A stretch of DNA of 64,000 nucleotides from Bacteroidaceae bacterium (GCA_045594385.1 JAZNYM010000032.1:8339-72338), one strand, 5' to 3'. Positions 1 to 64,000 are shown, numbered from the stretch's first letter. The notes: generated from the sequence alone by a model not told the origin. Program-made: numbers and translations.

Positions 1-63
1 CAACCTAAACATAGGCAACCGCCACTACAAACAAAGGCAATAGTAGTCAACCAAAACACCATG

Positions 64-169
64 CTGCAGTCCGGCAATAATCTTCATTGTTCCGGACTGC
101 AGTCCTGTCGTATCAGGACTACAGTCCGGGCATGAAAGGACTATAGTCCGAATACGTCAGGACTAGGTC
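64..169. repeat. Tandem array with about 22-bp period of GGACTNNAGTCC-type palindromes (5 units)
   Basis: ctgcagtccgg 64-74, ccggactgcagtcctg 92-107, caggactacagtccggg 114-130, aggactatagtccg 137-150, caggactaggtc 158-169. The core of the best unit is the perfect palindrome GGACTGCAGTCC. Confidence 0.8.
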
Positions 170-245
170 AATAATGTGGTGCGTTACTCGTAATGGCGGG
201 GAGGGTAAACCACAGAAACTGAGCGATAGCCTTGTAACACCGCAA

Positions 246-680
246 TCAATCGAACCAGTTGTACAGATCCAGGTACTTGTCAAAATGGAAGTCTTCCTTC
301 ACACCTGCCTTATGCAGGGCATTGAGGACGACTTCCTGCTCGGCAGGAGAAAGGATGGTATCACCATTGCGACGCTCGAAATAGGCAGAGCGTCCGAAAT
401 GAATAATGAGCGTTGACATGAATTCCCGATATTGTTCCGGGTACATCCGTTTCTGGAAATTGGTGAACCCCTGGGCATAACGAGCGCGAGACGCATCGCG
501 ATAGAACCTGCATGTACTGTCCTTGGAGCAATGGCGCGGATTAGTCATGTGCAGGAAATCTTTGCCCTCGGTCATCTGGGAATAGGCTATCTGGCGGAGA
601 CACATTGATGCCACCGGGCAATCGGCATGCATGCAAACGCCAAATCTGGCAGGAAGAGTGGTGTATATTTTCTTTGGCAT
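246..680 (-). CDS. Conserved hypothetical protein with a Cys-rich N-terminus
   Basis: ORF 246..728 trimmed to the ATG at 680 (MPKKIYTT...). A TATCTTTG -7 box lies about 20 nt upstream. I do not recognise a family with certainty. Confidence 0.55.
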   Translation of the reverse strand: MPKKIYTTLPARFGVCMHADCPVASMCLRQIAYSQMTEGKDFLHMTNPRHCSKDSTCRFYRDASRARYAQGFTNFQKRMYPEQYREFMSTLIIHFGRSAYFERRNGDTILSPAEQEVVLNALHKAGVKEDFHFDKYLDLYNWFD

Positions 681-699
681 AGTGTTAAGGATTTGTAGA

Positions 700-707
700 C
701 AAAGATA
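700..707 (-). promoter_or_regulatory. Candidate Bacteroidota -7 promoter box (TATCTTTG on the minus strand)
   Basis: Plus-strand caaagata at 700-707 is TAnnTTTG on the minus strand, 20 nt upstream of the ATG at 680. Confidence 0.4.
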
Positions 708-812
708 AAGAAGTTTCTGGATAAGCACAAGGAATAATACACGTTTATCTTGGCAGAACAGTTTTTTAGTGGTACAGAGGGCTTTTAATGCGCTTGATAG
801 AAAACATTATCC

Positions 813-820
813 TATCTTTG
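813..820 (+). promoter_or_regulatory. Candidate Bacteroidota -7 promoter box (TATCTTTG)
   Basis: tatctttg at 813-820, only 7 nt before the ATG at 828. This would imply a near-leaderless mRNA, so the call is tentative. Confidence 0.3.
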
Positions 821-827
821 CACTATC

Positions 828-1682
828 ATGAAAAGGATTTTGGTTACTGGTGCGAGCGGTTTCGTGGGAAGCCGCTTTGTGGAGAGGTGGAAGGGCGAGT
901 ACACCATACTTGCCCCCGGGCATGGGGAAATGGACATCACGGACGTGGTCTCGGTGGAGCGGTATTGCATGGAGAAAGTGCCCGATGTGGTGGTGCATCT
1001 GGCGGCGATATCGAACACGTGGTATTGCGAACAGCATCCCGAGGAGAGTTACCGCGTGAATGTGGAGGGGGCATGCAACGTGGCACTGGCTTCGGCAAGG
1101 TGTGGGGCGAAACTGGTGTTCTTCTCCAGCGACCAGGTGTATAACGGGAACAGGGAGAGCGGTCTGCTGACCGAGGACATTGCCGTTGCTCCGGAGAACG
1201 TGTACGGCAGGCATAAACTGGAGGCAGAGGGGCGTGTGCTTGGCACCTGCCCGGAGGCGGTGGCATTGCGTGCCACGTGGATGTACGACATGGAGAGGGA
1301 GGGTATGCCTACGCATGCTAACTTTGTGCTGAACATTGCCCATGCCATCAAGGAGGGAGCACAACTGCGGTTTCCCGTACGTGAGTACAGGGGAATAACG
1401 TGGGTGAAGGAGATTGTAGAACTGTTGCCACATGCCTTTGACCTACCCGGAGGCGTATACAACTTCGGTGCGGAGAACCTGCTGAACACCTACGAGACGG
1501 CATGCCGGTATTGCGAGATGCTGACTGGGGAAAAGAACAATGCTATAATCCTGCCCGACCATGAGCGATACCCCGAGCATGTGCGCAACATTTCCATCAG
1601 TATGGGTAAGGCAAACTGGGCTTCGGGTGGGACAATACGGTTCCATAACACCTTGGAGGGACTGAGGGAGGCGGAACGGTGA
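828..1682 (+). CDS. NAD(P)-dependent sugar-nucleotide reductase/epimerase, RmlD (dTDP-4-dehydrorhamnose reductase)-like SDR
   Basis: N-terminal Rossmann motif VTGASGFVGS, YGRHK (YxxxK) catalytic motif, 284 aa. The TGA stop lies in the first GGTGAGC-type repeat unit. Confidence 0.75.
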   Translation: MKRILVTGASGFVGSRFVERWKGEYTILAPGHGEMDITDVVSVERYCMEKVPDVVVHLAAISNTWYCEQHPEESYRVNVEGACNVALASARCGAKLVFFSSDQVYNGNRESGLLTEDIAVAPENVYGRHKLEAEGRVLGTCPEAVALRATWMYDMEREGMPTHANFVLNIAHAIKEGAQLRFPVREYRGITWVKEIVELLPHAFDLPGGVYNFGAENLLNTYETACRYCEMLTGEKNNAIILPDHERYPEHVRNISISMGKANWASGGTIRFHNTLEGLREAER

Positions 1683-2045
1683 GCGGTGAACGGTGAACGG
1701 TTAGCGATTTAGTTTTCCGTTTTCCGTTTCCAGTTTTCACCTTTTATCATACCCCCTCCGCTTCGCTCGTCCCCCTGTCTCAGGGGGACAGTTTAGAGCG
1801 GATGGGAGGTGAGAGGTGAGCGGATGAGAGAGTCAGAGTAATCAGAGTAATCAGAATATTCCGAGTAATCGGAAAAACCGCTCACCACTCATCCGTTAAA
1901 AACATCACTACTATACCTTATTATATATCCCCCCAATAATACTATTGCAAAACCAATCACCTACGAATACATTATACTCCCCTCCCTTGTGGAGGGGTTG
2001 GGGGGAGGGTCCTCCTCTCTCACCGCTCACCGCTCACCGCTCATA
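1671..2045. repeat. Composite mosaic element L: GGTGARC x3, TTTTCCG x3, hairpin GTCCCCCTGtctCAGGGGGAC, GGTGAGN run, GAGTAATCN 9-mers, AT-rich core, G/C-run hairpin, GCTCACC x3
   Basis: Read directly from the sequence. It is colinear with the reverse complement of 3185-3420. Submodules recur at 5749-5882, 63106-63170 and 63855-63995. Confidence 0.85.
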
Positions 2046-3266
2046 CAAGAAAGCAAAGTGGGCAGGGATGTCGCCCGTGCGGACCTTCCATAGGAGGAGG
2101 CCTTCGGGAGAGAAGCAGAAGAGGGTGCCGGGATTGACGTGGGTGCGGGCATCGCCAATGAGTATCTCACCCGTATGGGGATGGACGGCTATGCCGTAGG
2201 GCTCCATGATGGAGGCATCGGTGCCGTCGGTTATGAAGTTGGTGGTGAGGACCTGGCGGGTGCGGACGTTGACAATACCGTAGTTGGTATGGTTCTGCAT
2301 GGTGGCATAGGAGAACTCGGTGCCTATCACATACAGGGAGTCGCCACGGAGGGTCATGTTCTCCACCACAAGGTCGGTGCCGTCCTGAGCGGTGATGCGC
2401 CGTACCTGCGGAGTGCCGGCCGGGTCGGTGATGCAGAAGAGGGCACTGGTGTTGCCATAGTAATCACCACGGGAGGATACCCACAACCGCCCGTCAGAGT
2501 CGGCCAGGAGATGGTGGAGGTTGACGGCCACGGGGATGCGTCCCTCCTCACGGAAAGTCCCGATATCCACTACCGACACGGTGTTTTCATAGTTGGGAAA
2601 CATGTAACCGCCGCTATTGGCAACGAATATCTTGCCCCCAGCGATGTCCAGACGGTCGGGTTGGAAACCAACGATGCACGTGTCCACCTTCTCCAGCGTG
2701 GCGGTATCTATCTTCACCACCATGCCTTTCTGTTCGTAATCCGGATTTATCTGCACAGGTCCGGCATAACTGGTCACGTAGGCATAGCCCTCGTGGAAAG
2801 CGATATAGCGGCAGTTGGCCAGATTGACCTGCCCCACCCTGCGTGTTGTACGCGCCTCCATCACCTCTATCTTGTTGCTGCAGTTTATCACCGCCCACAT
2901 ACGGTTGCCATAGATGCGGAGGTCGTTGCCCACGTCGCCCAGTTCCTTGACGGCAGAGGGGTTGGCATTGCCGTAGATGTTGCGGATGTATGTGCCAGTG
3001 GTATAGTCATAGAAGTCCATGGTGCACTTGTTGCTGCCCATATTGCCCTCGTTGAGCAGATAGAAACCAAGGATGCTGTCCGTTCGTGTGTCTCCCACCT
3101 CTTCTTCCTCGCTGGGCCACACGATGATGTCGTGGCGGCAGGATTGGAGGAGGAGGAGAGAGAGGAGGAGGAGGAAAAGGAAGACCCACCCCCAACGGAC
3201 CCACCCCCAACCCCTCCCTGTATGGAGGGGAGTATTTAGTGTAAGTGTTGGTATCTTTTTTAGCAT
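2034..3266 (-). CDS. Surface lipoprotein, YncE-like beta-propeller (DUF5074-like), partner of the adjacent TonB-dependent receptor
   Basis: 410 aa with a lipobox (...LLLLQSC). The repetitive propeller-like body is typical of Bacteroidales proteins encoded next to TonB-dependent receptors (TBDRs). ATG 3266 is the only in-frame start upstream of the lipobox. Confidence 0.65.
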   Translation of the reverse strand: MLKKIPTLTLNTPLHTGRGWGWVRWGWVFLFLLLLSLLLLQSCRHDIIVWPSEEEEVGDTRTDSILGFYLLNEGNMGSNKCTMDFYDYTTGTYIRNIYGNANPSAVKELGDVGNDLRIYGNRMWAVINCSNKIEVMEARTTRRVGQVNLANCRYIAFHEGYAYVTSYAGPVQINPDYEQKGMVVKIDTATLEKVDTCIVGFQPDRLDIAGGKIFVANSGGYMFPNYENTVSVVDIGTFREEGRIPVAVNLHHLLADSDGRLWVSSRGDYYGNTSALFCITDPAGTPQVRRITAQDGTDLVVENMTLRGDSLYVIGTEFSYATMQNHTNYGIVNVRTRQVLTTNFITDGTDASIMEPYGIAVHPHTGEILIGDARTHVNPGTLFCFSPEGLLLWKVRTGDIPAHFAFLYER

Positions 3267-3476
3267 TGAAGTAATCGGACTATATATAATAATAAGGTAT
3301 AGTAGTGATGTTTTTTTAACGGATGAGCGAAGAGCGGATGAACGATGAGCGATTTAGTTTCCCGTTTTTCCCAACTGTCCCTCTGAGACAGGGGGACAAT
3401 CGGCTGGCGCAGTGTTTTCTGTCGTAACCACCCCCTCCCCTTGCGGGAGGGTTGGGGAGGGGTCCTCTCCCTCTAC
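3185..3476. repeat. Composite mosaic element R, an inverted copy of element L, followed by a direct copy of the G/C-run hairpin module
   Basis: A 21-bp perfect core, taataaggtatagtagtgatg at 3290-3310, is the reverse complement of 1903-1923. The flanking modules are colinear. Module ccccctccccttgcgggagggttggggaggggtcc lies at 3430-3464. Confidence 0.85.
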
Positions 3477-5527
3477 CACTCCACCTTCACACTCCCCTTC
3501 CAGTTGCGTCCGGGCATGGGATAGTTGTGTATGACATCGTATTGCTGGTTGAAGAGGTTGTTGCACTCCACGGCAAAGGTGAGGACGAGACGAGGGAGTT
3601 GCCAACGGTAGGTTGCCGACAGGTCGTGCGTGTACCAAGGCTGTTCGTAGTTCTCACGGATGTTGGCACTGGTATGGTAGCGCTCGCCCACATAGATGAA
3701 CGAGTAGTTAAGTCCGAGATTCCGCCACGACAGGTTTCCCGCCACGCTACCGCTATGCCAGGGGATGTATGCTATCTGGCCTCCGTAGGTGCCATAGTAG
3801 GGATCGTTGTCCGTAGGGTCGGTACGGTCGGTGGCCGACTGGTAGGTGTAGTTCAGGCAGAGCACCAGCGACCAGTCCCTGCGCCAACGCAGCACCGTCT
3901 CGGCCGTTGCCTCCACGCCGGCAATGTGCACCTTGCCCACGTTCATCATCATCCAGCGGTACTGGCCCGAGCCCTTGGGAATGGCAACTATCTTGTTGTC
4001 CACCATATTGAAATAGCCGTCGGCCTTCACCTCCACATGGCGGAACAGGCCACGGTACCAGTCGTGCGAGTAGATGAAGCCAAGGTTCCACTGACGGGTC
4101 GTCTCGGGTTGGAGCGAGGCATTGCCAACCTCGGTATAGTAGAGGTCGTTGAACGTGGGCAGGCGGAAGATGCCTTTATAGAAAGCACGGAGCGAGAGGT
4201 CGGGGCACTCCCTCAATGGCTGATAAGACACGTACAAGGCCGGTGTCCATCGGCTGGTGGTGTTGGAAACGGGGTCGGACGTGATGCCCTTGGTGGTACT
4301 GTCCCACACATTGGTACCAAGGAGCGAAGCCATCAGGCGCAGACGGCGGTATTCGTATTGCGTGGCAAGAGCAAGCAGGAGTGTGTGGCGCACGGGAAAG
4401 ACGAAGTTGGTGAGCGAGGCATCCAGCGTGTTGTACTGATAGTCGGCGGCCAGGTTCACCTGCCAACCGGGGAGCAGTTCCACATGGTGTGCCGTGCTGA
4501 GGTATAGTTCGTTCTGCCGGAACTTGTTGTCCTGATACATCAGGGTAGTGTCGGGGTTGAGGTAGCGCATGTGGTCGTTGGCATACTTGCCGCTGACCTG
4601 GAACTTATACCTGTCGGACACATGCTTTGTCCATTGCCCCTGGGCAAAGAAGTTTCTGTCCCACTGGCGCTGGGAGTGCTTCCATACATTATTGACGATG
4701 GCTCCGGGTATGCCACGCTCCGAGTCGTAGTAGTAGGCCTTGGCATTCCATGTGCCGTCCTGGGTGTTGCCAAAGACGGATGCTTCCACACGAAAGGAAC
4801 GTATATCGCCATTCTGGCGGACGGCAGTAGTGTCCCATGCCACCTGGCCCGAAGGAAGGACACGGCGGTAGCGGAACCTGTACTTGCCCGACGCACCCGT
4901 ATAGTCGGCACTAAGGCTGCTGCTTATGCGCTTGCTCCAGCGCTGCTCCCATGTCAGCGAGGGGTTGATGAGACCGAAACTGCCACCCTTGAGCGAAGTA
5001 CGGAGATTGTGGTTCTTGCCCTCCCCAAACCTGGGGCGACGTGTGCGGATGTACACCGAACCCGAAGTTCCGTAGTCGCGTGCCGGCTGGAATATCTGTG
5101 CCTTCTGCCCGTTGTAGAGTGCTATCTCCTCCACATTGTCCAGGGAGAAGCGGCCGAGGTCCACAAGGCCGTTCTGTGCATTGCCCAACTGTATGCCGTC
5201 GTAGAACACCCCCATGTGGTTGGTGCCCATACTGCGTATGTCTATGGTCTTCAGGCCTCCCACACCGCCATAGTCCTTTATCTGCACACCGCTGAAATAG
5301 CGCATGGCATCGGCCACGGAGAAGGAGGACAAGGACTCCAGCCGTTTGCCGCTGAGGCGCTGGCTGGGGACAATCTCCTCCGAGCGACGGGCATAGACGC
5401 TTACCTCCATCATACAGGAAACGCTATCCTGCCCATAGGCGGAATGAATAACAGAGTCCCTCTCCTGAGCGAACGTCAGAAGAGGGAAAAGGGTACAGAG
5501 TACGGGCAAGATACTCCTTAGGTTCAT
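3473..5527 (-). CDS. TonB-dependent outer-membrane receptor (plug plus 22-strand barrel, BtuB/CirA size class)
   Basis: 684 aa with a signal peptide. Plug-domain motifs are present (DAMRYFSGVQIKDYGGVGGLKTIDIRSMG). The C-terminal aromatic residue (..KVEW) is typical of OM barrels. Confidence 0.9.
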   Translation of the reverse strand: MNLRSILPVLCTLFPLLTFAQERDSVIHSAYGQDSVSCMMEVSVYARRSEEIVPSQRLSGKRLESLSSFSVADAMRYFSGVQIKDYGGVGGLKTIDIRSMGTNHMGVFYDGIQLGNAQNGLVDLGRFSLDNVEEIALYNGQKAQIFQPARDYGTSGSVYIRTRRPRFGEGKNHNLRTSLKGGSFGLINPSLTWEQRWSKRISSSLSADYTGASGKYRFRYRRVLPSGQVAWDTTAVRQNGDIRSFRVEASVFGNTQDGTWNAKAYYYDSERGIPGAIVNNVWKHSQRQWDRNFFAQGQWTKHVSDRYKFQVSGKYANDHMRYLNPDTTLMYQDNKFRQNELYLSTAHHVELLPGWQVNLAADYQYNTLDASLTNFVFPVRHTLLLALATQYEYRRLRLMASLLGTNVWDSTTKGITSDPVSNTTSRWTPALYVSYQPLRECPDLSLRAFYKGIFRLPTFNDLYYTEVGNASLQPETTRQWNLGFIYSHDWYRGLFRHVEVKADGYFNMVDNKIVAIPKGSGQYRWMMMNVGKVHIAGVEATAETVLRWRRDWSLVLCLNYTYQSATDRTDPTDNDPYYGTYGGQIAYIPWHSGSVAGNLSWRNLGLNYSFIYVGERYHTSANIRENYEQPWYTHDLSATYRWQLPRLVLTFAVECNNLFNQQYDVIHNYPMPGRNWKGSVKVEW

Positions 5528-5739
5528 TTCTTGTGGCGATTTGCCCTCTGGCGACGGATGTCAGCCTTCTTCTTGGCCGCGCCGCTGCCATGGGCACCGG
5601 TGATGTACTGCTTTTTCTTGGCCTTGGTCTTCACCTTGGCCTGCTCACGGGGATTGGGTTCCCGCTTGGGACCACCCTTGAAGGTTATGCCACCTCCCGT
5701 GATTACTGCATCTATATCGTCTCCACCAAACATGTTCAT
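5524..5739 (-). CDS. Small, very basic hypothetical protein (71 aa), possibly translationally coupled to the TBDR
   Basis: ATG start. Its TGA overlaps the TBDR ATG (ATGA overlap at 5524-5527). It is Gly-rich then Lys/Arg-rich with no recognisable family. Several frames are open here, so coding status is uncertain. Confidence 0.35.
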   Translation of the reverse strand: MNMFGGDDIDAVITGGGITFKGGPKREPNPREQAKVKTKAKKKQYITGAHGSGAAKKKADIRRQRANRHKK

Positions 5740-5748
5740 AATTCAAAC

Positions 5749-5882
5749 GGTGAGGGGTGAGGGGATGAGCGGTGAGCGGGATTTCCGATTACTCGGAATA
5801 TTCTGATTATTCGGATTACTCGGATTACTCCGACTCTCTCATCCGCCCACCCGCTCACTTTACAGTTTTCCGTTTTAATCCC
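5749..5882. repeat. Composite mosaic element: GGTGAGG/GGTGAGC run, inverted GAGTAATCN 9-mer module, TTTTCCG module
   Basis: 5765-5845 is the reverse complement of the module at about 1815-1890 (ggatgagagagtc[a/g]gagtaatc...cagaatattccgagtaatcggaaa). tttacagttttccgtttt matches 1707-1735. Confidence 0.8.
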
Positions 5883-5974
5883 GCTTCGCGGTCTTTTCCT
5901 CCTTGTTGCTCGGCATAATCAAAGTAAACTTTGCTTCTGCCCTCGCTTCCTGCGTCGGTTCACCTTTCAGTTTA

Positions 5975-7156
5975 TTAATGGTGGAACAGGCGCACACCGG
6001 TGAAGGCCATAGCTATGCCGTACTTGTCGCAAGTCTCGATAACATGGTCATCGCGCACGCTGCCTCCTGCCTGTGCCACATACTGCACACCGCTCTTGTG
6101 GGCACGCTCTATGTTGTCGCCGAAGGGGAAGAAGGCATCGCTGCCCAGACACACTCCGGTGTTCTGTGCCAGCCACTCCTGCATCTCCTGCTCGGTGAGA
6201 GGTTCGGGGCACTCGGTGAAGAACTTCTGCCATTCGCCGTCGCGCAGAACGTCCTCGCGCTCGGGCCCGATGTAGATGTCAATGGTATTGTCGCGGTCGG
6301 CACGACGTATGCCGGGCACAAAGGGAAGGTTCATCACCTTGGGGTGCTGGCGCAACCACCAGATATCGGCCTTGTTGCCTGCCAGGCGGGTGCAGTGGAT
6401 ACGGCTCTGCTGGCCGGCACCGATACCGATGGCCTGTCCGTCCTTCACGTAGCACACACTGTTGCTCTGGGTGTACTTCAAGGTAATGAGGGCGATTATC
6501 AGGTCGCGACGTGCCTCATCGTTGAAGGTCTTGTTCTGTGTGGGGATATTCTCGAAGAGAGCGGGATCGGCCAGGTTTATCTCGTTGCGTCCCTGCTCGA
6601 AGGTGATGCCGAAGCACTGCTTGCGCTCGATGGGAGCGGGAGTGTACTCGGGATCTATCTGGATGACGTTGTATGTACCCTTGCGCTTTGCCTTCAGCAC
6701 CTCCAAAGCCTCGGGGGTGTAGCCGGGAGCGATGACGCCGTCGCTGACCTCACGGTTGATGAGGCGGGCGGTTGACTCGTCGCACACGTCGCTCAGCGCA
6801 ATGAAGTCGCCGTAGGAACTCATGCGGTCGGCACCACGTGCACGTGCATAGGCACTGGCTATGGGAGTGAGGGGCAGAGGAGCGTCGTCCACGAAATACA
6901 CCTTCTTCAAAGTGTCGCTCAGGGGCAGACCTACGGCAGCGCCGGCAGGGCTGACGTGCTTGAAACTGGCGGCGGCAGGCATACCTGTGGCAGCTTTCAG
7001 TTCCTTGACCAACTGCCAGGAGTTGAAAGCGTCCAGGAAGTTGATATAACCGGGACGGCCGTTCAGTACTTCAATGGGCAGTTCGCCCTCTTCCATGTAG
7101 ATTCTGGAAGGTTTCTGGTTGGGGTTGCAACCATACTTCAATTCAAGTTCCTTCAT
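5975..7156 (-). CDS. purH: AICAR formyltransferase (PurH transformylase domain only; no N-terminal IMP cyclohydrolase/MGS domain)
   Basis: 393 aa. It has KHVSPAGAA and the C-terminal GSDAFFPF...AQAGGSVRD...GIAMAFTGVRLFHH motifs characteristic of the PurH AICARFT domain. Confidence 0.85.
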   Translation of the reverse strand: MKELELKYGCNPNQKPSRIYMEEGELPIEVLNGRPGYINFLDAFNSWQLVKELKAATGMPAAASFKHVSPAGAAVGLPLSDTLKKVYFVDDAPLPLTPIASAYARARGADRMSSYGDFIALSDVCDESTARLINREVSDGVIAPGYTPEALEVLKAKRKGTYNVIQIDPEYTPAPIERKQCFGITFEQGRNEINLADPALFENIPTQNKTFNDEARRDLIIALITLKYTQSNSVCYVKDGQAIGIGAGQQSRIHCTRLAGNKADIWWLRQHPKVMNLPFVPGIRRADRDNTIDIYIGPEREDVLRDGEWQKFFTECPEPLTEQEMQEWLAQNTGVCLGSDAFFPFGDNIERAHKSGVQYVAQAGGSVRDDHVIETCDKYGIAMAFTGVRLFHH

Positions 7157-7241
7157 ATTTTTCTATCTATAAATCAAGTTTCTTCATTAAAACACAAATA
7201 GCCACCCTTCCATTGCAGGAGGAGTGACTAAATGGATTTTG

Positions 7242-7645
7242 TGGAGCTGGAGGGGATTGAACCCTCGTCCAAACAGGGACATCCCATGCTTTCTACACGC
7301 TTATTCCGGACTTCGGTTGTAGGGAAGCGACAAGACCCGGACCACCAATCGCAACCTTAGCATCAAGAGAATTTCATCACCGAGTAGATGCGTCCTCAAC
7401 GACTATCCCCGAATTGCTGTGCCACTGAGCCTGAGAGTTTCAGGGCGTGAACCTCAGAGTGACATCCCGTCTCAGCACCTGGTGCCGAGATAAAGCCGGT
7501 AATCTACTGTACTTCGATTAGGCAGCGAGAGCGTAGTTCTTTTCGCCAGATAAATTCTTGAAGGTCAGATATTATAGAGAGCGGCCAACAACCCTCTGCG
7601 TGCTTACATGACATCTCATCCTGCTGTCAAATCCATGTCAGCCCC
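7242..7645 (-). ncRNA. ssrA: tmRNA (SsrA), tag reading frame GEKNYALAA-stop at 7518-7547
   Basis: The minus-strand 5' end GGGGCTGACATGGATTTGACAGC pairs with the 3' CAGCTCC-A, including the G3:U wobble. A T-arm GGGTTCAATCCCC is present. The tag ORF ggc gaa aag aac tac gct ctc gct gcc taa is present. CCA is not encoded. Confidence 0.93.
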
Positions 7646-7664
7646 AATGTCATTATGCAGGGGC

Positions 7665-7672
7665 AAAGGTAC
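7665..7672 (-). promoter_or_regulatory. Candidate -7 box (TACCTTTG) for ssrA
   Basis: Plus-strand caaaggta at 7665-7672, about 19 nt upstream of the mature tmRNA 5' end. Confidence 0.45.
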
Positions 7673-7904
7673 GAATAAGTGAGCATTCTACCAAATTTAT
7701 TCAAGGAAATCAGGTTTCCGTACCCACCAAATGCCGACAAAGCACAGGAAACCGCATATAAGTTTGAAAGTTTTTTACTAACTTTGTTGCGATATTGATG
7801 ACTCCACACAATATACTCCGTAAGGTAAACGTTATATATTCAAGTGCCCAAGGCAGACAACCGCGCACAGAAACACAGGAAAAAAGAAAACGAACAACCA
7901 AGAT

Positions 7905-10388
7905 ATGAAAAACAGAATCATTGCCTTTGCCACCATCCTGCTCGTCTCGCTTGCAGCGATGGCACAATCATCAATGACAGACGACCAGGTGCTGAAATAC
8001 CTGGTTACGGAAACACAAAAGGGCACATCGCAACAGAAGATGGCCGCAGAACTGCTTAAGAAAGGCGTAACACCAACGCAGTTGCAACGTGTACGCAAAA
8101 AGGCCGAGAAACTCCGCGAGGAAGCAGAAAACACCGGCAGTAAAGATAAGAAGAAGGAGAAAAAAGGCAAAAAGGACGATGACGAACTGGACATGGACGC
8201 TTCTCAGAGCCGTGCTGAAGAATTGGGTCTGGAACAAAGTGATGAAGAACTCGTCGGCGAAAGCACAGACGACATCCTCGGAATAACCGAAGAGGACCAG
8301 CGCCAGGTGTTCGGCCGAAACATCTTCAATGCCAAGAACCTTACCTTCCAACCTTCGACCAATATAGCCACTCCGGCCAACTACACCATAGGGCCCGCCG
8401 ACATGGTGACCATCAACATTTGGGGAGCCAGCCAGCAAACCATTGAAGCAGAAGTCTCTTCCGACGGATACATCGTGATTGAAGGTGTCGGCCCCGTAAA
8501 ACTGGCAGGACTAACCGTAGAACGAGCAAAAAATGTGCTACGCAACAAATTAAGCCAGCACTATAGTGATTGTAGTTTTGATCTTTCATTGTCCGAGACC
8601 CGAAGCATTCAAGTGCAGGTCATGGGCGAAGTCAAGGTGCCAGGCACATACACCCTTAGCAGTCTCTCCACCGCCTTCAACGCCCTGTACATGGCTGGAG
8701 GCATAAGCAAAATCGGTACCCTGCGCGATATAAGGGTTTACCGTAGCGGAAAGAACATAAGCAGTATTGACGTATATGACTATATTCTGAACGGCAACAG
8801 CCGTGGCGACATCCGTCTGGAGGACAACGACGTTATTGTGGTGGGAGCATACAATTGTCTGGTACAAATCAAAGGCAATGTAAAGCGACCCATGTGGTAT
8901 GAGATGAAAAAGTCGGAAACTGTCAAGGACCTGCTTACCTATGCCGGATCATTTACCGGCAACGCATACACAAAGAACGTGCGACTGACACGCAAATCGG
9001 GAGACGAGTACAGCATCCACACCATTGACGAATTCCAGATGGGCAGTTTTTCTATGGCCGACGAGGACATGGTAGAAGTGGACAGCATCAGGGCACGCTT
9101 CAGCAATAAAGTGGAAGTAAGAGGTGCGGCCAAGCATCCCGGTCTCTTTGAACTCGGAGGCAAGATACAGAGTGTGCGCGACCTGCTTCTGGCAGCCGAA
9201 GGTCTTAGCGAGGATGCCTACGAAGGCAGAGCAATCATGCACCGTGAGAACGAGGACCTGACCCTGCGCATGATCAACGTGGACATACACGGCATCATAG
9301 CCGGCACCACAAGCGACATTCCACTGAAGAACAACGACGTGCTCTTCATTCCCAGCAAATCCGACATGCTGGGCGAGAGAATTATCGACGTAAAGGGAGA
9401 AGTTACCTACCCCGGCCAGTATCCCTATGCCAACAACACCACCATACAGGACATTATCCTGCAAACCGGCGGTCTCACAGAAGCCGGTTCACTGGCACGT
9501 GTAGACGTTTTCCGGCGCATACGCGACAATAAATCTGCTTTGGCCGGTACGAACAGTTCCATAAACTTCAGCTTCTCCCTAGACGAGCAATTTGCCATTC
9601 AGGAGGACACAACCTTCTTCCTGGAACCATACGACATCGTTGTCGTGCGCAAGAGCCCTTCATACAAGGAACAACAGAACGTAACCGCCCAGGGCGAAGT
9701 CAACTTTGAAGGTCAATACTCGCTTACCAACAAGAACTACCGACTGTCCGACCTGGTAAAGGCATGCGGAGGCCTAACAGACATGGCATACATCCGTGGT
9801 GCAAAACTGATACGCCTAATGACCCAGGAAGAGTTGGAACAGCGCGACCAGGCCAACCTGAAGGCACAAATCCAACTATACGAAGACGGACTCAAGGAAG
9901 GCAAGGACATGAACATGCAGATTGCCGATTCGCTCCTGTCCCTGAAGACCAATACCTCAAACACCTTCCCCGTTGCCATCAACCTGGAAGAAGCCATGGC
10001 TAATCCGGGGACTGATGACGACATCCTGCTTCGCGAGGGAGACGTCCTCTCTGTTCCAGAAAAGAGCAACATCATCAAAATCAGCGGCGAGGTAATGTAC
10101 CCCGTGAGCATGAGTTACGAGAAAGGAAAGAAGCTCAGTTACTACATCCACCATGCAGGCGGTTACAGCACCAACGCGTCAAAGAGTAAGGTTTACGGCA
10201 TCAATGCCAACGGCTCGGTCGTAAAGCTCAGCAGCAATTCCGCACGTGCCATACAGCCCGGCATGGAAATTGTCGTTCCGCAGAAGAGTGCAAAAAAGAA
10301 ACTGTCCACAACTGAAATCATAGGCATCGGTTCTGGTATTGCCGCTCTTGCCAGCGTAATCGTAGCCCTGCTGAATGCAATAAAGTAA
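7905..10388 (+). CDS. wza: Outer-membrane polysaccharide export protein, Wza/BexD-type with multiple SLBB domains
   Basis: 827 aa with a signal peptide and repeated SLBB-like segments. There is a K/E/D-rich low-complexity stretch near the N-terminus. It is followed by wzz and wzy. Confidence 0.85.
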   Translation: MKNRIIAFATILLVSLAAMAQSSMTDDQVLKYLVTETQKGTSQQKMAAELLKKGVTPTQLQRVRKKAEKLREEAENTGSKDKKKEKKGKKDDDELDMDASQSRAEELGLEQSDEELVGESTDDILGITEEDQRQVFGRNIFNAKNLTFQPSTNIATPANYTIGPADMVTINIWGASQQTIEAEVSSDGYIVIEGVGPVKLAGLTVERAKNVLRNKLSQHYSDCSFDLSLSETRSIQVQVMGEVKVPGTYTLSSLSTAFNALYMAGGISKIGTLRDIRVYRSGKNISSIDVYDYILNGNSRGDIRLEDNDVIVVGAYNCLVQIKGNVKRPMWYEMKKSETVKDLLTYAGSFTGNAYTKNVRLTRKSGDEYSIHTIDEFQMGSFSMADEDMVEVDSIRARFSNKVEVRGAAKHPGLFELGGKIQSVRDLLLAAEGLSEDAYEGRAIMHRENEDLTLRMINVDIHGIIAGTTSDIPLKNNDVLFIPSKSDMLGERIIDVKGEVTYPGQYPYANNTTIQDIILQTGGLTEAGSLARVDVFRRIRDNKSALAGTNSSINFSFSLDEQFAIQEDTTFFLEPYDIVVVRKSPSYKEQQNVTAQGEVNFEGQYSLTNKNYRLSDLVKACGGLTDMAYIRGAKLIRLMTQEELEQRDQANLKAQIQLYEDGLKEGKDMNMQIADSLLSLKTNTSNTFPVAINLEEAMANPGTDDDILLREGDVLSVPEKSNIIKISGEVMYPVSMSYEKGKKLSYYIHHAGGYSTNASKSKVYGINANGSVVKLSSNSARAIQPGMEIVVPQKSAKKKLSTTEIIGIGSGIAALASVIVALLNAIK

Positions 10389-10400
10389 TACCACAGAGAC

Positions 10401-11477
10401 ATGAGCACAGACAACAAGACCATTCCTGCAAAAAACATATTCAACAAACTTTGGGCAAAGAAGTTCCTTTTCCTCAAGGTTTGGGTAATAACGTTTATAG
10501 TTTCGGTTGCCTACATCGTTCCCCAACCACGCACATACAGTGCAAGTGTACTCTTGGCACCGGAAATGGCAAGCGGCGACGAGATGGGAGGCCTGTCTGC
10601 AATTGCATCTTCCTTTGGTTTCAACCTTGGGGGAGGCAATTCGGTAGATGCCATATACCCCACCTTATATCCTGACCTGCTTTCTTCAAACGATTTTATC
10701 GTGAGTCTCTTTGACGTACAGATCAAAACCATAGACGGTGAGATACAGACCGACCTATACACCTACATGCTCAAGCACCAGAAAAAGACGTTTTACAAGA
10801 AACCTATATATTGGATAAAAAGCAAATTCAAGAACTTTGTAGACCCCAAAAGAACTAATGCCGAAGGAGGAAAACAAAAAACAAATCCCTCTTTCTTGAC
10901 AGAGCAAGAGTTTAATATAACAGAGGCATTGAAGTCCAACATATTCTGTAATGTTGATCCATTAACAAATGTTATAGCAATCAAGGTAAATGCACAAGAC
11001 CCTTTAGTCGCGGCATGCCTGGCAGACTCGGTTTGTTCAAGACTACAAAGATTTATTATTGATTACCGAACCAGCAAGGCAAGAATAGATGTTGAACATT
11101 ATGAAACACTTGTCAAAGATGCCCAAGAGAGTTACGAAAAGGCCCAAAAAGAATTCAGCGACTTTTGCGACAGTCACAAGAACATGACGTCACAGGCCGT
11201 GTTGTCTGAGCGCGACAAGTTTGAAATCGAAAGTTCAATGGCACTAAGCAAATATCAGGCCATGAGCGCACAAGCAGAAAATGCCAAGCACAAGTTGCAA
11301 GAGAAAACCCCTGCCTTTACAACATTGCAGAATGCATCTGTTCCTTTGCGTCCCTCAGCTCCAAAACGTGTATTCTTCTGCCTAGGCATGCTGATATTAT
11401 CTACTACAATAACACTGGCTTCAATATTTAAAGACAAGATTTTCTACACCATAGAATTCTTTGGACCAAGGAAGTAA
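10401..11477 (+). CDS. wzz: Chain-length determinant protein (Wzz/PCP family, no kinase domain)
   Basis: 358 aa with N- and C-terminal TM segments flanking a coiled-coil periplasmic region. It sits immediately after wza. Confidence 0.75.
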   Translation: MSTDNKTIPAKNIFNKLWAKKFLFLKVWVITFIVSVAYIVPQPRTYSASVLLAPEMASGDEMGGLSAIASSFGFNLGGGNSVDAIYPTLYPDLLSSNDFIVSLFDVQIKTIDGEIQTDLYTYMLKHQKKTFYKKPIYWIKSKFKNFVDPKRTNAEGGKQKTNPSFLTEQEFNITEALKSNIFCNVDPLTNVIAIKVNAQDPLVAACLADSVCSRLQRFIIDYRTSKARIDVEHYETLVKDAQESYEKAQKEFSDFCDSHKNMTSQAVLSERDKFEIESSMALSKYQAMSAQAENAKHKLQEKTPAFTTLQNASVPLRPSAPKRVFFCLGMLILSTTITLASIFKDKIFYTIEFFGPRK

Positions 11478-11561
11478 TTATTACTATTTATTATATAACA
11501 TCATTCTTTTTCGACTAATACTACAGATTTGTATTTGCTGGGCATATACTATCTATAGAAG

Positions 11562-12818
11562 ATGAAGTTTATTCAGGAATATATTTTAACAAGAGAAATC
11601 TTCTTAAATATTCTCATATTTGTAATGTGGGGATATTTGCTCCTTGCCTATTTCCGAGCTGCCATAGGTCTGCTGCCTGTAATTGGCAACTATCAACTTG
11701 AAGCAGAGGCCGTATTGGTAACACTTATAGTTTTAGCCGCCCTACCTGCAGTAATTAACAGAATGGCAACAGTAGATTGGTTATTCTTATTGGGATGTTG
11801 TGGCATATACATCGTTAATATTGGGATATTTCACACAAGCTATGACATTCTTATCAAAAATATATTCCCTACCCTATGCATAACTATCCCATTCTTTGTC
11901 ATGGGACGATTGCTTGATATAAAAAAATACATCAAGCCTATGGTTGCAATCTCTGCCATGTGTATTATCATGGATGCCTTCTACTTTTTGGTATACATGC
12001 GCAATCCAGAAAAAATGATTGAGCGTATGGCAGGCGAATACTACATGTATCAAGCCTACAGACTTCTGCCACATGTAGCATTACTTTTTTGGCAAGGAAT
12101 GAAGACTGGGAACATATGGAAACTTATACTGGCGATATTGGGTACATTCCTTATCATTGCTTATGGCACTCGAGGCCCTTTGGCTTGCCTAGGAACTTTT
12201 TGTATTACATACTTCTTCTTATATACTAAATTTAGATACTCCATTTGGATAAAATCCATAATAATCGCCCTCTGCGCATTTTCCGCAATATTTATACAAC
12301 AACTTCTCATATTCATTCAAGAGCTGTTATCTTCTGTGGATATGAGCACAAGAATTATAGACAGGATGCTTACAGGAGGACTACTACACGATACCGGGCG
12401 TGGATATATCAAACACCAATTATACAGTTATCTCGATAATGGAGAGTCTCTCACTGGTTATGGCCTATTTGGATGTTACCAATTATTTGGAAAATTTCCA
12501 CATGACTACATCCTTGACTTCTTTTTTACATTTGGGTATGTAGCAGGAGGTGCACTTTTGTTTCTAACTACTTATATCATATGCAAAGCCCATATTATCT
12601 GTCATAATAGTTATGAAAGAGGTTTCATACTATTGCTTGTATGCGTAAGCATCTTAAAAATGTTCTTCAGCAGCACATTTATTGAGGATAACATGTACTT
12701 TACCCTGATTGGTTTCTGTACATCAATACTTATACGCCACCACTACGCCAACCAGCAAACAATACATTCCATGAGTGAAGACAATGTATTGTCCAACCCT
12801 AAACAATGCATTTTCTAA
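11562..12818 (+). CDS. wzy: Polytopic membrane protein, O-antigen/EPS polymerase (Wzy)-like
   Basis: 418 aa, very hydrophobic and AT-rich. Its position in a Wzx/Wzy locus supports the call. Sequence family assignment is weak. Confidence 0.6.
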   Translation: MKFIQEYILTREIFLNILIFVMWGYLLLAYFRAAIGLLPVIGNYQLEAEAVLVTLIVLAALPAVINRMATVDWLFLLGCCGIYIVNIGIFHTSYDILIKNIFPTLCITIPFFVMGRLLDIKKYIKPMVAISAMCIIMDAFYFLVYMRNPEKMIERMAGEYYMYQAYRLLPHVALLFWQGMKTGNIWKLILAILGTFLIIAYGTRGPLACLGTFCITYFFLYTKFRYSIWIKSIIIALCAFSAIFIQQLLIFIQELLSSVDMSTRIIDRMLTGGLLHDTGRGYIKHQLYSYLDNGESLTGYGLFGCYQLFGKFPHDYILDFFFTFGYVAGGALLFLTTYIICKAHIICHNSYERGFILLLVCVSILKMFFSSTFIEDNMYFTLIGFCTSILIRHHYANQQTIHSMSEDNVLSNPKQCIF

Positions 12819-12836
12819 TTTGCAATTCTATTGTCC

Positions 12837-13748
12837 ATGCCAAAAATTGCCGTCCTACTGACTTGTTTCAACCGTAAAGACAAGACAATTGCATGTCTGA
12901 AAAGTCTATTGTCTGCAATCAAGAATTACAACGACATAGCTAAAGACAAGGTAAATATATCCATTTTCCTTACCGACGATGCATGTACAGACAGGACGGC
13001 ACAGGCAGCCATAAAAGTTTGTCAAGGAGAGGACATACATATCGTTCAAGGCAATGGTAATCTGTTTTGGGCTGGAGGAATGAGAGCGGCATGGAATGAA
13101 GCCCTAAGACACAAACAAACATGGGATTTCTTCCTACTCCTTAATGACGATACCGCATTACACGCAAATGCTTTGGCAGAACTCATGGATACCCACAGAT
13201 ACTGCATTGACAGGTATGGGTGTCCTGGCATCTATTCCGGTATAACATGTGCGGCAGGGCATCCCGAAACAATTACCTACAGTGGTGACATCTTTGAAAG
13301 TGGAGCCAAAGGAAAATGGCACAGACTTGGACCTGCCGAGAATCCACAGATGGTGGACCAATGCAACGCAAACATCCTGTTAGTGCCCCTAGAGGTGGTA
13401 AACAAAATAGGCATTTTCCACAACGGATATATTCATGGTGCTGCCGACTTGGATTACTGCATGCAAGTCCGCAAAGCCGGATTGCCCGCCCTGATAACCG
13501 CCAAGGTTATCGGAGAATGCGAATATGACCACTTTAGCGAAAAAGAAGAGTGCGAAAGACTCATACGAATGACGCTAAGCGAAAGACGGAAATATGTGTA
13601 CCACCCCACCCATTCCGATAAGGACTATCTCCTTTTTGTCAAGCGCAACATTCCCAAGAAATACCTTATCAGCACAGTACTGAGAAAAGTGCGGCTCTAT
13701 TGTCCAAGACTATATTATTATATAAATAAAATAAGGGGGCTGTACTAA
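12837..13748 (+). CDS. Glycosyltransferase family 2
   Basis: IAVLLTCFNRKDKT, LTDDACTD and LLLNDDT motifs. The ORF-track start 12831 is TTG, so the ATG at 12837 is preferred. Confidence 0.8.
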   Translation: MPKIAVLLTCFNRKDKTIACLKSLLSAIKNYNDIAKDKVNISIFLTDDACTDRTAQAAIKVCQGEDIHIVQGNGNLFWAGGMRAAWNEALRHKQTWDFFLLLNDDTALHANALAELMDTHRYCIDRYGCPGIYSGITCAAGHPETITYSGDIFESGAKGKWHRLGPAENPQMVDQCNANILLVPLEVVNKIGIFHNGYIHGAADLDYCMQVRKAGLPALITAKVIGECEYDHFSEKEECERLIRMTLSERRKYVYHPTHSDKDYLLFVKRNIPKKYLISTVLRKVRLYCPRLYYYINKIRGLY

Positions 13749-13884
13749 GGAAAAGTTTTATCCGCTACAGCACCTATTCTCAAACTCTCAATACCGCATT
13801 TCACAATCATCATCTTCCTTCTGTCACTGACCCTATCCTACGTGCTCAGAAAAAATAAAGCCGTTGAAGGAATATGTGATTTAA

Positions 13885-13992
13885 GTCAGTACCGATTTTA
13901 GTCACACATAATCGGTACTGCAGTACCACCACGTCGGTACTGCAGTACCGACATGTAGGTATTAGAGTACTGACACGACGGTACTGCACTAT
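13885..13992. repeat. Tandem array with 22-bp period of GGTACTGCAGTACC-type palindromes at a convergent gene junction
   Basis: GGTACTGCA-type cores start at 13914, 13936, 13958 (degenerate) and 13980. gtcggtactgcagtaccgac at 13933-13952 is a perfect 20-bp palindrome. Confidence 0.8.
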
Positions 13993-15131
13993 GACATCAT
14001 CTGCCTTTCCGCGGCCATCAGTTTGGCAAACTCTGTTTCCCAATTCAGTTCTTCTGACAACCTCTTGGCATTGGCAGCATACTGTTGGTACAGTTCCTTA
14101 TTCTCGTATAACACAGTTACCGCATCCCTCAGACACTCTGCCGTATTCTCCTTTAATATAATACCGAAATTATACTTCTCGTTCAAGTATCTGTGTTCTG
14201 GAATGTCAGACATTATCACTGGCAAACCAGCAGAGATATACTCAAAGATTTTGTTGGACACAGAAAGTTTGAAATTAAGATTTATAGGTACCGTAATAGC
14301 CAATCCCACATGAGAACTCCTGGCCGCAGGGATCAGTTCAGTTGTCTTTACCGGAGGTGAAAAAGTAACATTGTTCAAACCTTTATTATCCACGAAAGAC
14401 CTTAATTCCGGTTCCATCCTTCCAAAACCCCTCAATACATAGTTGATTTGCGGATTCTCTGTTATTGTCGCCGCTTCTACCATAATATCATATCCCCTTC
14501 CCTCATAGAATTGGCCATGATTCAGAACCTCAAAATATGGAGACTTAACCGACTCCTGTCCATGATGTACTTGCCTTTTAGCACAATTGGTCACAACCAA
14601 AGGTTTGGAAATATTGTATTTTGTGGCAAAGAATTCGGAAGCGGCGTTACTGACGCATACTACCAAATCCACACGTCTGATTATCCATGCCTCTACAAAG
14701 GACCAAAAGATCTTTTTCAGCACAGCAGAAGCCAAGCCGAAATTATCGGTATATACTTCGTGAGTATCAAAAACAATCTTGCATTTCCAACGTCTGGTTG
14801 CCATATATGCCGCAAGAAGGGCATCTAAATCATTTGCATGGATTATATCCGGTTTACAGGCTACAATTTCATTTGCCAATGATTTGCAGACAGAGATCTC
14901 TTTAAGAACTGTATTAAATTTATTTTGAATTCTCTTATATTTCTCCTTTATCTTGACTATTCTGACAGAAGCAGAAATTCGCTCTATTTCATTGGCATTA
15001 TATCTGTCATCCTCCTCACCGACAACACTTACATCAAAATCCGCTTTGACATACTCGTCTATCTGCTTTATTACACGAGGGTCATACCAAACCGAATTAC
15101 GAACGACATCACATACTCTTATCTTCTTCAT
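13989..15131 (-). CDS. Glycosyltransferase family 4 (GT-B)
   Basis: 380 aa with a C-terminal GT4-type region (...[38 protein letters not shown]...). Confidence 0.75.
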
Positions 15132-15783
15132 ATACCGACCTTATAAATTTATCTATATCAGAAAACAACTCAATATGATTTTTAATCCACACTTCGTCCC
15201 TATCCCACCATTTTATCTGCAATAACTTCTCTATTATTTCATTATTGAATCTATATCGGATTATTTTGGCTGGAACTCCTCCTACAATAGCATAAGGCGG
15301 TACATCCTTTGTAACAACCGCCCCCATTGCCACAATTGCACCATCACCGATTGTAACCCCTCCCTTTATCTTAACATCCTCACCTATCCAAACATCATTA
15401 CCGATCACAACGGACCTCCCATCTACAGACAATTCCTCGTCAAAAAGATTTGAAGAAACATATGTTTTGTTTGTTTGCTTCAAAGTACTAAAAAATACCG
15501 GTGAAGTAGAGACAAACGTACGAGTAGGATGTGTGTATAATACAACTTTTATGCTTTTTGCCAAGCTGCAATATGAACCAATAATAGAATTTGGCAAATA
15601 ACAGCTCTCATCTATATACGTATCATGACCAATATGCGAACCTGAAACGCAGGTCCCTTGGCGAATGACATTATATCCCCCAAAAAGTGTCTTGTGGTTA
15701 AATAGCACGCCACTATGAAGAGTTATATCTTTAGAAACAGTCTTTCGTTTCCAACATCTCCAAATATATTTTAATAACTCCAT
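15109..15783 (-). CDS. Hexapeptide-repeat O-acetyltransferase (XAT/CatB-like)
   Basis: Left-handed beta-helix repeats: [53 protein letters not shown]. Confidence 0.85.
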
Positions 15784-15794
15784 AATTCAAACAA

Positions 15795-16925
15795 TTAATC
15801 ATTATATTGGCAAAGAAGTACCTTAGAAAATTCACTTACAGAATGTGTTTTGACATAATCTACAGGAATAGGCTTTGATTTACATTCTATAGAAGAAATC
15901 TCCTTACATACTGCTTTTATATTAGAAAAATCAAAACTCCACCCCAACTTATAACGTCTTACAAGTTTACCTAACATTCCATTTTTTGTAGATATTACCG
16001 GGACGTTGTATAGAGATGCATATCCTATTACACCACTACTCTGATAGACTTCTTTGTACGGTAAGAACAAGAAATTGGACAACTGGCAAAAAGATGCGAT
16101 CTTCTCAAAAGAACAAAACTCATCAAAAAGCAAAATGCGGTATCGCTCACTCAGTTTCTGAACTCTATTATAGAATTCTTCTTTTATATCAGGGGCGACA
16201 ATACCTGCGAAAATATACGTATTTATAGAATCTAAATATTCTATGCATTTAAGAATGTCTAATGTTCCTTTTCTATAAGACATTGAACCAAAGTGAAAAT
16301 AGACTCTTGACTTTTCTGGTATTCCAAGTGATTTACGTGATATTGACAAATCTGGAGAAACTTTATTAAAGACCGGATCTAACAAATAGCAGAACTTAGA
16401 TGTTTTATATTTTTTATTAATATACCTGACTGCCACATAATCATTTAACAAGAATACCCTTTTAACATTTGAAGTATACTTTATACACAAATAATTTAAG
16501 ACCTCTACAATTCGAGAATATATTCCCAAGCTCTTCCACTTATACAAATATATATAATACAGTATTCCCGAGATACTAACCCTTCGTGGAAGCAGAAAAA
16601 CAAATGGTAGGATTTGGGCAAGAACTATTAATATTACAGAATCTGCATTGTATTGCTTGACAATTCTCCGAAGTATACAACAATTAATAAGTGGTCTACG
16701 CCAAAATCCACATATAGTTGGCCTTAGTTCATCATGAGTAATATAATGGAAACTGATATTGGACGCCTCCCGCCATGATAATTTATGCCTGACATCCTTA
16801 AATGCTTCTGGTATTGCGAAAATAAAGGTTTCATCTGTTCTATTTATTGCTTCTGAATAAATATGATGAAGGTACTCCAAATTATGTCCAGTAATATGCG
16901 TATCAAAAATAACAGTCCTACTCAT
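15795..16925 (-). CDS. Glycosyltransferase (GT-B, GT4-like)
   Basis: The C-terminal half resembles GT4 enzymes. The ORF-track start 16952 is GTG and overlaps wzx, so the first ATG at 16925 is preferred. The start is uncertain. Confidence 0.6.
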   Translation of the reverse strand: MSRTVIFDTHITGHNLEYLHHIYSEAINRTDETFIFAIPEAFKDVRHKLSWREASNISFHYITHDELRPTICGFWRRPLINCCILRRIVKQYNADSVILIVLAQILPFVFLLPRRVSISGILYYIYLYKWKSLGIYSRIVEVLNYLCIKYTSNVKRVFLLNDYVAVRYINKKYKTSKFCYLLDPVFNKVSPDLSISRKSLGIPEKSRVYFHFGSMSYRKGTLDILKCIEYLDSINTYIFAGIVAPDIKEEFYNRVQKLSERYRILLFDEFCSFEKIASFCQLSNFLFLPYKEVYQSSGVIGYASLYNVPVISTKNGMLGKLVRRYKLGWSFDFSNIKAVCKEISSIECKSKPIPVDYVKTHSVSEFSKVLLCQYND

Positions 16926-16939
16926 CCTTAATTGTATAT

Positions 16940-18481
16940 TTAACGGCGACACAATCCTAATCTTACAGATATGTAGTTCTTTATTTTATTTCGCACTGAA
17001 AAAGTCAAACCATATCTATATATGACAACACACGACAATATCACACTAAATATCATAACTAGTACCATACGCAAATATTCATTCGCTCCTGACATACTAT
17101 AATGTAATATATATGAACAAAAATATACAAAACAGAACAGCAAAAAGACTGGCATATAAACATTTTTGTAAAACCGCGATATCGGAAATTGTATATAATG
17201 GTGCATCCAATACAGTTCAAAGAAGGCGTCCAATATTGCCGCTAATATATTTAACACAAATGGTATATATGGAGGCAATCCAGCTCTCAACATAAAATAA
17301 CTTATAGGAAGGACTGTAAGTAATATTCCCCCACTAAATATACCAATATTTCGAAGATATCCTGTTGCATGAACTGCCATAATTATACTACCTGTCATAG
17401 ACGTTACTATTGAACGCAATAATACCAACTGTATAAATATTATCGTGTAATCAGGAAATTCTCCCAACCACAAAGTCAACAATGGTTCTATCTCTAATAA
17501 AAGCGGGACGGATGCAATTATCATCAAATAGGCCGAATATTTTGCTGAATTGAAAACCAGTTGTATCATCTCGTTCACTTGTCCTGAAGCATAACACTTT
17601 ATCACCTGTGGTTTTACGGCCAACTGAAAGTTGGCAATAAGTTGTTGTAACAAACCGTTTACTTGAAAGGCAATACCTTGAGCAGCATTTATAATCGTTC
17701 CGAAAAAAGCATTCATGACAAGATTTAATCCCTGAGTGTTACATACAAAAGCTACATTTCCTATTACATTCCAACCAGAAAAACCCAGCATACTCTTAAA
17801 TAAATCTTTATTATAAGCTAAGTGAAATCTTGCTTCTTCAAAATTCTTTTGACAGTATACATTATAAATGATTGCAACCAATATTTGAACTCCAAGTATC
17901 AGTCCTGCATATAATATTAAATGATCAAAATCCACCAACTGCAAGACATAAATAATCAGCAGTTTTGAGATTCCTTCAATTAAACTGACATAGGCATATA
18001 CATTCATCCTCTCATGTGCAATAATTGAAGCCATAAAGGGTAATTGGACAATCTGTATGCATATCGCAATCACGGAGAATTGGTAGACGCACATTGCAGC
18101 AAACTCTCGTCCAGAAGGCACTACCAAATAATTCTTAATATACCACAACCCGATTGTTTCTGCTATAATAAATACGATAAAAACCAAAAAAAAATGTAGT
18201 AACAAGGATGTGGAAAATACAACCTTAAGTCGTTCTTTGTTGGATTTTCCTAACTCTATATTTAGAAATCGCTGCGTACTTGTAGATAATGTTGCGTTTA
18301 GGAAGCCTAACAAAGCCACAGCACTACCAACGACATTATATAATCCATAGTCGCTTACCCCAAGTGTACGAAGTAATACTCTTGATGCATATAAGCTAAT
18401 AAGCATCAAGAGTATCATTCGGAAATACAAGAAAACCGTATTCCTCGCTATTCGACCATTATTAAGATCCTGGTTCTGCAT
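16940..18481 (-). CDS. wzx: Polysaccharide flippase Wzx (MOP superfamily)
   Basis: 513 aa with about 12-14 TM segments. The N-terminus NTVFLYFRMILLMLISLYASRVLLRTLGVSDYGLYNVVGS is typical of Wzx. Confidence 0.85.
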   Translation of the reverse strand: MQNQDLNNGRIARNTVFLYFRMILLMLISLYASRVLLRTLGVSDYGLYNVVGSAVALLGFLNATLSTSTQRFLNIELGKSNKERLKVVFSTSLLLHFFLVFIVFIIAETIGLWYIKNYLVVPSGREFAAMCVYQFSVIAICIQIVQLPFMASIIAHERMNVYAYVSLIEGISKLLIIYVLQLVDFDHLILYAGLILGVQILVAIIYNVYCQKNFEEARFHLAYNKDLFKSMLGFSGWNVIGNVAFVCNTQGLNLVMNAFFGTIINAAQGIAFQVNGLLQQLIANFQLAVKPQVIKCYASGQVNEMIQLVFNSAKYSAYLMIIASVPLLLEIEPLLTLWLGEFPDYTIIFIQLVLLRSIVTSMTGSIIMAVHATGYLRNIGIFSGGILLTVLPISYFMLRAGLPPYIPFVLNILAAILDAFFELYWMHHYIQFPISRFYKNVYMPVFLLFCFVYFCSYILHYSMSGANEYLRMVLVMIFSVILSCVVIYRYGLTFSVRNKIKNYISVRLGLCRR

Positions 18482-18577
18482 ACTTCTTTCGTATCTATGA
18501 TACCAGCAATTTTAACTTTCTACTATCAATGACGATTAACAGCATATGAGAAATATCGGTTAGGATATACGATGATA

Positions 18578-19786
18578 CTAATATCGTTTATATACACCAC
18601 AAAAATCCAAGATTACCTTACCTTCATCGTATGGCAAAGTCTTGAATTGGTCATGTGCCGTAAGCATAGCGACTATATCGGCCTTGCCGTATGCTTCTTT
18701 GTATTCTGTTAACTTAAACTGGTTGTGTTCTTTCACATTAGGCTCTACAATCAGTATATCGGCATTGTTGCATATCTGTATCACCCTACTGACGATATTC
18801 TTTGATGGAGACTCACGAAGATCATCAATATTGGGTTTGAAGGCCAAGCCCATCATTGCGACTACAGGCTTACGTTTGTTCAGCAACTCAAACTCCAGAA
18901 TTGCTGTCTTCACCTTTTCTGCACACCATAAGGATTTATAGTTATTTATTCCTCTGGCTGTAGCAATAAGTTTTGATTCCGTAGGATACTCCGCCGTTAT
19001 AAAATAAGGGTCCACTGCTATACAATGCCCACCTACTCCACATCCTGGTTGCAGAATGTTAACCCGTGGATGCTTGTTGGCAAGTTCTATCAACTCCCAA
19101 ACATTGATGCCGGCCTTATCGCAAATCAATGAAAGTTCATTTGCAAAAGCAATCTGGACATCACGACTGGAATTCTCCGTCAGTTTGCACATCTCGGCAG
19201 TGCGACAATTTGTCTTATGCAATTGCCCCTGAACGAATTTAGAATAGAATTCAATTGCCTTATTTGTGGATGCCACATTCATTCCACCAATCACACGGTC
19301 GTTATGAACCAATTCATAAATCACGTTACCCGGCAACACCCTTTCTGGGCAATAGGCGATATATATTTTATCCTTCAGCTCTGGACGCAGGGAGAAGATC
19401 AGTTCTGCCATCTTCTCCGTTGTACCTATTGGAGAAGTTGATTCAATGACGTACAGGTCGCCATCCTTCAGCAAAGGAACCACCATTTTTGTCGCTGCTT
19501 CGACATAAGATATATCCGGTTCATGGTCTCCCTTAAAAGGAGTTGGGACTACCATAAAGTATGCATCTGATACCGAGGGTTCAGTATAAGCCTTGAAATT
19601 TCCTGCCTCAAGGACCTCCTGAAGCATCTCTTCCATTCCTGGTTCAATGATGTGAAGCTTTCCTTGATTAGTAACATCGACAACATGAGGATTTATGTCT
19701 ACGCCAACGACATCCACACCATGCTTTGCTGATATTATTGCTGTAGGCAGGCCTATATAGCCCAAGCCCATAAAACATGCCTTCAT
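18578..19786 (-). CDS. wecC: UDP-N-acetyl-D-mannosamine dehydrogenase (nucleotide-sugar dehydrogenase)
   Basis: 402 aa. GLGYIGLP Rossmann motif and the catalytic region GCGVGGHCI. It is paired with wecB in the same operon. Confidence 0.85.
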   Translation of the reverse strand: MKACFMGLGYIGLPTAIISAKHGVDVVGVDINPHVVDVTNQGKLHIIEPGMEEMLQEVLEAGNFKAYTEPSVSDAYFMVVPTPFKGDHEPDISYVEAATKMVVPLLKDGDLYVIESTSPIGTTEKMAELIFSLRPELKDKIYIAYCPERVLPGNVIYELVHNDRVIGGMNVASTNKAIEFYSKFVQGQLHKTNCRTAEMCKLTENSSRDVQIAFANELSLICDKAGINVWELIELANKHPRVNILQPGCGVGGHCIAVDPYFITAEYPTESKLIATARGINNYKSLWCAEKVKTAILEFELLNKRKPVVAMMGLAFKPNIDDLRESPSKNIVSRVIQICNNADILIVEPNVKEHNQFKLTEYKEAYGKADIVAMLTAHDQFKTLPYDEGKVILDFCGVYKRY

Positions 19787-19857
19787 ATGAATAATTTTAC
19801 TCTTATCCGCTTATATCATAATATATCATCTACAAATATACAACAAAAATATTCATC

Positions 19858-20946
19858 TTACAGGTTTTTCAACTTCTTTATGAACATTTTCTTGTTTTTC
19901 TTATAGAACTTGCGGAAATCCTTAGCCGAAGCCTCACCCGGATATGTACAACATGCCCCAGACTTAGGCACTTCTATCCACTGGTTACTCCAGCAATTGA
20001 CAAAAATCGGACTATATCCCTCCAAAGAGGGCATCAGGCCCTTTGTCCACCACTGGGAATCGGAATCTGGGTTCATGCCTGTCTCGGTAACAGCATACGG
20101 CATATCAAACTCATCTGCGACATGCTTGGCAATTTTAAGATTCTTCTGCATGTGCACATAGAATCGTCTTCTTGCCTCTTTGACGCCAAACTCCTTCTGA
20201 CGATAACATTCTATTCCTATCACATCAACATATTCCCGACCGGGGAAACGCTGCATATAATCCTTTTCATCGTTAAACCATGCACCCGGAGAAAAACAGT
20301 ATTGCAGATTCGTAAGCCCTCTCGAAGTGAGATAATCACGAGTCATGTGCCATAGTCGAACATATTCCTCTGGAGAGCAATCGTCAGTACCCCACCAGAA
20401 CCAATTGCCGTTGCATTCGTGCCACGGACGGAAAACTATCGGAATCAATTGTCCTTCTTCATCACGAAGGGTCAGCAAGAAATCAGCAACACGGCTCATA
20501 TAGAGCATGAAAGTCTGGTAAGTCGGACCCTCAAGTCTTAAGATACGCGCTACCGTCCCCTTGTGCCCGTCCTTATAAAAATAGCCAAGACCATGTTCCG
20601 GATTCCTCACATGCCATGAGATGGTAATCATCCCGCCCGACTTGTGTTGTCTGATAATTGAGGTACGCATCTTATCAAACGTTACACCTCCCCAATAAAT
20701 ATCCCTTCCAAGTTCCAAGCCATCCAAATCTGTAGACAACAGGCCTGGATATGCTTTGCAGACTTGGTAGACATCTGGCTGAAGTTGCTTCTTTTTCTTG
20801 CCTGCACGACCTTGAGGACTATCACTCCAATAACGGCCATAAAGAAGGGCATCGTTATGTCCGAAAAGAGTAGAATGACCCTTCTGGGCACACAATGAAA
20901 GAGATAGGCTCAACAAAAAGAACGTATTAACGAGAAAAGAACGCAT
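19858..20946 (-). CDS. Secreted glycoside hydrolase family 26-like (beta-mannanase fold)
   Basis: Signal peptide present. RPWHECNGNWFWWG is the characteristic GH26 catalytic-acid region. 362 aa. Confidence 0.75.
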   Translation of the reverse strand: MRSFLVNTFFLLSLSLSLCAQKGHSTLFGHNDALLYGRYWSDSPQGRAGKKKKQLQPDVYQVCKAYPGLLSTDLDGLELGRDIYWGGVTFDKMRTSIIRQHKSGGMITISWHVRNPEHGLGYFYKDGHKGTVARILRLEGPTYQTFMLYMSRVADFLLTLRDEEGQLIPIVFRPWHECNGNWFWWGTDDCSPEEYVRLWHMTRDYLTSRGLTNLQYCFSPGAWFNDEKDYMQRFPGREYVDVIGIECYRQKEFGVKEARRRFYVHMQKNLKIAKHVADEFDMPYAVTETGMNPDSDSQWWTKGLMPSLEGYSPIFVNCWSNQWIEVPKSGACCTYPGEASAKDFRKFYKKNKKMFIKKLKNL

Positions 20947-22015
20947 CTATTTCCTTTTTTAGAATTACAAAATCATCTTCCCATGAAGTCTCTTTCTCAT
21001 GCTGTTTCTTCAAAGATTCATGTATTTTCATCAATTGACCTCTATTGGAAGACAATTCTGTCAATAGGGAACTGATACTCTCCACGCTATAGGGATTTAC
21101 CTGATAACCGAAGTGTTTTTGGGAGGCATACTCCCCTAAACGTGTTTTATCTGCATACACGGCAGGTACCGCATAGGCCATTGATTCATGGAACTTGTTT
21201 GATATTGCATAACGGACATTGAAATCCCTGTTAGGATATGCTGCCCATATAACATCTGCATTACGATACAACTGCTCGATATCTTCGTACTTATAGGGAC
21301 CTGTCAAAAATATATTTGATACGCCGGAGACATAGTTTCTTAAGGTCTCATAATCTGGTCCTCCCCCATGATACGAAAGCAGGAATCGCTCGTCACCTTT
21401 AACGACATCTGCAAGATTCTTCAATATCTCTATATACCTGACATTACCCAAATATGCTATCCGCAATGGTCTCTGAGGAGAATAATCTACTGAGTGGACA
21501 TTAAACACAGGTTTGTTTTCAAGTACAATTTGTCTATACTTCTTGGAGTATAGACTGGTATAGAAACGGGATGCATGTATTGTTAATGCATGGGACATAT
21601 AAGAACTTTCGATACGCCTAAGCATGCATCGGATAACAGATGGTCCTGTTGGAGCATCCAGATTCTCATATATCAACATCTGCCTATCGTAATTCAAACG
21701 GGGCAACATAAGAAGATTGTTCCAGTGCGAAGCAATTACAACATCCGGCGCTATCATACGAATTTCCTTCCTGCAAAAAGAGCGGTAGCCAAACATGCCA
21801 GCCAACTTCTGGAGTTTGTTGCCATACCTCGCCGGACGCTTATAAAGATGCCATTTCCATTCGCTACCCTCAACTGCATTGGTATCAAAATCCCCAGCCC
21901 GGTCCCACGTTATAACGTGAATCTCAGAATAAGGATAATGCAGACACAAAGATTTTAAAAGCTTTGTGTTCCTTGTATTCAATGGATAGCACTCGTCAAC
22001 TAACAGTATCTTCAT
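20927..22015 (-). CDS. Glycosyltransferase (GT-B type)
   Basis: 362 aa. It has the domain layout of GT4-like enzymes and lies inside the EPS operon. Confidence 0.6.
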   Translation of the reverse strand: MKILLVDECYPLNTRNTKLLKSLCLHYPYSEIHVITWDRAGDFDTNAVEGSEWKWHLYKRPARYGNKLQKLAGMFGYRSFCRKEIRMIAPDVVIASHWNNLLMLPRLNYDRQMLIYENLDAPTGPSVIRCMLRRIESSYMSHALTIHASRFYTSLYSKKYRQIVLENKPVFNVHSVDYSPQRPLRIAYLGNVRYIEILKNLADVVKGDERFLLSYHGGGPDYETLRNYVSGVSNIFLTGPYKYEDIEQLYRNADVIWAAYPNRDFNVRYAISNKFHESMAYAVPAVYADKTRLGEYASQKHFGYQVNPYSVESISSLLTELSSNRGQLMKIHESLKKQHEKETSWEDDFVILKKEIDAFFSR

Positions 22016-22060
22016 AGAAGAAGAGTTTTGTTTAATGCAATAATGAACACCTAAGTTCCG

Positions 22061-23221
22061 TCAACCTAACAGGAAAGTCTTTACTATTCTCTCACAAGCC
22101 TTACCGTCTCCATAAGGATTTACTGCCTTTGACATAGACTCGTATGCCGCTGAATCATCTAACAGAGCAGAGACTTCTGTGACTATCTTATCGTAGTCGG
22201 TACCCACCAGACGAACTGTACCACTCTCCAGTGCCTCGGGCCTTTCTGTCGTATCTCTCATGACGAGAACCGGTTTTCCAAGACCAGGTGCTTCTTCCTG
22301 TATTCCACCAGAGTCTGTCAAAACTATTGATGACTTCTCCATCAAATACACAAATTCAAGATACTGCAAAGGTTCAATGAAGAACATGTTATCCAAGTTG
22401 GACAGGTCCTCTCCAAAGACTGCATGTATAGGCTTGCGGACATTGGGGTTAAGATGCATTGGATATACGAAATCCACATCGGGATACTTCCTTGCCAGAT
22501 CACGTATGGCAGTGCACATGTTGATAAATCCCTCACCAAAATTTTCACGACGATGGCCTGTGATAAGAACCATACGACGACATGGGCCATTTAATCTGCC
22601 AACATCATAACCTGCATCATACAAAACTTTCTCTTGCTGGGTACGCAAGGACTCATCCTTCTTGAGTCTACTTACAACCATGTGCAATGCATCTATCACA
22701 GTATTACCAGTAACATATATCTGTCCCATAGCAGACTCTTGAACAAGGTTTACTCTAGACAAAGGAGTCGGAGAGAAATTATATGTGGCTATTCGTCCTG
22801 TTATCTGACGGTTCATCTCCTCCGGCCAAGGACTATATATGTTATGTGTACGCAAACCAGCCTCAACATGACCAACAGGAATCTGCTGATAAAAGGCTGC
22901 CATAGCAGCAGCCGTGCTGGTTGTTGTATCTCCATGGACAAGAACAACATCGGGTTTGCATTTGGCAAAGACATCCCTCATGCCCGTCAACACACGAGTT
23001 GTGACATCCGTCAAATCCTGTCCTTGCTTCATAATATTGAGATCATAGTCCGGTTTAACACCAAAAATAGACAACACCTGATCCAACATCTCGCGATGCT
23101 GCCCAGTAACACAAACCACCGTCTGAAAATCATCTGGATACTTCTGGAACTCCTTTACCAAAGGACACATTTTTATAGCTTCTGGGCGTGTGCCAAAAAC
23201 AAGCATTATCGTCTTCATCAC
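22061..23221 (-). CDS. wecB: UDP-N-acetylglucosamine 2-epimerase (non-hydrolysing)
   Basis: FGTRPEAIKMCPLV, VTGQHREMLDQVL and GGIQEEAPGLGKPVLVMRDTTERPE motifs. Confidence 0.92.
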   Translation of the reverse strand: MMKTIMLVFGTRPEAIKMCPLVKEFQKYPDDFQTVVCVTGQHREMLDQVLSIFGVKPDYDLNIMKQGQDLTDVTTRVLTGMRDVFAKCKPDVVLVHGDTTTSTAAAMAAFYQQIPVGHVEAGLRTHNIYSPWPEEMNRQITGRIATYNFSPTPLSRVNLVQESAMGQIYVTGNTVIDALHMVVSRLKKDESLRTQQEKVLYDAGYDVGRLNGPCRRMVLITGHRRENFGEGFINMCTAIRDLARKYPDVDFVYPMHLNPNVRKPIHAVFGEDLSNLDNMFFIEPLQYLEFVYLMEKSSIVLTDSGGIQEEAPGLGKPVLVMRDTTERPEALESGTVRLVGTDYDKIVTEVSALLDDSAAYESMSKAVNPYGDGKACERIVKTFLLG

Positions 23222-23272
23222 TAACTATCATTTCATTGACTTTACATACATGTAATAAGTTCAAGACCCGAA

Positions 23273-25585
23273 TTACACCTTATTTATTATATACCCTCTA
23301 AGTTTTTCTTCCCATCCATAATGTTCACGAACCATCTGGTATCCTGCCATTGCTATGACATTGCGTTCTGCCGGGTGAGTCATCAGACGTAAACAAGAGT
23401 CTGCTATCGTTGCCACTTCATCACGTATAATACAATTCTTGTCATCTTCCAGTTCTGGTATTGCACATGATATTAATGTTGTCAGTACAACCGGCAATCC
23501 ACAACCCATTGCTACTAATACCTTGTTCTGAATCCCGGCAGCCACACGCACAGGAGCCACTGCTACAGCTGCATCACAGATAGTAGCAGGCAAATCATCG
23601 ACAAAACCAGTTACGACAATATTATCCCGAGCTAATTCCATTATTTGCGAAGGCGGTTGCGCACCTACTATATAAAACTTAGCCTTGGGAATTCTTTTGA
23701 GAATACGGGGAAATATATCCTGCACAAAAGACAAGACAGCATCTTGATTCTGCAAAGTACGCATATTACCTACAAAAACTATCTTATGGGAATCGTATTC
23801 TTTCTTAATCGAAGGTAACACATCAACACCATTTGTATGCACTATCAGACTGGAATGGTGATTAGAAATGCTGCGTAAATACTCTGCATCTGCTTCTGAT
23901 ACCAGCACATTAACAGGGAAATACATCATGGCATATTGCTCAGCCCTACGAATCAGATGCCTTTCTATCGCATACACATGCTTCAAGAAACCACTTCCTT
24001 TACTTCCAGAACTAAGAGAATATGTTTTTGACAGCGCATCGGTCATCTCTATAATGGAACGGTCATGCAATTGCAATTCATCCAAATATGGCATCATCCT
24101 AAGCAAGTGTGCAATGTACAGATCTGGATGTTCCTTTTCAATTACGGTGCTTAGCAAATGCCTATATCTGGCAGAGTAATAATATCCACACTGCATTGCA
24201 CGTCCCATAAACAGATGCCTCAAAGATTGCCATAGGCTGTTAAACCGATTTCGATGTACAGTATATACCTTGTCGTAAATGCGTTCAGCTTCAAAAATCT
24301 GGGGCATACCATCGTCCTCGAAACTAACCAAGACTAGTTCATATCCATCCCGCTTCAGTTGTCTGGCTATATTGTTAATCCGCAACACATCACCTCCGTT
24401 CTCCGGAACTGGAAAGCGTGGAGTAAGGATACATATTTTCTTGGCCTTAACAGCATTCTCCGCAAAACGTTCCCTAACGGTTTCACTCATTAATTGGGTT
24501 CGTTCAAAAGACCTCACTTTTCTGGAAAGCAATATCATCAATATGATATAGAGCACTATATCTGCAGAAACTACAAGACTAAGAGAACATCCTAAGGAAT
24601 ACAGCAATGCATTCATTACCATAAACAGCAATGACAACGCTAACACACCCGCTAAAGTAAAGTTGCCAAATATGCCGGCAGACATCAATCTATGGTGTAT
24701 GTGCCGTTTGTCTGGCATAAACGGATGTTCACCATGCGCAATGCGTTCCAACACCACTCTACACAAATCTACGCATGGAACAAACAGCAGTGAAATGCAC
24801 AATAGGATGCGAGCCGACACATCTACGCTTGCCTCATCCTCTGCAACAATGTATTTTATGGAAAGGTAGGCCAAAGAGAATCCAAGCAACATAGAACCAC
24901 TGTCTCCCATGTATATCTTGGTCTTCTTCTCAACACTACCAAACATGTTATAGTATAAAAATACCGCCAAAGCCCCAATCATGGCTGCCGATATGTAACA
25001 ATATATCATATTGCCGGCATCCCAGAAGCAGAAACCAAAGCAAAGAAAGCATATTATGGAGAATATAGATGCCAAACCATCAATGCCATCAATCATATTT
25101 ACAGCATTGACAACCAATACTACACCAACCACCGTAAGTATAACTCCTGCGTATACCGGCATGGATTCGATTCCCCAAAGTCCATGTAAATTATGCAGGA
25201 ATAAATCACACAAAGGGAGAGTACATGCGGATAATAGTTGGATAAAGAATCTCAACTTGGCCGACAATGCAAACAAATCATCTAACAAACCAATGAGATA
25301 TATCATCATCACTCCACAGGCCAACAACATTGTTGAGGTCTTGATACTTTGGTCCAATCCCTCACCTTCGTTCATAAGGACAACTGCCAGACTTGCCCCC
25401 ATCAACACACTGGGTGCCAAGACCGTTCCGGCAAAACGCGGAACACCGTTACTCTTTCTTGAATGTTCATTCCTAAGCTTATATAACCCTTGGGCATAGG
25501 AATGCTTCAAAATCCAGGGCAAAAGCAGAGCCGAGGTAAGAGCGGCAGTAAAGAATGCGATAAGAATGTATATAAAATCTGACAT
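23273..25585 (-). CDS. Fusion protein: N-terminal WecA/MraY-family polyprenyl-phosphate HexNAc-1-P transferase plus C-terminal GT4 glycosyltransferase
   Basis: N-terminal half has LIGLLDDL, NMIDGIDGLA, YMGDSGS and DKRHIHHRL motifs with about 10 TM segments. From about aa 380 there is a soluble GT-B domain (KICILTPRFPVPENGGDVLRINNIA...). Confidence 0.8.
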   Translation of the reverse strand: MSDFIYILIAFFTAALTSALLLPWILKHSYAQGLYKLRNEHSRKSNGVPRFAGTVLAPSVLMGASLAVVLMNEGEGLDQSIKTSTMLLACGVMMIYLIGLLDDLFALSAKLRFFIQLLSACTLPLCDLFLHNLHGLWGIESMPVYAGVILTVVGVVLVVNAVNMIDGIDGLASIFSIICFLCFGFCFWDAGNMIYCYISAAMIGALAVFLYYNMFGSVEKKTKIYMGDSGSMLLGFSLAYLSIKYIVAEDEASVDVSARILLCISLLFVPCVDLCRVVLERIAHGEHPFMPDKRHIHHRLMSAGIFGNFTLAGVLALSLLFMVMNALLYSLGCSLSLVVSADIVLYIILMILLSRKVRSFERTQLMSETVRERFAENAVKAKKICILTPRFPVPENGGDVLRINNIARQLKRDGYELVLVSFEDDGMPQIFEAERIYDKVYTVHRNRFNSLWQSLRHLFMGRAMQCGYYYSARYRHLLSTVIEKEHPDLYIAHLLRMMPYLDELQLHDRSIIEMTDALSKTYSLSSGSKGSGFLKHVYAIERHLIRRAEQYAMMYFPVNVLVSEADAEYLRSISNHHSSLIVHTNGVDVLPSIKKEYDSHKIVFVGNMRTLQNQDAVLSFVQDIFPRILKRIPKAKFYIVGAQPPSQIMELARDNIVVTGFVDDLPATICDAAVAVAPVRVAAGIQNKVLVAMGCGLPVVLTTLISCAIPELEDDKNCIIRDEVATIADSCLRLMTHPAERNVIAMAGYQMVREHYGWEEKLRGYIINKV

Positions 25586-25857
25586 ATAGATGTATCAAGT
25601 TAGTGTATAGGCAACATATTATACATTATATATATATTATAACGTAAGCATCTTTGGTTTATTGTGTCCTCATCGCAGAAACAATAAATTATTGCTTCGT
25701 TTATATTATACAAATGGACAAATAATTATTCATATACACAATTCCTTCATCCATTGGATACCAGTAATAAGGCGTAATTGTGCTGCCAGGGTACTCGCAG
25801 AATACATTAAGGCACGTCACTTCTTCTTGTACATCATGAAATTATTGGTACTGTTTT

Positions 25858-26292
25858 TCAATATTTCCTGAAAATCAGTCTTCCCGTTTCATTACTACTA
25901 AGCACTAAGGTGTCATTGGAGAGTCTGTCTATCTTCATCAGACCGTCAGAAGGAACACCATACTGCTTCAAAGTATCCATCGACAATATTAAATCATGCC
26001 CGTCTCCCTTATACTTTATCGGGTCGTATATACGAATAGATGTTTGCTGATTATGGAAGGACGAAAACACGTAGGTAGATGGGGCTGATAACTTTTGAAA
26101 CATCATCATCTGCAACTGGAAACAGTAATATATCTTAGCCTCCTTATTTGCAACGATTTCTCCATCCGCAGATTTCCACTCTAACATCTGCCACTGCCCA
26201 TCCAACCCATCATTACAATCAAGTTTGTCACAACCAGATAGAAATAAAAGGGTTAGGTATAATATCAAGGATAACATCGTTTTCTTCTTCAT
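25858..26292 (-). CDS. Lipocalin-like domain lipoprotein
   Basis: Lipobox LFLSGC and a GQWQMLEW motif. The ORF-track start 26307 is TTG, so ATG 26292 is preferred. Confidence 0.6.
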   Translation of the reverse strand: MKKKTMLSLILYLTLLFLSGCDKLDCNDGLDGQWQMLEWKSADGEIVANKEAKIYYCFQLQMMMFQKLSAPSTYVFSSFHNQQTSIRIYDPIKYKGDGHDLILSMDTLKQYGVPSDGLMKIDRLSNDTLVLSSNETGRLIFRKY

Positions 26293-26381
26293 TCTTCTAA
26301 ACACCAATTAAGAATTATAGATAGAGGTAAAAACCATTTATACACTGTATCGATACCGTGGTATTGTATAGTCACAATTAA

Positions 26382-27890
26382 CTACCTTTGAGCACGATTT
26401 AGCCATCCCCCAAAACGAACAGCCAGCATGGCTCCGTTTGAATTACCCAACAAATTACCATCGTTATGACCATAAGAGGCAGCAAACGACAATCCCCGAC
26501 ACCATTTGGGACTATACGAGGCCTCTACCAAAATATAATTGGCAGAACATGGGTCATCAACTGGCATGATATACTTTCCTAAACTATAGTGATGTGTATA
26601 TAATATCCTCCAGGACCATTCCTCTGATGGTCTACCCAAAAGACCTATGTGATGAACACGCACACGATTATGCATCAGCGCCAAATTACCTGTCTGGTTG
26701 AAATAAGTATTGTATATAGGAGAAAGAAGCAACGGATTACCAATAACGAACCCTCCCATCTGCCACGAACCATATACATGATTATTGTAGTAGTCATCTC
26801 GTGCACTTATCTGTTGCTGGTTTTCTTCCGTTTTATCATGATATATCGGACCAGACTGATGCATAGTAGTATTATACTCGTAAACTATGCTTGAGACGAA
26901 TGGATTCTGAGGGAGTTTCACCTCCAATCCCAAGAGCATATCCTTCCAACCGTATTGAAAGAACATCTGACTATGATCTTCATACATATGCTCCATATAC
27001 ACGCCCATCCCCCATTGCTTTTGCAACCAGTCCAACCGCAAATGCCACGATCCTATGTGATTACCAGCTGCATTGGCATAGTTTTCATCGTTGACATCAC
27101 CTCCTCCTGGTATTAAAGCCGTCCATAAATTACCACCCAAGTCAACTGACTGCTCCATGGATTCTCCGGTATAGTGACGCAAGTTCCACCCTGTACCGCC
27201 AAACTGGCAGGCCATCTCCAAACCACCGGTTACCTCTAAAGGAAATCGATTCTTATTGCCTAGCTTTACGAACAAGGCTTTTGAATGGAACATACTTCCA
27301 CAGGTATATGCATTGTTGGTCTCTGCATTGAATTTGCGTTGCCATCTATTGTCGGTATACCATCCATAGGCTATGTGTGCTTTAAAGGATAATATGTCCT
27401 TAGTTCCAGGAATAGTCCAAAAGTCTGGCATCTCTAACCTGATTTGCGGCAAAGGGCGGGAATTCATGCCAAGAACCATACCACCAGTGGACAGATATGG
27501 ATTCTTAAGTTCCGATGAACGTTCTTTCTGCCCAAGACTTAGACATAACATTTTCCATTCTATATCCGCATAGGCCTGTTGAATACAAAAATAACTATTC
27601 TCCGCGTTTATCGGCGATGCAAAATCTATTCCATACCCAATGCGCCACATCCTAAGCGAATCTACTTCAGGTGTACGCCATAGTGCGACACGAGCAAGTC
27701 CGCCAAAGTTTTCTGTTGTTCCAAGACCATAGCGATTGTTGGTGAACCAGAATGGTGCATTATCCCCACCTCCAGCCGTTCCTTGCATAGAAAATTCGTA
27801 TTGTATGTTCTTACTCAAAAAAGAAATTTGAGCCTTTATGCATAACGCGTTAAAGAGCAACACATATACTACAATAATGACATTTTTCAT
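26382..27890 (-). CDS. wzi: Capsule assembly Wzi-family outer-membrane protein
   Basis: About 500 aa with a signal peptide and beta-barrel-like composition. The NAPFWFTNNRYGL motif resembles Wzi proteins, and the gene lies within one gene of wzc. ATG at 27890. Confidence 0.6.
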   Translation of the reverse strand: MKNVIIVVYVLLFNALCIKAQISFLSKNIQYEFSMQGTAGGGDNAPFWFTNNRYGLGTTENFGGLARVALWRTPEVDSLRMWRIGYGIDFASPINAENSYFCIQQAYADIEWKMLCLSLGQKERSSELKNPYLSTGGMVLGMNSRPLPQIRLEMPDFWTIPGTKDILSFKAHIAYGWYTDNRWQRKFNAETNNAYTCGSMFHSKALFVKLGNKNRFPLEVTGGLEMACQFGGTGWNLRHYTGESMEQSVDLGGNLWTALIPGGGDVNDENYANAAGNHIGSWHLRLDWLQKQWGMGVYMEHMYEDHSQMFFQYGWKDMLLGLEVKLPQNPFVSSIVYEYNTTMHQSGPIYHDKTEENQQQISARDDYYNNHVYGSWQMGGFVIGNPLLLSPIYNTYFNQTGNLALMHNRVRVHHIGLLGRPSEEWSWRILYTHHYSLGKYIMPVDDPCSANYILVEASYSPKWCRGLSFAASYGHNDGNLLGNSNGAMLAVRFGGWLNRAQR

Positions 27891-27903
27891 CAGCAAAACG
27901 GCA

Positions 27904-30264
27904 TTACTTTAGAACAACTAGGCGAGTTACTATTGTTTGGCTGGCATCTTCTGTGTTACAGATAACATGATAGATGCCACTTGAAACACGATTGCCAGAT
28001 ATATTACAACAATTCCAACGCACACTTCCACCTATACTTTTAGTTCCCCACACTACCTGGCCTGAAGGTCCTACTATCTTGACCTCAGCACCATCTGTGA
28101 GTCCCTGAATGGTCACTATCGCGTTGGTATTGGGTCTAACGGGATTTGGGAAAATCTTAATATTACTCTCAGAGAGAGTCGTTTCCGCCTCAACAACATT
28201 CTCACTATAACTGCAAAGTCCCAAATTTGTCCCAAACATAACAATGCCTGTTTTAGGATTTATTGCAATACTATGTATGTAGTCAGATAACAAATGTGAG
28301 TTCTCAGTTGTAAAATGATGTATCGTTTCCTGCCCATCATGGCTGACAAGATATACACCATCGTCACTGGTTCCGATCCATTTACGATTGGAAGGATCTA
28401 CAGCTATACATGTAACATGCACCCCAGCCAGCAGATAATCGGCATAGCCACTTCCATCATTACGATTACGCTTTATCTGATGAAAGCGAAAATCATTCTC
28501 AAACCATGACTGAGGATTGGTCATTACAAACAAGCCTTCATTAGTTCCGCACCATATCTGTGCATCATGGTCTTCCGTCAGACAATAAAATTGTGTCGGC
28601 AGTACAGTTGTACCGTCCTGATTGGTGATGGTATTTCTGAGCAAATGACGATCGTCATCCTGCATATTCAAAGTCCCGTTGGTATCAAAACCAAAGAAAC
28701 CTCGCTTTCCTCCCTCATACGTTACCATAAAATTAATGCCACATGATGAAAAAAGATACTGGAACACATTCTCCGACTCAACTATTTCCGGGTAATACAA
28801 TGAAATCCACTTGCCATTAGGACGCATAATACGCACTATAGTGTCTGTCTGCTGATTAGCCATCCACAGGTTACCGTTAGCGTCATACTGCAATGCGGCG
28901 CATGTACAATAATTCCAGGGTCTAGGCGTATTTACAGCAATACACCGGAGAGGCGAGTTTTCGTAGTTATATAATCCCACAAAGTTTATTTCACCATCTT
29001 CATTCATACGGTATTCATGCAATCCATTACGATAAACAGCTCCATAAAAATGATTGGCATCAGCAGGATCTTGTACCAAATCTACGGCGTTGTAATGAGT
29101 AAGGTGAGGATATGCCTCCTTCGGAGACTTTTCATCAAATAACGTCCAATGAGGTTGTATACCATTATCCTCCATGAACATAAAAGTTACAGGATAATAT
29201 GAAGCCAACTGAGTATTGATTCCACCTGCAACCATCAACCTGTCTCCTGCATAATTCATATGATAGAACAGATCATTACGTGGAGAATCAATCGTAAAAA
29301 GCCTGCTCATGTCAGCAAACTGATTCTCCTCCCTGGTGCAAGTGACTAGACCATCAATTCCTCCTGCTATATAGTATCTATCGTTATGGCAAGTTATACC
29401 ATTAACGAAAATGGTTGTTGGAATCTGGATGTTATCCCACCTACTGGTGTACTCTCCTTCATATATAAACACACGATTGTGAACGCCAAAGACCAATTTA
29501 TCCTCTACTGACAAGAAATATGACAGTGCACTTTCAAGTATGCCCAACGGTGTTCCATCCAACTTTATTTCATCAACACCCTTAAGTTTACAACCGAACA
29601 AATGTGAGTCATGAACAGCCAACTTTGTATAAACTACCTTACTAATCGGAGATTGCCACAAAGCCTTATCATGCATGTTGCTTCCGGCCGAAACACAGAA
29701 CAGTCCCTTGGATGTCGATATGTACAACATGCCATCAATCTGCACTATCGAATACGCTATTCCATCCAGTGATTTATAAGTTTCATTAATGACCGCTGCT
29801 TCTGAATCCAATTCAATTATACTATTACTCGTACAAAAAAATACAGTTTCATCAACGTGACTTATTCCTGTTACATCGTCCCCTAAAATAGATTTATCCC
29901 TTAATGCCGGGATATTATATACTCCATCATCCGAATCCAACAGGTCTATATTTCCATTCTTGTATAGTATAATGAGTCGCTCACTTTTGATATTATATGA
30001 TATACGTGATATTTCCTTGTCGTTAAGATCGTGTATACAATCGTATGTCTTCAAGCTTCCATCATCCACGTCATAGCGAACCAAATTGCCCGTCTGGGAA
30101 TTTAACGTACCGCTACCCTTCATTATACAATATAAGTAGTTGTCAGCAACCTCCACTTGTATGGCCTCACTAAAAGCAGGATACACCTGCCACTTCTCGT
30201 TTTGCGGATACAAGAAGAGACAGGTGCAGAAACACAAAGTAACTATCAAAAAGACTCTGTGCAT
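27904..30264 (-). CDS. Beta-propeller (two-component-regulator-propeller-like) protein with a T9SS C-terminal sorting domain
   Basis: The C-terminal about 80 aa (KIFPNPV...GIYHV...) matches the type A T9SS CTD pattern. The true start, MHRVF at 30264, lies 1 nt after the wzc stop. Confidence 0.75.
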   Translation of the reverse strand: MHRVFLIVTLCFCTCLFLYPQNEKWQVYPAFSEAIQVEVADNYLYCIMKGSGTLNSQTGNLVRYDVDDGSLKTYDCIHDLNDKEISRISYNIKSERLIILYKNGNIDLLDSDDGVYNIPALRDKSILGDDVTGISHVDETVFFCTSNSIIELDSEAAVINETYKSLDGIAYSIVQIDGMLYISTSKGLFCVSAGSNMHDKALWQSPISKVVYTKLAVHDSHLFGCKLKGVDEIKLDGTPLGILESALSYFLSVEDKLVFGVHNRVFIYEGEYTSRWDNIQIPTTIFVNGITCHNDRYYIAGGIDGLVTCTREENQFADMSRLFTIDSPRNDLFYHMNYAGDRLMVAGGINTQLASYYPVTFMFMEDNGIQPHWTLFDEKSPKEAYPHLTHYNAVDLVQDPADANHFYGAVYRNGLHEYRMNEDGEINFVGLYNYENSPLRCIAVNTPRPWNYCTCAALQYDANGNLWMANQQTDTIVRIMRPNGKWISLYYPEIVESENVFQYLFSSCGINFMVTYEGGKRGFFGFDTNGTLNMQDDDRHLLRNTITNQDGTTVLPTQFYCLTEDHDAQIWCGTNEGLFVMTNPQSWFENDFRFHQIKRNRNDGSGYADYLLAGVHVTCIAVDPSNRKWIGTSDDGVYLVSHDGQETIHHFTTENSHLLSDYIHSIAINPKTGIVMFGTNLGLCSYSENVVEAETTLSESNIKIFPNPVRPNTNAIVTIQGLTDGAEVKIVGPSGQVVWGTKSIGGSVRWNCCNISGNRVSSGIYHVICNTEDASQTIVTRLVVLK

Positions 30265-30265
30265 A

Positions 30266-32764
30266 TTACTTTTCAGTAAAGGTTTTGTCACCTCCATCTG
30301 TACGGCCATAGTGACCATAGTGACCATAGTGACCATAACGCCCGTAATGACCATAATGATATGACTGGCGACGTTTGCTCATGTTCACACCGTTCAAGAC
30401 AATATTACAATTAGGCATCTTTTCCTCATTGACCAAACTATTTATCAGCTCAAAATTAACCTTAGGAGAATGGTCAACTCGGGCAACAAACAGGGTAACG
30501 TTTGCCAACTTGGCAATCATTAATGTATCAGATACCAATCCAACTGGTGGTGTATCCATGATAACATAGTCATATTTCTTTGAAAGATAGTCTATTGCCT
30601 TCGGAAGCAAATCACCGCTAAGCAATTCAGCAGGATTAGGAGGTATTATGCCAGCAGGTAACACATCCATATTCTTATGTATTCCAGAAGGTATTATCTG
30701 GCTCTCCAACAATTCATAGTCAGGTTCTAAACCGCATAGGAAATTTACAATGCCTTGCTTGGTCGGTTTCAACCCAAACAATGCCACCAATCTTGGTTTA
30801 CGGATATCCAAACCAACAACCACCACTCTCTTTCCTAAAAGAGCCAATGACATCGCCAAATTGGCAGCCACAAATGTCTTTCCTTCCCCAGGGATAACCG
30901 AAGTTGTCATTATTATGTTCTGACCTGGTTTAAGCACAAAACTGATATTTGTTCTCAAACCTCTAAATGACTCTTCCATAGAATCATTATAATTCTCACG
31001 AACAACAACCGCACGCTCCGCATTCTTACCCGTTTGGTTTTTAATTGCTGGAATATCTGCCAAAATTGGCAACTTAGTGAGACTTTCAACATCCTTACGG
31101 CCTTCAATGCGATAACTTAGCAATTCTCTAAGTAGCATAATACCTATTGGCAAAGCCAAACCGAGTATCAATCCCAGCAGCAGAACCATACTAGTCTTTG
31201 GGCTTACCTTCCCGTTTATGACAGGAGTATCAATCAAGCGTCCCTTAGTTGCTGTGCTGTATAGTTGAATAAAGTTCTCTTCACGCTTTTGCAGCAAAGT
31301 CAAATACAGTTCTGACTGCAAGGTTTGCTGACGTATGATATTTGCCAAAACACGCTCTTGCGTAGGAGTCGCAGAAATACGTCCTGTCACATATTTATAC
31401 TCATCTTCTACGGCTTTTTTCCTTAGTTCTACATTACGACAAATATTCGTCATGTTCTGACGTATGGAGGGCCACATGTCGGAAATTTCGCGAGTCAACT
31501 GTACTACCATTGGATTTTCTTCGCTGCTACCTCTAAGATAACGATTCCTCTTTAGAACCATTTCATTATAACCGGTAATCATCGAAACCAGAGGCGCAAT
31601 AAGAGGAGAATTCTCCAATCCCATATTCGCCGGTATTATCTGGAGGTAGTTTTCCGGATTATCCATGTACTCCATCAACGACTTCAGAACCGTATATTGA
31701 GTTTGTACCTCCAACAAATCTCTCTTGTATTCCGACGATTCTTTAAGAACTGAATTGGCATCGTTGGCGAGGTTAATAAGTTCATTCTTTTTCTTATAAG
31801 ATTCCATATTACCCTCCGTCATATCCAATTCTTGCCTTATGCTAGCCAAACGATCGGAGATGAATTCCTCTGTCTTTCGTGCAATCTCGTTCTTGTCCTC
31901 ATTGGCCTCCTCATTATAGCATACGAACAATTCGTTCAGGAAGTCCAGCGCACGTGTCTTCTTTGTATCCGTCAAGCTTACATTAGCCACAGTTGTCGTC
32001 TTGGCTGTAGCCGTAGCATTCAAAATTTTTGTCGAATACACTCTTCCCACATATTGAGGAGAGTAGATCGCCACGTACAAATCCTTGCCCTTCTTCATCA
32101 ATTCAGTCACCTTTTCCGCATCTAGTTTTGACTGAAGATTTGCAAAATCAGAATTGGCGGTAATCGTAATAACTCCATAAGGAGTTGCAAGCGATGCAGG
32201 CAAAGACGACACGTCGGCACTATAAGTGATTTCATCAGGTTCCAAATGGTTGAAGTATCCGTCAACGTGGTAACCAGAGGTCCCCAAAGCACTTATTCTC
32301 AGGCCAAGCGGAATACTCAAGGTATCTCTGAAACACTTATCCAAATCAATCGAGATAGGACTATTCTTATATAGTTCCTGTTTCTTTACAGTCCCTTCCA
32401 GATAATATCTGACGTACAATTTCAGACGGTCTACCACATCTGAAGATAAAGCCGCACTGCGCAATATTTCCAACTCATTGTCAAAGGCGTCCGAATTTGA
32501 CATCAATCCCATCTCCCCCAGGCTCATACTCATTCCCCTAAAAGCGGAATTCTTCTTATCTGACTCCTTTACCAGAATCTTCATGGATGCAGAATACACT
32601 GGAGAAGTGTATCTCAAATATACCACAGAAATACACAAGCATACCAGCACAGAAAGCAATACCCAATACCAATTGATGAGGACAAGAGCCCAGATTTTCT
32701 TCAAGTCAAAAAGCTCGTTTTCCTCCACTTCATCATACACCTTCTTTTTAACATTTTCTGCCAT
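30266..32764 (-). CDS. wzc: Tyrosine autokinase / polysaccharide co-polymerase (Wzc, PCP2a) with an (H/R)YG-repeat tail
   Basis: Two TM segments flank a coiled-coil. Walker A is SVIPGEGKT and Walker B region VIMDTPPV. The C-terminal tail is YHYGHYGRYGHYGHYGHYGR. ATG at 32764 (the GTG at 32773 is in the track). Confidence 0.9.
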   Translation of the reverse strand: MAENVKKKVYDEVEENELFDLKKIWALVLINWYWVLLSVLVCLCISVVYLRYTSPVYSASMKILVKESDKKNSAFRGMSMSLGEMGLMSNSDAFDNELEILRSAALSSDVVDRLKLYVRYYLEGTVKKQELYKNSPISIDLDKCFRDTLSIPLGLRISALGTSGYHVDGYFNHLEPDEITYSADVSSLPASLATPYGVITITANSDFANLQSKLDAEKVTELMKKGKDLYVAIYSPQYVGRVYSTKILNATATAKTTTVANVSLTDTKKTRALDFLNELFVCYNEEANEDKNEIARKTEEFISDRLASIRQELDMTEGNMESYKKKNELINLANDANSVLKESSEYKRDLLEVQTQYTVLKSLMEYMDNPENYLQIIPANMGLENSPLIAPLVSMITGYNEMVLKRNRYLRGSSEENPMVVQLTREISDMWPSIRQNMTNICRNVELRKKAVEDEYKYVTGRISATPTQERVLANIIRQQTLQSELYLTLLQKREENFIQLYSTATKGRLIDTPVINGKVSPKTSMVLLLGLILGLALPIGIMLLRELLSYRIEGRKDVESLTKLPILADIPAIKNQTGKNAERAVVVRENYNDSMEESFRGLRTNISFVLKPGQNIIMTTSVIPGEGKTFVAANLAMSLALLGKRVVVVGLDIRKPRLVALFGLKPTKQGIVNFLCGLEPDYELLESQIIPSGIHKNMDVLPAGIIPPNPAELLSGDLLPKAIDYLSKKYDYVIMDTPPVGLVSDTLMIAKLANVTLFVARVDHSPKVNFELINSLVNEEKMPNCNIVLNGVNMSKRRQSYHYGHYGRYGHYGHYGHYGRTDGGDKTFTEK

Positions 32765-32930
32765 AATTTCCACTGATTATATTCAATACATTACAACGCA
32801 GCAATATTATACTACGCATTACAACCGCCAAAGTTATGGAATATTTTTCAAATGCACAAGTTTATCAGGCAAAAAGAGTCTCACGCAAAAGAAAAAGAGT
32901 GTTTAATTTTAATTATTCTTCAATATTACC

Positions 32931-32938
32931 TAACTTTG
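32931..32938 (+). promoter_or_regulatory. Candidate -7 box (TAACTTTG)
   Basis: taactttg at 32931-32938, 9 nt before the ATG at 32947, in the divergent wzc intergenic region. Confidence 0.35.
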
Positions 32939-32946
32939 CGCAATAT

Positions 32947-33564
32947 ATGGAAAAGTACATGGACAGGAACGGTGCAGAGTTCCAAAAACGCCTCATATGG
33001 TCAATTGACATCATCATGCTGAATGCATGTGGTGTTGCCATATATTATGCCCTCGCCATTGACACTGACTATATTTCCGCATTGTTGGCAATTAACGGCA
33101 TCGCTATAATTGCTTTCCGCCAATGGATATGCTACTCTTTACAAATCCACTGGCTACTAAGTCCTCTAAACCGCTTTTTGAAACGTTTGGCCGATATCGT
33201 TTTGGCAACTCTTTTCTTACTCACGCTATTCCCCATTATGATAATACTGCATGCTGTTGTCACCAAAGCGAATCATGGAGGGCCGATTTTCTGTTTTCGA
33301 AAATTCACAACCGGCCAAAATCGTTTTTTTACAGCAATAGCATTTAACGCAAACCCATTTAGAGGCAATAAAATCCTGGAGATGACACCACTGGCTTTTA
33401 ACATCTTAATCGGTTCTATCTCCATTTGGGATTTGGGGATTGTGCAAGAAGTCCCGACGGACAACCACAATCCTTCGCAGACCGAGCACGAAGAACCTTG
33501 TTTTGAGGCATTTCCTACACAAGAGACACAAGACAAACAGACAATAGAAGATGAGCATATTTAA
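32947..33564 (+). CDS. Degenerate bacterial sugar-transferase (EpsL/WbaP C-terminal-domain)-like protein, probably inactive
   Basis: LKRLADIVLATLFLLTLFPIMIIL..GGPIFCFRKF and PLAFNILIGSISIWDLG resemble the KRxxD...GPxFFxQxR and LPQLxNVLxGxMSxVGPRP blocks. The KFRTM and DxR blocks and the C-terminal part are missing. The start is uncertain (32947 or 32959). Confidence 0.45.
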   Translation: MEKYMDRNGAEFQKRLIWSIDIIMLNACGVAIYYALAIDTDYISALLAINGIAIIAFRQWICYSLQIHWLLSPLNRFLKRLADIVLATLFLLTLFPIMIILHAVVTKANHGGPIFCFRKFTTGQNRFFTAIAFNANPFRGNKILEMTPLAFNILIGSISIWDLGIVQEVPTDNHNPSQTEHEEPCFEAFPTQETQDKQTIEDEHI

Positions 33565-34168
33565 CAATTTATTCAAAAAGAAGGAACAAGTCAATACTGG
33601 AGGCGTGGAGGATTTCATGCTGTTGATTCGCGTATACTACCAAGCTGCCATAGCTGCACAAATCGGGATAAACAATCTTGCGGCATTGCCGGATCTTAGG
33701 ATCTTCAAGCAAACCTACCATGTCACCACCTTGAACAACAAACTGGGACTGGCAGAAAAGAAGCAATGCCAGAAAATGCTTCAAAGCATCTATCACAGCA
33801 GCGACAATTTCTTTAAGGAAATAGACCTCAGCATCAAGAAAAGATGCCGCAATATACAGGACATACAGCCCTACCTTATACAATTCCAGGGATTCAGCCA
33901 AGACCTCATGATGCTGATGGGCAATTTAATGCAGTGGAAGTTTCGCCTGCCCGGTTTCTTCCAAAAAGCAATACGCAATATGGTAGAAAAGCAAGTCCAC
34001 GACATAGTGACAAAGATCGACTGGAAGGATGACTCCGTACGCAGAGCCTGCATATCAATACGCAAATACCAAGCATCACTTGCCTACAGCGAAGCATGGA
34101 TGAGCGAATATGCCTATACGACCATAATGCTCGCAAAAAAAGAAAAAAGCCATAAAAATCCAGAATAG
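33551..34168 (+). CDS. Hypothetical protein
   Basis: 205-aa ORF overlapping the upstream stop by 14 nt, in an operon with the zapA-rny genes. No family recognised. Confidence 0.5.
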   Translation: MSIFNNLFKKKEQVNTGGVEDFMLLIRVYYQAAIAAQIGINNLAALPDLRIFKQTYHVTTLNNKLGLAEKKQCQKMLQSIYHSSDNFFKEIDLSIKKRCRNIQDIQPYLIQFQGFSQDLMMLMGNLMQWKFRLPGFFQKAIRNMVEKQVHDIVTKIDWKDDSVRRACISIRKYQASLAYSEAWMSEYAYTTIMLAKKEKSHKNPE

Positions 34169-34170
34169 GC

Positions 34171-34470
34171 ATGAATCAGAATGTCACATCATTGCTTTCA
34201 AGGCTTGAGACGCGTACACGGCAACTTATGCTGGAATACGACAAACTCAAGCAACAACTGGCGGAAACCAAGCAGCAACTCTCCATGCAGCAGCAGCAGT
34301 GTGTCCATCTGGAAGAAGAAAAACGCGAGCTCGAGGAAAAATACGCCAGACTCAAAATGGCCAAAATGATTGATATGGCTGATGATGACAATTTGAAGAC
34401 TACGCGCCAACGCATCAACAAAATGATTGCATCGGTAGACAGATGCCTTGCAACACTGAAAGCACAATAG
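34171..34470 (+). CDS. Coiled-coil protein (ZapB-like) upstream of zapA
   Basis: 99 aa, Q/E/K-rich with heptad character. It starts 3 nt after the previous stop. Confidence 0.55.
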   Translation: MNQNVTSLLSRLETRTRQLMLEYDKLKQQLAETKQQLSMQQQQCVHLEEEKRELEEKYARLKMAKMIDMADDDNLKTTRQRINKMIASVDRCLATLKAQ

Positions 34471-34478
34471 CAACAGGT

Positions 34479-34775
34479 ATGGAAGACACACAGAAAATAA
34501 CCATACGCTTTGGTTCATGGGACCTGCCAATGAATGTACTTCGCAAAGACGAACACCTTTATCGTGAAGCGGAGAGACTGATGAAAGAGCGATACACTTT
34601 CTATACGAGCAACTATAAAGGTCTGGCCACAGAGCGCTATATGGTAATGTGCATGTTGGACATTGCCGTCAGACTGCAACACGCTTTGGAGAACAATGAC
34701 AACGCAGATACTGTAGAAAGATTGACCCCTCTCGTTGAAGAGATTGAACAGATGTTGAAAGAACAACGAAATTAG
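34479..34775 (+). CDS. zapA: Cell division protein ZapA
   Basis: About 98 aa. The zapA-rny gene order is conserved in Bacteroidota. The ATG at 34479 follows the upstream stop at 34470. Confidence 0.65.
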   Translation: MEDTQKITIRFGSWDLPMNVLRKDEHLYREAERLMKERYTFYTSNYKGLATERYMVMCMLDIAVRLQHALENNDNADTVERLTPLVEEIEQMLKEQRN

Positions 34776-34828
34776 AATTTACACATTATTATATATATAA
34801 CATTTTAACCTAATTCATTAAAAACAAC

Positions 34829-36376
34829 ATGATCGAAATAATAATCGGAGTAGCCTGTGGCCTTATTTTGGTAGCAGCTTGGTGGGCTGTCTGGTACTTT
34901 GTTGTAGTACCACAAAAACAACAGAAAATGGAAGCAGAAATCCAGAAAGAGGCCGAAGTCATCAAACAGAAGAAGCTTTTGGAAGTCAAAGAAAAATTCC
35001 TTTCCAAAAAGAATGAATTGGATAAGGAAATACACCAGCGCAACCAACAGCTTCAACAGGCTGAGAATAGAAACAAACAACGCGAAATGAGCCTAAACCA
35101 GCGACAGGATGAACTTAACCGCCGTAAACAGGAAACAGAAGCCTTGCGTACGCGTTTGGACAATCAACTGACTATGCTGGAAAAGAAGGAAGAGGAACTG
35201 GATGCGCGTCAAAACGATCTGATAAACCAGGAACGTTCAAAACTGGAAGAACTTTCCGGACTGTCTGCAGAAGAAGCCAAACAACAGCTCATAGACTCTC
35301 TTAAAGATGAGGCCCGTACCAATGCACAGGCCTACATAAACGAAATTGTAGACGAAGCAAAACTCAATGCTAACAAGGAAGCCAAGCGAATTATTATTCA
35401 AAGTATACAGCGTGTAGCAACAGAAACCGCAGTAGAAAACAGCGTTACCGTTTTTCATATCGACAACGACGAGGTCAAGGGCAGAGTAATTGGACGTGAA
35501 GGACGTAACATACGGGCTTTGGAAAACGCAACAGGTGTGGAAATTGTTGTAGACGACACTCCCGAAGCAATAGTCATAAGTGCCTTTGACCCTGTTCGTA
35601 GGGAAATTTGCCGTCTGGCACTGCACCAACTTGTTTCTGACGGCAGAATACATCCGGCCCGTATAGAAGAAGTGGTTGCCAAAGTCAAGAAACAGGTAGA
35701 AGAAGAAATTCAGGAAACAGGCAAGAGAACGACTATTGACTTGGGAATACATGGTCTTCATCCCGAACTGGTACGTATTATCGGCAAAATGAAATATCGC
35801 AGTTCATATGGGCAGAATCTCCTCCAGCATGCCAGAGAAACAGCCAACCTCTGTGCTGTAATGGCTAGCGAACTAGGCCTGAATCCAAAGAAAGCCAAAC
35901 GCGCCGGTCTATTGCACGACATAGGAAAAGTACCTGACGAAGAACCGGAAATGCCACACGCATTATACGGAGCAAAACTGGCTGAAAAGTATAAGGAAAA
36001 GCCAGATATATGCAATGCAATCGGCGCACACCACGAAGAAACGGAAATGACCTCACTTATCGCACCAATTGTACAAGTGTGCGATGCTATCAGTGGAGCA
36101 CGTCCCGGAGCACGCAGAGAAATCGTAGAAGCATACATCAAGAGACTGAAGGATCTGGAGAACATTGCCATGTCATATCCTGGTGTCACCAAGACCTATG
36201 CCATACAAGCCGGACGTGAGCTAAGAGTTATAGTCGGAGCAGACAAGATTGATGACAAGCAGACAGAGAAACTCTCTGGAGAAATAGCTACACGGATCCA
36301 GAATGAGATGACATATCCTGGTCAAGTTAAGATTACAGTTATACGTGAAACCCGTTCAGTAGCATACGCAAAATAA
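34829..36376 (+). CDS. rny: Ribonuclease Y
   Basis: N-terminal TM, long coiled-coil, KH domain ([15 protein letters not shown]) and HD domain (HDIGK...GAHHEE). 515 aa. Confidence 0.95.
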
Positions 36377-36382
36377 CAAATT

Positions 36383-36805
36383 ATGATTATTGCTGTAGAT
36401 TTCGACGGAACTATCGTCACCCATGAATATCCAAAGATTGGCAAAGAAATACCATTTGCCACACAGACATTAAAAATGCTCATAAACGACGGACACCGTT
36501 TAATATTATGGTCAGTACGTGAGGGCCAGCTTCTTGAAGATGCTGTTAAATGGTGTAGAGAGCGTGGTTTGGAGTTCTATGCGGTAAATAAAGATTACCC
36601 CGAGGAAGAAAAGGCAAACAACAACCATTTTTCAAGGAAGTTGAAAGCCGATATGTGGATAGACGACCGTAATGTAGGAGGACTACCGGATTGGGGCACC
36701 ATCTACCGTATAATAAAGGAAGGAAAGACATATGAAGAGGTGCTCAATGGTAACATCACCGCAGAAGAGCAAACCGGCAAAAAACGTAAATGGTGGCAGT
36801 TTTAG
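36383..36805 (+). CDS. Small HAD-fold hydrolase-like protein
   Basis: N-terminal VDFDGTIV (DxDGT) motif. 140 aa. Confidence 0.55.
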   Translation: MIIAVDFDGTIVTHEYPKIGKEIPFATQTLKMLINDGHRLILWSVREGQLLEDAVKWCRERGLEFYAVNKDYPEEEKANNNHFSRKLKADMWIDDRNVGGLPDWGTIYRIIKEGKTYEEVLNGNITAEEQTGKKRKWWQF

Positions 36806-36840
36806 TCAAATAGTTTAATCATACCATAACATAGACAGAC

Positions 36841-37668
36841 ATGAAAAAATCCTTATTCTTCATGAGTACCATGTTACTCTTGGTGGCAAGTATGCTGACA
36901 ACCGGTTGCGTAAGCCAAAAGAAACTGGTCTATTTCCAAGGTGCAGACACACTCTATGCTACTGCTCAGAGAATTTCGCAGCAATATGAAATGAAACTGA
37001 AGCCGGCAGACCAGATTCTTGTAAAAATCACGACAACCGATAATCCTGAACTTCTGCAAATCTTTGCAAGAGACATAACAATGGGCGCACTTGCTACAAC
37101 CCAAACCTACAATCAGGGCGGAGGTTTGTCAAATGCCTACGGATACACCGTTACAAACGACGGTTACGTTATTCTTCCTGCTATAGGCAAAGTATACGTT
37201 GACAACATGACTTGCGAAAATGCGGCAAGAACTATTGAAAACAAAATCAAAGAGCTCCAAATCATTCAAGAACCTGAAGTGACAGTACGCCTGTTAAATG
37301 CACGTGTCACTGTTGTTGGTGCAGTAAAAGGGCCCAGAAGTGTCAGCCTCACAAGTGAACGTAATACTATCATCGATATTTTGGCCCAATGTGGCGATTT
37401 AGATGTCACATCCCTCAGACAGAACGTGAAGTTATTCAGAGAGGTTAATGGCCAACGCCACATGTACACGCTTGACCTTACGGATGTAAATGTCTTCAAC
37501 AACCCCGCCTTCTATGTAGAGCAAAACGACATGATTTATGTAGAGCCCAACAAGAGCCTAGGCGTAAAGAGCAGTGCATTCTACACATTCCTTAGTGCAG
37601 GCGCAAGCATTCTTGGACTTGCTTCAAGTATCGTAGCCTTAGTGCTTACCATCAAGGATTCCAAATAA
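36841..37668 (+). CDS. Polysaccharide export lipoprotein (short Wza family)
   Basis: Lipobox LTTGC and the Poly_export-type N-terminal motif (YKLKPADQILVKI). C-terminal TM helix. 275 aa. Confidence 0.75.
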   Translation: MKKSLFFMSTMLLLVASMLTTGCVSQKKLVYFQGADTLYATAQRISQQYEMKLKPADQILVKITTTDNPELLQIFARDITMGALATTQTYNQGGGLSNAYGYTVTNDGYVILPAIGKVYVDNMTCENAARTIENKIKELQIIQEPEVTVRLLNARVTVVGAVKGPRSVSLTSERNTIIDILAQCGDLDVTSLRQNVKLFREVNGQRHMYTLDLTDVNVFNNPAFYVEQNDMIYVEPNKSLGVKSSAFYTFLSAGASILGLASSIVALVLTIKDSK

Positions 37669-37705
37669 CCCAAGGTCACATCACTGCTGTCAAACAAAAA
37701 CCAAG

Positions 37706-37771
37706 TCGTTTTATTGCTTTTACCCAAGGACATTCCATCGGACAAAAGCAATAAAACGATTTGCTTTTTTT
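37706..37771 (+). terminator. Rho-independent terminator (16-bp stem plus T-tract)
   Basis: tcgttttattgctttt (37706-37721) pairs with aaaagcaataaaacga (37744-37759), followed by tttgcttttttt. Confidence 0.7.
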
Positions 37772-37860
37772 ATCTTGCTTTTTTTTATCTTTTCACTCCC
37801 CTTCTCGTAAATAGCGGACCGGCTTCGGCTAATATGCAATACATTGTCACTAACCGTTCG

Positions 37861-37948
37861 CCGAAACATCGATAATCGTTCGCCGAAGCATCAGTAATCG
37901 TTCGCCGAACGAACGATAATGATTCACAGGCATCACCGTGAGAGTAAA
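37861..37948. repeat. 22-bp tandem repeat x4 (TAATCGTTCGCCGAAnnATCnn family)
   Basis: Units start at 37861, 37883, 37905 and 37927. The same family, period and copy number occur at 62947-63040. Confidence 0.8.
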
Positions 37949-37980
37949 ACTCGTCACCATGATAATGGAGGCAATGACTT

Positions 37981-39270
37981 CTATATTTCCATTATCAATG
38001 CCTCGTCCTGACTGTAATATCTGTATTGGCGCAAACGCTTCCATTCAGGATTATGCAGCATCCATGCTGGAGAGAAGTTCTCCGTCCCCCTGGAGTCAAG
38101 TCTATCCACTACCATACGCACCGTAAGACGATGAATGTCTATGGCCGGTATATAAAGCATTTCCGTACCGGAATTATTGTGCGTGATGGCCAATACACCC
38201 ACACTGACAAGTTCATCCAAGAGCACCGTAACCAAAGTTTCCGGCAAGTGTGTTGCGCGCGAAAGGGAACGCTGGCTCAACGGACGGTTGCCGGCAGCAA
38301 ATCTTTTGGCAACATGACTTACCAGCAAAAGGGAAAGTGTATCGCGGAAACGACGGCTCATGCCACGTGTCGAACGCTCAAATGCATATTCCTGTACCAT
38401 CTGGTTGGCATAACTCAACTGACATCCTATAAGACAGATATACCAAGTGAACTGCAAGAAAATCAAAAGCAAGGGGATTGCGGCAAAAGAACCATAGATG
38501 GCGTTGTATGCCGACAGTTTTATCTGGTAGTGTATGTAGAAAAACTCTAACCCCTGAAACAACAGACCTGCAATAATGCCGGGGCCGACACATGCACTCC
38601 ATCTGACATGCGTGTTTGGCATAAGTTTGTACAACAGGACAAACACCAGACTGCTGATAAAGAACGGCACCATCACCACTATGACATGAAAGGTACTTCC
38701 CATGGAAAAGTATATGTCAAGCCACGACTCCAACGTCAGCATTGCCACATTCACACCATTTGTCAGTATCATCAATATGGGTAACAGCAGGAATACGGAT
38801 ATGTAATCTGTTATCCGTCTGTAGATATTGCGCGTGTTTGTCACTTGCCAAACGGTATTGAAGGCCGTTTCTATATTCATGGTCAGGTTAACCAAAGTAT
38901 AGAACAACAACAATATACCTACGCCCAAGAAGACACCGCTCTTGGTATGCTGAAGATAACTTTCTACAAACGTGAGAACCGTATGGGTCATTTCCGGACT
39001 GAATGAATCCAGTGCGACACGCAGACGACTTTCTATAATGTTGTCAAAGCCAAAGCCCCGGGCAATGGCAAAGATAATGGCCAGCACCGGAACAACGGCC
39101 AAGGTGGTATTGTATGTAAGTGCCGAGGCATAAGAACTGAGATTATTGTTGACAAAGTGATCTATGGTGATATAGACACGTTTGAAGAGCAGCAATGCCC
39201 AACGCTGTAAGCACTTGCACTGCCGTTCATCCATGTTCCACCAGGATTCCATTCTTTCTTCTATTGTCAT
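37981..39270 (-). CDS. YihY/BrkB-family inner-membrane protein with a C-terminal extension
   Basis: SSYASALTYNTTLAVVPVLAIIFAI is the YihY signature region. The start is moved to ATG 39270 because the longer ORF (to 39336) runs into the RNase P RNA gene. Confidence 0.75.
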   Translation of the reverse strand: MTIEERMESWWNMDERQCKCLQRWALLLFKRVYITIDHFVNNNLSSYASALTYNTTLAVVPVLAIIFAIARGFGFDNIIESRLRVALDSFSPEMTHTVLTFVESYLQHTKSGVFLGVGILLLFYTLVNLTMNIETAFNTVWQVTNTRNIYRRITDYISVFLLLPILMILTNGVNVAMLTLESWLDIYFSMGSTFHVIVVMVPFFISSLVFVLLYKLMPNTHVRWSACVGPGIIAGLLFQGLEFFYIHYQIKLSAYNAIYGSFAAIPLLLIFLQFTWYICLIGCQLSYANQMVQEYAFERSTRGMSRRFRDTLSLLLVSHVAKRFAAGNRPLSQRSLSRATHLPETLVTVLLDELVSVGVLAITHNNSGTEMLYIPAIDIHRLTVRMVVDRLDSRGTENFSPAWMLHNPEWKRLRQYRYYSQDEALIMEI

Positions 39271-39304
39271 AAGAGGAAATTCTTTTTTTGGACGAATAAA
39301 AAGA

Positions 39305-39715
39305 AGCAGTGGCCCTGTAAGCCGGGTTCTGTGCACGGATATTTCTGCATCAAGCCTCCATATCCGCCGCCTGTCATTTATCCACTACCGGCGTCACCGC
39401 CAGTCTCTATCGTTCTACCCTCCGGCTCGGACGGACAACCCTCCCACTCCCGCCATTACAGCAGGAGCACCGCCGGTATACGCGAACTTTCAACATCCGG
39501 AGTGCACAGCACGCATGTCGCCACACGCCTGGTGGGCTCTTACTCCACCTTCTCACCCTTGCCTGCAATATATACAGGCGGTTGTTTTCTTCTGCACTGA
39601 CCAACCATCACTGGCTCCTACCCGTTAGGTAGCGGATTGTCCTGTGTTGCCCGGACTTTCCTCTCGTCTCCTCCCAAAAGGAGAAAACCAGCGACAGGCC
39701 GGACCACTGTTTCTT
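39305..39715 (-). ncRNA. rnpB: RNase P RNA (bacterial type A)
   Basis: On the minus strand, GAGAGGAAAGTCCGGGCAAC (P4 5' strand) and ACAGAACCCGGCTTA (P4 3' strand) are present. P1 pairs CAGTGGTCC (39701-39709) with GGGCCACTG (39307-39315). Ends are approximate. Confidence 0.9.
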
Positions 39716-39721
39716 TGTGTG

Positions 39722-39729
39722 CAAATTTA
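39722..39729 (-). promoter_or_regulatory. Candidate -7 box (TAAATTTG) for rnpB
   Basis: Plus-strand caaattta at 39722-39729, about 7-12 nt upstream of the P1 helix. Confidence 0.5.
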
Positions 39730-39813
39730 CGAATATTCCTTAAAATGACAAAACAGCCGTAACTAAAAGGTTAAAATAAGACAAGGAAAATGACAACGGA
39801 CATCATTTATAGC

Positions 39814-39821
39814 TACTTTTG
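39814..39821 (+). promoter_or_regulatory. Candidate -7 box (TACTTTTG) for htrA
   Basis: tacttttg at 39814-39821, about 60 nt upstream of the ATG at 39881. Confidence 0.4.
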
Positions 39822-39880
39822 CGAACGGAAAAGCAATCACCCCCATACTTACTGAATATTAACCATAAAACATCAATAAT

Positions 39881-41347
39881 ATGAAGAAAGCACTATTCAT
39901 CATCCTTGGTTCTACACTGATTGCATGCTCCGGCAATGCGGAAACAGCCAACACGACAGAGTTGGAACTGAAGACGGAAGAAAAGACCACCACACTCTCT
40001 GCCCCACAGGGCGGATATGTGGACCTCACCTATGCGGCAGAGAGCAGCGTAAATGCTGTTGTATATATTAAGGTGACACAGATGGGCAAGACACATAAGG
40101 TGACATACCGCGACCCATTTGAAGAATTTTTCGGAGATTTCTTCGGACACAGCCAGCGTACTCCCCAGCAACGCGAATACAAGGAACCCGACCGCCGCGG
40201 TTCCGGTTCCGGTGTGATTATCTCTGCAGACGGATACATCGTCACCAACAACCACGTTGTGGCCGGTGCCGACGAGATTCTTGTAAAATTGAATGACAAC
40301 CGCGAGTTCTCCGGACGCATCGTAGGCCTGGATGCCAACACCGACCTGGCTCTTATCAAGATTGAGGGGAAGAACCTCCCCACACTGCCCATCGGCAACA
40401 GCGACAACCTGAAGATTGGCGAATGGGTACTGGCCGTGGGCAATCCCTTCAATCTCACGAGCACTGTCACAGCCGGCATCGTATCTGCCAAGGCCAGAAG
40501 TCTTGGAGCCAACGGCATTGAAAGTTTCATACAGACCGACGCAGCTATCAACCAGGGTAACTCCGGTGGTGCCCTGGTCAATGCCAAGGGAGAACTTGTA
40601 GGCATCAATGCCATGCTGTATTCTCAGACTGGAAGTTACAGCGGCTATGGTTTTGCCATTCCCACATCAATAATGAACAAGGTCGTTGCCGACCTCAAGG
40701 CATACGGAACCGTACAACGTGCCGTATTGGGTGTAACCGGAGGTGACGTAACAAACTATATCGACAGTGAAAAAGCCAAAGGCAACACCCCTGACCTCGG
40801 CACTCTTACCGGAGTATGGGTAAACGAAGTCATGGAAGGTTCTGCCGCCGCTGAAGCCGGCCTAAAGAAAGGCGACGCAATCATCCAATTCAACGGCAAG
40901 GAGGTCCACAAGATGTCTGAAATGCAGGAAGCCATTGCCCAGCATCGTCCAGGCGACAAGGTGAGTATCACCTGGTTGCGCGACAAGAAGAAGCACACCG
41001 AAACAGTTACTATGAAGAACAGCCAAGGTTCGACAAAGATTCTGCAGGAAGTGGACGTTGACGAAATGGGCGTCTCCATGGAACCTTTGCCTGCAGACGA
41101 GAAAGCACGCCTTGGAGTACCATACGGCCTTGTTATCAAGGCTATACGCAATGGCAAGATGCAAAAGGCTGGAGTCTCCAAGGGCACAATCATTTTGGCT
41201 GTAAACGACACCCGTATGGAAAAAGCAGAAGACTGGGAGAACGCCGTCAAGGCTGCCAACCAGAGCGCCGACCGCACTCTTTGGATCAAGGCTATTGCCC
41301 CAAGCGGACGCAAGCAAAGTTTTGTCATCGACCTTAACGAGAAATAG
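39881..41347 (+). CDS. htrA: Periplasmic serine endoprotease HtrA/DegP/DegQ with two PDZ domains
   Basis: Lipobox LIACSG. Catalytic motifs TNNHVV, DLALIKI and GNSGGAL. Two PDZ-like C-terminal regions. 488 aa. Confidence 0.93.
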   Translation: MKKALFIILGSTLIACSGNAETANTTELELKTEEKTTTLSAPQGGYVDLTYAAESSVNAVVYIKVTQMGKTHKVTYRDPFEEFFGDFFGHSQRTPQQREYKEPDRRGSGSGVIISADGYIVTNNHVVAGADEILVKLNDNREFSGRIVGLDANTDLALIKIEGKNLPTLPIGNSDNLKIGEWVLAVGNPFNLTSTVTAGIVSAKARSLGANGIESFIQTDAAINQGNSGGALVNAKGELVGINAMLYSQTGSYSGYGFAIPTSIMNKVVADLKAYGTVQRAVLGVTGGDVTNYIDSEKAKGNTPDLGTLTGVWVNEVMEGSAAAEAGLKKGDAIIQFNGKEVHKMSEMQEAIAQHRPGDKVSITWLRDKKKHTETVTMKNSQGSTKILQEVDVDEMGVSMEPLPADEKARLGVPYGLVIKAIRNGKMQKAGVSKGTIILAVNDTRMEKAEDWENAVKAANQSADRTLWIKAIAPSGRKQSFVIDLNEK

Positions 41348-41375
41348 GCACAGTCCGCTCACATACCACACAGAA

Positions 41376-41419
41376 GACACCCCGTAAGTACCAGTATCCT
41401 TATGGGGTGTCTCCTTTTT
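41376..41419 (+). terminator. Rho-independent terminator after htrA
   Basis: gacaccccgtaag pairs with cttatggggtgtc (one G-U), followed by tccttttt. Confidence 0.7.
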
Positions 41420-41527
41420 AACCCAAATCTGTCTTCATATTTGTGAACATGACAGCCGTAATTAGATTTTTACAACACGTACATTGCATTTTTCATTTCT
41501 CCTTGGTCATTTCTCCACTTAATTTCG

Positions 41528-41535
41528 TACCTTTG
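41528..41535 (+). promoter_or_regulatory. Candidate -7 box (TACCTTTG)
   Basis: tacctttg at 41528-41535, 26 nt upstream of the ATG at 41561 and just after the htrA terminator. Confidence 0.5.
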
Positions 41536-41560
41536 CGCAGAATAAACATAACAGACTTAT

Positions 41561-41989
41561 ATGAAGAACAGAGGCAAACTCCTGTGCATAATCCTTACCG
41601 CCTTACTGACCGTCTGCGTCACAGGCATCACGGCCAAGCCCAAACAGACAAAGGTATATATCTTCGGCGTAAGCATCAACCTTACAGATTCAGTCACCTA
41701 CCTGACTGACGTGCAGGTTCTTGAGCCTGCATACATCGAAACCAAGACCGGTTTCCTTTATGACCGCAGCATCTACTCCCAGCAACTGCAAATATGGGTA
41801 GAACATGCAAAGGGGCAGCCCAACACAACTTGCACCGTATTCTTCAGCACCAACAGATCTAAGCTTGAGGAGAAATTCATCAAAGTCCGCAATAAATACA
41901 ACAAGGACCAGTCTACCATCTTGAAGAGCCTTGACGCCGGGGAATTCAAGTTCATACCACAAGAATGGACAGAACATGAAAGACTATAA
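41561..41989 (+). CDS. Secreted hypothetical protein (142 aa)
   Basis: N-terminal signal peptide (MKNRGKLLCIILTALLTVCVTG). It overlaps the next gene by 14 nt. Confidence 0.55.
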   Translation: MKNRGKLLCIILTALLTVCVTGITAKPKQTKVYIFGVSINLTDSVTYLTDVQVLEPAYIETKTGFLYDRSIYSQQLQIWVEHAKGQPNTTCTVFFSTNRSKLEEKFIKVRNKYNKDQSTILKSLDAGEFKFIPQEWTEHERL

Positions 41990-42857
41990 AATCGCCGGGC
42001 ACCGTCTGTCCATAGACTTCTTTGACAACGGTATTAACGAAAAACTGTTGCCCAACCTTGCTCCCTTTGCCTACGACGGTTCCGAACCACCTGCCATCAC
42101 TCTACGCATTGTCACGGACTACGAATGGGCACAGGAAGTGCATGAAGTCGGCACTTTTGACGTAGGTGGCAGCAACTATGGAGTGTTCCGCACCTCCGAC
42201 GGCGGCTACGTGTTTGACATTTACGACACCACCGGACACCTATGCAGCCGCATGCAGTCCAACCCCGATTTCACTCTTTGCCACATCAAGGTATATGACG
42301 GCACCTCTGTACAACAGAATTACGGACTTAACAACAGCATGATGATGGCATATGCATTTGGCACTGCCACCATGGACACGTTGCTGGTTCATTCCAGCGT
42401 CATACGTTGCGACGGCCAAGGCTACCTGATGACAGCACCCAGCGGCACAGGCAAAAGCACACACACACATCTTTGGTACACCAACATTCCCGGATGCGAC
42501 CTGATGAACGATGACAACCCCATCATCAGGATTATGGATGGCAGACCTGTCGTCTTCGGTTCTCCATGGAGTGGCAAAACCCCCTGCTACCGCAACATCG
42601 AGGCACCGATAGGAGGCATAGTTCGCATCAAGCAGCATTCGGAAAACATAATCCGGCGCCTGTCTCCAATAGAAGCGTTTACAGTACTGTTACCAGCCTG
42701 CAGCAACATGAAATGGGATGCACGCATATACAACGGCATCTGCGACAGCATCACAAAAGTCATACAGACCTGCAAGATCTGGGAACTTCAATGTCTACCG
42801 AACGATGAAGCGGCCATAATCTGTCATGACACAATCTGTAAAGAAAGCAATACTTGA
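41976..42857 (+). CDS. HPr-kinase-like P-loop protein (HprK-related kinase)
   Basis: LLVHSSVIRCDGQGYLMTAPSGTGKSTHT...DLMNDDNPII resembles the HprK C-terminal catalytic core (GxSGxGKS followed by DD). Start taken at MKDYK (41976). Confidence 0.6.
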   Translation: MKDYKIAGHRLSIDFFDNGINEKLLPNLAPFAYDGSEPPAITLRIVTDYEWAQEVHEVGTFDVGGSNYGVFRTSDGGYVFDIYDTTGHLCSRMQSNPDFTLCHIKVYDGTSVQQNYGLNNSMMMAYAFGTATMDTLLVHSSVIRCDGQGYLMTAPSGTGKSTHTHLWYTNIPGCDLMNDDNPIIRIMDGRPVVFGSPWSGKTPCYRNIEAPIGGIVRIKQHSENIIRRLSPIEAFTVLLPACSNMKWDARIYNGICDSITKVIQTCKIWELQCLPNDEAAIICHDTICKESNT

Positions 42858-43386
42858 AGGGCTTAGACTACTGCTCTTTCCCATAAGGAGTTTCTACCGG
42901 AAAAGAAATGGTACCGCCACTCCCATGCCACGCATGGAGATTCCTAACGATATCCTTCTCGGTTCAGCAAGGGATGCGATACGGGAGGGTTACACGGCCA
43001 CGATAACAGTAAAAGGCTGGAGCATGCGCCCCTTTCTGGAACATCAACGTGACAAGGTGATACTGGACACACCAAAATGTGCAAAAGTAGGAGATGCCGT
43101 TTTGGCTGAAATACTGCCGGGGAAGTATGTCTTGCACAGGATTATAGAGATAATCCCACATGCCACAAACGAAGGGTTGGACAAAATAACATTGATGGGT
43201 GACGGAAACATCCAAGGCACAGAACAATGCCTGCGCAAGGATGTATGTGGAATTGTAACCCATTACATACGCCCCGGCAGGACAATCCCCTCCAACGACC
43301 CGAAACTTATCGGAAGAATCAGACTTTGGAAGAAATTGCTACCTTTCAGAAGATTTCTGCTCTTAATCTACAAATCAATAATATAA
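42826..43386 (+). CDS. S24/S26-family (signal-peptidase-like) serine peptidase
   Basis: GWSMRPFL motif (Ser nucleophile context) and a downstream Lys-containing block. The tail is hydrophobic and basic. The start is uncertain (42826 overlaps the upstream gene; alternative 42925). Confidence 0.55.
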   Translation: MTQSVKKAILEGLRLLLFPIRSFYRKRNGTATPMPRMEIPNDILLGSARDAIREGYTATITVKGWSMRPFLEHQRDKVILDTPKCAKVGDAVLAEILPGKYVLHRIIEIIPHATNEGLDKITLMGDGNIQGTEQCLRKDVCGIVTHYIRPGRTIPSNDPKLIGRIRLWKKLLPFRRFLLLIYKSII

Positions 43387-43398
43387 ACCTATAGAAAT

Positions 43399-43665
43399 AT
43401 GAAAATAAAGGAAGGTTTTGAACTTCGCGAAATATGCGGAGAGTATATAGTTGTAGCACATGGAGACCGCAACATCGACTTCTCCAATGTGATATGCCTC
43501 AACGAGTCGTCTGCACTGATGTGGAAGACTGCAGTGACCAAGGACTTTACACATGAGGACCTTTGTGCTGTCCTGATGGACACATACGAAGTGGAAGAGG
43601 ATATCGCCAAGAATGATGTCACCCGCATCGTAGAGGAATGGAAAAACATGGGTATTATAGAATAA
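43399..43665 (+). CDS. PqqD-family protein, a candidate RiPP recognition element (RRE)
   Basis: 88 aa. The pattern ...GEYIVVA....NIDFSNVICLNESSALMWK......T.EDLCAVLMDTYEV....A.NDV...VEEW...GII is typical of PqqD/RRE winged-helix proteins. Confidence 0.7.
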   Translation: MKIKEGFELREICGEYIVVAHGDRNIDFSNVICLNESSALMWKTAVTKDFTHEDLCAVLMDTYEVEEDIAKNDVTRIVEEWKNMGIIE

Positions 43666-43676
43666 CATCTACGATT

Positions 43677-44345
43677 ATGGAGCAAATATGGCAAGACATA
43701 GCAGAATGGATCAACCTTCTTGCACAGACATTGCGCATCCCCACATCATTTCTGCTCATAGAGTTCATCGGTACCTTTGCATTTGCCCTGTCGGGCATAC
43801 GACTGGCCAGTGCCAAGCAGTTTGACGTCTTCGGCGCATGGATAGTGGGCATGGCCACAGCCATCGGCGGAGGAACGTTCCGCGATGTCATGCTGGGCGT
43901 CAATCCATTCTGGATGACCAATGAAATCTATTTCATCTGGTGTGCACTTGCCGTCCTGTTCGTACACATCTTTGCCAAATACCTTGTAAAGCAGAAGAAC
44001 ACATGGTTCATCTTCGACACCATCGGTCTTGCACTCTTCAACGTGGTCGGCATCGAGAAGACCCTGCAGATGGGGTTCCCCTTATGGACCGCCATCACCA
44101 TGGGTTCCGTTACCGGTGCTGCCGGCGGCGTCATCCGTGATGTCCTCATAAACGAAGTGCCCCTCATATTCCGCAAGGAAATATATGCCCTTGCATGTGT
44201 GGCAGGCGGCATCGTTTACTCCATACTGCACACCATGGAGTATGATCCCAACATCAGCGCATTGTTCTCCAGCATAGTTGTCATAGCCGTTAGATGCTTT
44301 GCTGTAAAGTTCCACTGGCACCTGCCCATCGTAAAAGGAGAATAG
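43677..44345 (+). CDS. Trimeric intracellular cation channel (TRIC/UPF0126, YadS-like) membrane protein
   Basis: Two internal repeats carry the glycine motifs (TAIGGGTFRDVMLG and GAAGGVIRDVLINE). Start at MEQIW (43677). Confidence 0.8.
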   Translation: MEQIWQDIAEWINLLAQTLRIPTSFLLIEFIGTFAFALSGIRLASAKQFDVFGAWIVGMATAIGGGTFRDVMLGVNPFWMTNEIYFIWCALAVLFVHIFAKYLVKQKNTWFIFDTIGLALFNVVGIEKTLQMGFPLWTAITMGSVTGAAGGVIRDVLINEVPLIFRKEIYALACVAGGIVYSILHTMEYDPNISALFSSIVVIAVRCFAVKFHWHLPIVKGE

Positions 44346-44356
44346 GCTTCTGTATC

Positions 44357-45583
44357 ATGAAACGTACGCTCCTCATACTTGCCACATTGCTGCTGACCGT
44401 TCTGGCACATGCTCAGCACATGGTATATGACACGAATGTACGTACACTGCAAGTCACCCTTAACGACAATCCGCTCCTGCCTCCAGTACTCAAACTTGGC
44501 AAGTCCTCGTTCCTGAGAATTTCATGGGACGAGATGTCGCACGACTACCACCGCTATGTCTACCGCATACAGCACTGCACACGAGACTGGGAACCTACCG
44601 AAGACCTGTTTGAAAGTGACTATCTCCACGGCACCAACGGTCTGCCTGTGGAGGATTACGAAACAAGCTTCAACACCACACAACTCTACACACACTACTC
44701 CCTCACATTCCCCAACAGGGATGCATCGGTCCTGCTCAGCGGCAACTACAAGCTGCTGGTATACGAAGAGGATTTCATGGACAACGGCCCTATAATCGAA
44801 GTGCGTTTCCATGTTGTAGAGGCCGAAATGGGATTGACCATGCAGGTTTCCTCCAATACGGACATCGATTTCAACGACAAGCACCAGCAGGTATCACTGA
44901 ATCTGACCTATGGCGGCATCAAGGTTACCGACCCGTACAACCAGATTCATGCCGTAGTAAGCCAGAACCGCCGTCCCTCGCGTACAGTCACTGGCATACG
45001 CCCCGACATAAACAAGGCCAATGGCCTGGAATGGCAACATTGCGAAAAACTTATCTTTCCTGCCGGAAACGAGTATCACAAGTTCGAAATCCTTGACGTG
45101 AATCATTCCGGCATGAATGTAGACCACATGCGATGGTTCGAACCCTACTACCATGCCACTCTGTGGATGGACGAGGTTCCGCACAGCTACCTTACTTCAG
45201 AGGACAGAAACGGTGCCTTCTATCCAAGAACAGATGATCAGGAGAGCAACGACACACAGTCGGAATACGTAGTCGTACATTTCTCGCTGCAATCTCCACG
45301 CCTGCCCCAACAGGTCTACGTGAACGGCAAGTGGAGCAACGGTGAAACATCGCCCGACTGCATCATGGAATACAACGACAACTACGAATGCTACGAAGCC
45401 TCCATACTGCTGAAACAAGGTTACTACGACTATCAATACATCACGGCAGACGGATCCACACTTGAAACCATGAACGACTTCTGGCAGACAGAAAACGAAT
45501 ATCAGACTTTTATCTACTACAAAGAGATTGGAGGACGTTATGACAAAATAGTCGCATACAACCGCGTCAATACTAGGTTCTGA
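44357..45583 (+). CDS. T9SS plug-protein-domain (DUF5103) protein
   Basis: Signal peptide present. YRIQHCTRDWEPT....SDYLHG......DYETSFNTTQLYTHYSLTFPN.....LSGNYKLLVYEED matches my recollection of the DUF5103/T9SS plug family signature. Confidence 0.65.
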   Translation: MKRTLLILATLLLTVLAHAQHMVYDTNVRTLQVTLNDNPLLPPVLKLGKSSFLRISWDEMSHDYHRYVYRIQHCTRDWEPTEDLFESDYLHGTNGLPVEDYETSFNTTQLYTHYSLTFPNRDASVLLSGNYKLLVYEEDFMDNGPIIEVRFHVVEAEMGLTMQVSSNTDIDFNDKHQQVSLNLTYGGIKVTDPYNQIHAVVSQNRRPSRTVTGIRPDINKANGLEWQHCEKLIFPAGNEYHKFEILDVNHSGMNVDHMRWFEPYYHATLWMDEVPHSYLTSEDRNGAFYPRTDDQESNDTQSEYVVVHFSLQSPRLPQQVYVNGKWSNGETSPDCIMEYNDNYECYEASILLKQGYYDYQYITADGSTLETMNDFWQTENEYQTFIYYKEIGGRYDKIVAYNRVNTRF

Positions 45584-45617
45584 CATAAACCCTCCGCATA
45601 CTCGCCTTAACATACTA

Positions 45618-47069
45618 ATGAAAAAACAAGGATACACATCTATCCACCACATACTGAAATACATTGGCGTCTTCGGCGGCGTTGAAGTCCTGAAAACATT
45701 GGCAAACCTGTCACGTGGAAAGATAACCGCATCTTTCCTTGGTCCTTTCGGCACCGGTTTGATTGCCATATACCAAAACATACTGGACGTCATCCGTTCA
45801 TGTACTAACATAGGTCTTGAAACCGCCAGCATACAACAGCTTAGCGAAATAGACTCCCATACGCAACAAGCTGAAGTAGCCACAATGGCCAAGGTAATAC
45901 GAACCTGGTCCATGGCAATGGCTCTGCTGGATGTTGTGGTGTGCCTGGCGGTTGCCATGCTACTGGGCAACGTATTCTTCAACGACTCCAACTGCCACCA
46001 GGCGGAAATCCTCATGCTTATCCCAGCAGCCTTCATGGCACCCATTGCCGCCGGAGAATGTGCCATCCTTAAGGGAACCCACAAACTCAAGAGAGTGGCT
46101 ATCGTAGAGTTGCTTGGCGCCATAGGAACCGTTATCTGCACCCTCACTATCTACTGGATATGGGGACTGTCAGGCATAATACCAGCCCTGAACCTGTGCA
46201 TAGCCACAGAAACCTTCGTACATCTGTTCTTCTGTATCCAGATTATGCCATACCGCATAAACATGTTTTCTGCAGAGGTTTGGAAACGCGGAATTCCCTT
46301 GCTGAAGTTCGGTATCCCCTATGCAGCCACAGCCATCATGGGAGCAATCACCACCACCCTATTATACAAAATCATCTCTTCCACCGACAGTATTGCGTTC
46401 TACAAGACCGGCTATGCCCTAATCATGTACTACATCGGCATCGTATTCAGTTCCAATGCCACAGACTATTTTCCCCGACTGACAAGCGTTTGCCACGACA
46501 AAGCGCTCAAAATGGAAACCGTCAACAAACAGATACACGTCAGTTTCACTCTCACCACCCCTCTGGTAATGACGTTCCTTTTGGCCATGCCGATAATCAT
46601 CCTGACGCTATACACCGAGGAATTCATGCCCATGGCAAGCATCTGCACTATGGCTGGTCTGTTCCAGCTGCACAGGTCTGTGGCCTTGCCCTTGGAATAC
46701 GTTTCCCTGGCACACGGTCACTCATGGATGTTCCTCATTTTGGAAAGTGTGTACAATGTCCTTATCATATCATCAGTATATCTTCTTTACAACATCTGGG
46801 GATTGCCGGGCATAGGCCTTGCCCTATCCTTCGTGGGAATTTCCAACACCATCATCCTGGGCATTGTCAACTACTACTTCTACGACATCAGGATATCTCG
46901 CAGCAACATTGCCATGATACTTATCGGTTCATGCATCGTTACCGCCATCATCATATTGTGCAATATTGACAACATGTCCCTGCGCTTAGGCATCGGTATA
47001 CCCCTTACCTTGCTTACGGCGACGTACTGCTACAGGACACTGAAAAAGGGTATTACAGATGAAGCATGA
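45618..47069 (+). CDS. Oligosaccharide/polysaccharide flippase (MOP/Wzx family)
   Basis: 483 aa, polytopic, with a Wzx-like N-terminus. It overlaps the next GT2 gene by 11 nt. Confidence 0.7.
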   Translation: MKKQGYTSIHHILKYIGVFGGVEVLKTLANLSRGKITASFLGPFGTGLIAIYQNILDVIRSCTNIGLETASIQQLSEIDSHTQQAEVATMAKVIRTWSMAMALLDVVVCLAVAMLLGNVFFNDSNCHQAEILMLIPAAFMAPIAAGECAILKGTHKLKRVAIVELLGAIGTVICTLTIYWIWGLSGIIPALNLCIATETFVHLFFCIQIMPYRINMFSAEVWKRGIPLLKFGIPYAATAIMGAITTTLLYKIISSTDSIAFYKTGYALIMYYIGIVFSSNATDYFPRLTSVCHDKALKMETVNKQIHVSFTLTTPLVMTFLLAMPIIILTLYTEEFMPMASICTMAGLFQLHRSVALPLEYVSLAHGHSWMFLILESVYNVLIISSVYLLYNIWGLPGIGLALSFVGISNTIILGIVNYYFYDIRISRSNIAMILIGSCIVTAIIILCNIDNMSLRLGIGIPLTLLTATYCYRTLKKGITDEA

Positions 47070-48069
47070 TCCCATAGTCAGCGTTGTTGTTGCCGTACAC
47101 AACATAAAAGAACATATACGGCAATGCATTGAATCGGTACTAGACCAAAGCCTACAGGAATTGGAACTGGTGCTGGTCGACGATGTCAGCACGGACGGTA
47201 CTGCTGACATACTCAGGGAGTATGCGGAAAAAGACAAGCGCGTAAGACTCGTATGGCAACCGCAAAACGGCGGCGCACAACTGGCACGCAATGCCGGCAT
47301 ATCCGTTTCATGTGGCAAGTATATCACCACTTTGGACCATGACGACTTTCTGGCCTCCGATGCTCTAGCCTGTGCCATTGATACGTTCCGCAACCATAAA
47401 GACCTGCAATGTGTCTGCTTCAGGGAAATCAGGCTCCTGCCGGACGGTTCCTTCCTTGAGCACAAGGAAAAGAACTCTTTCGGCCTCATCAACGGCGAAG
47501 AGGCATACCGCAGAAGTATCAGTTGGAATGGCATTACCGGCAGGATGATAGTTACCAGGGAATTGCAGATGCAGTATCCCTTCGACAACTGCGAACGTGT
47601 ATACGGCGAAGACAATACCGCACAGATGCAGTTCCTCGCCTCGCCCCTAGTGGCCAGTTGCCAAGGCATATATTACCACCGCCTGCTCGACACATCGCTT
47701 TCGCACAAGGTCAGCCTTAACAATATCCGTGGCAATATCCGTTTCACCAACATGAAGCGCCAACTCAAAGCACATGGTTATAGCAATGAGATTCTAAGTC
47801 TGAACGAAACCGCCTTTTGGAAAAGCATAGTCAGTTCCTACTATTACTACCACCGCTACCGCCATCGTTTTTCCCAAGAGGAGCAACAGGAGGCCCTATA
47901 CCTTATTAAATATATGAGGGAGCAGATAGACACCGCCCTACTGGCACCTTCTACAAGATGGAGACCCGGCTACTGGAAGATGCCTTCATGGATCCTGTTC
48001 AGACTACAGGAAGAAACTTACTTCTTGCTTAGGCGATTAATCAAAAACGACAATAGTACATTGGAGTAA
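47059..48069 (+). CDS. Glycosyltransferase family 2
   Basis: VSVVVAVHN....CIESVLDQS, LVDDVSTDGT and TLDHDDF (DxD) motifs. Confidence 0.85.
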   Translation: MKHDPIVSVVVAVHNIKEHIRQCIESVLDQSLQELELVLVDDVSTDGTADILREYAEKDKRVRLVWQPQNGGAQLARNAGISVSCGKYITTLDHDDFLASDALACAIDTFRNHKDLQCVCFREIRLLPDGSFLEHKEKNSFGLINGEEAYRRSISWNGITGRMIVTRELQMQYPFDNCERVYGEDNTAQMQFLASPLVASCQGIYYHRLLDTSLSHKVSLNNIRGNIRFTNMKRQLKAHGYSNEILSLNETAFWKSIVSSYYYYHRYRHRFSQEEQQEALYLIKYMREQIDTALLAPSTRWRPGYWKMPSWILFRLQEETYFLLRRLIKNDNSTLE

Positions 48070-48084
48070 AAACCATCACCTGCT

Positions 48085-49185
48085 ATGAAGTCCCTGAAGA
48101 AAACCATCCGATACATTTGGCATATTATCGCCCTGCTCTTAATACCGTTGCGGTATGCTATCTACTGCACAAGATTCCAAAAACATTTACACATAACGGC
48201 AGAGGTTGCCGAAGAGAAACTTTCTGCCATCCAGCCCGACAAAGGACAAACCTGTCTGTGCAACAACAGCATAGAAGCCGCCTACGACCTTCACATCATC
48301 GTACCCGTATACAATACTGCCCCATACCTAAAACAATGCCTCGATTCCATCTTTCAGCAAGAGACAGAGTTTTCCTTCTTTGTCTCCATAGTGGATGACG
48401 GCAGTACAGACAACAGTCCAGCCTTGCTCGACGATTATCATGCGTCCCTACAAGGAAGTTCCCATTACTCTAACACTGAAATCATACATCAGACCAACCA
48501 AGGGCCGTCTGCCGCCAGAAACGTTGCCCTCAGGAACATACGCGGCAAATACCTCATGTTCGTTGACAGCGATGACATGCTTCTGCCCGGAGCCATCCAG
48601 ACGCTAATGAACGTCGCCATCCTGTCTGGGGCAGACATTTCTGAGGGGAACTTCAACTGTGGCCCATCACATGGCTGTGCGTGCGGAAAGGTTTATCGTT
48701 CGGAACTCTTCCGCCATGTCCATTTCCCACCCGGATATTGGTTCGAGGATACCCTGAACATCTTCTATCTTTATCCTCTCTGCCACAGGATTGTCCAGGT
48801 TCCGGGCACACACTACTATTATCGGCCAAATCCAGTTTCCATCATGCATTCCTTTCAGGGCAATGAGCGTACTGTGGACTCTCTTTGGGTAAGCCGACGC
48901 GTCCTTTCCGACTACTTCTCGCAAGGACACAAGGCGACGCCCAAACTGCTACGCTTCTATCTTCAGGACACTCTTTCCACTGCCTCACATTTCCACACTT
49001 TGAAAAACGAGCAGGCCATGCAGGCGCTTTTCGTCACTCATTGCGATATATTCCAGAAATACTTTGCCGCTTCCCAAAATGACAGCAGTCACAACACCGG
49101 ACTCCCACTTCTACTGAAAGGGGTTGCCTTTTCTTTGTCAAAAGCAAACTACAGATTATTCCGCACTATTGCAGACTGTATTTAA
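48085..49185 (+). CDS. Glycosyltransferase family 2 with an N-terminal TM segment
   Basis: IIVPVYNTAPYLKQCLDSIFQQ, IVDDGSTDNS, GPSAARN and FVDSDD motifs. Confidence 0.85.
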   Translation: MKSLKKTIRYIWHIIALLLIPLRYAIYCTRFQKHLHITAEVAEEKLSAIQPDKGQTCLCNNSIEAAYDLHIIVPVYNTAPYLKQCLDSIFQQETEFSFFVSIVDDGSTDNSPALLDDYHASLQGSSHYSNTEIIHQTNQGPSAARNVALRNIRGKYLMFVDSDDMLLPGAIQTLMNVAILSGADISEGNFNCGPSHGCACGKVYRSELFRHVHFPPGYWFEDTLNIFYLYPLCHRIVQVPGTHYYYRPNPVSIMHSFQGNERTVDSLWVSRRVLSDYFSQGHKATPKLLRFYLQDTLSTASHFHTLKNEQAMQALFVTHCDIFQKYFAASQNDSSHNTGLPLLLKGVAFSLSKANYRLFRTIADCI

Positions 49186-49350
49186 CCCAAATCGGGCATC
49201 AGACTGCTACGCAATAATGAAACCATCTTTTTGTCACCCGTTTCGTCGTTTCGCGGTTACAATGGAACCCTATTGCGCCCTCAAAGCGGCAAAACATCTG
49301 TCCAAAAATAGAGGCTATTATCATCATAACGCTAATGAGCGATTTGGGTA
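49184..49350 (+). mobile_element. 167-bp MITE-like element with 11-bp terminal inverted repeats (AACCCAAATCG ... CGATTTGGGTa)
   Basis: A second copy of identical length, about 85 percent identical by eye and in inverted orientation, lies at 62726-62892. The element starts inside the TAA stop of the GT2 gene. Confidence 0.7.
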
Positions 49351-49381
49351 AAAAAAACAAAGGCTTTAAGGTCCTTTTGGG

Positions 49382-49417
49382 TTATTGTCATCATAACGCC
49401 AATGACCGATTGGGGGG
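49382..49417 (+). repeat. Solo copy of the right end of the 167-bp element
   Basis: ttattgtcatcataacgccaatgaccgattgggg matches 49315-49350 (ctattatcatcataacgctaatgagcgatttggg). Confidence 0.65.
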
Positions 49418-49428
49418 AAGGGTAAATG

Positions 49429-50535
49429 CTACGTTGTCATGATAAACGAGTATAGTTTCTCGTATTCTCTGGCAACCTTATCCACACCGTGGTGCTTGCG
49501 GACATATTCCACACTCTGCCTTTTCAGTTCAGGCAAGCGTTCAGGATGCAGCACCAACTTCTCCAACTGGCCATACACGCTTTCCTCGTTCGGTTCCACG
49601 TTAATTATCGGACGTAATGCGCTCTCCCCTATGAGGTCATAATGCTCTTCCTCTCCACCTCCCACGCATACAATACCCTTGCTCATGGCCAGCAGGGCAT
49701 TCATGGCTGGCGTGTAACTATAGAGTTGGTCCAATATCACATCACTTCCGTCCATCATGCTCTGATACTGGGCAAACGGTACGCCCTCTGCCACAATCAG
49801 TTCCAAACGACCAGGATAAGCCCGCTTCAGACGCTTGGCTGCACGTAACATTATGTCTGTTCCTTTGTATTGTGAACGTCCCTTGCTGATGCCCACAAAT
49901 ATCCTTATCCCATCTCCCTGCGCAGGACGTGGTTTATTCTCCGCTATGGGGAAAGGTATGAATGAAGTCTTTGGCTTGAAGGCTCCGCTCTCTGCCAACT
50001 GGTATGTAATCCAATATTCGTACAGACCTGCCACTATAGCCTCCGAGCGTTCTGCCACATAACGGCAAAGGCGCTCGGCATCTGTACCTATCCACGTGTC
50101 AATGTCCGCCTGAGCCACAGCATCCGTACGGGGGAAGTCTCCTATGTTGAAGTCGCTGTAGCGCATTGGGCGTATATCGCGGTTCACCTGTACCCAATAA
50201 TGGTCCATACCGAAAGCACCTAGCACAACATGCTTGTTGTTCCGGCGCAGATAGTCAAAGATAAGACGATGAGGCCCTGGGCGCATCTCCAGAAAGACCG
50301 GGTTTATCAGTTGCACTATGTCATATCCGCGTAACCTTGGCAATGCACACAACAGGCGCCATGCAAAAGAGACATGGCCACGCCAATCCAGTCTGTGGCA
50401 TAGGTCTATATCCCTAGGATAGTCCTTCCAACCATCGCCTCCGCTGACCACAGTCACTTCATGACCAAGGGTACGAAGTCCCTGTGCCAAAGTCCAGTGT
50501 ACGTTGCTGTATTCACCTACGAGGAGTATCTTCAT
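49429..50535 (-). CDS. Glycosyltransferase (GT4-like, GT-B)
   Basis: 368 aa. MKILLVGEYSNVHWTLAQGLRTLGHEV N-terminus and a GT-B C-terminal domain. Confidence 0.7.
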   Translation of the reverse strand: MKILLVGEYSNVHWTLAQGLRTLGHEVTVVSGGDGWKDYPRDIDLCHRLDWRGHVSFAWRLLCALPRLRGYDIVQLINPVFLEMRPGPHRLIFDYLRRNNKHVVLGAFGMDHYWVQVNRDIRPMRYSDFNIGDFPRTDAVAQADIDTWIGTDAERLCRYVAERSEAIVAGLYEYWITYQLAESGAFKPKTSFIPFPIAENKPRPAQGDGIRIFVGISKGRSQYKGTDIMLRAAKRLKRAYPGRLELIVAEGVPFAQYQSMMDGSDVILDQLYSYTPAMNALLAMSKGIVCVGGGEEEHYDLIGESALRPIINVEPNEESVYGQLEKLVLHPERLPELKRQSVEYVRKHHGVDKVAREYEKLYSFIMTT

Positions 50536-50554
50536 ATATTCGTGTCTGCTAAAC

Positions 50555-51619
50555 TCACCCCTGTCTTATACTAAACCAGAAGCGTTTCCATTTTTCTATC
50601 ACATTACGCTTTGAGTATTCCGCTGACATCTCACTTGCATTTCTTCCCATCTGCTCCCTTAGGCAACTGTCTTCCATCAGTTCAGATACGGACCTCACAA
50701 AGGCCGCATCGTCATCCTGAGGTACAAGGAAACCGTTCTCACCGTTCCTGATTATGTCAGCAGGACCGTATGGGCAGTCTGTACTTACCACAGGCAGACC
50801 GTTTCGCATAGCCTCTATCAGTACCATCGGTAACCCTTCGGTTCTTGAACAGAGCAGAAGAACAGCACTCTTTGCATACATGCCGCCAATATCTGATACC
50901 TGACCATGCATAACCACACTGTCACCTATACCAAGGCGAGATATCTCGGCACTAAGTTCCGTTTCCAGTTCCCCTTCTCCGCAAATGTCCAACTGCCACC
51001 CAGGATGCCCTTTTACAATACTCTTCCACAGACTAACAAGCCTCAAAGGATCCTTCTCCGGACACAACCGTCCTACAAACAGGCACCTTCTTCCCTCCTC
51101 ACTGTGATGGTTAGGGCGGATTCCAGTGAAGTTAGGTATCACCTCCACCCTCTTTGCTCGGACATAGTTTGCCGCATCTCCCTTTGTCAGGCACACCACA
51201 GCGTCCACCCTGCGCTCCATCAGCGGATACAGCCACCTGTGGTTACTATGCTGACGTGCCGTATGTGCCTCGAAAACAGTATATCCCTTCCATGAAGAAA
51301 ACGTTGCCAGCATAGCACCCATGGCACGGAAATGCACCACCGCATCAGGAACTATCGCGCGTACCTTATTATTATATATATATAGGACACGTGGCATTAC
51401 CGCCAACATACCCAAGGCAGATTTCGGGCGTCCCACACCCAGGCAAACATGCTCCACCCTTTTGTCCAAGGGGAAGGCAGGAGCGTTTTCATCCTGCCAC
51501 ACCGTCATCAACACTACCTCAAAACCTTCCTCGGCGACCAGGGCGTTCATCTTCTCTATAATGATACGCTCCAGTCCCCCAACGGTGGAAATATGCTCTA
51601 TGACGTATAGCAGTTTCAT
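50555..51619 (-). CDS. Glycosyltransferase family 4
   Basis: 354 aa with a GT4 C-terminal motif region (SRTEGLPMVLIEAMRNGLPVVSTDCPYGPADII..GENGFLV). Confidence 0.85.
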   Translation of the reverse strand: MKLLYVIEHISTVGGLERIIIEKMNALVAEEGFEVVLMTVWQDENAPAFPLDKRVEHVCLGVGRPKSALGMLAVMPRVLYIYNNKVRAIVPDAVVHFRAMGAMLATFSSWKGYTVFEAHTARQHSNHRWLYPLMERRVDAVVCLTKGDAANYVRAKRVEVIPNFTGIRPNHHSEEGRRCLFVGRLCPEKDPLRLVSLWKSIVKGHPGWQLDICGEGELETELSAEISRLGIGDSVVMHGQVSDIGGMYAKSAVLLLCSRTEGLPMVLIEAMRNGLPVVSTDCPYGPADIIRNGENGFLVPQDDDAAFVRSVSELMEDSCLREQMGRNASEMSAEYSKRNVIEKWKRFWFSIRQG

Positions 51620-51694
51620 GACTGTTTTCTCTAATCAAGGTCTTCAAAGATCTTGGGGAGCTTGCCCCCAAGATCCTTAAAGTCCCTCCTATCC

Positions 51695-52522
51695 CTATCT
51701 CTGATGAATCGTCAATTGCGGATAGGGGAAGTTAATACCTAACTTGTTGAACTCGTTGTATATCTTCTCATTGGTTTGGAAGAATACATCCCAGTAGTTC
51801 TCGCTCTTCACCCACACACGTACTGTCATGTTCACACTGCTGTCCGCCAGACTGCCAAGGACGATTACTGGTGCAGGTTCCAGCAATACCCTTTCATCTT
51901 TGGATAGGATTCCAGACAGGGTCTCTCTTACCTTGTCTATATCCTCGCCATACTCCACAGCAACATTAAAGTCCACACGACGCAACGGTTCCTTGCTGTA
52001 GTTTGTGATATTGCCGCTGGACAAAGCCCCATTGGGCAGATAGATCTTCTTGTTGTCAGGGGTTGTCAGTATGGTGTGGAATATCTGTATTTCAGACACA
52101 GTTCCGCCAGTTCCCTGAGCTTCTATGTAGTCTCCTACCTTAAAGGGACGGAACAGCAGTATCACAATGCCACCTGCCAGGTTCTGCAGATTGCCGGACA
52201 AAGCCATACCTACTGCCACACCGGCCGAAGCCAACAGGGCAGCAAAACTGGTTGTATTCACTCCCAATGCACTCACTACACTGATAACCAGCAGTATCAT
52301 CAGCAGGATGTTCACCAGGCTTCCCAAGAACGTCTGTATTGCAGGGTCCACCTTCTTACGCTCCATCACACCATGAAGCATGCGGTTTATCAGCGATATC
52401 AACGCCTTACCGACAAAATATATGATTATGGCAATGATAATGCTCTTGCCTGCTTCCACTCCAAGGTCAATGCCTTTATCTATCAATTCCTGTATGTATT
52501 CGCTATTGCCTAATTCTTTCAT
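51695..52522 (-). CDS. mscS: Small-conductance mechanosensitive channel (MscS family)
   Basis: Three TM segments followed by the MscS beta-domain motif FRPFKVGDYIEAQGTGGTVSEIQIFHTILTTPDNKKIYLPNG. Confidence 0.9.
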   Translation of the reverse strand: MKELGNSEYIQELIDKGIDLGVEAGKSIIIAIIIYFVGKALISLINRMLHGVMERKKVDPAIQTFLGSLVNILLMILLVISVVSALGVNTTSFAALLASAGVAVGMALSGNLQNLAGGIVILLFRPFKVGDYIEAQGTGGTVSEIQIFHTILTTPDNKKIYLPNGALSSGNITNYSKEPLRRVDFNVAVEYGEDIDKVRETLSGILSKDERVLLEPAPVIVLGSLADSSVNMTVRVWVKSENYWDVFFQTNEKIYNEFNKLGINFPYPQLTIHQR

Positions 52523-52589
52523 GTTACCTTTTTACCTTATATATTATTATAGGTTCATCGCCTACAGTTTCTCTTTTATTTATTGTTGC

Positions 52590-52623
52590 AGACACCTCTT
52601 CGCCAATTGGCGGAGAGGTGTCT
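52590..52623 (-). terminator. Hairpin downstream of nifJ (possible terminator with a weak U-tract)
   Basis: agacacctcttcgcc aatt ggcggagaggtgtct forms a 15-bp stem with one mismatch, 34 nt after the nifJ stop. Confidence 0.45.
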
Positions 52624-52656
52624 TATCATGGATTGTATGCTTGTATGCATCTAAGT

Positions 52657-55600
52657 TTACAGAGACCAGTCCTCCTGGGTCTTGCGGATGTATGACTTGT
52701 AGCGGCGCTGTGCTGCAGCCTTACAAGCATCATACAGTTCCTGTGCCTCCTGTGGAGCGGCCTTCTTCAGAGAGAGGAAGCGAACCTCGCCCTCGAGGAA
52801 GTCCTGGAACTTGTCCCATTCGGGCTCCTTGCTGTCCAGCTGGAAGGGGTTCTTGCCCTCTTCGCCCAGAGCGGGATTGTAGCGCCACAAGTGCCAGTAA
52901 CCGCACTCTACAGCCTTGGCCTCCTCGGCCTGGCTCTTGCCCATGCCGCCCTTGGCCTTCAGGCCATGGTTGATACAGGGAGCGTAAGCGATTACCAGTG
53001 AAGGACCGTTCCATGCCTCAGCCTCGCGGAATGCCTTCAGACACTGTGCCTGGTCGGCACCCATAGCCACCTGTGCCACATAAACGTTGCCGTATGTTGC
53101 CTGCATCAGACCCAGATCCTTCTTGCCCACACGCTTGCCGTTGGCAGCAAACTGTGCAATGGCACCGATGGGAGTAGCCTTTGATGCCTGGCCGCCGGTA
53201 TTTGAGTAAACCTCGGTGTCGATGACGAAGATGTTCACGTCCTCGCCTGAACCGATAACGTGGTCCAGACCACCGTAACCGATATCGTAGGAAGCACCGT
53301 CACCACCGATAATCCACTGGCTGCGCTTAACCAGATAGTGATCCAGTTCCTTCAACTGCTGGCAAACGGGGCAACCAGCCTCGGCACCTGCGGCAATCAT
53401 GGGCTTCAGCACTGCTGCCGCTGCCTTAGAGGCACCGGTGTCGTTCTGACCCTCTAACCACTGCTGTGCAGCAGCCTTGAATTCGGCAGGAGTCTCCTCC
53501 GAAGCAATAGCCTCATTAAGCAGGACGTTGATGCGTGCCTTCATCTTCTTGTTGGCCAATACCATACCCAGACCGAACTCGCAGAAGTCCTCGAACAGGG
53601 AGTTTGCCCATGCAGGACCCTGACCTTCGGCATTCTTGGTGTAGGGGGTAGAGGGGATAGAACCGGAGTAGATTGAAGAGCAACCGGTAGCGTTGGCCAC
53701 CATCTGACGGTCACCGAACAACTGGCTGATGAGCTTCACGTAGGGAGTCTCACCACAGCCGGCACATGCACCGCTGAACTCGAACAGAGGCTGTGCAAAC
53801 TGGCTGTTCTTGGGGCTCTGCTTGATGTCCACCAGATGCTGCTTGCTTGTCACCTTCTGCATGAAGTACTTCCAGTCGGCGGCATTCTTCTGAGCCTCCT
53901 CGGAAGAGTCGTCGTAGGCCTTCATTGTCAGAGCCACGCCCTTCTTGGGGTTGCCGGGACAAACGTCGGCACAGTTGCCGCAACCCAGACAGTCCTTGTC
54001 ATCCACAGCGATGACGAAGTGCATGCCCTTCATAGTGGCGGGAGCCTTCATCTCTATGCTCTGGCCCTCGTAGCCTGCCAGTTCCTCGTCGGTCATTACG
54101 ATAGGACGGATAGCGGCGTGAGGACAAACGAATGCACACTTGTTACACTGGATACAGTTCTCGCTGTTCCATACGGGCACAAAGCCGGCAACGCCACGCT
54201 TCTCGTATGCGGCAGTACCCTGCTCCCATGCACCGTCCTCTATGCCCTTGTATGCACTCACGGGCAACAGGTCGCCGTTCTGTGCGTTGATGGGACGTAC
54301 CAAGCTGGTGATGTATTCGGGCTCGTCATACTTGGGAGCCTCGTCGGCAGGCAGGTTCATCCAGGCGGGATCCACGGGCAGAACCTTGTACTCGCCACCG
54401 CGGTCCACGGCAGCATAGTTCATGTTCACCACGTCCTCACCCTTCTTGCCGTAAGACTTCACGATAGCCTTCTTCATCTGCTCTACTGCCAGTTCCACGG
54501 GGATTACCTCGGTAATACGGAAGAATGCAGACTGCAGAATGGTGTTGGTGCGGTTGCCCAGACCAATCTCCTGAGCGATCTTGGTAGCGTTGATATAGTA
54601 AACGGTAATGTTCTTCTCGGCGAAGTACTTCTTCAGGTTGTTGGGGATGAAGTTCACCAGTTCCTCGCCCTCGAAGATGGTGTTCAGCAGGAACTGACCG
54701 CCGGGCTGCAGACCGCGGATAACATCATACATGCGCAGATAAGCCTGAACGTGACATGCCACGAAGTTGGGAGTCTTGATCTGGTATGTGCTGCGGATGG
54801 GAGTGTCGCCGAAGCGCAGGTGAGAACAGGTAAAGCCGCCGCTCTTCTTTGAGTCGTATGAGAAGTAAGCCTGACAGTACTTGTCGGTATTGTCACCGAT
54901 AATCTTCACAGAGTTCTTGTTAGCGCCCACTGTACCGTCGGCACCCAGACCGAAGAACTTGGCCTCGAAGATACCCTTGCCACCCAGCGCCATCTCTTCC
55001 TTCTTGGGCAGAGAGGTGAAGGTAAGGTCGTCCACGATGCCCACGGTGAAGTGGTCCTTGGGCTGAGCCATCTCCAGATTCTCGAATACACCCAGAATCA
55101 TGGTGGGGGTAACGTCGGCACTGCCCAGACCATAGCGGCCGCCCACGATGAGGGGAGCATTCTCCACACCATAGAAGGCATCCTTCACGTCCAGCAACAG
55201 AGGTTCGCCGTTGCTGCCGGGTTCCTTGGTGCGGTCCAGTACGGCAATGCGCTTGCAGCTTGCAGGCACGGCCTTCAGCAGGTGCTTCACAGAGAAGGGA
55301 CGATACAGGTGTACGCTCACCATACCGTACTTCTTGCCGTTGGCGTTAGCATGGTCAATAGCCTCGCGTGCAGCCTCGGTGGCAGAACCCATCAGGATGA
55401 TGATTTCCTCTGCATCCTCTGCGCCATAATATGTAAACAGGTCATACTTGCGGCCTGTGCGCTCGCTGATTGCGGCCATGTACTTCTCCACGATGGCAGG
55501 AACGGCATCGTAGTAGCGGTTGCAGCTCTCGCGGTGAGCGAAGAAGGTCTCGGGGTTCTCTGCCATACCCTTTGCCATGGGGCGTTCGGGTGTCAGTGCA

Positions 55601-56223
55601 CGTGAACGGAACTCGCTCACTGCCTTCATGTCCACCAGGTCGCGAACGTCGTCGTCCTCTATCAGTTCCACCTTCTGGTATTCGTGAGAGGTGCGGAAAC
55701 CGTCGAAGAAGTTGATGAAGGGCACGCGGGCCTCTATGGCAGCCAGATGTGCTACGGCACTCAGGTCCATAACCTCCTGCACGCTACCCTCTGCCAGCAT
55801 GGCGAAACCGGTCTGGCGGCAAGCCATCACGTCGCTGTGGTCACCGAAGATACACAGAGAGTGTGTGGCCACAGTACGTGCGCTCACGTGGAACACGCTG
55901 GGCAGCAACTCGCCGGCTATCTTGTACATATTAGGAATCATCAGCAGCAGACCCTGGCTGGCGGTGAAGGTAGATGTCAGAGCACCTGCCTGCAGAGAGC
56001 CATGCACGGCACCGGCGGCGCCGGCCTCAGACTGCATTTCCTGAACCAGGACTGTATCTCCGAACAGATTCTTTCTGCCCTGTGCAGCCCACTCATCCAC
56101 ATGCTCCGCCATAGGAGACGAAGGAGTGATGGGATAGATGGCGGCAACCTCACTGAACATGTAAGCCACATGTCCGGCACAGGTATTACCGTCCCATGTC
56201 ACAAATTTCTTTTCTTTTGCCAT
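52657..56223 (-). CDS. nifJ: Pyruvate:ferredoxin (flavodoxin) oxidoreductase
   Basis: 1188 aa. Two ferredoxin-type 4Fe-4S motifs (CIQCNKCAFVCPH and CLGCGNCADVCP), a TPP-binding GDG region (IIGGDGASYDIGYGGLD), and colinearity with PFOR throughout. Confidence 0.95.
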   Translation of the reverse strand: MAKEKKFVTWDGNTCAGHVAYMFSEVAAIYPITPSSPMAEHVDEWAAQGRKNLFGDTVLVQEMQSEAGAAGAVHGSLQAGALTSTFTASQGLLLMIPNMYKIAGELLPSVFHVSARTVATHSLCIFGDHSDVMACRQTGFAMLAEGSVQEVMDLSAVAHLAAIEARVPFINFFDGFRTSHEYQKVELIEDDDVRDLVDMKAVSEFRSRALTPERPMAKGMAENPETFFAHRESCNRYYDAVPAIVEKYMAAISERTGRKYDLFTYYGAEDAEEIIILMGSATEAAREAIDHANANGKKYGMVSVHLYRPFSVKHLLKAVPASCKRIAVLDRTKEPGSNGEPLLLDVKDAFYGVENAPLIVGGRYGLGSADVTPTMILGVFENLEMAQPKDHFTVGIVDDLTFTSLPKKEEMALGGKGIFEAKFFGLGADGTVGANKNSVKIIGDNTDKYCQAYFSYDSKKSGGFTCSHLRFGDTPIRSTYQIKTPNFVACHVQAYLRMYDVIRGLQPGGQFLLNTIFEGEELVNFIPNNLKKYFAEKNITVYYINATKIAQEIGLGNRTNTILQSAFFRITEVIPVELAVEQMKKAIVKSYGKKGEDVVNMNYAAVDRGGEYKVLPVDPAWMNLPADEAPKYDEPEYITSLVRPINAQNGDLLPVSAYKGIEDGAWEQGTAAYEKRGVAGFVPVWNSENCIQCNKCAFVCPHAAIRPIVMTDEELAGYEGQSIEMKAPATMKGMHFVIAVDDKDCLGCGNCADVCPGNPKKGVALTMKAYDDSSEEAQKNAADWKYFMQKVTSKQHLVDIKQSPKNSQFAQPLFEFSGACAGCGETPYVKLISQLFGDRQMVANATGCSSIYSGSIPSTPYTKNAEGQGPAWANSLFEDFCEFGLGMVLANKKMKARINVLLNEAIASEETPAEFKAAAQQWLEGQNDTGASKAAAAVLKPMIAAGAEAGCPVCQQLKELDHYLVKRSQWIIGGDGASYDIGYGGLDHVIGSGEDVNIFVIDTEVYSNTGGQASKATPIGAIAQFAANGKRVGKKDLGLMQATYGNVYVAQVAMGADQAQCLKAFREAEAWNGPSLVIAYAPCINHGLKAKGGMGKSQAEEAKAVECGYWHLWRYNPALGEEGKNPFQLDSKEPEWDKFQDFLEGEVRFLSLKKAAPQEAQELYDACKAAAQRRYKSYIRKTQEDWSL

Positions 56224-56296
56224 TGTTATTGTTGTTTTATCGTCAGGCCCCAGGCCTGATAACGGTTAATAATTGTTTTCTTATCTTTTTGGCCAT

Positions 56297-56390
56297 CTAG
56301 AACACCTAGAAAGACTAGAAGTTCTAGAAAGTCTAGGATGTCTAGGAAGACTAGGATGTCTAGGAAGACTAGGAAGTCTAGTTCCTCTAG
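56297..56390. repeat. CTAG array: 11 CTAG cores on a strict 9-bp register
   Basis: CTAG starts at 56297 plus 9n for n = 0..10, counted by hand. The last CTAG contains the TAG stop of the AAA ATPase gene. Confidence 0.9.
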
Positions 56391-57568
56391 TAGATCAGCC
56401 CGAACATCCACAAGGGAATCTCCTGTCCCTCTCCTTCCTTTTTGTCGGTACTCACGTATATCACGTCTGTCGACCTCCTTTTGGGAATCTCATCCAGTAT
56501 CCGGAACCTATACTTGTCATCCAGTATGAATGTACAGGACCTGTCACCCACACTCACCTTGTGTTTCGGACTTGTGGCACTCTGGAAGAATGTCTCTATC
56601 ATGTCCTGCCTGTTCACTTGTCCCGGTGTCATCACATGCATCAGATTGGTATTGTGCATCATCAGACGCACAGGCTTCTTTGGGAATCCCTCACCTCTGC
56701 GATATAGCATATTCAGCAATCGCGCGTCACCCAGAAATTTGATATAGTTCATTATCGTGGTCCGCGAAGTCTGGACCTCCAAAGCCAGCTGGCTCACATT
56801 GGGGGTTCCTGTACCACCCGTAGCCAACAGGAAAAACAGTTTCTTTATTCTGTTGAGGTTCTTCTGCTCCATCTGGTATATGAGCAGCACATCCACCTCT
56901 ATCATCATGTTCATCGTCTTCAGCAGGTTCTCGCTGAAATTCCTTTTGTTCAGGAAAAACGGATAATAGCCATGATGCAGATATGCCTCGAAGTAATCCA
57001 GCGGATTGCAGCGTGCACAAATCTCCTTGGCAATACGCTCATGGCGGTTCTGCAGTTCTCTCAGCGTGACGGGTCTGATATCTGTACCTGCCTTTATATT
57101 CAGGAACTCACGGAAAGAAAAACCTCTCAGGCTATAACTCCGGCATATTCCGTTCAGTTCGGGATTTTCGTCCTTCAGCCTCATCACTGTGCTGCCTGTG
57201 AATACTATGCGGAGCATGGGATATTTCTCGTAGCACTCGTGCAGCACATGGCTCCAGTTGGACACCTTGAATATCTGATCTATCAGCAACACCTGTCCTC
57301 CGGCCCTATAGAAGTCTCCAGCAAACTTCAGCAAACTGTAGGTCTGGAAAAAGAAGTTGTTCATATTGATGTACAAACATCTCTTGTCGTTGGCCGTATA
57401 GTTTTCTTTTGCATATTGTAGCAGGAAAGTTGTCTTTCCCACTCCACGGCTGCCCTTTATTCCAATCAGGCGGTCACGCCAATTTATCTCGTCCATCAAC
57501 GCACGATGCACGGGCTCTCCCAGATGTTCCAGCAAATACCGATGTGTTCTGAATAGGGTCTCCAACAT
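56387..57568 (-). CDS. AAA-family ATPase with a DUF4143-type C-terminal domain
   Basis: Walker A GSRGVGKTT and Walker B LLIDQI. 393 aa. This architecture is common in Bacteroidota (AAA_14 plus DUF4143, from memory). Confidence 0.75.
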   Translation of the reverse strand: MLETLFRTHRYLLEHLGEPVHRALMDEINWRDRLIGIKGSRGVGKTTFLLQYAKENYTANDKRCLYINMNNFFFQTYSLLKFAGDFYRAGGQVLLIDQIFKVSNWSHVLHECYEKYPMLRIVFTGSTVMRLKDENPELNGICRSYSLRGFSFREFLNIKAGTDIRPVTLRELQNRHERIAKEICARCNPLDYFEAYLHHGYYPFFLNKRNFSENLLKTMNMMIEVDVLLIYQMEQKNLNRIKKLFFLLATGGTGTPNVSQLALEVQTSRTTIMNYIKFLGDARLLNMLYRRGEGFPKKPVRLMMHNTNLMHVMTPGQVNRQDMIETFFQSATSPKHKVSVGDRSCTFILDDKYRFRILDEIPKRRSTDVIYVSTDKKEGEGQEIPLWMFGLIY

Positions 57569-57671
57569 ACTTGCAAGTTGTATTTACATGTAACCGACAC
57601 ATATTTTACGCAGACAAAGATACACTTTTTTTGTTTAATTGCAAAGTAGAAGTGACAAAAAAGATAAAAAC

Positions 57672-57905
57672 GTGAAGAGGTGAGAGGTGAGAGGTGAGCG
57701 GTGAGAGGTGAGCGGTGAGCGGTGAGCGGTGAGAGGATGAGAGGATGAGAGGTGAGAGGTGAGCGGTGAGAGGATGAGAGGATGAGAGGTGAGCGGTGAG
57801 CGGTGAGCGGTGAGCGGATGAGCGGATGAGCGGATGAGCGGAAACCTGAAACTTGAAACCTGAAACTTGAAACCTGAAACCTTCAACCAGTAACCTTCAC
57901 CGTTC
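57672..57905. repeat. Composite 7-bp arrays: (GGTGAGN/GGATGAG) about 24 units, then (CTGAAAC/TTGAAAC) about 6 units
   Basis: Read directly from the sequence. It is the reverse complement in type of 60820-61114. The mtgA stop (57897-57899) lies in the last degenerate unit, cggtgaagg. Confidence 0.9.
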
Positions 57906-58592
57906 AAATTCCACTTTCCCGATATTCCTCATCTGGCGCATTATCTGTGTCTGTCTGCGCAGCATATATGGCGAAGGGTCCTTTGAACTGAACTTCAACG
58001 GGTTCGGCAGCGTGGCGGCTATCAGGGCACAGTTGGCCCGTGTCAGTCGGTCGGCTCCGCGTCCGAAGTTTTGCCATGCCACGGCATCGGCACCATATAT
58101 GCCGTCTCCCATCTCTATGCTGTTCAGGTACACCTCCATTATGCGGTGTTTGTCCCACATCAGTTCTATCAGTATGGTAAAGTATGCTTCCAGTCCTTTT
58201 CTGAACCATCCTCCTCCGGGCCACAGGAACACGTTCTTTGCCGTCTGCTGCGATATTGTGCTGGCGCCTCGTCTGCGCTTTCCACTCTGTCTCTCGTCCC
58301 AGGCCTTGGATATGGCGTCAAAGTCGAAGCCGTTATGCGTCATGAACCTTTGGTCTTCGCTTGCCACCACGGCAAGAGCCAGGTCGGGTGTCATGCCCTT
58401 GTCCATCTCCACCCAATGGTGCTTCAGGCGTATTTTCTCGCCCCTGCCCATCTGCTGGCAGCAACGTATCAACATCAGTGGCGTCACCTGCACCGGCAAC
58501 CACCTGTATGCCAGCACCGCCAGTATGGAACTGAGGAAAAACAGTCCCACTATCCAACGGAGTATATTGCGCAGTCGTGTAAATATCTTCAT
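57897..58592 (-). CDS. mtgA: Monofunctional peptidoglycan glycosyltransferase
   Basis: [26 protein letters not shown] and [27 protein letters not shown] motifs of the GT51 family. 231 aa. Confidence 0.92.
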
Positions 58593-58613
58593 AAAGCAAT
58601 CTTTTAGAAAAGC

Positions 58614-58707
58614 CTAGAATATCTAGAATATCTAGAGAGACTAGAAAGACTAGAAGGACTAGAAGGACTAGATTGTCTAGATTGTCTAGATTGTCTAGAA
58701 AACCTAG
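58614..58707. repeat. CTAG array: 11 CTAG cores on a strict 9-bp register (twin of 56297-56390)
   Basis: CTAG starts at 58614 plus 9n for n = 0..10, counted by hand. It fills the gap between the GH20 stop and the mtgA start. Confidence 0.9.
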
Positions 58708-58721
58708 CCCCCCAGTCCCTC

Positions 58722-60815
58722 CTACTCCCTTTCCTTATCAGGAGAGTAGATCAGTCCTTCCACGGCATTCCTGCCCTCCAGGTCCGTGAGCACGAAGGTA
58801 AACATCCACTTGTCCAGTCGGTATCCTGCATTCACGTAGGGCAGTTTCAGGAACACCTTGTTCCAACCCTTGTTCAGTGTCACTGCTATGGGTTTGCGGG
58901 CAGGGAAGTTCTCGTTCTTCAGTTCCACCTCCTTGTTGCTTATGGCCACACCGGCATTCTCATAGTCGGGAGCCTCTATTTCCTCACCGTTTACCCATAT
59001 TCTGGAGCCATACAGGTCCCAGTTGCCTGCCGTGGGGGCCGGGTCCTGCTCCGAGCGGCTGTAGTTCTGGAACTCTATCACGGCACCCACCTCCTGCTTC
59101 TTCTTGCTGTAGACGTATGTCCAGGCGTATGCAGTGTTGTTGAACGAGGGCGACTCGTAGTAGGCCTTTATGATGCTGTGCCCCCATGTGTGTCTCAGGT
59201 ATATGCCGGCACCCGTGGCCACTCCTGTGCCGTAGGTTTTGCCCTCGTGTGTGAAAGTGTTGGGGATGTTGCACATCGCGCATGTTGTGGCATGCTTCTC
59301 CGGAGCGAACTCTGCGGCGTTGTTGCCGCCGTTGGGGAAGGCATCCGTTATGCGCCAGCGTACGTTGGTCTGTTTCACGTATGGTATGGGCTCGTCCTTC
59401 AGCGCATGTGCCTTATGGAACAGGAAGCGGCGCTCCCAGTCGCGGAACTCATCGTACTCCTCGCCGCTGTTGGGCAGCATCACGCCGCCACCGCCGTTCG
59501 TGCCACCGTTGTTGCAGTTGTCTATGTAGCGTTTGCCTCCGCCCACCCAGGCGCGTTCTGCCGTGGCAATCACGTTGGCCCACACGTTGTTCTGCGCCAT
59601 GATATCCTCCTCGGTGGAGAGTTTGCGGTCGTTCCAGCAACCGGAGACGGCACCTGCCACCTCGGCATCGCCCTTCTCCTTATAATATATATTGCTCTTG
59701 AAGATGCCCACCAGGTCGGCAAACACGTCGAAGTGGTTGGTGTAGTTGTATCGGCTGTCTATGTTGGCCTTGCCCCCGGCAAAGTAACCGCGTGTACCCC
59801 ACATCTGTGTCAGCGAGGCGTTCAGGCTCTTCTGTCCTATGCCGTTGATGGGGTTCCATATCTCTGCCTTCTTGCCCTTGCTCTCCACATAGGCAATCAT
59901 TTCGTTCAGGTAGGCGGCAGTCGTGCTCACCTCGTCACCGCCAATGTGTATGTAGGGTGCATCGGCAAAGACCTCTGCCACCTCGTCCAGCACCTTCTTC
60001 AGCACAGCTTTTCCTTCGGCGCTCTGCATGTCAAAGCCCATGGCACGCCTGAAGGCCGCGCTGTGTCCCGGCATGTCTATCTCGGGGATAACCGTTACGC
60101 CGTGCTTCTTGGCAGCCTCCATCACCTTGCGGCAGTCCTCCTGTGTGTAGTACTGGCCGGCGAAGCGAGTCATGGACTCGGCAGAGGTAAGTTGCGGATA
60201 AGCCTTCACCTCGAAGCGCCATGCCTGGTTCTCTGTCATGTGCCAATGGAAAGTGTTCACCTTGAAGCGCGAGAACAATTCTATCTGCCTTACCAGTTCC
60301 CCGGCGCTGATGAACGAGCGGCCCACATCGTGCATGTATCCGCGCAACTTGAATGCCGGCCAGTCCGTCATCTTCACGGCCTCCAGGGCGGGCTTGCCCT
60401 TCCATCCCTCTGCCATCTGCACCAGTGTCTGTGTTGCGCGTATCACACCGGTGGGCGTTACCGCTGTGATGTTTATGGCCTCCGGTGTCACCTCCAGGGT
60501 GTAGGCCTCGTTCTCGTATCCGTACAGTTCATAGTCGTATGCGCCTTCTATGCTCTTCACCATGCTCACGTTCACAGCCTTGCCGCCACTTGGCACCAGT
60601 TTGCAACCGTTGCTGGTCAGGAACTCCTCCAGCAGGGCACATGCTTTTGCCCCGTTGGCATAGTTTATGCTTACTTTGCCCTTCAGTTTGAAGGCCGCCA
60701 CGTTTTCCGTGGCAGTAATCTGTTGTGGACGTGGCAGTATGTGCTGCACCTTTGCCTGTAATGCCGATGGCACCAGCGACATCATCATTGCCGTTACAAG
60801 TAGAGTCTTTTTCAT
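58722..60815 (-). CDS. Beta-N-acetylhexosaminidase (GH20)
   Basis: Signal peptide present. GH20 catalytic region YIHIGGDEV, HWHMTENQAWR and IPEIDMPGHS. 697 aa. Confidence 0.92.
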   Translation of the reverse strand: MKKTLLVTAMMMSLVPSALQAKVQHILPRPQQITATENVAAFKLKGKVSINYANGAKACALLEEFLTSNGCKLVPSGGKAVNVSMVKSIEGAYDYELYGYENEAYTLEVTPEAINITAVTPTGVIRATQTLVQMAEGWKGKPALEAVKMTDWPAFKLRGYMHDVGRSFISAGELVRQIELFSRFKVNTFHWHMTENQAWRFEVKAYPQLTSAESMTRFAGQYYTQEDCRKVMEAAKKHGVTVIPEIDMPGHSAAFRRAMGFDMQSAEGKAVLKKVLDEVAEVFADAPYIHIGGDEVSTTAAYLNEMIAYVESKGKKAEIWNPINGIGQKSLNASLTQMWGTRGYFAGGKANIDSRYNYTNHFDVFADLVGIFKSNIYYKEKGDAEVAGAVSGCWNDRKLSTEEDIMAQNNVWANVIATAERAWVGGGKRYIDNCNNGGTNGGGGVMLPNSGEEYDEFRDWERRFLFHKAHALKDEPIPYVKQTNVRWRITDAFPNGGNNAAEFAPEKHATTCAMCNIPNTFTHEGKTYGTGVATGAGIYLRHTWGHSIIKAYYESPSFNNTAYAWTYVYSKKKQEVGAVIEFQNYSRSEQDPAPTAGNWDLYGSRIWVNGEEIEAPDYENAGVAISNKEVELKNENFPARKPIAVTLNKGWNKVFLKLPYVNAGYRLDKWMFTFVLTDLEGRNAVEGLIYSPDKERE

Positions 60816-60819
60816 ATGA

Positions 60820-61114
60820 GGTTAAAGTTTCAAGTTTAAGGTTTCAAGTTTCAAGGTTTCAGGTTTCAAGTTTCAAGTTTCTGGTTTAAAGTTTTAGGTT
60901 TCCGCTCATCCGTTCACCGCTCACCGCTCATCCGCTCACCGCTCACCGCTCACCGCTCACCGGTTTCAAGTTTCAAGTTTCTGGTTTAAAGTTTAAGGTT
61001 TCCGCTCATCCGCTCACCACTCATCCGCTCACCGCTCATCCGCTCATCCGCTCATCCGCTCATCCGCTCACCGTTTATCGCTCACCGCTCACCGCTCACC
61101 GTTTATCGCTCACC
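60820..61114. repeat. Composite 7-bp arrays in duplicate: (GTTTCAA) then (GCTCACC/GCTCATC), twice
   Basis: GTTTCAA-type at 60824-60900 and 60962-61000. GCTCACC-type at 60901-60961 and 61001-61114. It covers the last 6 codons and the stop of the S24 gene. Confidence 0.9.
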
Positions 61115-61929
61115 GCCTGTGCAATTTTTACGTACTCCTCGAAGCGTATTCCTGTCACGGGGGCATTGTTTATATTCCATTGGTTTACAGGCCTGCAAAA
61201 GCTGCCAACAGCCATGCGCCTCATGGCATCCACCGTCGGTAGGCTGGGATGCTCCGGAACAGCTCTGGCAACCATGTCCACAAAGGTGGCGTACATCTCC
61301 GACTCACACAGTCCCATGTCCACCAATGCCCTGTACACGGCATACCAATGACGTGAATTGCGTACCATGGGAGCCGCCTTGCATATCAGCGGACCGGGAT
61401 CGTCCATGGGTTTGTCTTCTGGCGTTTCAGCAGCCTTAAGCACCCGCATTATACTGGCATGGCTATAGCGTGGAGCATCCTTTGTCACTTTCACCACCTT
61501 TCCCACTATCCTCACGTCCATGTCTTCCGTCAGCCTGATTGGTTTGTAGGCTTCGTTGGCCGGCACCAGCCAGCATTGTCCGTTCTCATCGCGGAAGAAA
61601 GCCTTCAGCGTAAACTCTCCGTCTATGGCGGCCACCACTATGTCACCGTCATCTGCACAGGGACCGGATTTTATCTGGAGCTTGTCGCCGGGCATGATGC
61701 CTATGTCCGTCATCGAGTTGCCTGTCACGTCCACGCTGAAAGTGATTCCCAGATTCAGGAAACTCTTGGACAAGAACAAACATTCATCCCTTGGAATATC
61801 TCCGCACACGGTGGGAGTGCCGGCCCTCACGGCCTGGTTCATGTCTGGAACGGGTATATTGCAGAGTTCGGGGTTAATCACATCGCCCTGCATCTCTCCC
61901 AGTATTTCCTTCAGTTCTTCGTCTGTCAT
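61096..61929 (-). CDS. UmuD/LexA-type S24 self-cleaving peptidase domain fused to an unrecognised C-terminal domain
   Basis: A RAG/TP candidate Ala-Gly cleavage site, a GNSM Ser nucleophile, a Lys in FTLKAF, and GDIVVAAIDGEFTLK. The start is set to MTDEEL (61929) because upstream codons are repeat-derived. Confidence 0.7.
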   Translation of the reverse strand: MTDEELKEILGEMQGDVINPELCNIPVPDMNQAVRAGTPTVCGDIPRDECLFLSKSFLNLGITFSVDVTGNSMTDIGIMPGDKLQIKSGPCADDGDIVVAAIDGEFTLKAFFRDENGQCWLVPANEAYKPIRLTEDMDVRIVGKVVKVTKDAPRYSHASIMRVLKAAETPEDKPMDDPGPLICKAAPMVRNSRHWYAVYRALVDMGLCESEMYATFVDMVARAVPEHPSLPTVDAMRRMAVGSFCRPVNQWNINNAPVTGIRFEEYVKIAQAVSDKR

Positions 61930-61933
61930 GGTA

Positions 61934-62024
61934 ATCGGGTTTCGGGTTTGAGGTTTCAAGTTTCAAGTTTAAGGTTTTAGGTTTCAGGTTTCAAGTTTCA
62001 GGCTTCAGGTTTCAGGTTTCAGGT
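61934..62024. repeat. GTTTCAN 7-bp array filling the S24/four-helix-bundle intergenic gap
   Basis: tcgggtttcgggtttgaggtttcaagtttcaagtttaaggttttaggtttcaggtttcaagtttcaggcttcaggtttcaggtttcagg. It supplies the TGA stop of the four-helix-bundle gene. Confidence 0.9.
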
Positions 62025-62406
62025 ATTTGGAGCCGGTAATGGAGCTCTTCTTTAAGCTTTTTATAAAAGCTGCAATTGCGCTGCTCAGTTCCAGACATAC
62101 GTTATACAATCTCTTTGCATCCGTGTTATTGAGGAAATTTGTATCTGATGCTCTGATAATTTGCGAGCGGACTTCCCCACACGAACCTTTTGCCACATAA
62201 AGAAACTGTATAAACTCCTTGTTCCCGTCTCGCTCAAACCCTTCTGCGATATTATCCATGACACTTCCTGCAGCTGCACGAATCTGTTGTACGAACCGCG
62301 TGTCCGTTTTCCATGGTTGGGTTTCGGTATGAAGATAAACTTCCTGACACAACTCCCTTGCCATCTGCCAAATCCGTAATTCCTCAAATCTTTCAACCAC
62401 TGCCAT
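62005..62406 (-). CDS. Four-helix-bundle protein (23S rRNA intervening-sequence protein / Avd-like family)
   Basis: F.ELRIWQ.AREL...VY......P.......QIR.AA.SV..NIAEGF.R....EF..FL..A.GS..EV..Q is the family signature (TIGR02436-type, from memory). 133 aa. Confidence 0.85.
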   Translation of the reverse strand: MAVVERFEELRIWQMARELCQEVYLHTETQPWKTDTRFVQQIRAAAGSVMDNIAEGFERDGNKEFIQFLYVAKGSCGEVRSQIIRASDTNFLNNTDAKRLYNVCLELSSAIAAFIKSLKKSSITGSKYLKPET

Positions 62407-62424
62407 AGTTTTGTTATTAGATTA

Positions 62425-62632
62425 GTTTAAGGTTTCTGGTTTCAAGTTTCAAGTTTCTGGTTTCAAGTTTCTGGTTTCAAGTTTCTGGTATGCCTCTTGC
62501 TCTGTTATCATGAGATGCCCTTACGCTCCTTGGCTTCTTGAAACTTGAAACTTGAAACATGAAACCTATAATTTGTACTTCCTTGACTTCTTGAAACATG
62601 AAACTTGAAACTTGAAACTTGAAACATGAAAC
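62425..62632. repeat. Inverted 7-bp arrays: left arm (GTTTCAA/GTTTCTG), right arm (TTGAAAC/ATGAAAC) duplicated
   Basis: Left arm 62425-62489. Right arms 62536-62566 and 62589-62632, each preceded by a cttccttgrcttc-like motif. Confidence 0.85.
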
Positions 62633-62725
62633 TAGAGCCTCCACGCTCCTTTTCTCCCCGCAAATTTACTTTTTTTATTCCACATCACCAAAATTTTGGG
62701 ACATCTTGTAGTAAAACGGCAATTC

Positions 62726-62892
62726 AACCCAAATCGGTCATTAGCGTTATGATGATAATAGCGTTTGTTTTTGAACAGATGTTTTGCCACTTTGAGGGCG
62801 CAATGGGGTTCCATTGTAACCGAGAAGTGACGAAACAGATGACAAAAAGAAGGTTTCATTAGCGCATAACAGTCTAATGAACGATTTGGGTT
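62726..62892 (-). mobile_element. Second copy of the 167-bp MITE-like element (perfect 11-bp TIRs AACCCAAATCG / CGATTTGGGTT)
   Basis: Inverted relative to the copy at 49184-49350 and of the same length. Confidence 0.7.
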
Positions 62893-62946
62893 AAACATTG
62901 TTACTACAGAATCAAAAGACCTCCCCCATGGCACTGTCATTTTATC

Positions 62947-63040
62947 ATCGGTAATGGTAAATTTTGCCATCGGTGACGGTAAATCTCACCATCGGTAATC
63001 GTTCGCCGAACGATCGGTAATGATTCGCCTTCATCATCGT
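62947..63040. repeat. 22-bp tandem repeat x4 (CATCGGTAATnGTTCGCCGAA family)
   Basis: Units start at 62947, 62969, 62991 and 63013. 62993-63045 is nearly colinear with 37905-37950. Confidence 0.8.
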
Positions 63041-63060
63041 GAGGACAAGAAGCACCCCTC

Positions 63061-63625
63061 AATAGGAAGGTTTAAAGTTTAAAGTTTCAGGTTTCAGGTT
63101 TCTCGCTACTTTGTCCCTCTGAGACAGGGGGACGAGGAACAAAGTTCCGGAGGGGGTATGATAAGTACTGCTGTCAGGCTTCATCGTTCATCGTTCTTTT
63201 ACAGACCCCTCAGCCCTTCGGGCACCTCGCCCTAACTTAGGGGAGGAAAGGGGGAGGGGGGGGCAAGTTTCAGGTTTAAGGTATCCGCTCAGCACTTCCC
63301 GGTTTAAGGTTTCAGGTTTCAAGTTTCAAGTTTAAGGTATCCGCTCAGCGCTTCCCGGTTTAAGGTTTCAGGTTTCAAGTTTCAAGTTTAAGGTATCCGC
63401 TCAGCGCTTCCAAGTTTAAGGTTTCAAGTTCGCTAAGGCCTTAAACCCGAAACATGAAACATGAAACTCCAAACCTGAAACATGAAACCTGAAACATGAA
63501 ACCTGAAACTCCAAACCCGAAACATGAAACTTGAAACATGAAACTTGAAACTCCAAACTCTAAACCCGAAACTTGAAACCTGAAACCTGAAACTTTAAAC
63601 CTGAAACTTTAAACTCCAAACCCGA
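63061..63625. repeat. Large composite: GTTTMAR arrays, hairpin module, G-rich tract, 56-bp tandem repeat x about 2.7, then an inverted (nTGAAAC) arm
   Basis: gtccctctgagacagggggac occurs near 63106-63130. gtatccgctcagc recurs at 63281, 63337 and 63393 (56-bp spacing). The symmetry centre AAGGCCTT is at 63435-63442. The GAAAC-type arm runs 63443-63625. Confidence 0.85.
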
Positions 63626-63660
63626 AACAAAACCGCCGAGGTTTTTCGAACCCCGGCGGC
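63625..63660 (-). terminator. Rho-independent terminator of the small-peptide gene
   Basis: On the minus strand, gccgccgggg ttcgaaaaa cctcggcgg is followed by ttttgtttcgggttt. Confidence 0.65.
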
Positions 63661-63668
63661 TTGATATA

Positions 63669-63848
63669 TTACCATTCGCTGTCCCAGATGCCGGGAGCAG
63701 AAGGACCATTGTCCTCACGGCCAAGTTGGACATCAGCGACTGAAGTGTCAACTGTCTCTTCATTGATGCCCAAACTTGCTGCCAGCATGTTTACGGCACT
63801 TACCTTTATTGTCTCCACTGAGGGAGTGATATATGTCTTCTTGTTCAT
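63669..63848 (-). CDS. Small protein (59 aa) missed by the 60-aa ORF cutoff: MNKKTYITPSVETIKVSAVNMLAASLGINEETVDTSVADVQLGREDNGPSAPGIWDSEW
   Basis: Hand-translated from the ATG at 63848 to the TAA at 63669-63671. It has its own terminator. The N-terminal pattern MxKKxYxxPxxExxxV...MLAAS resembles small Bacteroidales peptides I have seen annotated as hypothetical. Confidence 0.5.
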   Translation of the reverse strand: MNKKTYITPSVETIKVSAVNMLAASLGINEETVDTSVADVQLGREDNGPSAPGIWDSEW

Positions 63849-63854
63849 AATAAC

Positions 63855-63995
63855 GGACCCCCTTTGCCTTTGGCGTCTCCCCCTCTATGGGGAGAAGTTT
63901 CCGGCTGCCTTGGTGGGGGTATGGCTTTTATTGTTTTACTTCTTTTATCATAGCCCTCCGGAAGCGCTCCCCATAGAGGGGGCGAACAAGGTCCT
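63855..63995. repeat. Inverted pair of the ATCATACCCCCTCCG/CCCC..GGGG hairpin module upstream of the small-peptide gene
   Basis: tctccccctctatggggaga and gctccccatagagggggcg hairpins are present. 63935-63990 is homologous to 1741-1795. 63855-63925 is its degenerate reverse complement. Confidence 0.7.
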
Positions 63996-64000
63996 CGGAG

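What the first reader, a model, noticed from the sequence alone, without database searches (positions are those of the whole stretch)
56297..56390. Two CTAG arrays, each with exactly 11 CTAG cores at a strict 9-bp spacing
Seen directly:
- 56297-56390 and 58614-58707 each contain 11 CTAG tetranucleotides whose starts are exactly 9 bp apart, with no register slip over 94 bp.
- The 5-nt fillers differ between arrays (ctagaaaga/ctaggatgt versus ctagaatat/ctagattgt). In both arrays they are mostly purine-rich on the + strand.
- Array A ends in the TAG stop of the AAA ATPase gene and lies in the nifJ upstream region. Array B fills the GH20-mtgA gap.

Established: CTAG is among the most under-represented tetranucleotides in many bacterial genomes.

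Inference: identical copy number and length with divergent filler suggests selection on the periodic CTAG lattice, for example as a protein-binding or methylation-target array, rather than recent duplication or free slippage.
Basis: partly seen in the sequence, partly recalled or inferred. Interest (0 to 1): 0.7.

Follow-up and report, generated by a model that had tools for sequence, protein, structure and literature searches.

The report
Hypervariable tandem repeats with fixed CTAG core
The two arrays are real, but they are not a fixed 11-site lattice: they belong to a widespread and apparently undescribed kind of fast-changing tandem repeat in gut and rumen Bacteroidales, in which the rare palindrome CTAG is kept intact in every 8-10 bp unit, even inside enzyme genes, while the bases between diverge.

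Summary
Observation confirmed. CTAG occurs 11 times at exact 9-bp spacing at 56297-56390 and at 58614-58707. These arrays hold 22 of the window's 47 CTAGs.

Interpretation partly supported.
- Copy number is not constrained. Elsewhere it runs from 3 to 20, and 11 is rare.
- Orthologous arrays in relatives have 3-6 intact cores. Strains with 98-100% identical flanks differ by whole units.
- The period is not fixed either: 8, 9 and 10 bp all occur, sometimes within one array.
- So slippage-type gain and loss of units is active.

Filler identity is about 0.5 here, against 0.92 in ordinary CTAG-containing repeats. The same arrays sit in frame inside enzyme domains. In GluQRS genes 35 of 39 cores are intact although CTAG's T is a synonymous third position and four-fold sites are only 45-73% identical.

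Best explanation (inferred): a self-perpetuating repeat in which only units bounded by intact, self-complementary CTAG get re-copied. Binding by a CTAG-specific protein or methylase remains a live rival. I found no literature describing these arrays.

The parts
56297..56390 (.). CTAG-core array A: 11 CTAG at 9-bp spacing, 10 fillers (8 distinct), consensus CTAGGAAGT on the + strand
   Evidence: It lies between the AAA_14 stop and the nifJ leader. Its last core supplies the TAG stop of the AAA_14 gene. Relatives have TAA at the same codon, followed by about 18 nt and then a shorter array.
58614..58707 (.). CTAG-core array B: 11 CTAG at 9-bp spacing, 10 fillers (6 distinct, with runs of identical neighbours AATATx2, AAGGAx2, ATTGTx3)
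   Evidence: It lies between the GH20 stop and the mtgA start. A TTAG sits 10 bp before the first core (58604-58607, read). No array is present at this spacer in any relative examined.
56387..57568 (-). AAA_14 ATPase gene whose stop codon is the outermost core of array A
   Evidence: ORF. Pfam AAA_14, E=1.6e-23. The mtgA-AAA_14-nifJ synteny is kept in relatives.
52657..56223 (-). nifJ / pyruvate:ferredoxin oxidoreductase, the gene downstream of array A
   Evidence: ORF. Pfam POR_N, PFOR_II, POR, EKR, Fer4 and TPP_enzyme_C.
56224..56279 (-). Conserved nifJ leader with hairpin (tcaggcc-cc-aggcctga, 56243-56259). It marks the boundary that array A does not cross.
   Evidence: The sequence is conserved in all relatives while the array next to it differs.
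57897..58592 (-). mtgA (monofunctional peptidoglycan transglycosylase), the gene downstream of array B
   Evidence: ORF. Pfam Transgly, E=5e-44. Best homologues are 87% identical and come from uncultured Bacteroidaceae MAGs.
58722..60815 (-). GH20 hexosaminidase gene upstream of array B. Its TAG stop is 18 nt from, and in frame with, the first TAG of the array.
   Evidence: ORF. Pfam Glyco_hydro_20 and 20b. Frame relation.
57679..57896 (.). Neighbouring 7-bp arrays (GGTGAGN x about 22, GAAACCT x about 6) in the mtgA-AAA_14 spacer. They have the same 'invariant core plus variable positions' build.
   Evidence: Relatives carry different heptamers at the same spacer.

Best explanation
Arrays A and B are two members of a family of hypervariable short tandem repeats ('CTAG-core arrays') that is common in gut and rumen Bacteroidales. 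The window comes from an uncultured Bacteroidaceae lineage.

Anatomy. A unit is an invariant, self-complementary CTAG (often TCTAGA) plus 4-6 rapidly diverging filler bases.

Behaviour.
- Arrays gain and lose whole units by slippage or unequal exchange.
- They occupy DNA that tolerates them: the spacer just after a stop codon and before the next gene's leader or promoter, or, for the 9-bp form only, in-frame loops inside proteins.
- In the window they act as spacers. Array A has grown up to the AAA_14 gene and provides its stop codon. Array B fills the GH20-mtgA gap.
- The shared count of 11 is a coincidence of two independently drifting arrays.

Why CTAG is kept (inferred, not shown). Unit turnover depends on the core. 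Only units bounded by intact CTAG are re-copied. A unit with a mutated core can no longer be copied, freezes at the array edge and decays. Filler changes do not affect copying, so they accumulate.

Favoured sub-mechanism. CTAG-N4-6-CTAG is a minimal hairpin with a 4-bp stem and a 4-6 nt loop. A whole array folds as a string of core-core helices in single-stranded DNA. These structures would stabilise slipped replication intermediates. This would also account for the period being restricted to 8-10 bp.
For: What is shown:
- The class exists and is widespread. About 96 of the 120 loci are Bacteroidales, and the rest include Kiritimatiellae, Verrucomicrobia and Victivallales.
- It is distinct from ordinary repeats. 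Median filler identity is 0.59 in these arrays, 0.92 in viral-contig arrays found with the same pattern, and 0.46 and 0.52 in the window.
- Whole-unit turnover occurs. Identical filler pairs make up 18% within arrays and 0.5% between loci. Strains L132, L134 and L294 have 98-100% identical flanks but differ by 9-bp units. L129 has 7 units and L293 has 10.
- Decayed cores sit at the edges. The next lattice point beyond an array is a one-mismatch CTAG variant (CTGG, TTAG, ATAG, CCAG, CTAA) in 36 of 134 cases, against about 5% by chance. In L129 and L293 the flanking ATAG, ATAG and CTAA units are shared while the intact central units differ.
- Arrays die. L122 and L123 keep only ATAG x4 at the orthologous site.
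- The constraint is at DNA level, not protein level. Arrays lie inside Pfam domains: GH95, GH106, an MGH1-like GH, DUF6298 and tRNA-synt_1c.
- GluQRS orthologues, found by protein homology and not by CTAG search, have 14/14, 13/16 and 8/9 intact cores. Four-fold synonymous sites in those genes are only 0.45-0.73 identical.
- Periods are confined to 8-10 bp, apart from a single 7-bp run; none were seen at 5, 6 or 11-14 bp.
- The arrays have folding potential. As RNA, array B gives -36.0 and -32.7 kcal/mol (z -4.2 and -4.8) with cores pairing with cores. As ssDNA, array A gives -15.8 and array B -13.9 kcal/mol (z -2.1 and -3.3).
- Position fits tolerated spacer DNA. The median distance is 15 bp to the upstream stop and 41 bp to the downstream start. 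Contexts are 66 co-directional, 15 convergent and 6 divergent.
Against: - The hairpin step is weak. The helices are only 4-6 bp long and are separated by 3x3 to 5x5 internal loops.
- Array A's fold is not clearly better than shuffles (z -1.6 to -2.1), and its centroid structures are nearly open.
- Fillers show no complementarity. Reverse-complement pairs are 0.32% within arrays and 0.48% between loci, so nothing selects for a stronger stem.
- The T-CTAG-A preference (filler position 1 is A in 61%, position 5 is T in 48%) also appears in 8-bp arrays. There a 6-bp stem would leave an impossible 2-nt loop. This looks more like sequence recognition by a protein or enzyme.
- The 7-bp arrays of the same genome keep a non-palindromic core (AAAC x27), which a self-hairpin cannot explain.
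- Arrays within one genome share period and filler flavour (window; L129; L096). This needs an extra process such as ectopic exchange or a common recognition factor.
- No mutation-rate data exist.
Confidence: 0.45

Rival explanations
1. One reading: the CTAG (or TCTAGA) sites are recognised one by one by a sequence-specific dimeric DNA-binding protein or a CTAG methyltransferase. Organism-level selection for dense binding or modification patches keeps the cores.
For: - The core is palindromic and tends to extend to TCTAGA, including in 8-bp arrays where a hairpin cannot use the extension.
- CTAG is otherwise strongly avoided.
- Arrays within one genome share period and filler flavour.
- An array has persisted at the AAA_14-to-nifJ spacer through several species-level lineages.
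Against: - The period varies from 8 to 10 bp within genomes and within single arrays (L026, L045, L070, L100). A phased cooperative lattice is therefore unlikely.
- Copy number is unconstrained and polymorphic between strains.
- Arrays sit inside catalytic domains of unrelated enzymes, where a regulatory binding patch makes little sense.
- Arrays are lost without replacement (L122/L123) or are lineage-specific (array B).
- At homologous gene ends, different repeat families substitute for one another: heptamers in the window and 10-bp CTAG arrays in L129.
Confidence: 0.2
2. Footprint of a CTAG-specific nuclease. Nicks on opposite strands at neighbouring CTAG sites give 8-10 nt overhangs. Fill-in and rejoining then duplicates exactly one unit and regenerates both cores. 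Sloppy fill-in diversifies the filler. Restriction pressure also explains CTAG avoidance elsewhere in the genome.
For: - Core-bounded whole-unit duplications occur.
- The spacing is restricted to 8-10 bp.
- CTAG is depleted genome-wide outside arrays.
- The arrays are spread across unrelated phyla that share the gut and rumen habitat, as expected for horizontally moving restriction-modification genes.
- There is a TCTAGA bias.
- From my own knowledge, not tested here: CTAG-cutting enzymes such as BfaI come from Bacteroides, and paired nicks leaving 5' overhangs give tandem duplications.
Against: - No nuclease or methylase gene was identified; the window's ORFs were only partly scanned.
- Simple cut-and-religate predicts units in both orientations, and this is not seen.
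- It does not explain the GTTT/AAAC heptamer lattices.
Confidence: 0.15
3. A functional structured RNA or DNA element at gene 3' ends, comparable to REP/BIME. The core-core helices would form a beaded hairpin in the transcript that protects the upstream mRNA end, insulates cistrons or aids termination.
For: - Arrays hug upstream stop codons (median 15 bp) and are rare in divergent gaps (6 of 87).
- Array B RNA folds with z -4.2.
- The heptamer arrays of the window form long inverted-pair hairpins (z -9.3).
- The element reads the same on either strand, which fits the lack of a consistent strand bias.
Against: - There is no compensatory pairing in the fillers.
- The fold of array A is weak.
- No terminator-like site lies at either array, and there is no Rfam match.
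- The same arrays occur inside coding regions.
- Arrays are gained and lost between close relatives.
Confidence: 0.12
4. An ordinary neutral microsatellite or minisatellite with no special constraint on CTAG. The invariant core and the shared count of 11 are both chance.
For: Tandem repeats of many kinds are abundant in this window, and arrays clearly evolve by duplication.
Against: - Filler identity of 0.46-0.52 alongside 22 of 22 intact cores is incompatible with position-independent mutation.
- More than 65 arrays in other genomes show the same contrast.
- CTAG is kept at synonymous sites across diverged orthologues.
Confidence: 0.03

Closest known systems
Long simple sequence repeats / VNTR-type short tandem repeats of prokaryotes (the Mrazek et al. 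survey, as summarised in PMC4679880)
   Same: Both are head-to-tail units of 5-11 bp. Unit number is polymorphic between strains. Both are mostly intergenic, and only units that are multiples of 3 are tolerated in genes. Slippage is the accepted mechanism.
   Different: Ordinary arrays are near-homogeneous: filler identity is 0.92 in my control set. Here only a 4-bp palindromic core is homogeneous and the rest of the unit is about 50% identical. The period can change within an array.
Intergenic TAACTGA heptamer direct repeats of Beggiatoaceae, Cyanobacteria and some Bacteroidetes (MacGregor 2015, PMC4679880), and cyanobacterial STRR heptamers
   Same: Both are genome-wide families of short direct repeats at gene boundaries. 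Their phylogenetic spread is patchy and looks horizontal. They contain stop codons and sometimes overlap the upstream stop. Their function is unknown.
   Different: Those repeats are exact heptamers placed mostly just upstream of start codons. The CTAG arrays have a palindromic core with variable filler and a period of 8-10 bp. They lie nearer the upstream stop and also sit in frame inside proteins.
REP/BIME extragenic palindromes of enterobacteria
   Same: Both are extragenic and lie after stop codons. Both are self-complementary, have a conserved tetranucleotide and are dispersed in many copies.
   Different: REPs are imperfect palindromes of about 35 bp mobilised by RAYT transposases. They are not 9-bp tandem units and are not found in coding sequence. 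No RAYT was looked for or found here.
Rickettsia palindromic elements (RPE), selfish repeats inserted in frame in protein genes (from my own knowledge)
   Same: Both are non-coding-type repeats found in intergenic DNA and also in frame inside conserved enzymes, where they add surface loops.
   Different: RPEs are dispersed elements of 100-150 bp, not tandem arrays. The CTAG arrays vary in unit number at a given site.
TRAP binding site in the Bacillus trp leader (11 (G/U)AG triplets) and HutP UAG repeats (from my own knowledge)
   Same: The window arrays also contain 11 UAG-bearing repeats in a row on either transcript strand.
   Different: TRAP sites have 2-3 nt spacers, not 6 nt, and lie in 5' leaders. 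The number 11 is not conserved in other CTAG arrays. The arrays also occur in coding DNA.

Membership tests
Short tandem repeat / VNTR (LSSR) | Head-to-tail copies of one short unit | tested here: met
   TRF reports period 9 at both sites. The register is exact over 94 bp.
Short tandem repeat / VNTR (LSSR) | Unit number varies between close relatives by whole units | tested here: met
   L132, L134 and L294 have 98-100% identical flanks but differ by 9-bp indels. L129 has 7 units and L293 has 10. GluQRS arrays have 9, 14, 16 and 9 units.
Short tandem repeat / VNTR (LSSR) | Units homogeneous over their whole length (concerted evolution) | tested here: not met
   Filler identity is 0.46 and 0.52 in the window and 0.59 at the median in Bacteroidales. 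It is 0.92 in control arrays. The core is 100%.
Phase-variable contingency locus | Tract length change shifts a reading frame or the spacing of promoter elements | tested here: not met
   The unit is 9 bp, which preserves frame. The arrays lie after stop codons and outside the conserved leader or promoter. No promoter-like site spans them. That scan uses a sigma-70 model, so the evidence is weak for Bacteroidales.
CRISPR array | Repeats of about 23-50 bp separated by unique spacers of similar length, usually with cas genes | tested here: not met
   The 'repeat' is 4 bp and the 'spacer' is 5 bp. Fillers recur within arrays. Flanking genes are GH20, mtgA, AAA_14 and nifJ.
REP/BIME | Imperfect palindrome of about 35 bp forming a stable stem-loop | tested here: not met
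   Only the 4-6 bp cores pair. Fillers are not complementary. The fold z-score for array A is -1.6 to -2.1.
REP/BIME | Extragenic, at 3' ends of genes | tested here: inconclusive
   Most arrays lie close to the upstream stop. However, at least 7 sit inside Pfam-supported coding regions, five of them within a domain envelope and two in the ABC-F inter-domain linker.
REP/BIME | Associated RAYT (Y1 transposase) in the genome | not testable with these tools
   Only a 64-kb window of the genome is available.
TRAP-type (G/U)AG RNA operator | 11 triplets with 2-3 nt spacers in a regulated 5' leader | tested here: not met
   Spacers are 6 nt. The arrays lie between a stop codon and the next gene. Copy number elsewhere is 3-20.
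Iteron / centromere-like protein-binding array (parC, omega heptads) | Array of near-identical binding sites next to partition or replication genes, with constant phasing | tested here: not met
   The context is chromosomal housekeeping genes. Phasing varies from 8 to 10 bp. Protein binding itself is not testable with these tools.
Methylation-target cluster | CTAG modified in vivo | not testable with these tools
   This needs SMRT or nanopore data from a carrier strain.

The most novel reading that the evidence does not exclude
CTAG-core arrays are a distinct class of self-propagating micro-element driven by a CTAG-specific factor, either a nuclease or nickase, or a binding or modifying protein. 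That factor regenerates the core each time a unit is copied. This lets the arrays spread and persist in intergenic DNA and in frame inside enzyme genes of gut Bacteroidales and PVC bacteria. It also ties them to the long-known avoidance of CTAG in bacterial genomes.
Probability: 0.25. Interest if true: 0.8.

Novelty: new variant of a known kind. Interest (0 to 1): 0.6.

Why it matters
CTAG is one of the most avoided words in bacterial DNA, yet here it is the single invariant feature of hundreds of arrays. It is preserved even at silent codon positions inside enzymes. That points to a DNA-level process that acts specifically on CTAG in abundant gut and rumen bacteria. The process could be mutational drive, a nuclease or a binding protein.

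If understood, it would bear on four things:
- Why CTAG is rare in bacterial genomes.
- How hypervariable Ser/Arg- or Leu/Glu-rich loops arise in proteins.
- Why short-read assemblies of these organisms break at such sites. The window's AAA_14 gene sits alone on a 1.4-kb Logan contig that stops 18 bp past the gene's end, where array A lies in the window.
- A source of strain-typing markers.

For the two genes next to the arrays, the practical message is modest. The arrays are variable spacers, not a conserved regulatory lattice.

Tried and rejected
1. Fixed copy number of 11. Rejected by the copy-number table, the orthologous arrays and the GluQRS arrays.
2. A strict 9-bp lattice as the functional unit. 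Rejected: 8- and 10-bp CTAG arrays exist, sometimes joined to 9-bp ones, and the window's own relatives use 10 bp.
3. In-vivo cut-and-religate shuffling at CTAG. This predicts units in both orientations. Reverse-complement filler pairs are not enriched: 0.32% against 0.48%.
4. A wall of in-frame backup TAG stops, or seeding at TAG stop codons. Only a marginal in-frame excess was found (32/68, p=0.02). There is no excess of TAG stops (14/68 against 22% overall). Coding arrays cannot act as stops.
5. An RNA motif with a fixed orientation relative to transcription, such as a Rho loading site. Purine bias on the sense strand is inconsistent: 14 arrays below 0.4 and 22 above 0.6.
6. A known RNA family. 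The only Rfam hit is sub-threshold and lies outside the arrays.
7. An intrinsic terminator or sigma-70 promoter at the arrays. None was found.
8. CRISPR, TRAP and iteron membership. See the membership table.
9. Ordinary repeats that merely contain CTAG. The viral-contig control shows what those look like.
10. Literature. Six full-text searches found nothing on CTAG arrays. The nearest paper is PMC4679880.
11. The metagenome scan with the nifJ-leader pattern returned 37 loci, of which only 2 were relevant.

Full report
**Observation**

Both arrays are exactly as described. CTAG starts at 56297, 56306 ... 56387 and at 58614, 58623 ... 58704, giving 11 cores each with every step 9 bp (sequences). 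Tandem Repeats Finder sees period 9 at both places.

The window has 47 CTAGs, and 22 of them are in the arrays. The remaining 25 compare with 246 expected from base composition and 91 from a Markov estimate. CTAG is therefore strongly avoided everywhere except in the arrays.

The fillers differ between and within arrays. The consensus is CTAGGAAGT for A and CTAGAATGT for B. The four core columns are 100% conserved and the five filler columns 50-100%. Fillers are about 70% purine on the + strand.

**Context in the window**

All four genes are on the minus strand: GH20 (58722-60815), mtgA (57897-58592), an AAA_14 ATPase (56387-57568) and nifJ/PFOR (52657-56223).
- Array A runs from the ATPase stop, whose TAG is the outermost core, to 73 bp before the nifJ ATG.
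- Array B fills 94 of the 129 bp between GH20 and mtgA.
- The third spacer of this gene row, between mtgA and AAA_14, is filled with 7-bp arrays.
- Much of the window's intergenic DNA is short tandem repeats.

MtgA's best database matches are 87% identical and come from uncultured 'Bacteroidaceae bacterium' MAGs.

**The same kind of array elsewhere**

I scanned one genome per species for six CTAGs at 9-bp spacing. About 96 of the 120 loci are Bacteroidales from rumen or gut: Prevotella, Bacteroidaceae, Muribaculaceae, Paludibacteraceae and Porphyromonadaceae, including four cultured strains. Most of the rest are Kiritimatiellae, Verrucomicrobia, Victivallales and Lentisphaeria.

A few hits in other phyla are plain perfect repeats that happen to contain CTAG. 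The same pattern in viral contigs gave mostly such perfect repeats, which makes a useful control. Median pairwise filler identity is 0.92 in the viral set, 0.59 in the genome set, and 0.46 and 0.52 in the window.

The Bacteroidales arrays are thus a distinct class: the core is invariant and the filler is nearly free (for example L011 and L046).

**Copy number and period are not fixed**

Strict 9-bp runs in those loci have this distribution of core counts: 6 (57), 7 (20), 8 (17), 9 (13), 10 (9), 11 (2), 12 (5), 13 (3), 14 (2), 15 (2) and 20 (1). Runs of 3-5 cores also occur as by-catch.

CTAG arrays with 8-bp periods occur in the same loci: 21, 19 and 14 copies in L026. Some arrays switch from 9 to 10 bp or from 9 to 8 bp midway (L045, L070, L100). 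One 7-bp run was seen. No runs were seen at periods of 5, 6 or 11-14 bp.

**Evolution of the window's own arrays**

The mtgA-AAA_14-nifJ synteny is kept in relatives whose MtgA is 80-88% identical. The AAA_14-to-nifJ spacer carries a CTAG-type array in every lineage examined, but never the same one:

| Loci | Array at the AAA_14-to-nifJ spacer |
|---|---|
| L132, L294 | 3 CTAG + 2 TTAG, 9 bp |
| L134 | ATAG + 3 CTAG + 2 TTAG, 9 bp |
| L126-128 | 4 CTAG + ATAG + TTAG, 10 bp |
| L129 | ATAG, ATAG, CTAA, 3 CTAG, ATAG, 10 bp |
| L293 (relative of L129: spacer flanks and nifJ side near-identical, AAA_14 side 66-82% in places) | same decayed edge units as L129, with 6 CTAG and one TTAG in the centre |
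| L122, L123 | only ATAG x4 |

L132, L134 and L294 are 98-100% identical in their flanks yet differ by whole 9-bp units. In these relatives the ATPase ends in TAA at the codon where the window has TAG. In the window the array has therefore grown right up to the gene.

Array B has no counterpart in any relative. The nifJ leader with its hairpin is conserved next to this variable stretch.

**Arrays inside genes**

In a crude ORF map, 35 arrays lay inside long ORFs. Several of these are genuine in-frame inserts that give [SPTA]-[SR]-x or L-[ED]-x peptide repeats. Some lie within Pfam domain envelopes: GH95, GH106, an MGH1-like GH, DUF6298 and tRNA-synt_1c. Others lie in the ABC-F linker.

The GluQRS case is the most informative.
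- Most homologues have a short loop, GKILDEMEKNTP.
- A subclade has a hypervariable Ser/Leu/Arg repeat of about 8-45 residues at that spot.
- I fetched the DNA of orthologues found by protein homology, which avoids CTAG ascertainment. It shows 14/14, 13/16 and 8/9 intact CTAG cores at 9-bp spacing.
- An empty-site orthologue has no CTAG there.
- In this reading frame the T of CTAG is a third codon position.
- Four-fold synonymous sites elsewhere in these genes are only 0.45-0.73 identical.

Protein-level selection therefore cannot explain the conserved core. The constraint acts on the DNA.

**What keeps CTAG: tests run**

- Duplication is real and direct. 18% of within-array filler pairs are identical, against 0.5% between loci. 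Reverse-complement pairs are not enriched, at 0.32% against 0.48%. This rejects orientation-free cut-and-religate.
- Cores do decay, mainly at array edges. The next lattice point is a one-mismatch variant in 36 of 134 cases.
- Arrays sit nearer the upstream stop (median 15 bp) than the downstream start (41 bp). They are rare between divergent genes.
- Fourteen arrays supply the stop codon. Among the others, TAG is in frame with the upstream stop only marginally more often than chance (32/68, p=0.02). TAG stops are not enriched. A 'stop wall' is not supported.
- Filler strand bias relative to transcription is inconsistent, which argues against an oriented RNA motif.
- The core tends to extend to TCTAGA: A follows it in 61% of units and T precedes it in 48%.
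- Because the core is self-complementary, an array folds as a chain of core-core helices. As RNA, array B gives -36.0 and -32.7 kcal/mol (z -4.2 and -4.8), while array A reaches only z -1.6 to -1.9. As ssDNA, the arrays give -15.8 and -13.9 kcal/mol.
- There is no Rfam family and no terminator-like site at either array.

**The same architecture in the heptamers**

The window's 7-bp arrays also keep one 4-mer invariant while other positions vary. AAAC occurs x27 at 63443-63632, and GTTT x9 elsewhere. GTTT and AAAC arrays occur as inverted pairs that fold into long hairpins (62415-62645, z -9.3).

Different repeat families occupy homologous positions in different lineages.
- An S24 peptidase gene ends in CCGCTCA heptamers in the window. 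Its 52%-identical homologue in L129 ends in a 10-bp CTAG array.
- The mtgA-AAA_14 spacer carries different heptamers in different relatives.

These spacers therefore tolerate or attract arrays of any family. That speaks against a CTAG-specific regulatory role at these sites.

**Explanation**

Shown: the arrays are hypervariable tandem repeats. They have an invariant palindromic core, variable filler, variable copy number and a period of 8-10 bp. They live in tolerated DNA, and the core is held by a DNA-level constraint.

Inferred: the constraint comes from core-dependent turnover.
- Units bounded by intact CTAG are the ones that get re-copied.
- Units with a mutated core stop being copied, are stranded at the edges and decay.
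- Filler mutations are invisible to the process.

The favoured trigger is hairpin-assisted slippage, because CTAG-N4-6-CTAG is a 4-bp stem with a 4-6 nt loop, which matches the period range. The hairpins are weak, however, and the TCTAGA preference in 8-bp arrays hints at recognition by a protein.

I give core-dependent turnover 0.45 overall. The rivals are:
- a CTAG-binding or CTAG-modifying protein: 0.20;
- CTAG-nuclease nick-and-repair footprints: 0.15;
- a REP-like structured 3'-end element: 0.12;
- a plain neutral repeat: 0.03.

The shared count of 11 has no support from any other locus. It is best read as coincidence. One caveat applies: short-read assemblies under-represent long arrays, and I could not see the rest of this genome.

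**Comparison and novelty**

The arrays behave like prokaryotic long simple sequence repeats or VNTRs. They resemble the intergenic TAACTGA and STRR heptamer families (PMC4679880) in being genome-wide, gene-boundary repeat families of unknown function. They fail the homogeneity expected of ordinary tandem repeats. They are not CRISPR, REP/BIME, TRAP sites or iterons (see the membership table). Their in-frame presence in enzymes recalls Rickettsia palindromic elements.

Six literature searches found no description of CTAG-core arrays. I rate them a new variant of a known kind.

**Limits**
- Gene maps in the fetched loci come from a crude ORF caller.
- No methylation, expression or mutation-rate data were available.
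- Only 64 kb of the source genome could be examined.

Noticed in passing
window 57841-57896, 60825-61002, 61938-62024, 62425-62633, 63068-63102, 63264-63632: These are 7-bp lattices in which only GTTT (or AAAC on the other strand) is invariant and the other 3 positions vary. One has up to 27 units (63443-63632). The 'core plus filler' build is the same as in the CTAG arrays, but the core is not palindromic.
   Followed up: partly
window 62415-62645 and 63264-63632: GTTT-type and AAAC-type heptamer arrays occur as inverted pairs around a short spacer. The first pair folds into one long hairpin (ssDNA -48 kcal/mol, z -9.3).
   Followed up: partly
window 57679-57841 versus 60902-61116: (GGTGAGN)n and its reverse complement (CCGCTCA)n flank the 3-kb segment that holds mtgA, array B and GH20. 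Long inverted repeat arrays like these could allow inversion of the segment. In relatives GH20 is 1833-2034 aa, against 697 aa here.
   Followed up: no
window 61096-62406; L129 234-1939: An S24/LexA-like peptidase gene and a 23S_rRNA_IVP (four-helix-bundle) gene are each boxed in by tandem arrays: heptamers in the window and 10-bp CTAG arrays in L129. The layout looks cassette-like.
   Followed up: partly
window 30306-30359: (CCATAATGA)x6 lies in the 89-bp overlap of two long minus-strand ORFs (27904-30354 and 30266-32773). On the minus strand each unit carries an ATG, and the downstream ORF starts inside the array.
   Followed up: no
window 1833-1877 and 5787-5831: Two further 9-bp arrays without CTAG are present: TCAGAGTAA and GATTACTCG. 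They are roughly reverse complements of each other. Both sit in repeat-rich spacers together with GGTGAGC and GTTTTCC heptamers.
   Followed up: no
window 13912-13988, 37851-37920, 62939-62999: There are three 22-bp tandem repeats of about 3 copies each, with internally palindromic units such as TCGGTACTGCAGTACCGACACG.
   Followed up: no
window about 1770-1795, 3375-3400, 63105-63135: Small dispersed G/C-rich hairpin elements (gtccccctgtctcagggggac and variants) occur in intergenic DNA. They look REP-like.
   Followed up: no
window 57575-57660 (minus strand); same region in L122-L134: A Bacteroides-type promoter (TTTG ... TAtcTTTG) upstream of the AAA_14 gene is conserved in all relatives. It lies downstream of the heptamer arrays, so the arrays occupy the stretch between the upstream stop and the next promoter.
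   Followed up: partly
L001 (Logan SRR24653680 contig, 1361 bp): The only public contig encoding the window's exact AAA_14 protein is 1.4 kb long. It starts about 160 bp upstream of the gene and stops 18 bp past its end, where array A lies in the window. This suggests that short-read assemblies fragment at these repeats.
   Followed up: no
P0121-P0240 (GluQRS homologues): Protein lengths range from 285 to 355 aa, partly because of a hypervariable Ser/Leu/Arg loop encoded by a CTAG array. The repeat creates protein-length polymorphism in a conserved tRNA-modifying enzyme.
   Followed up: yes
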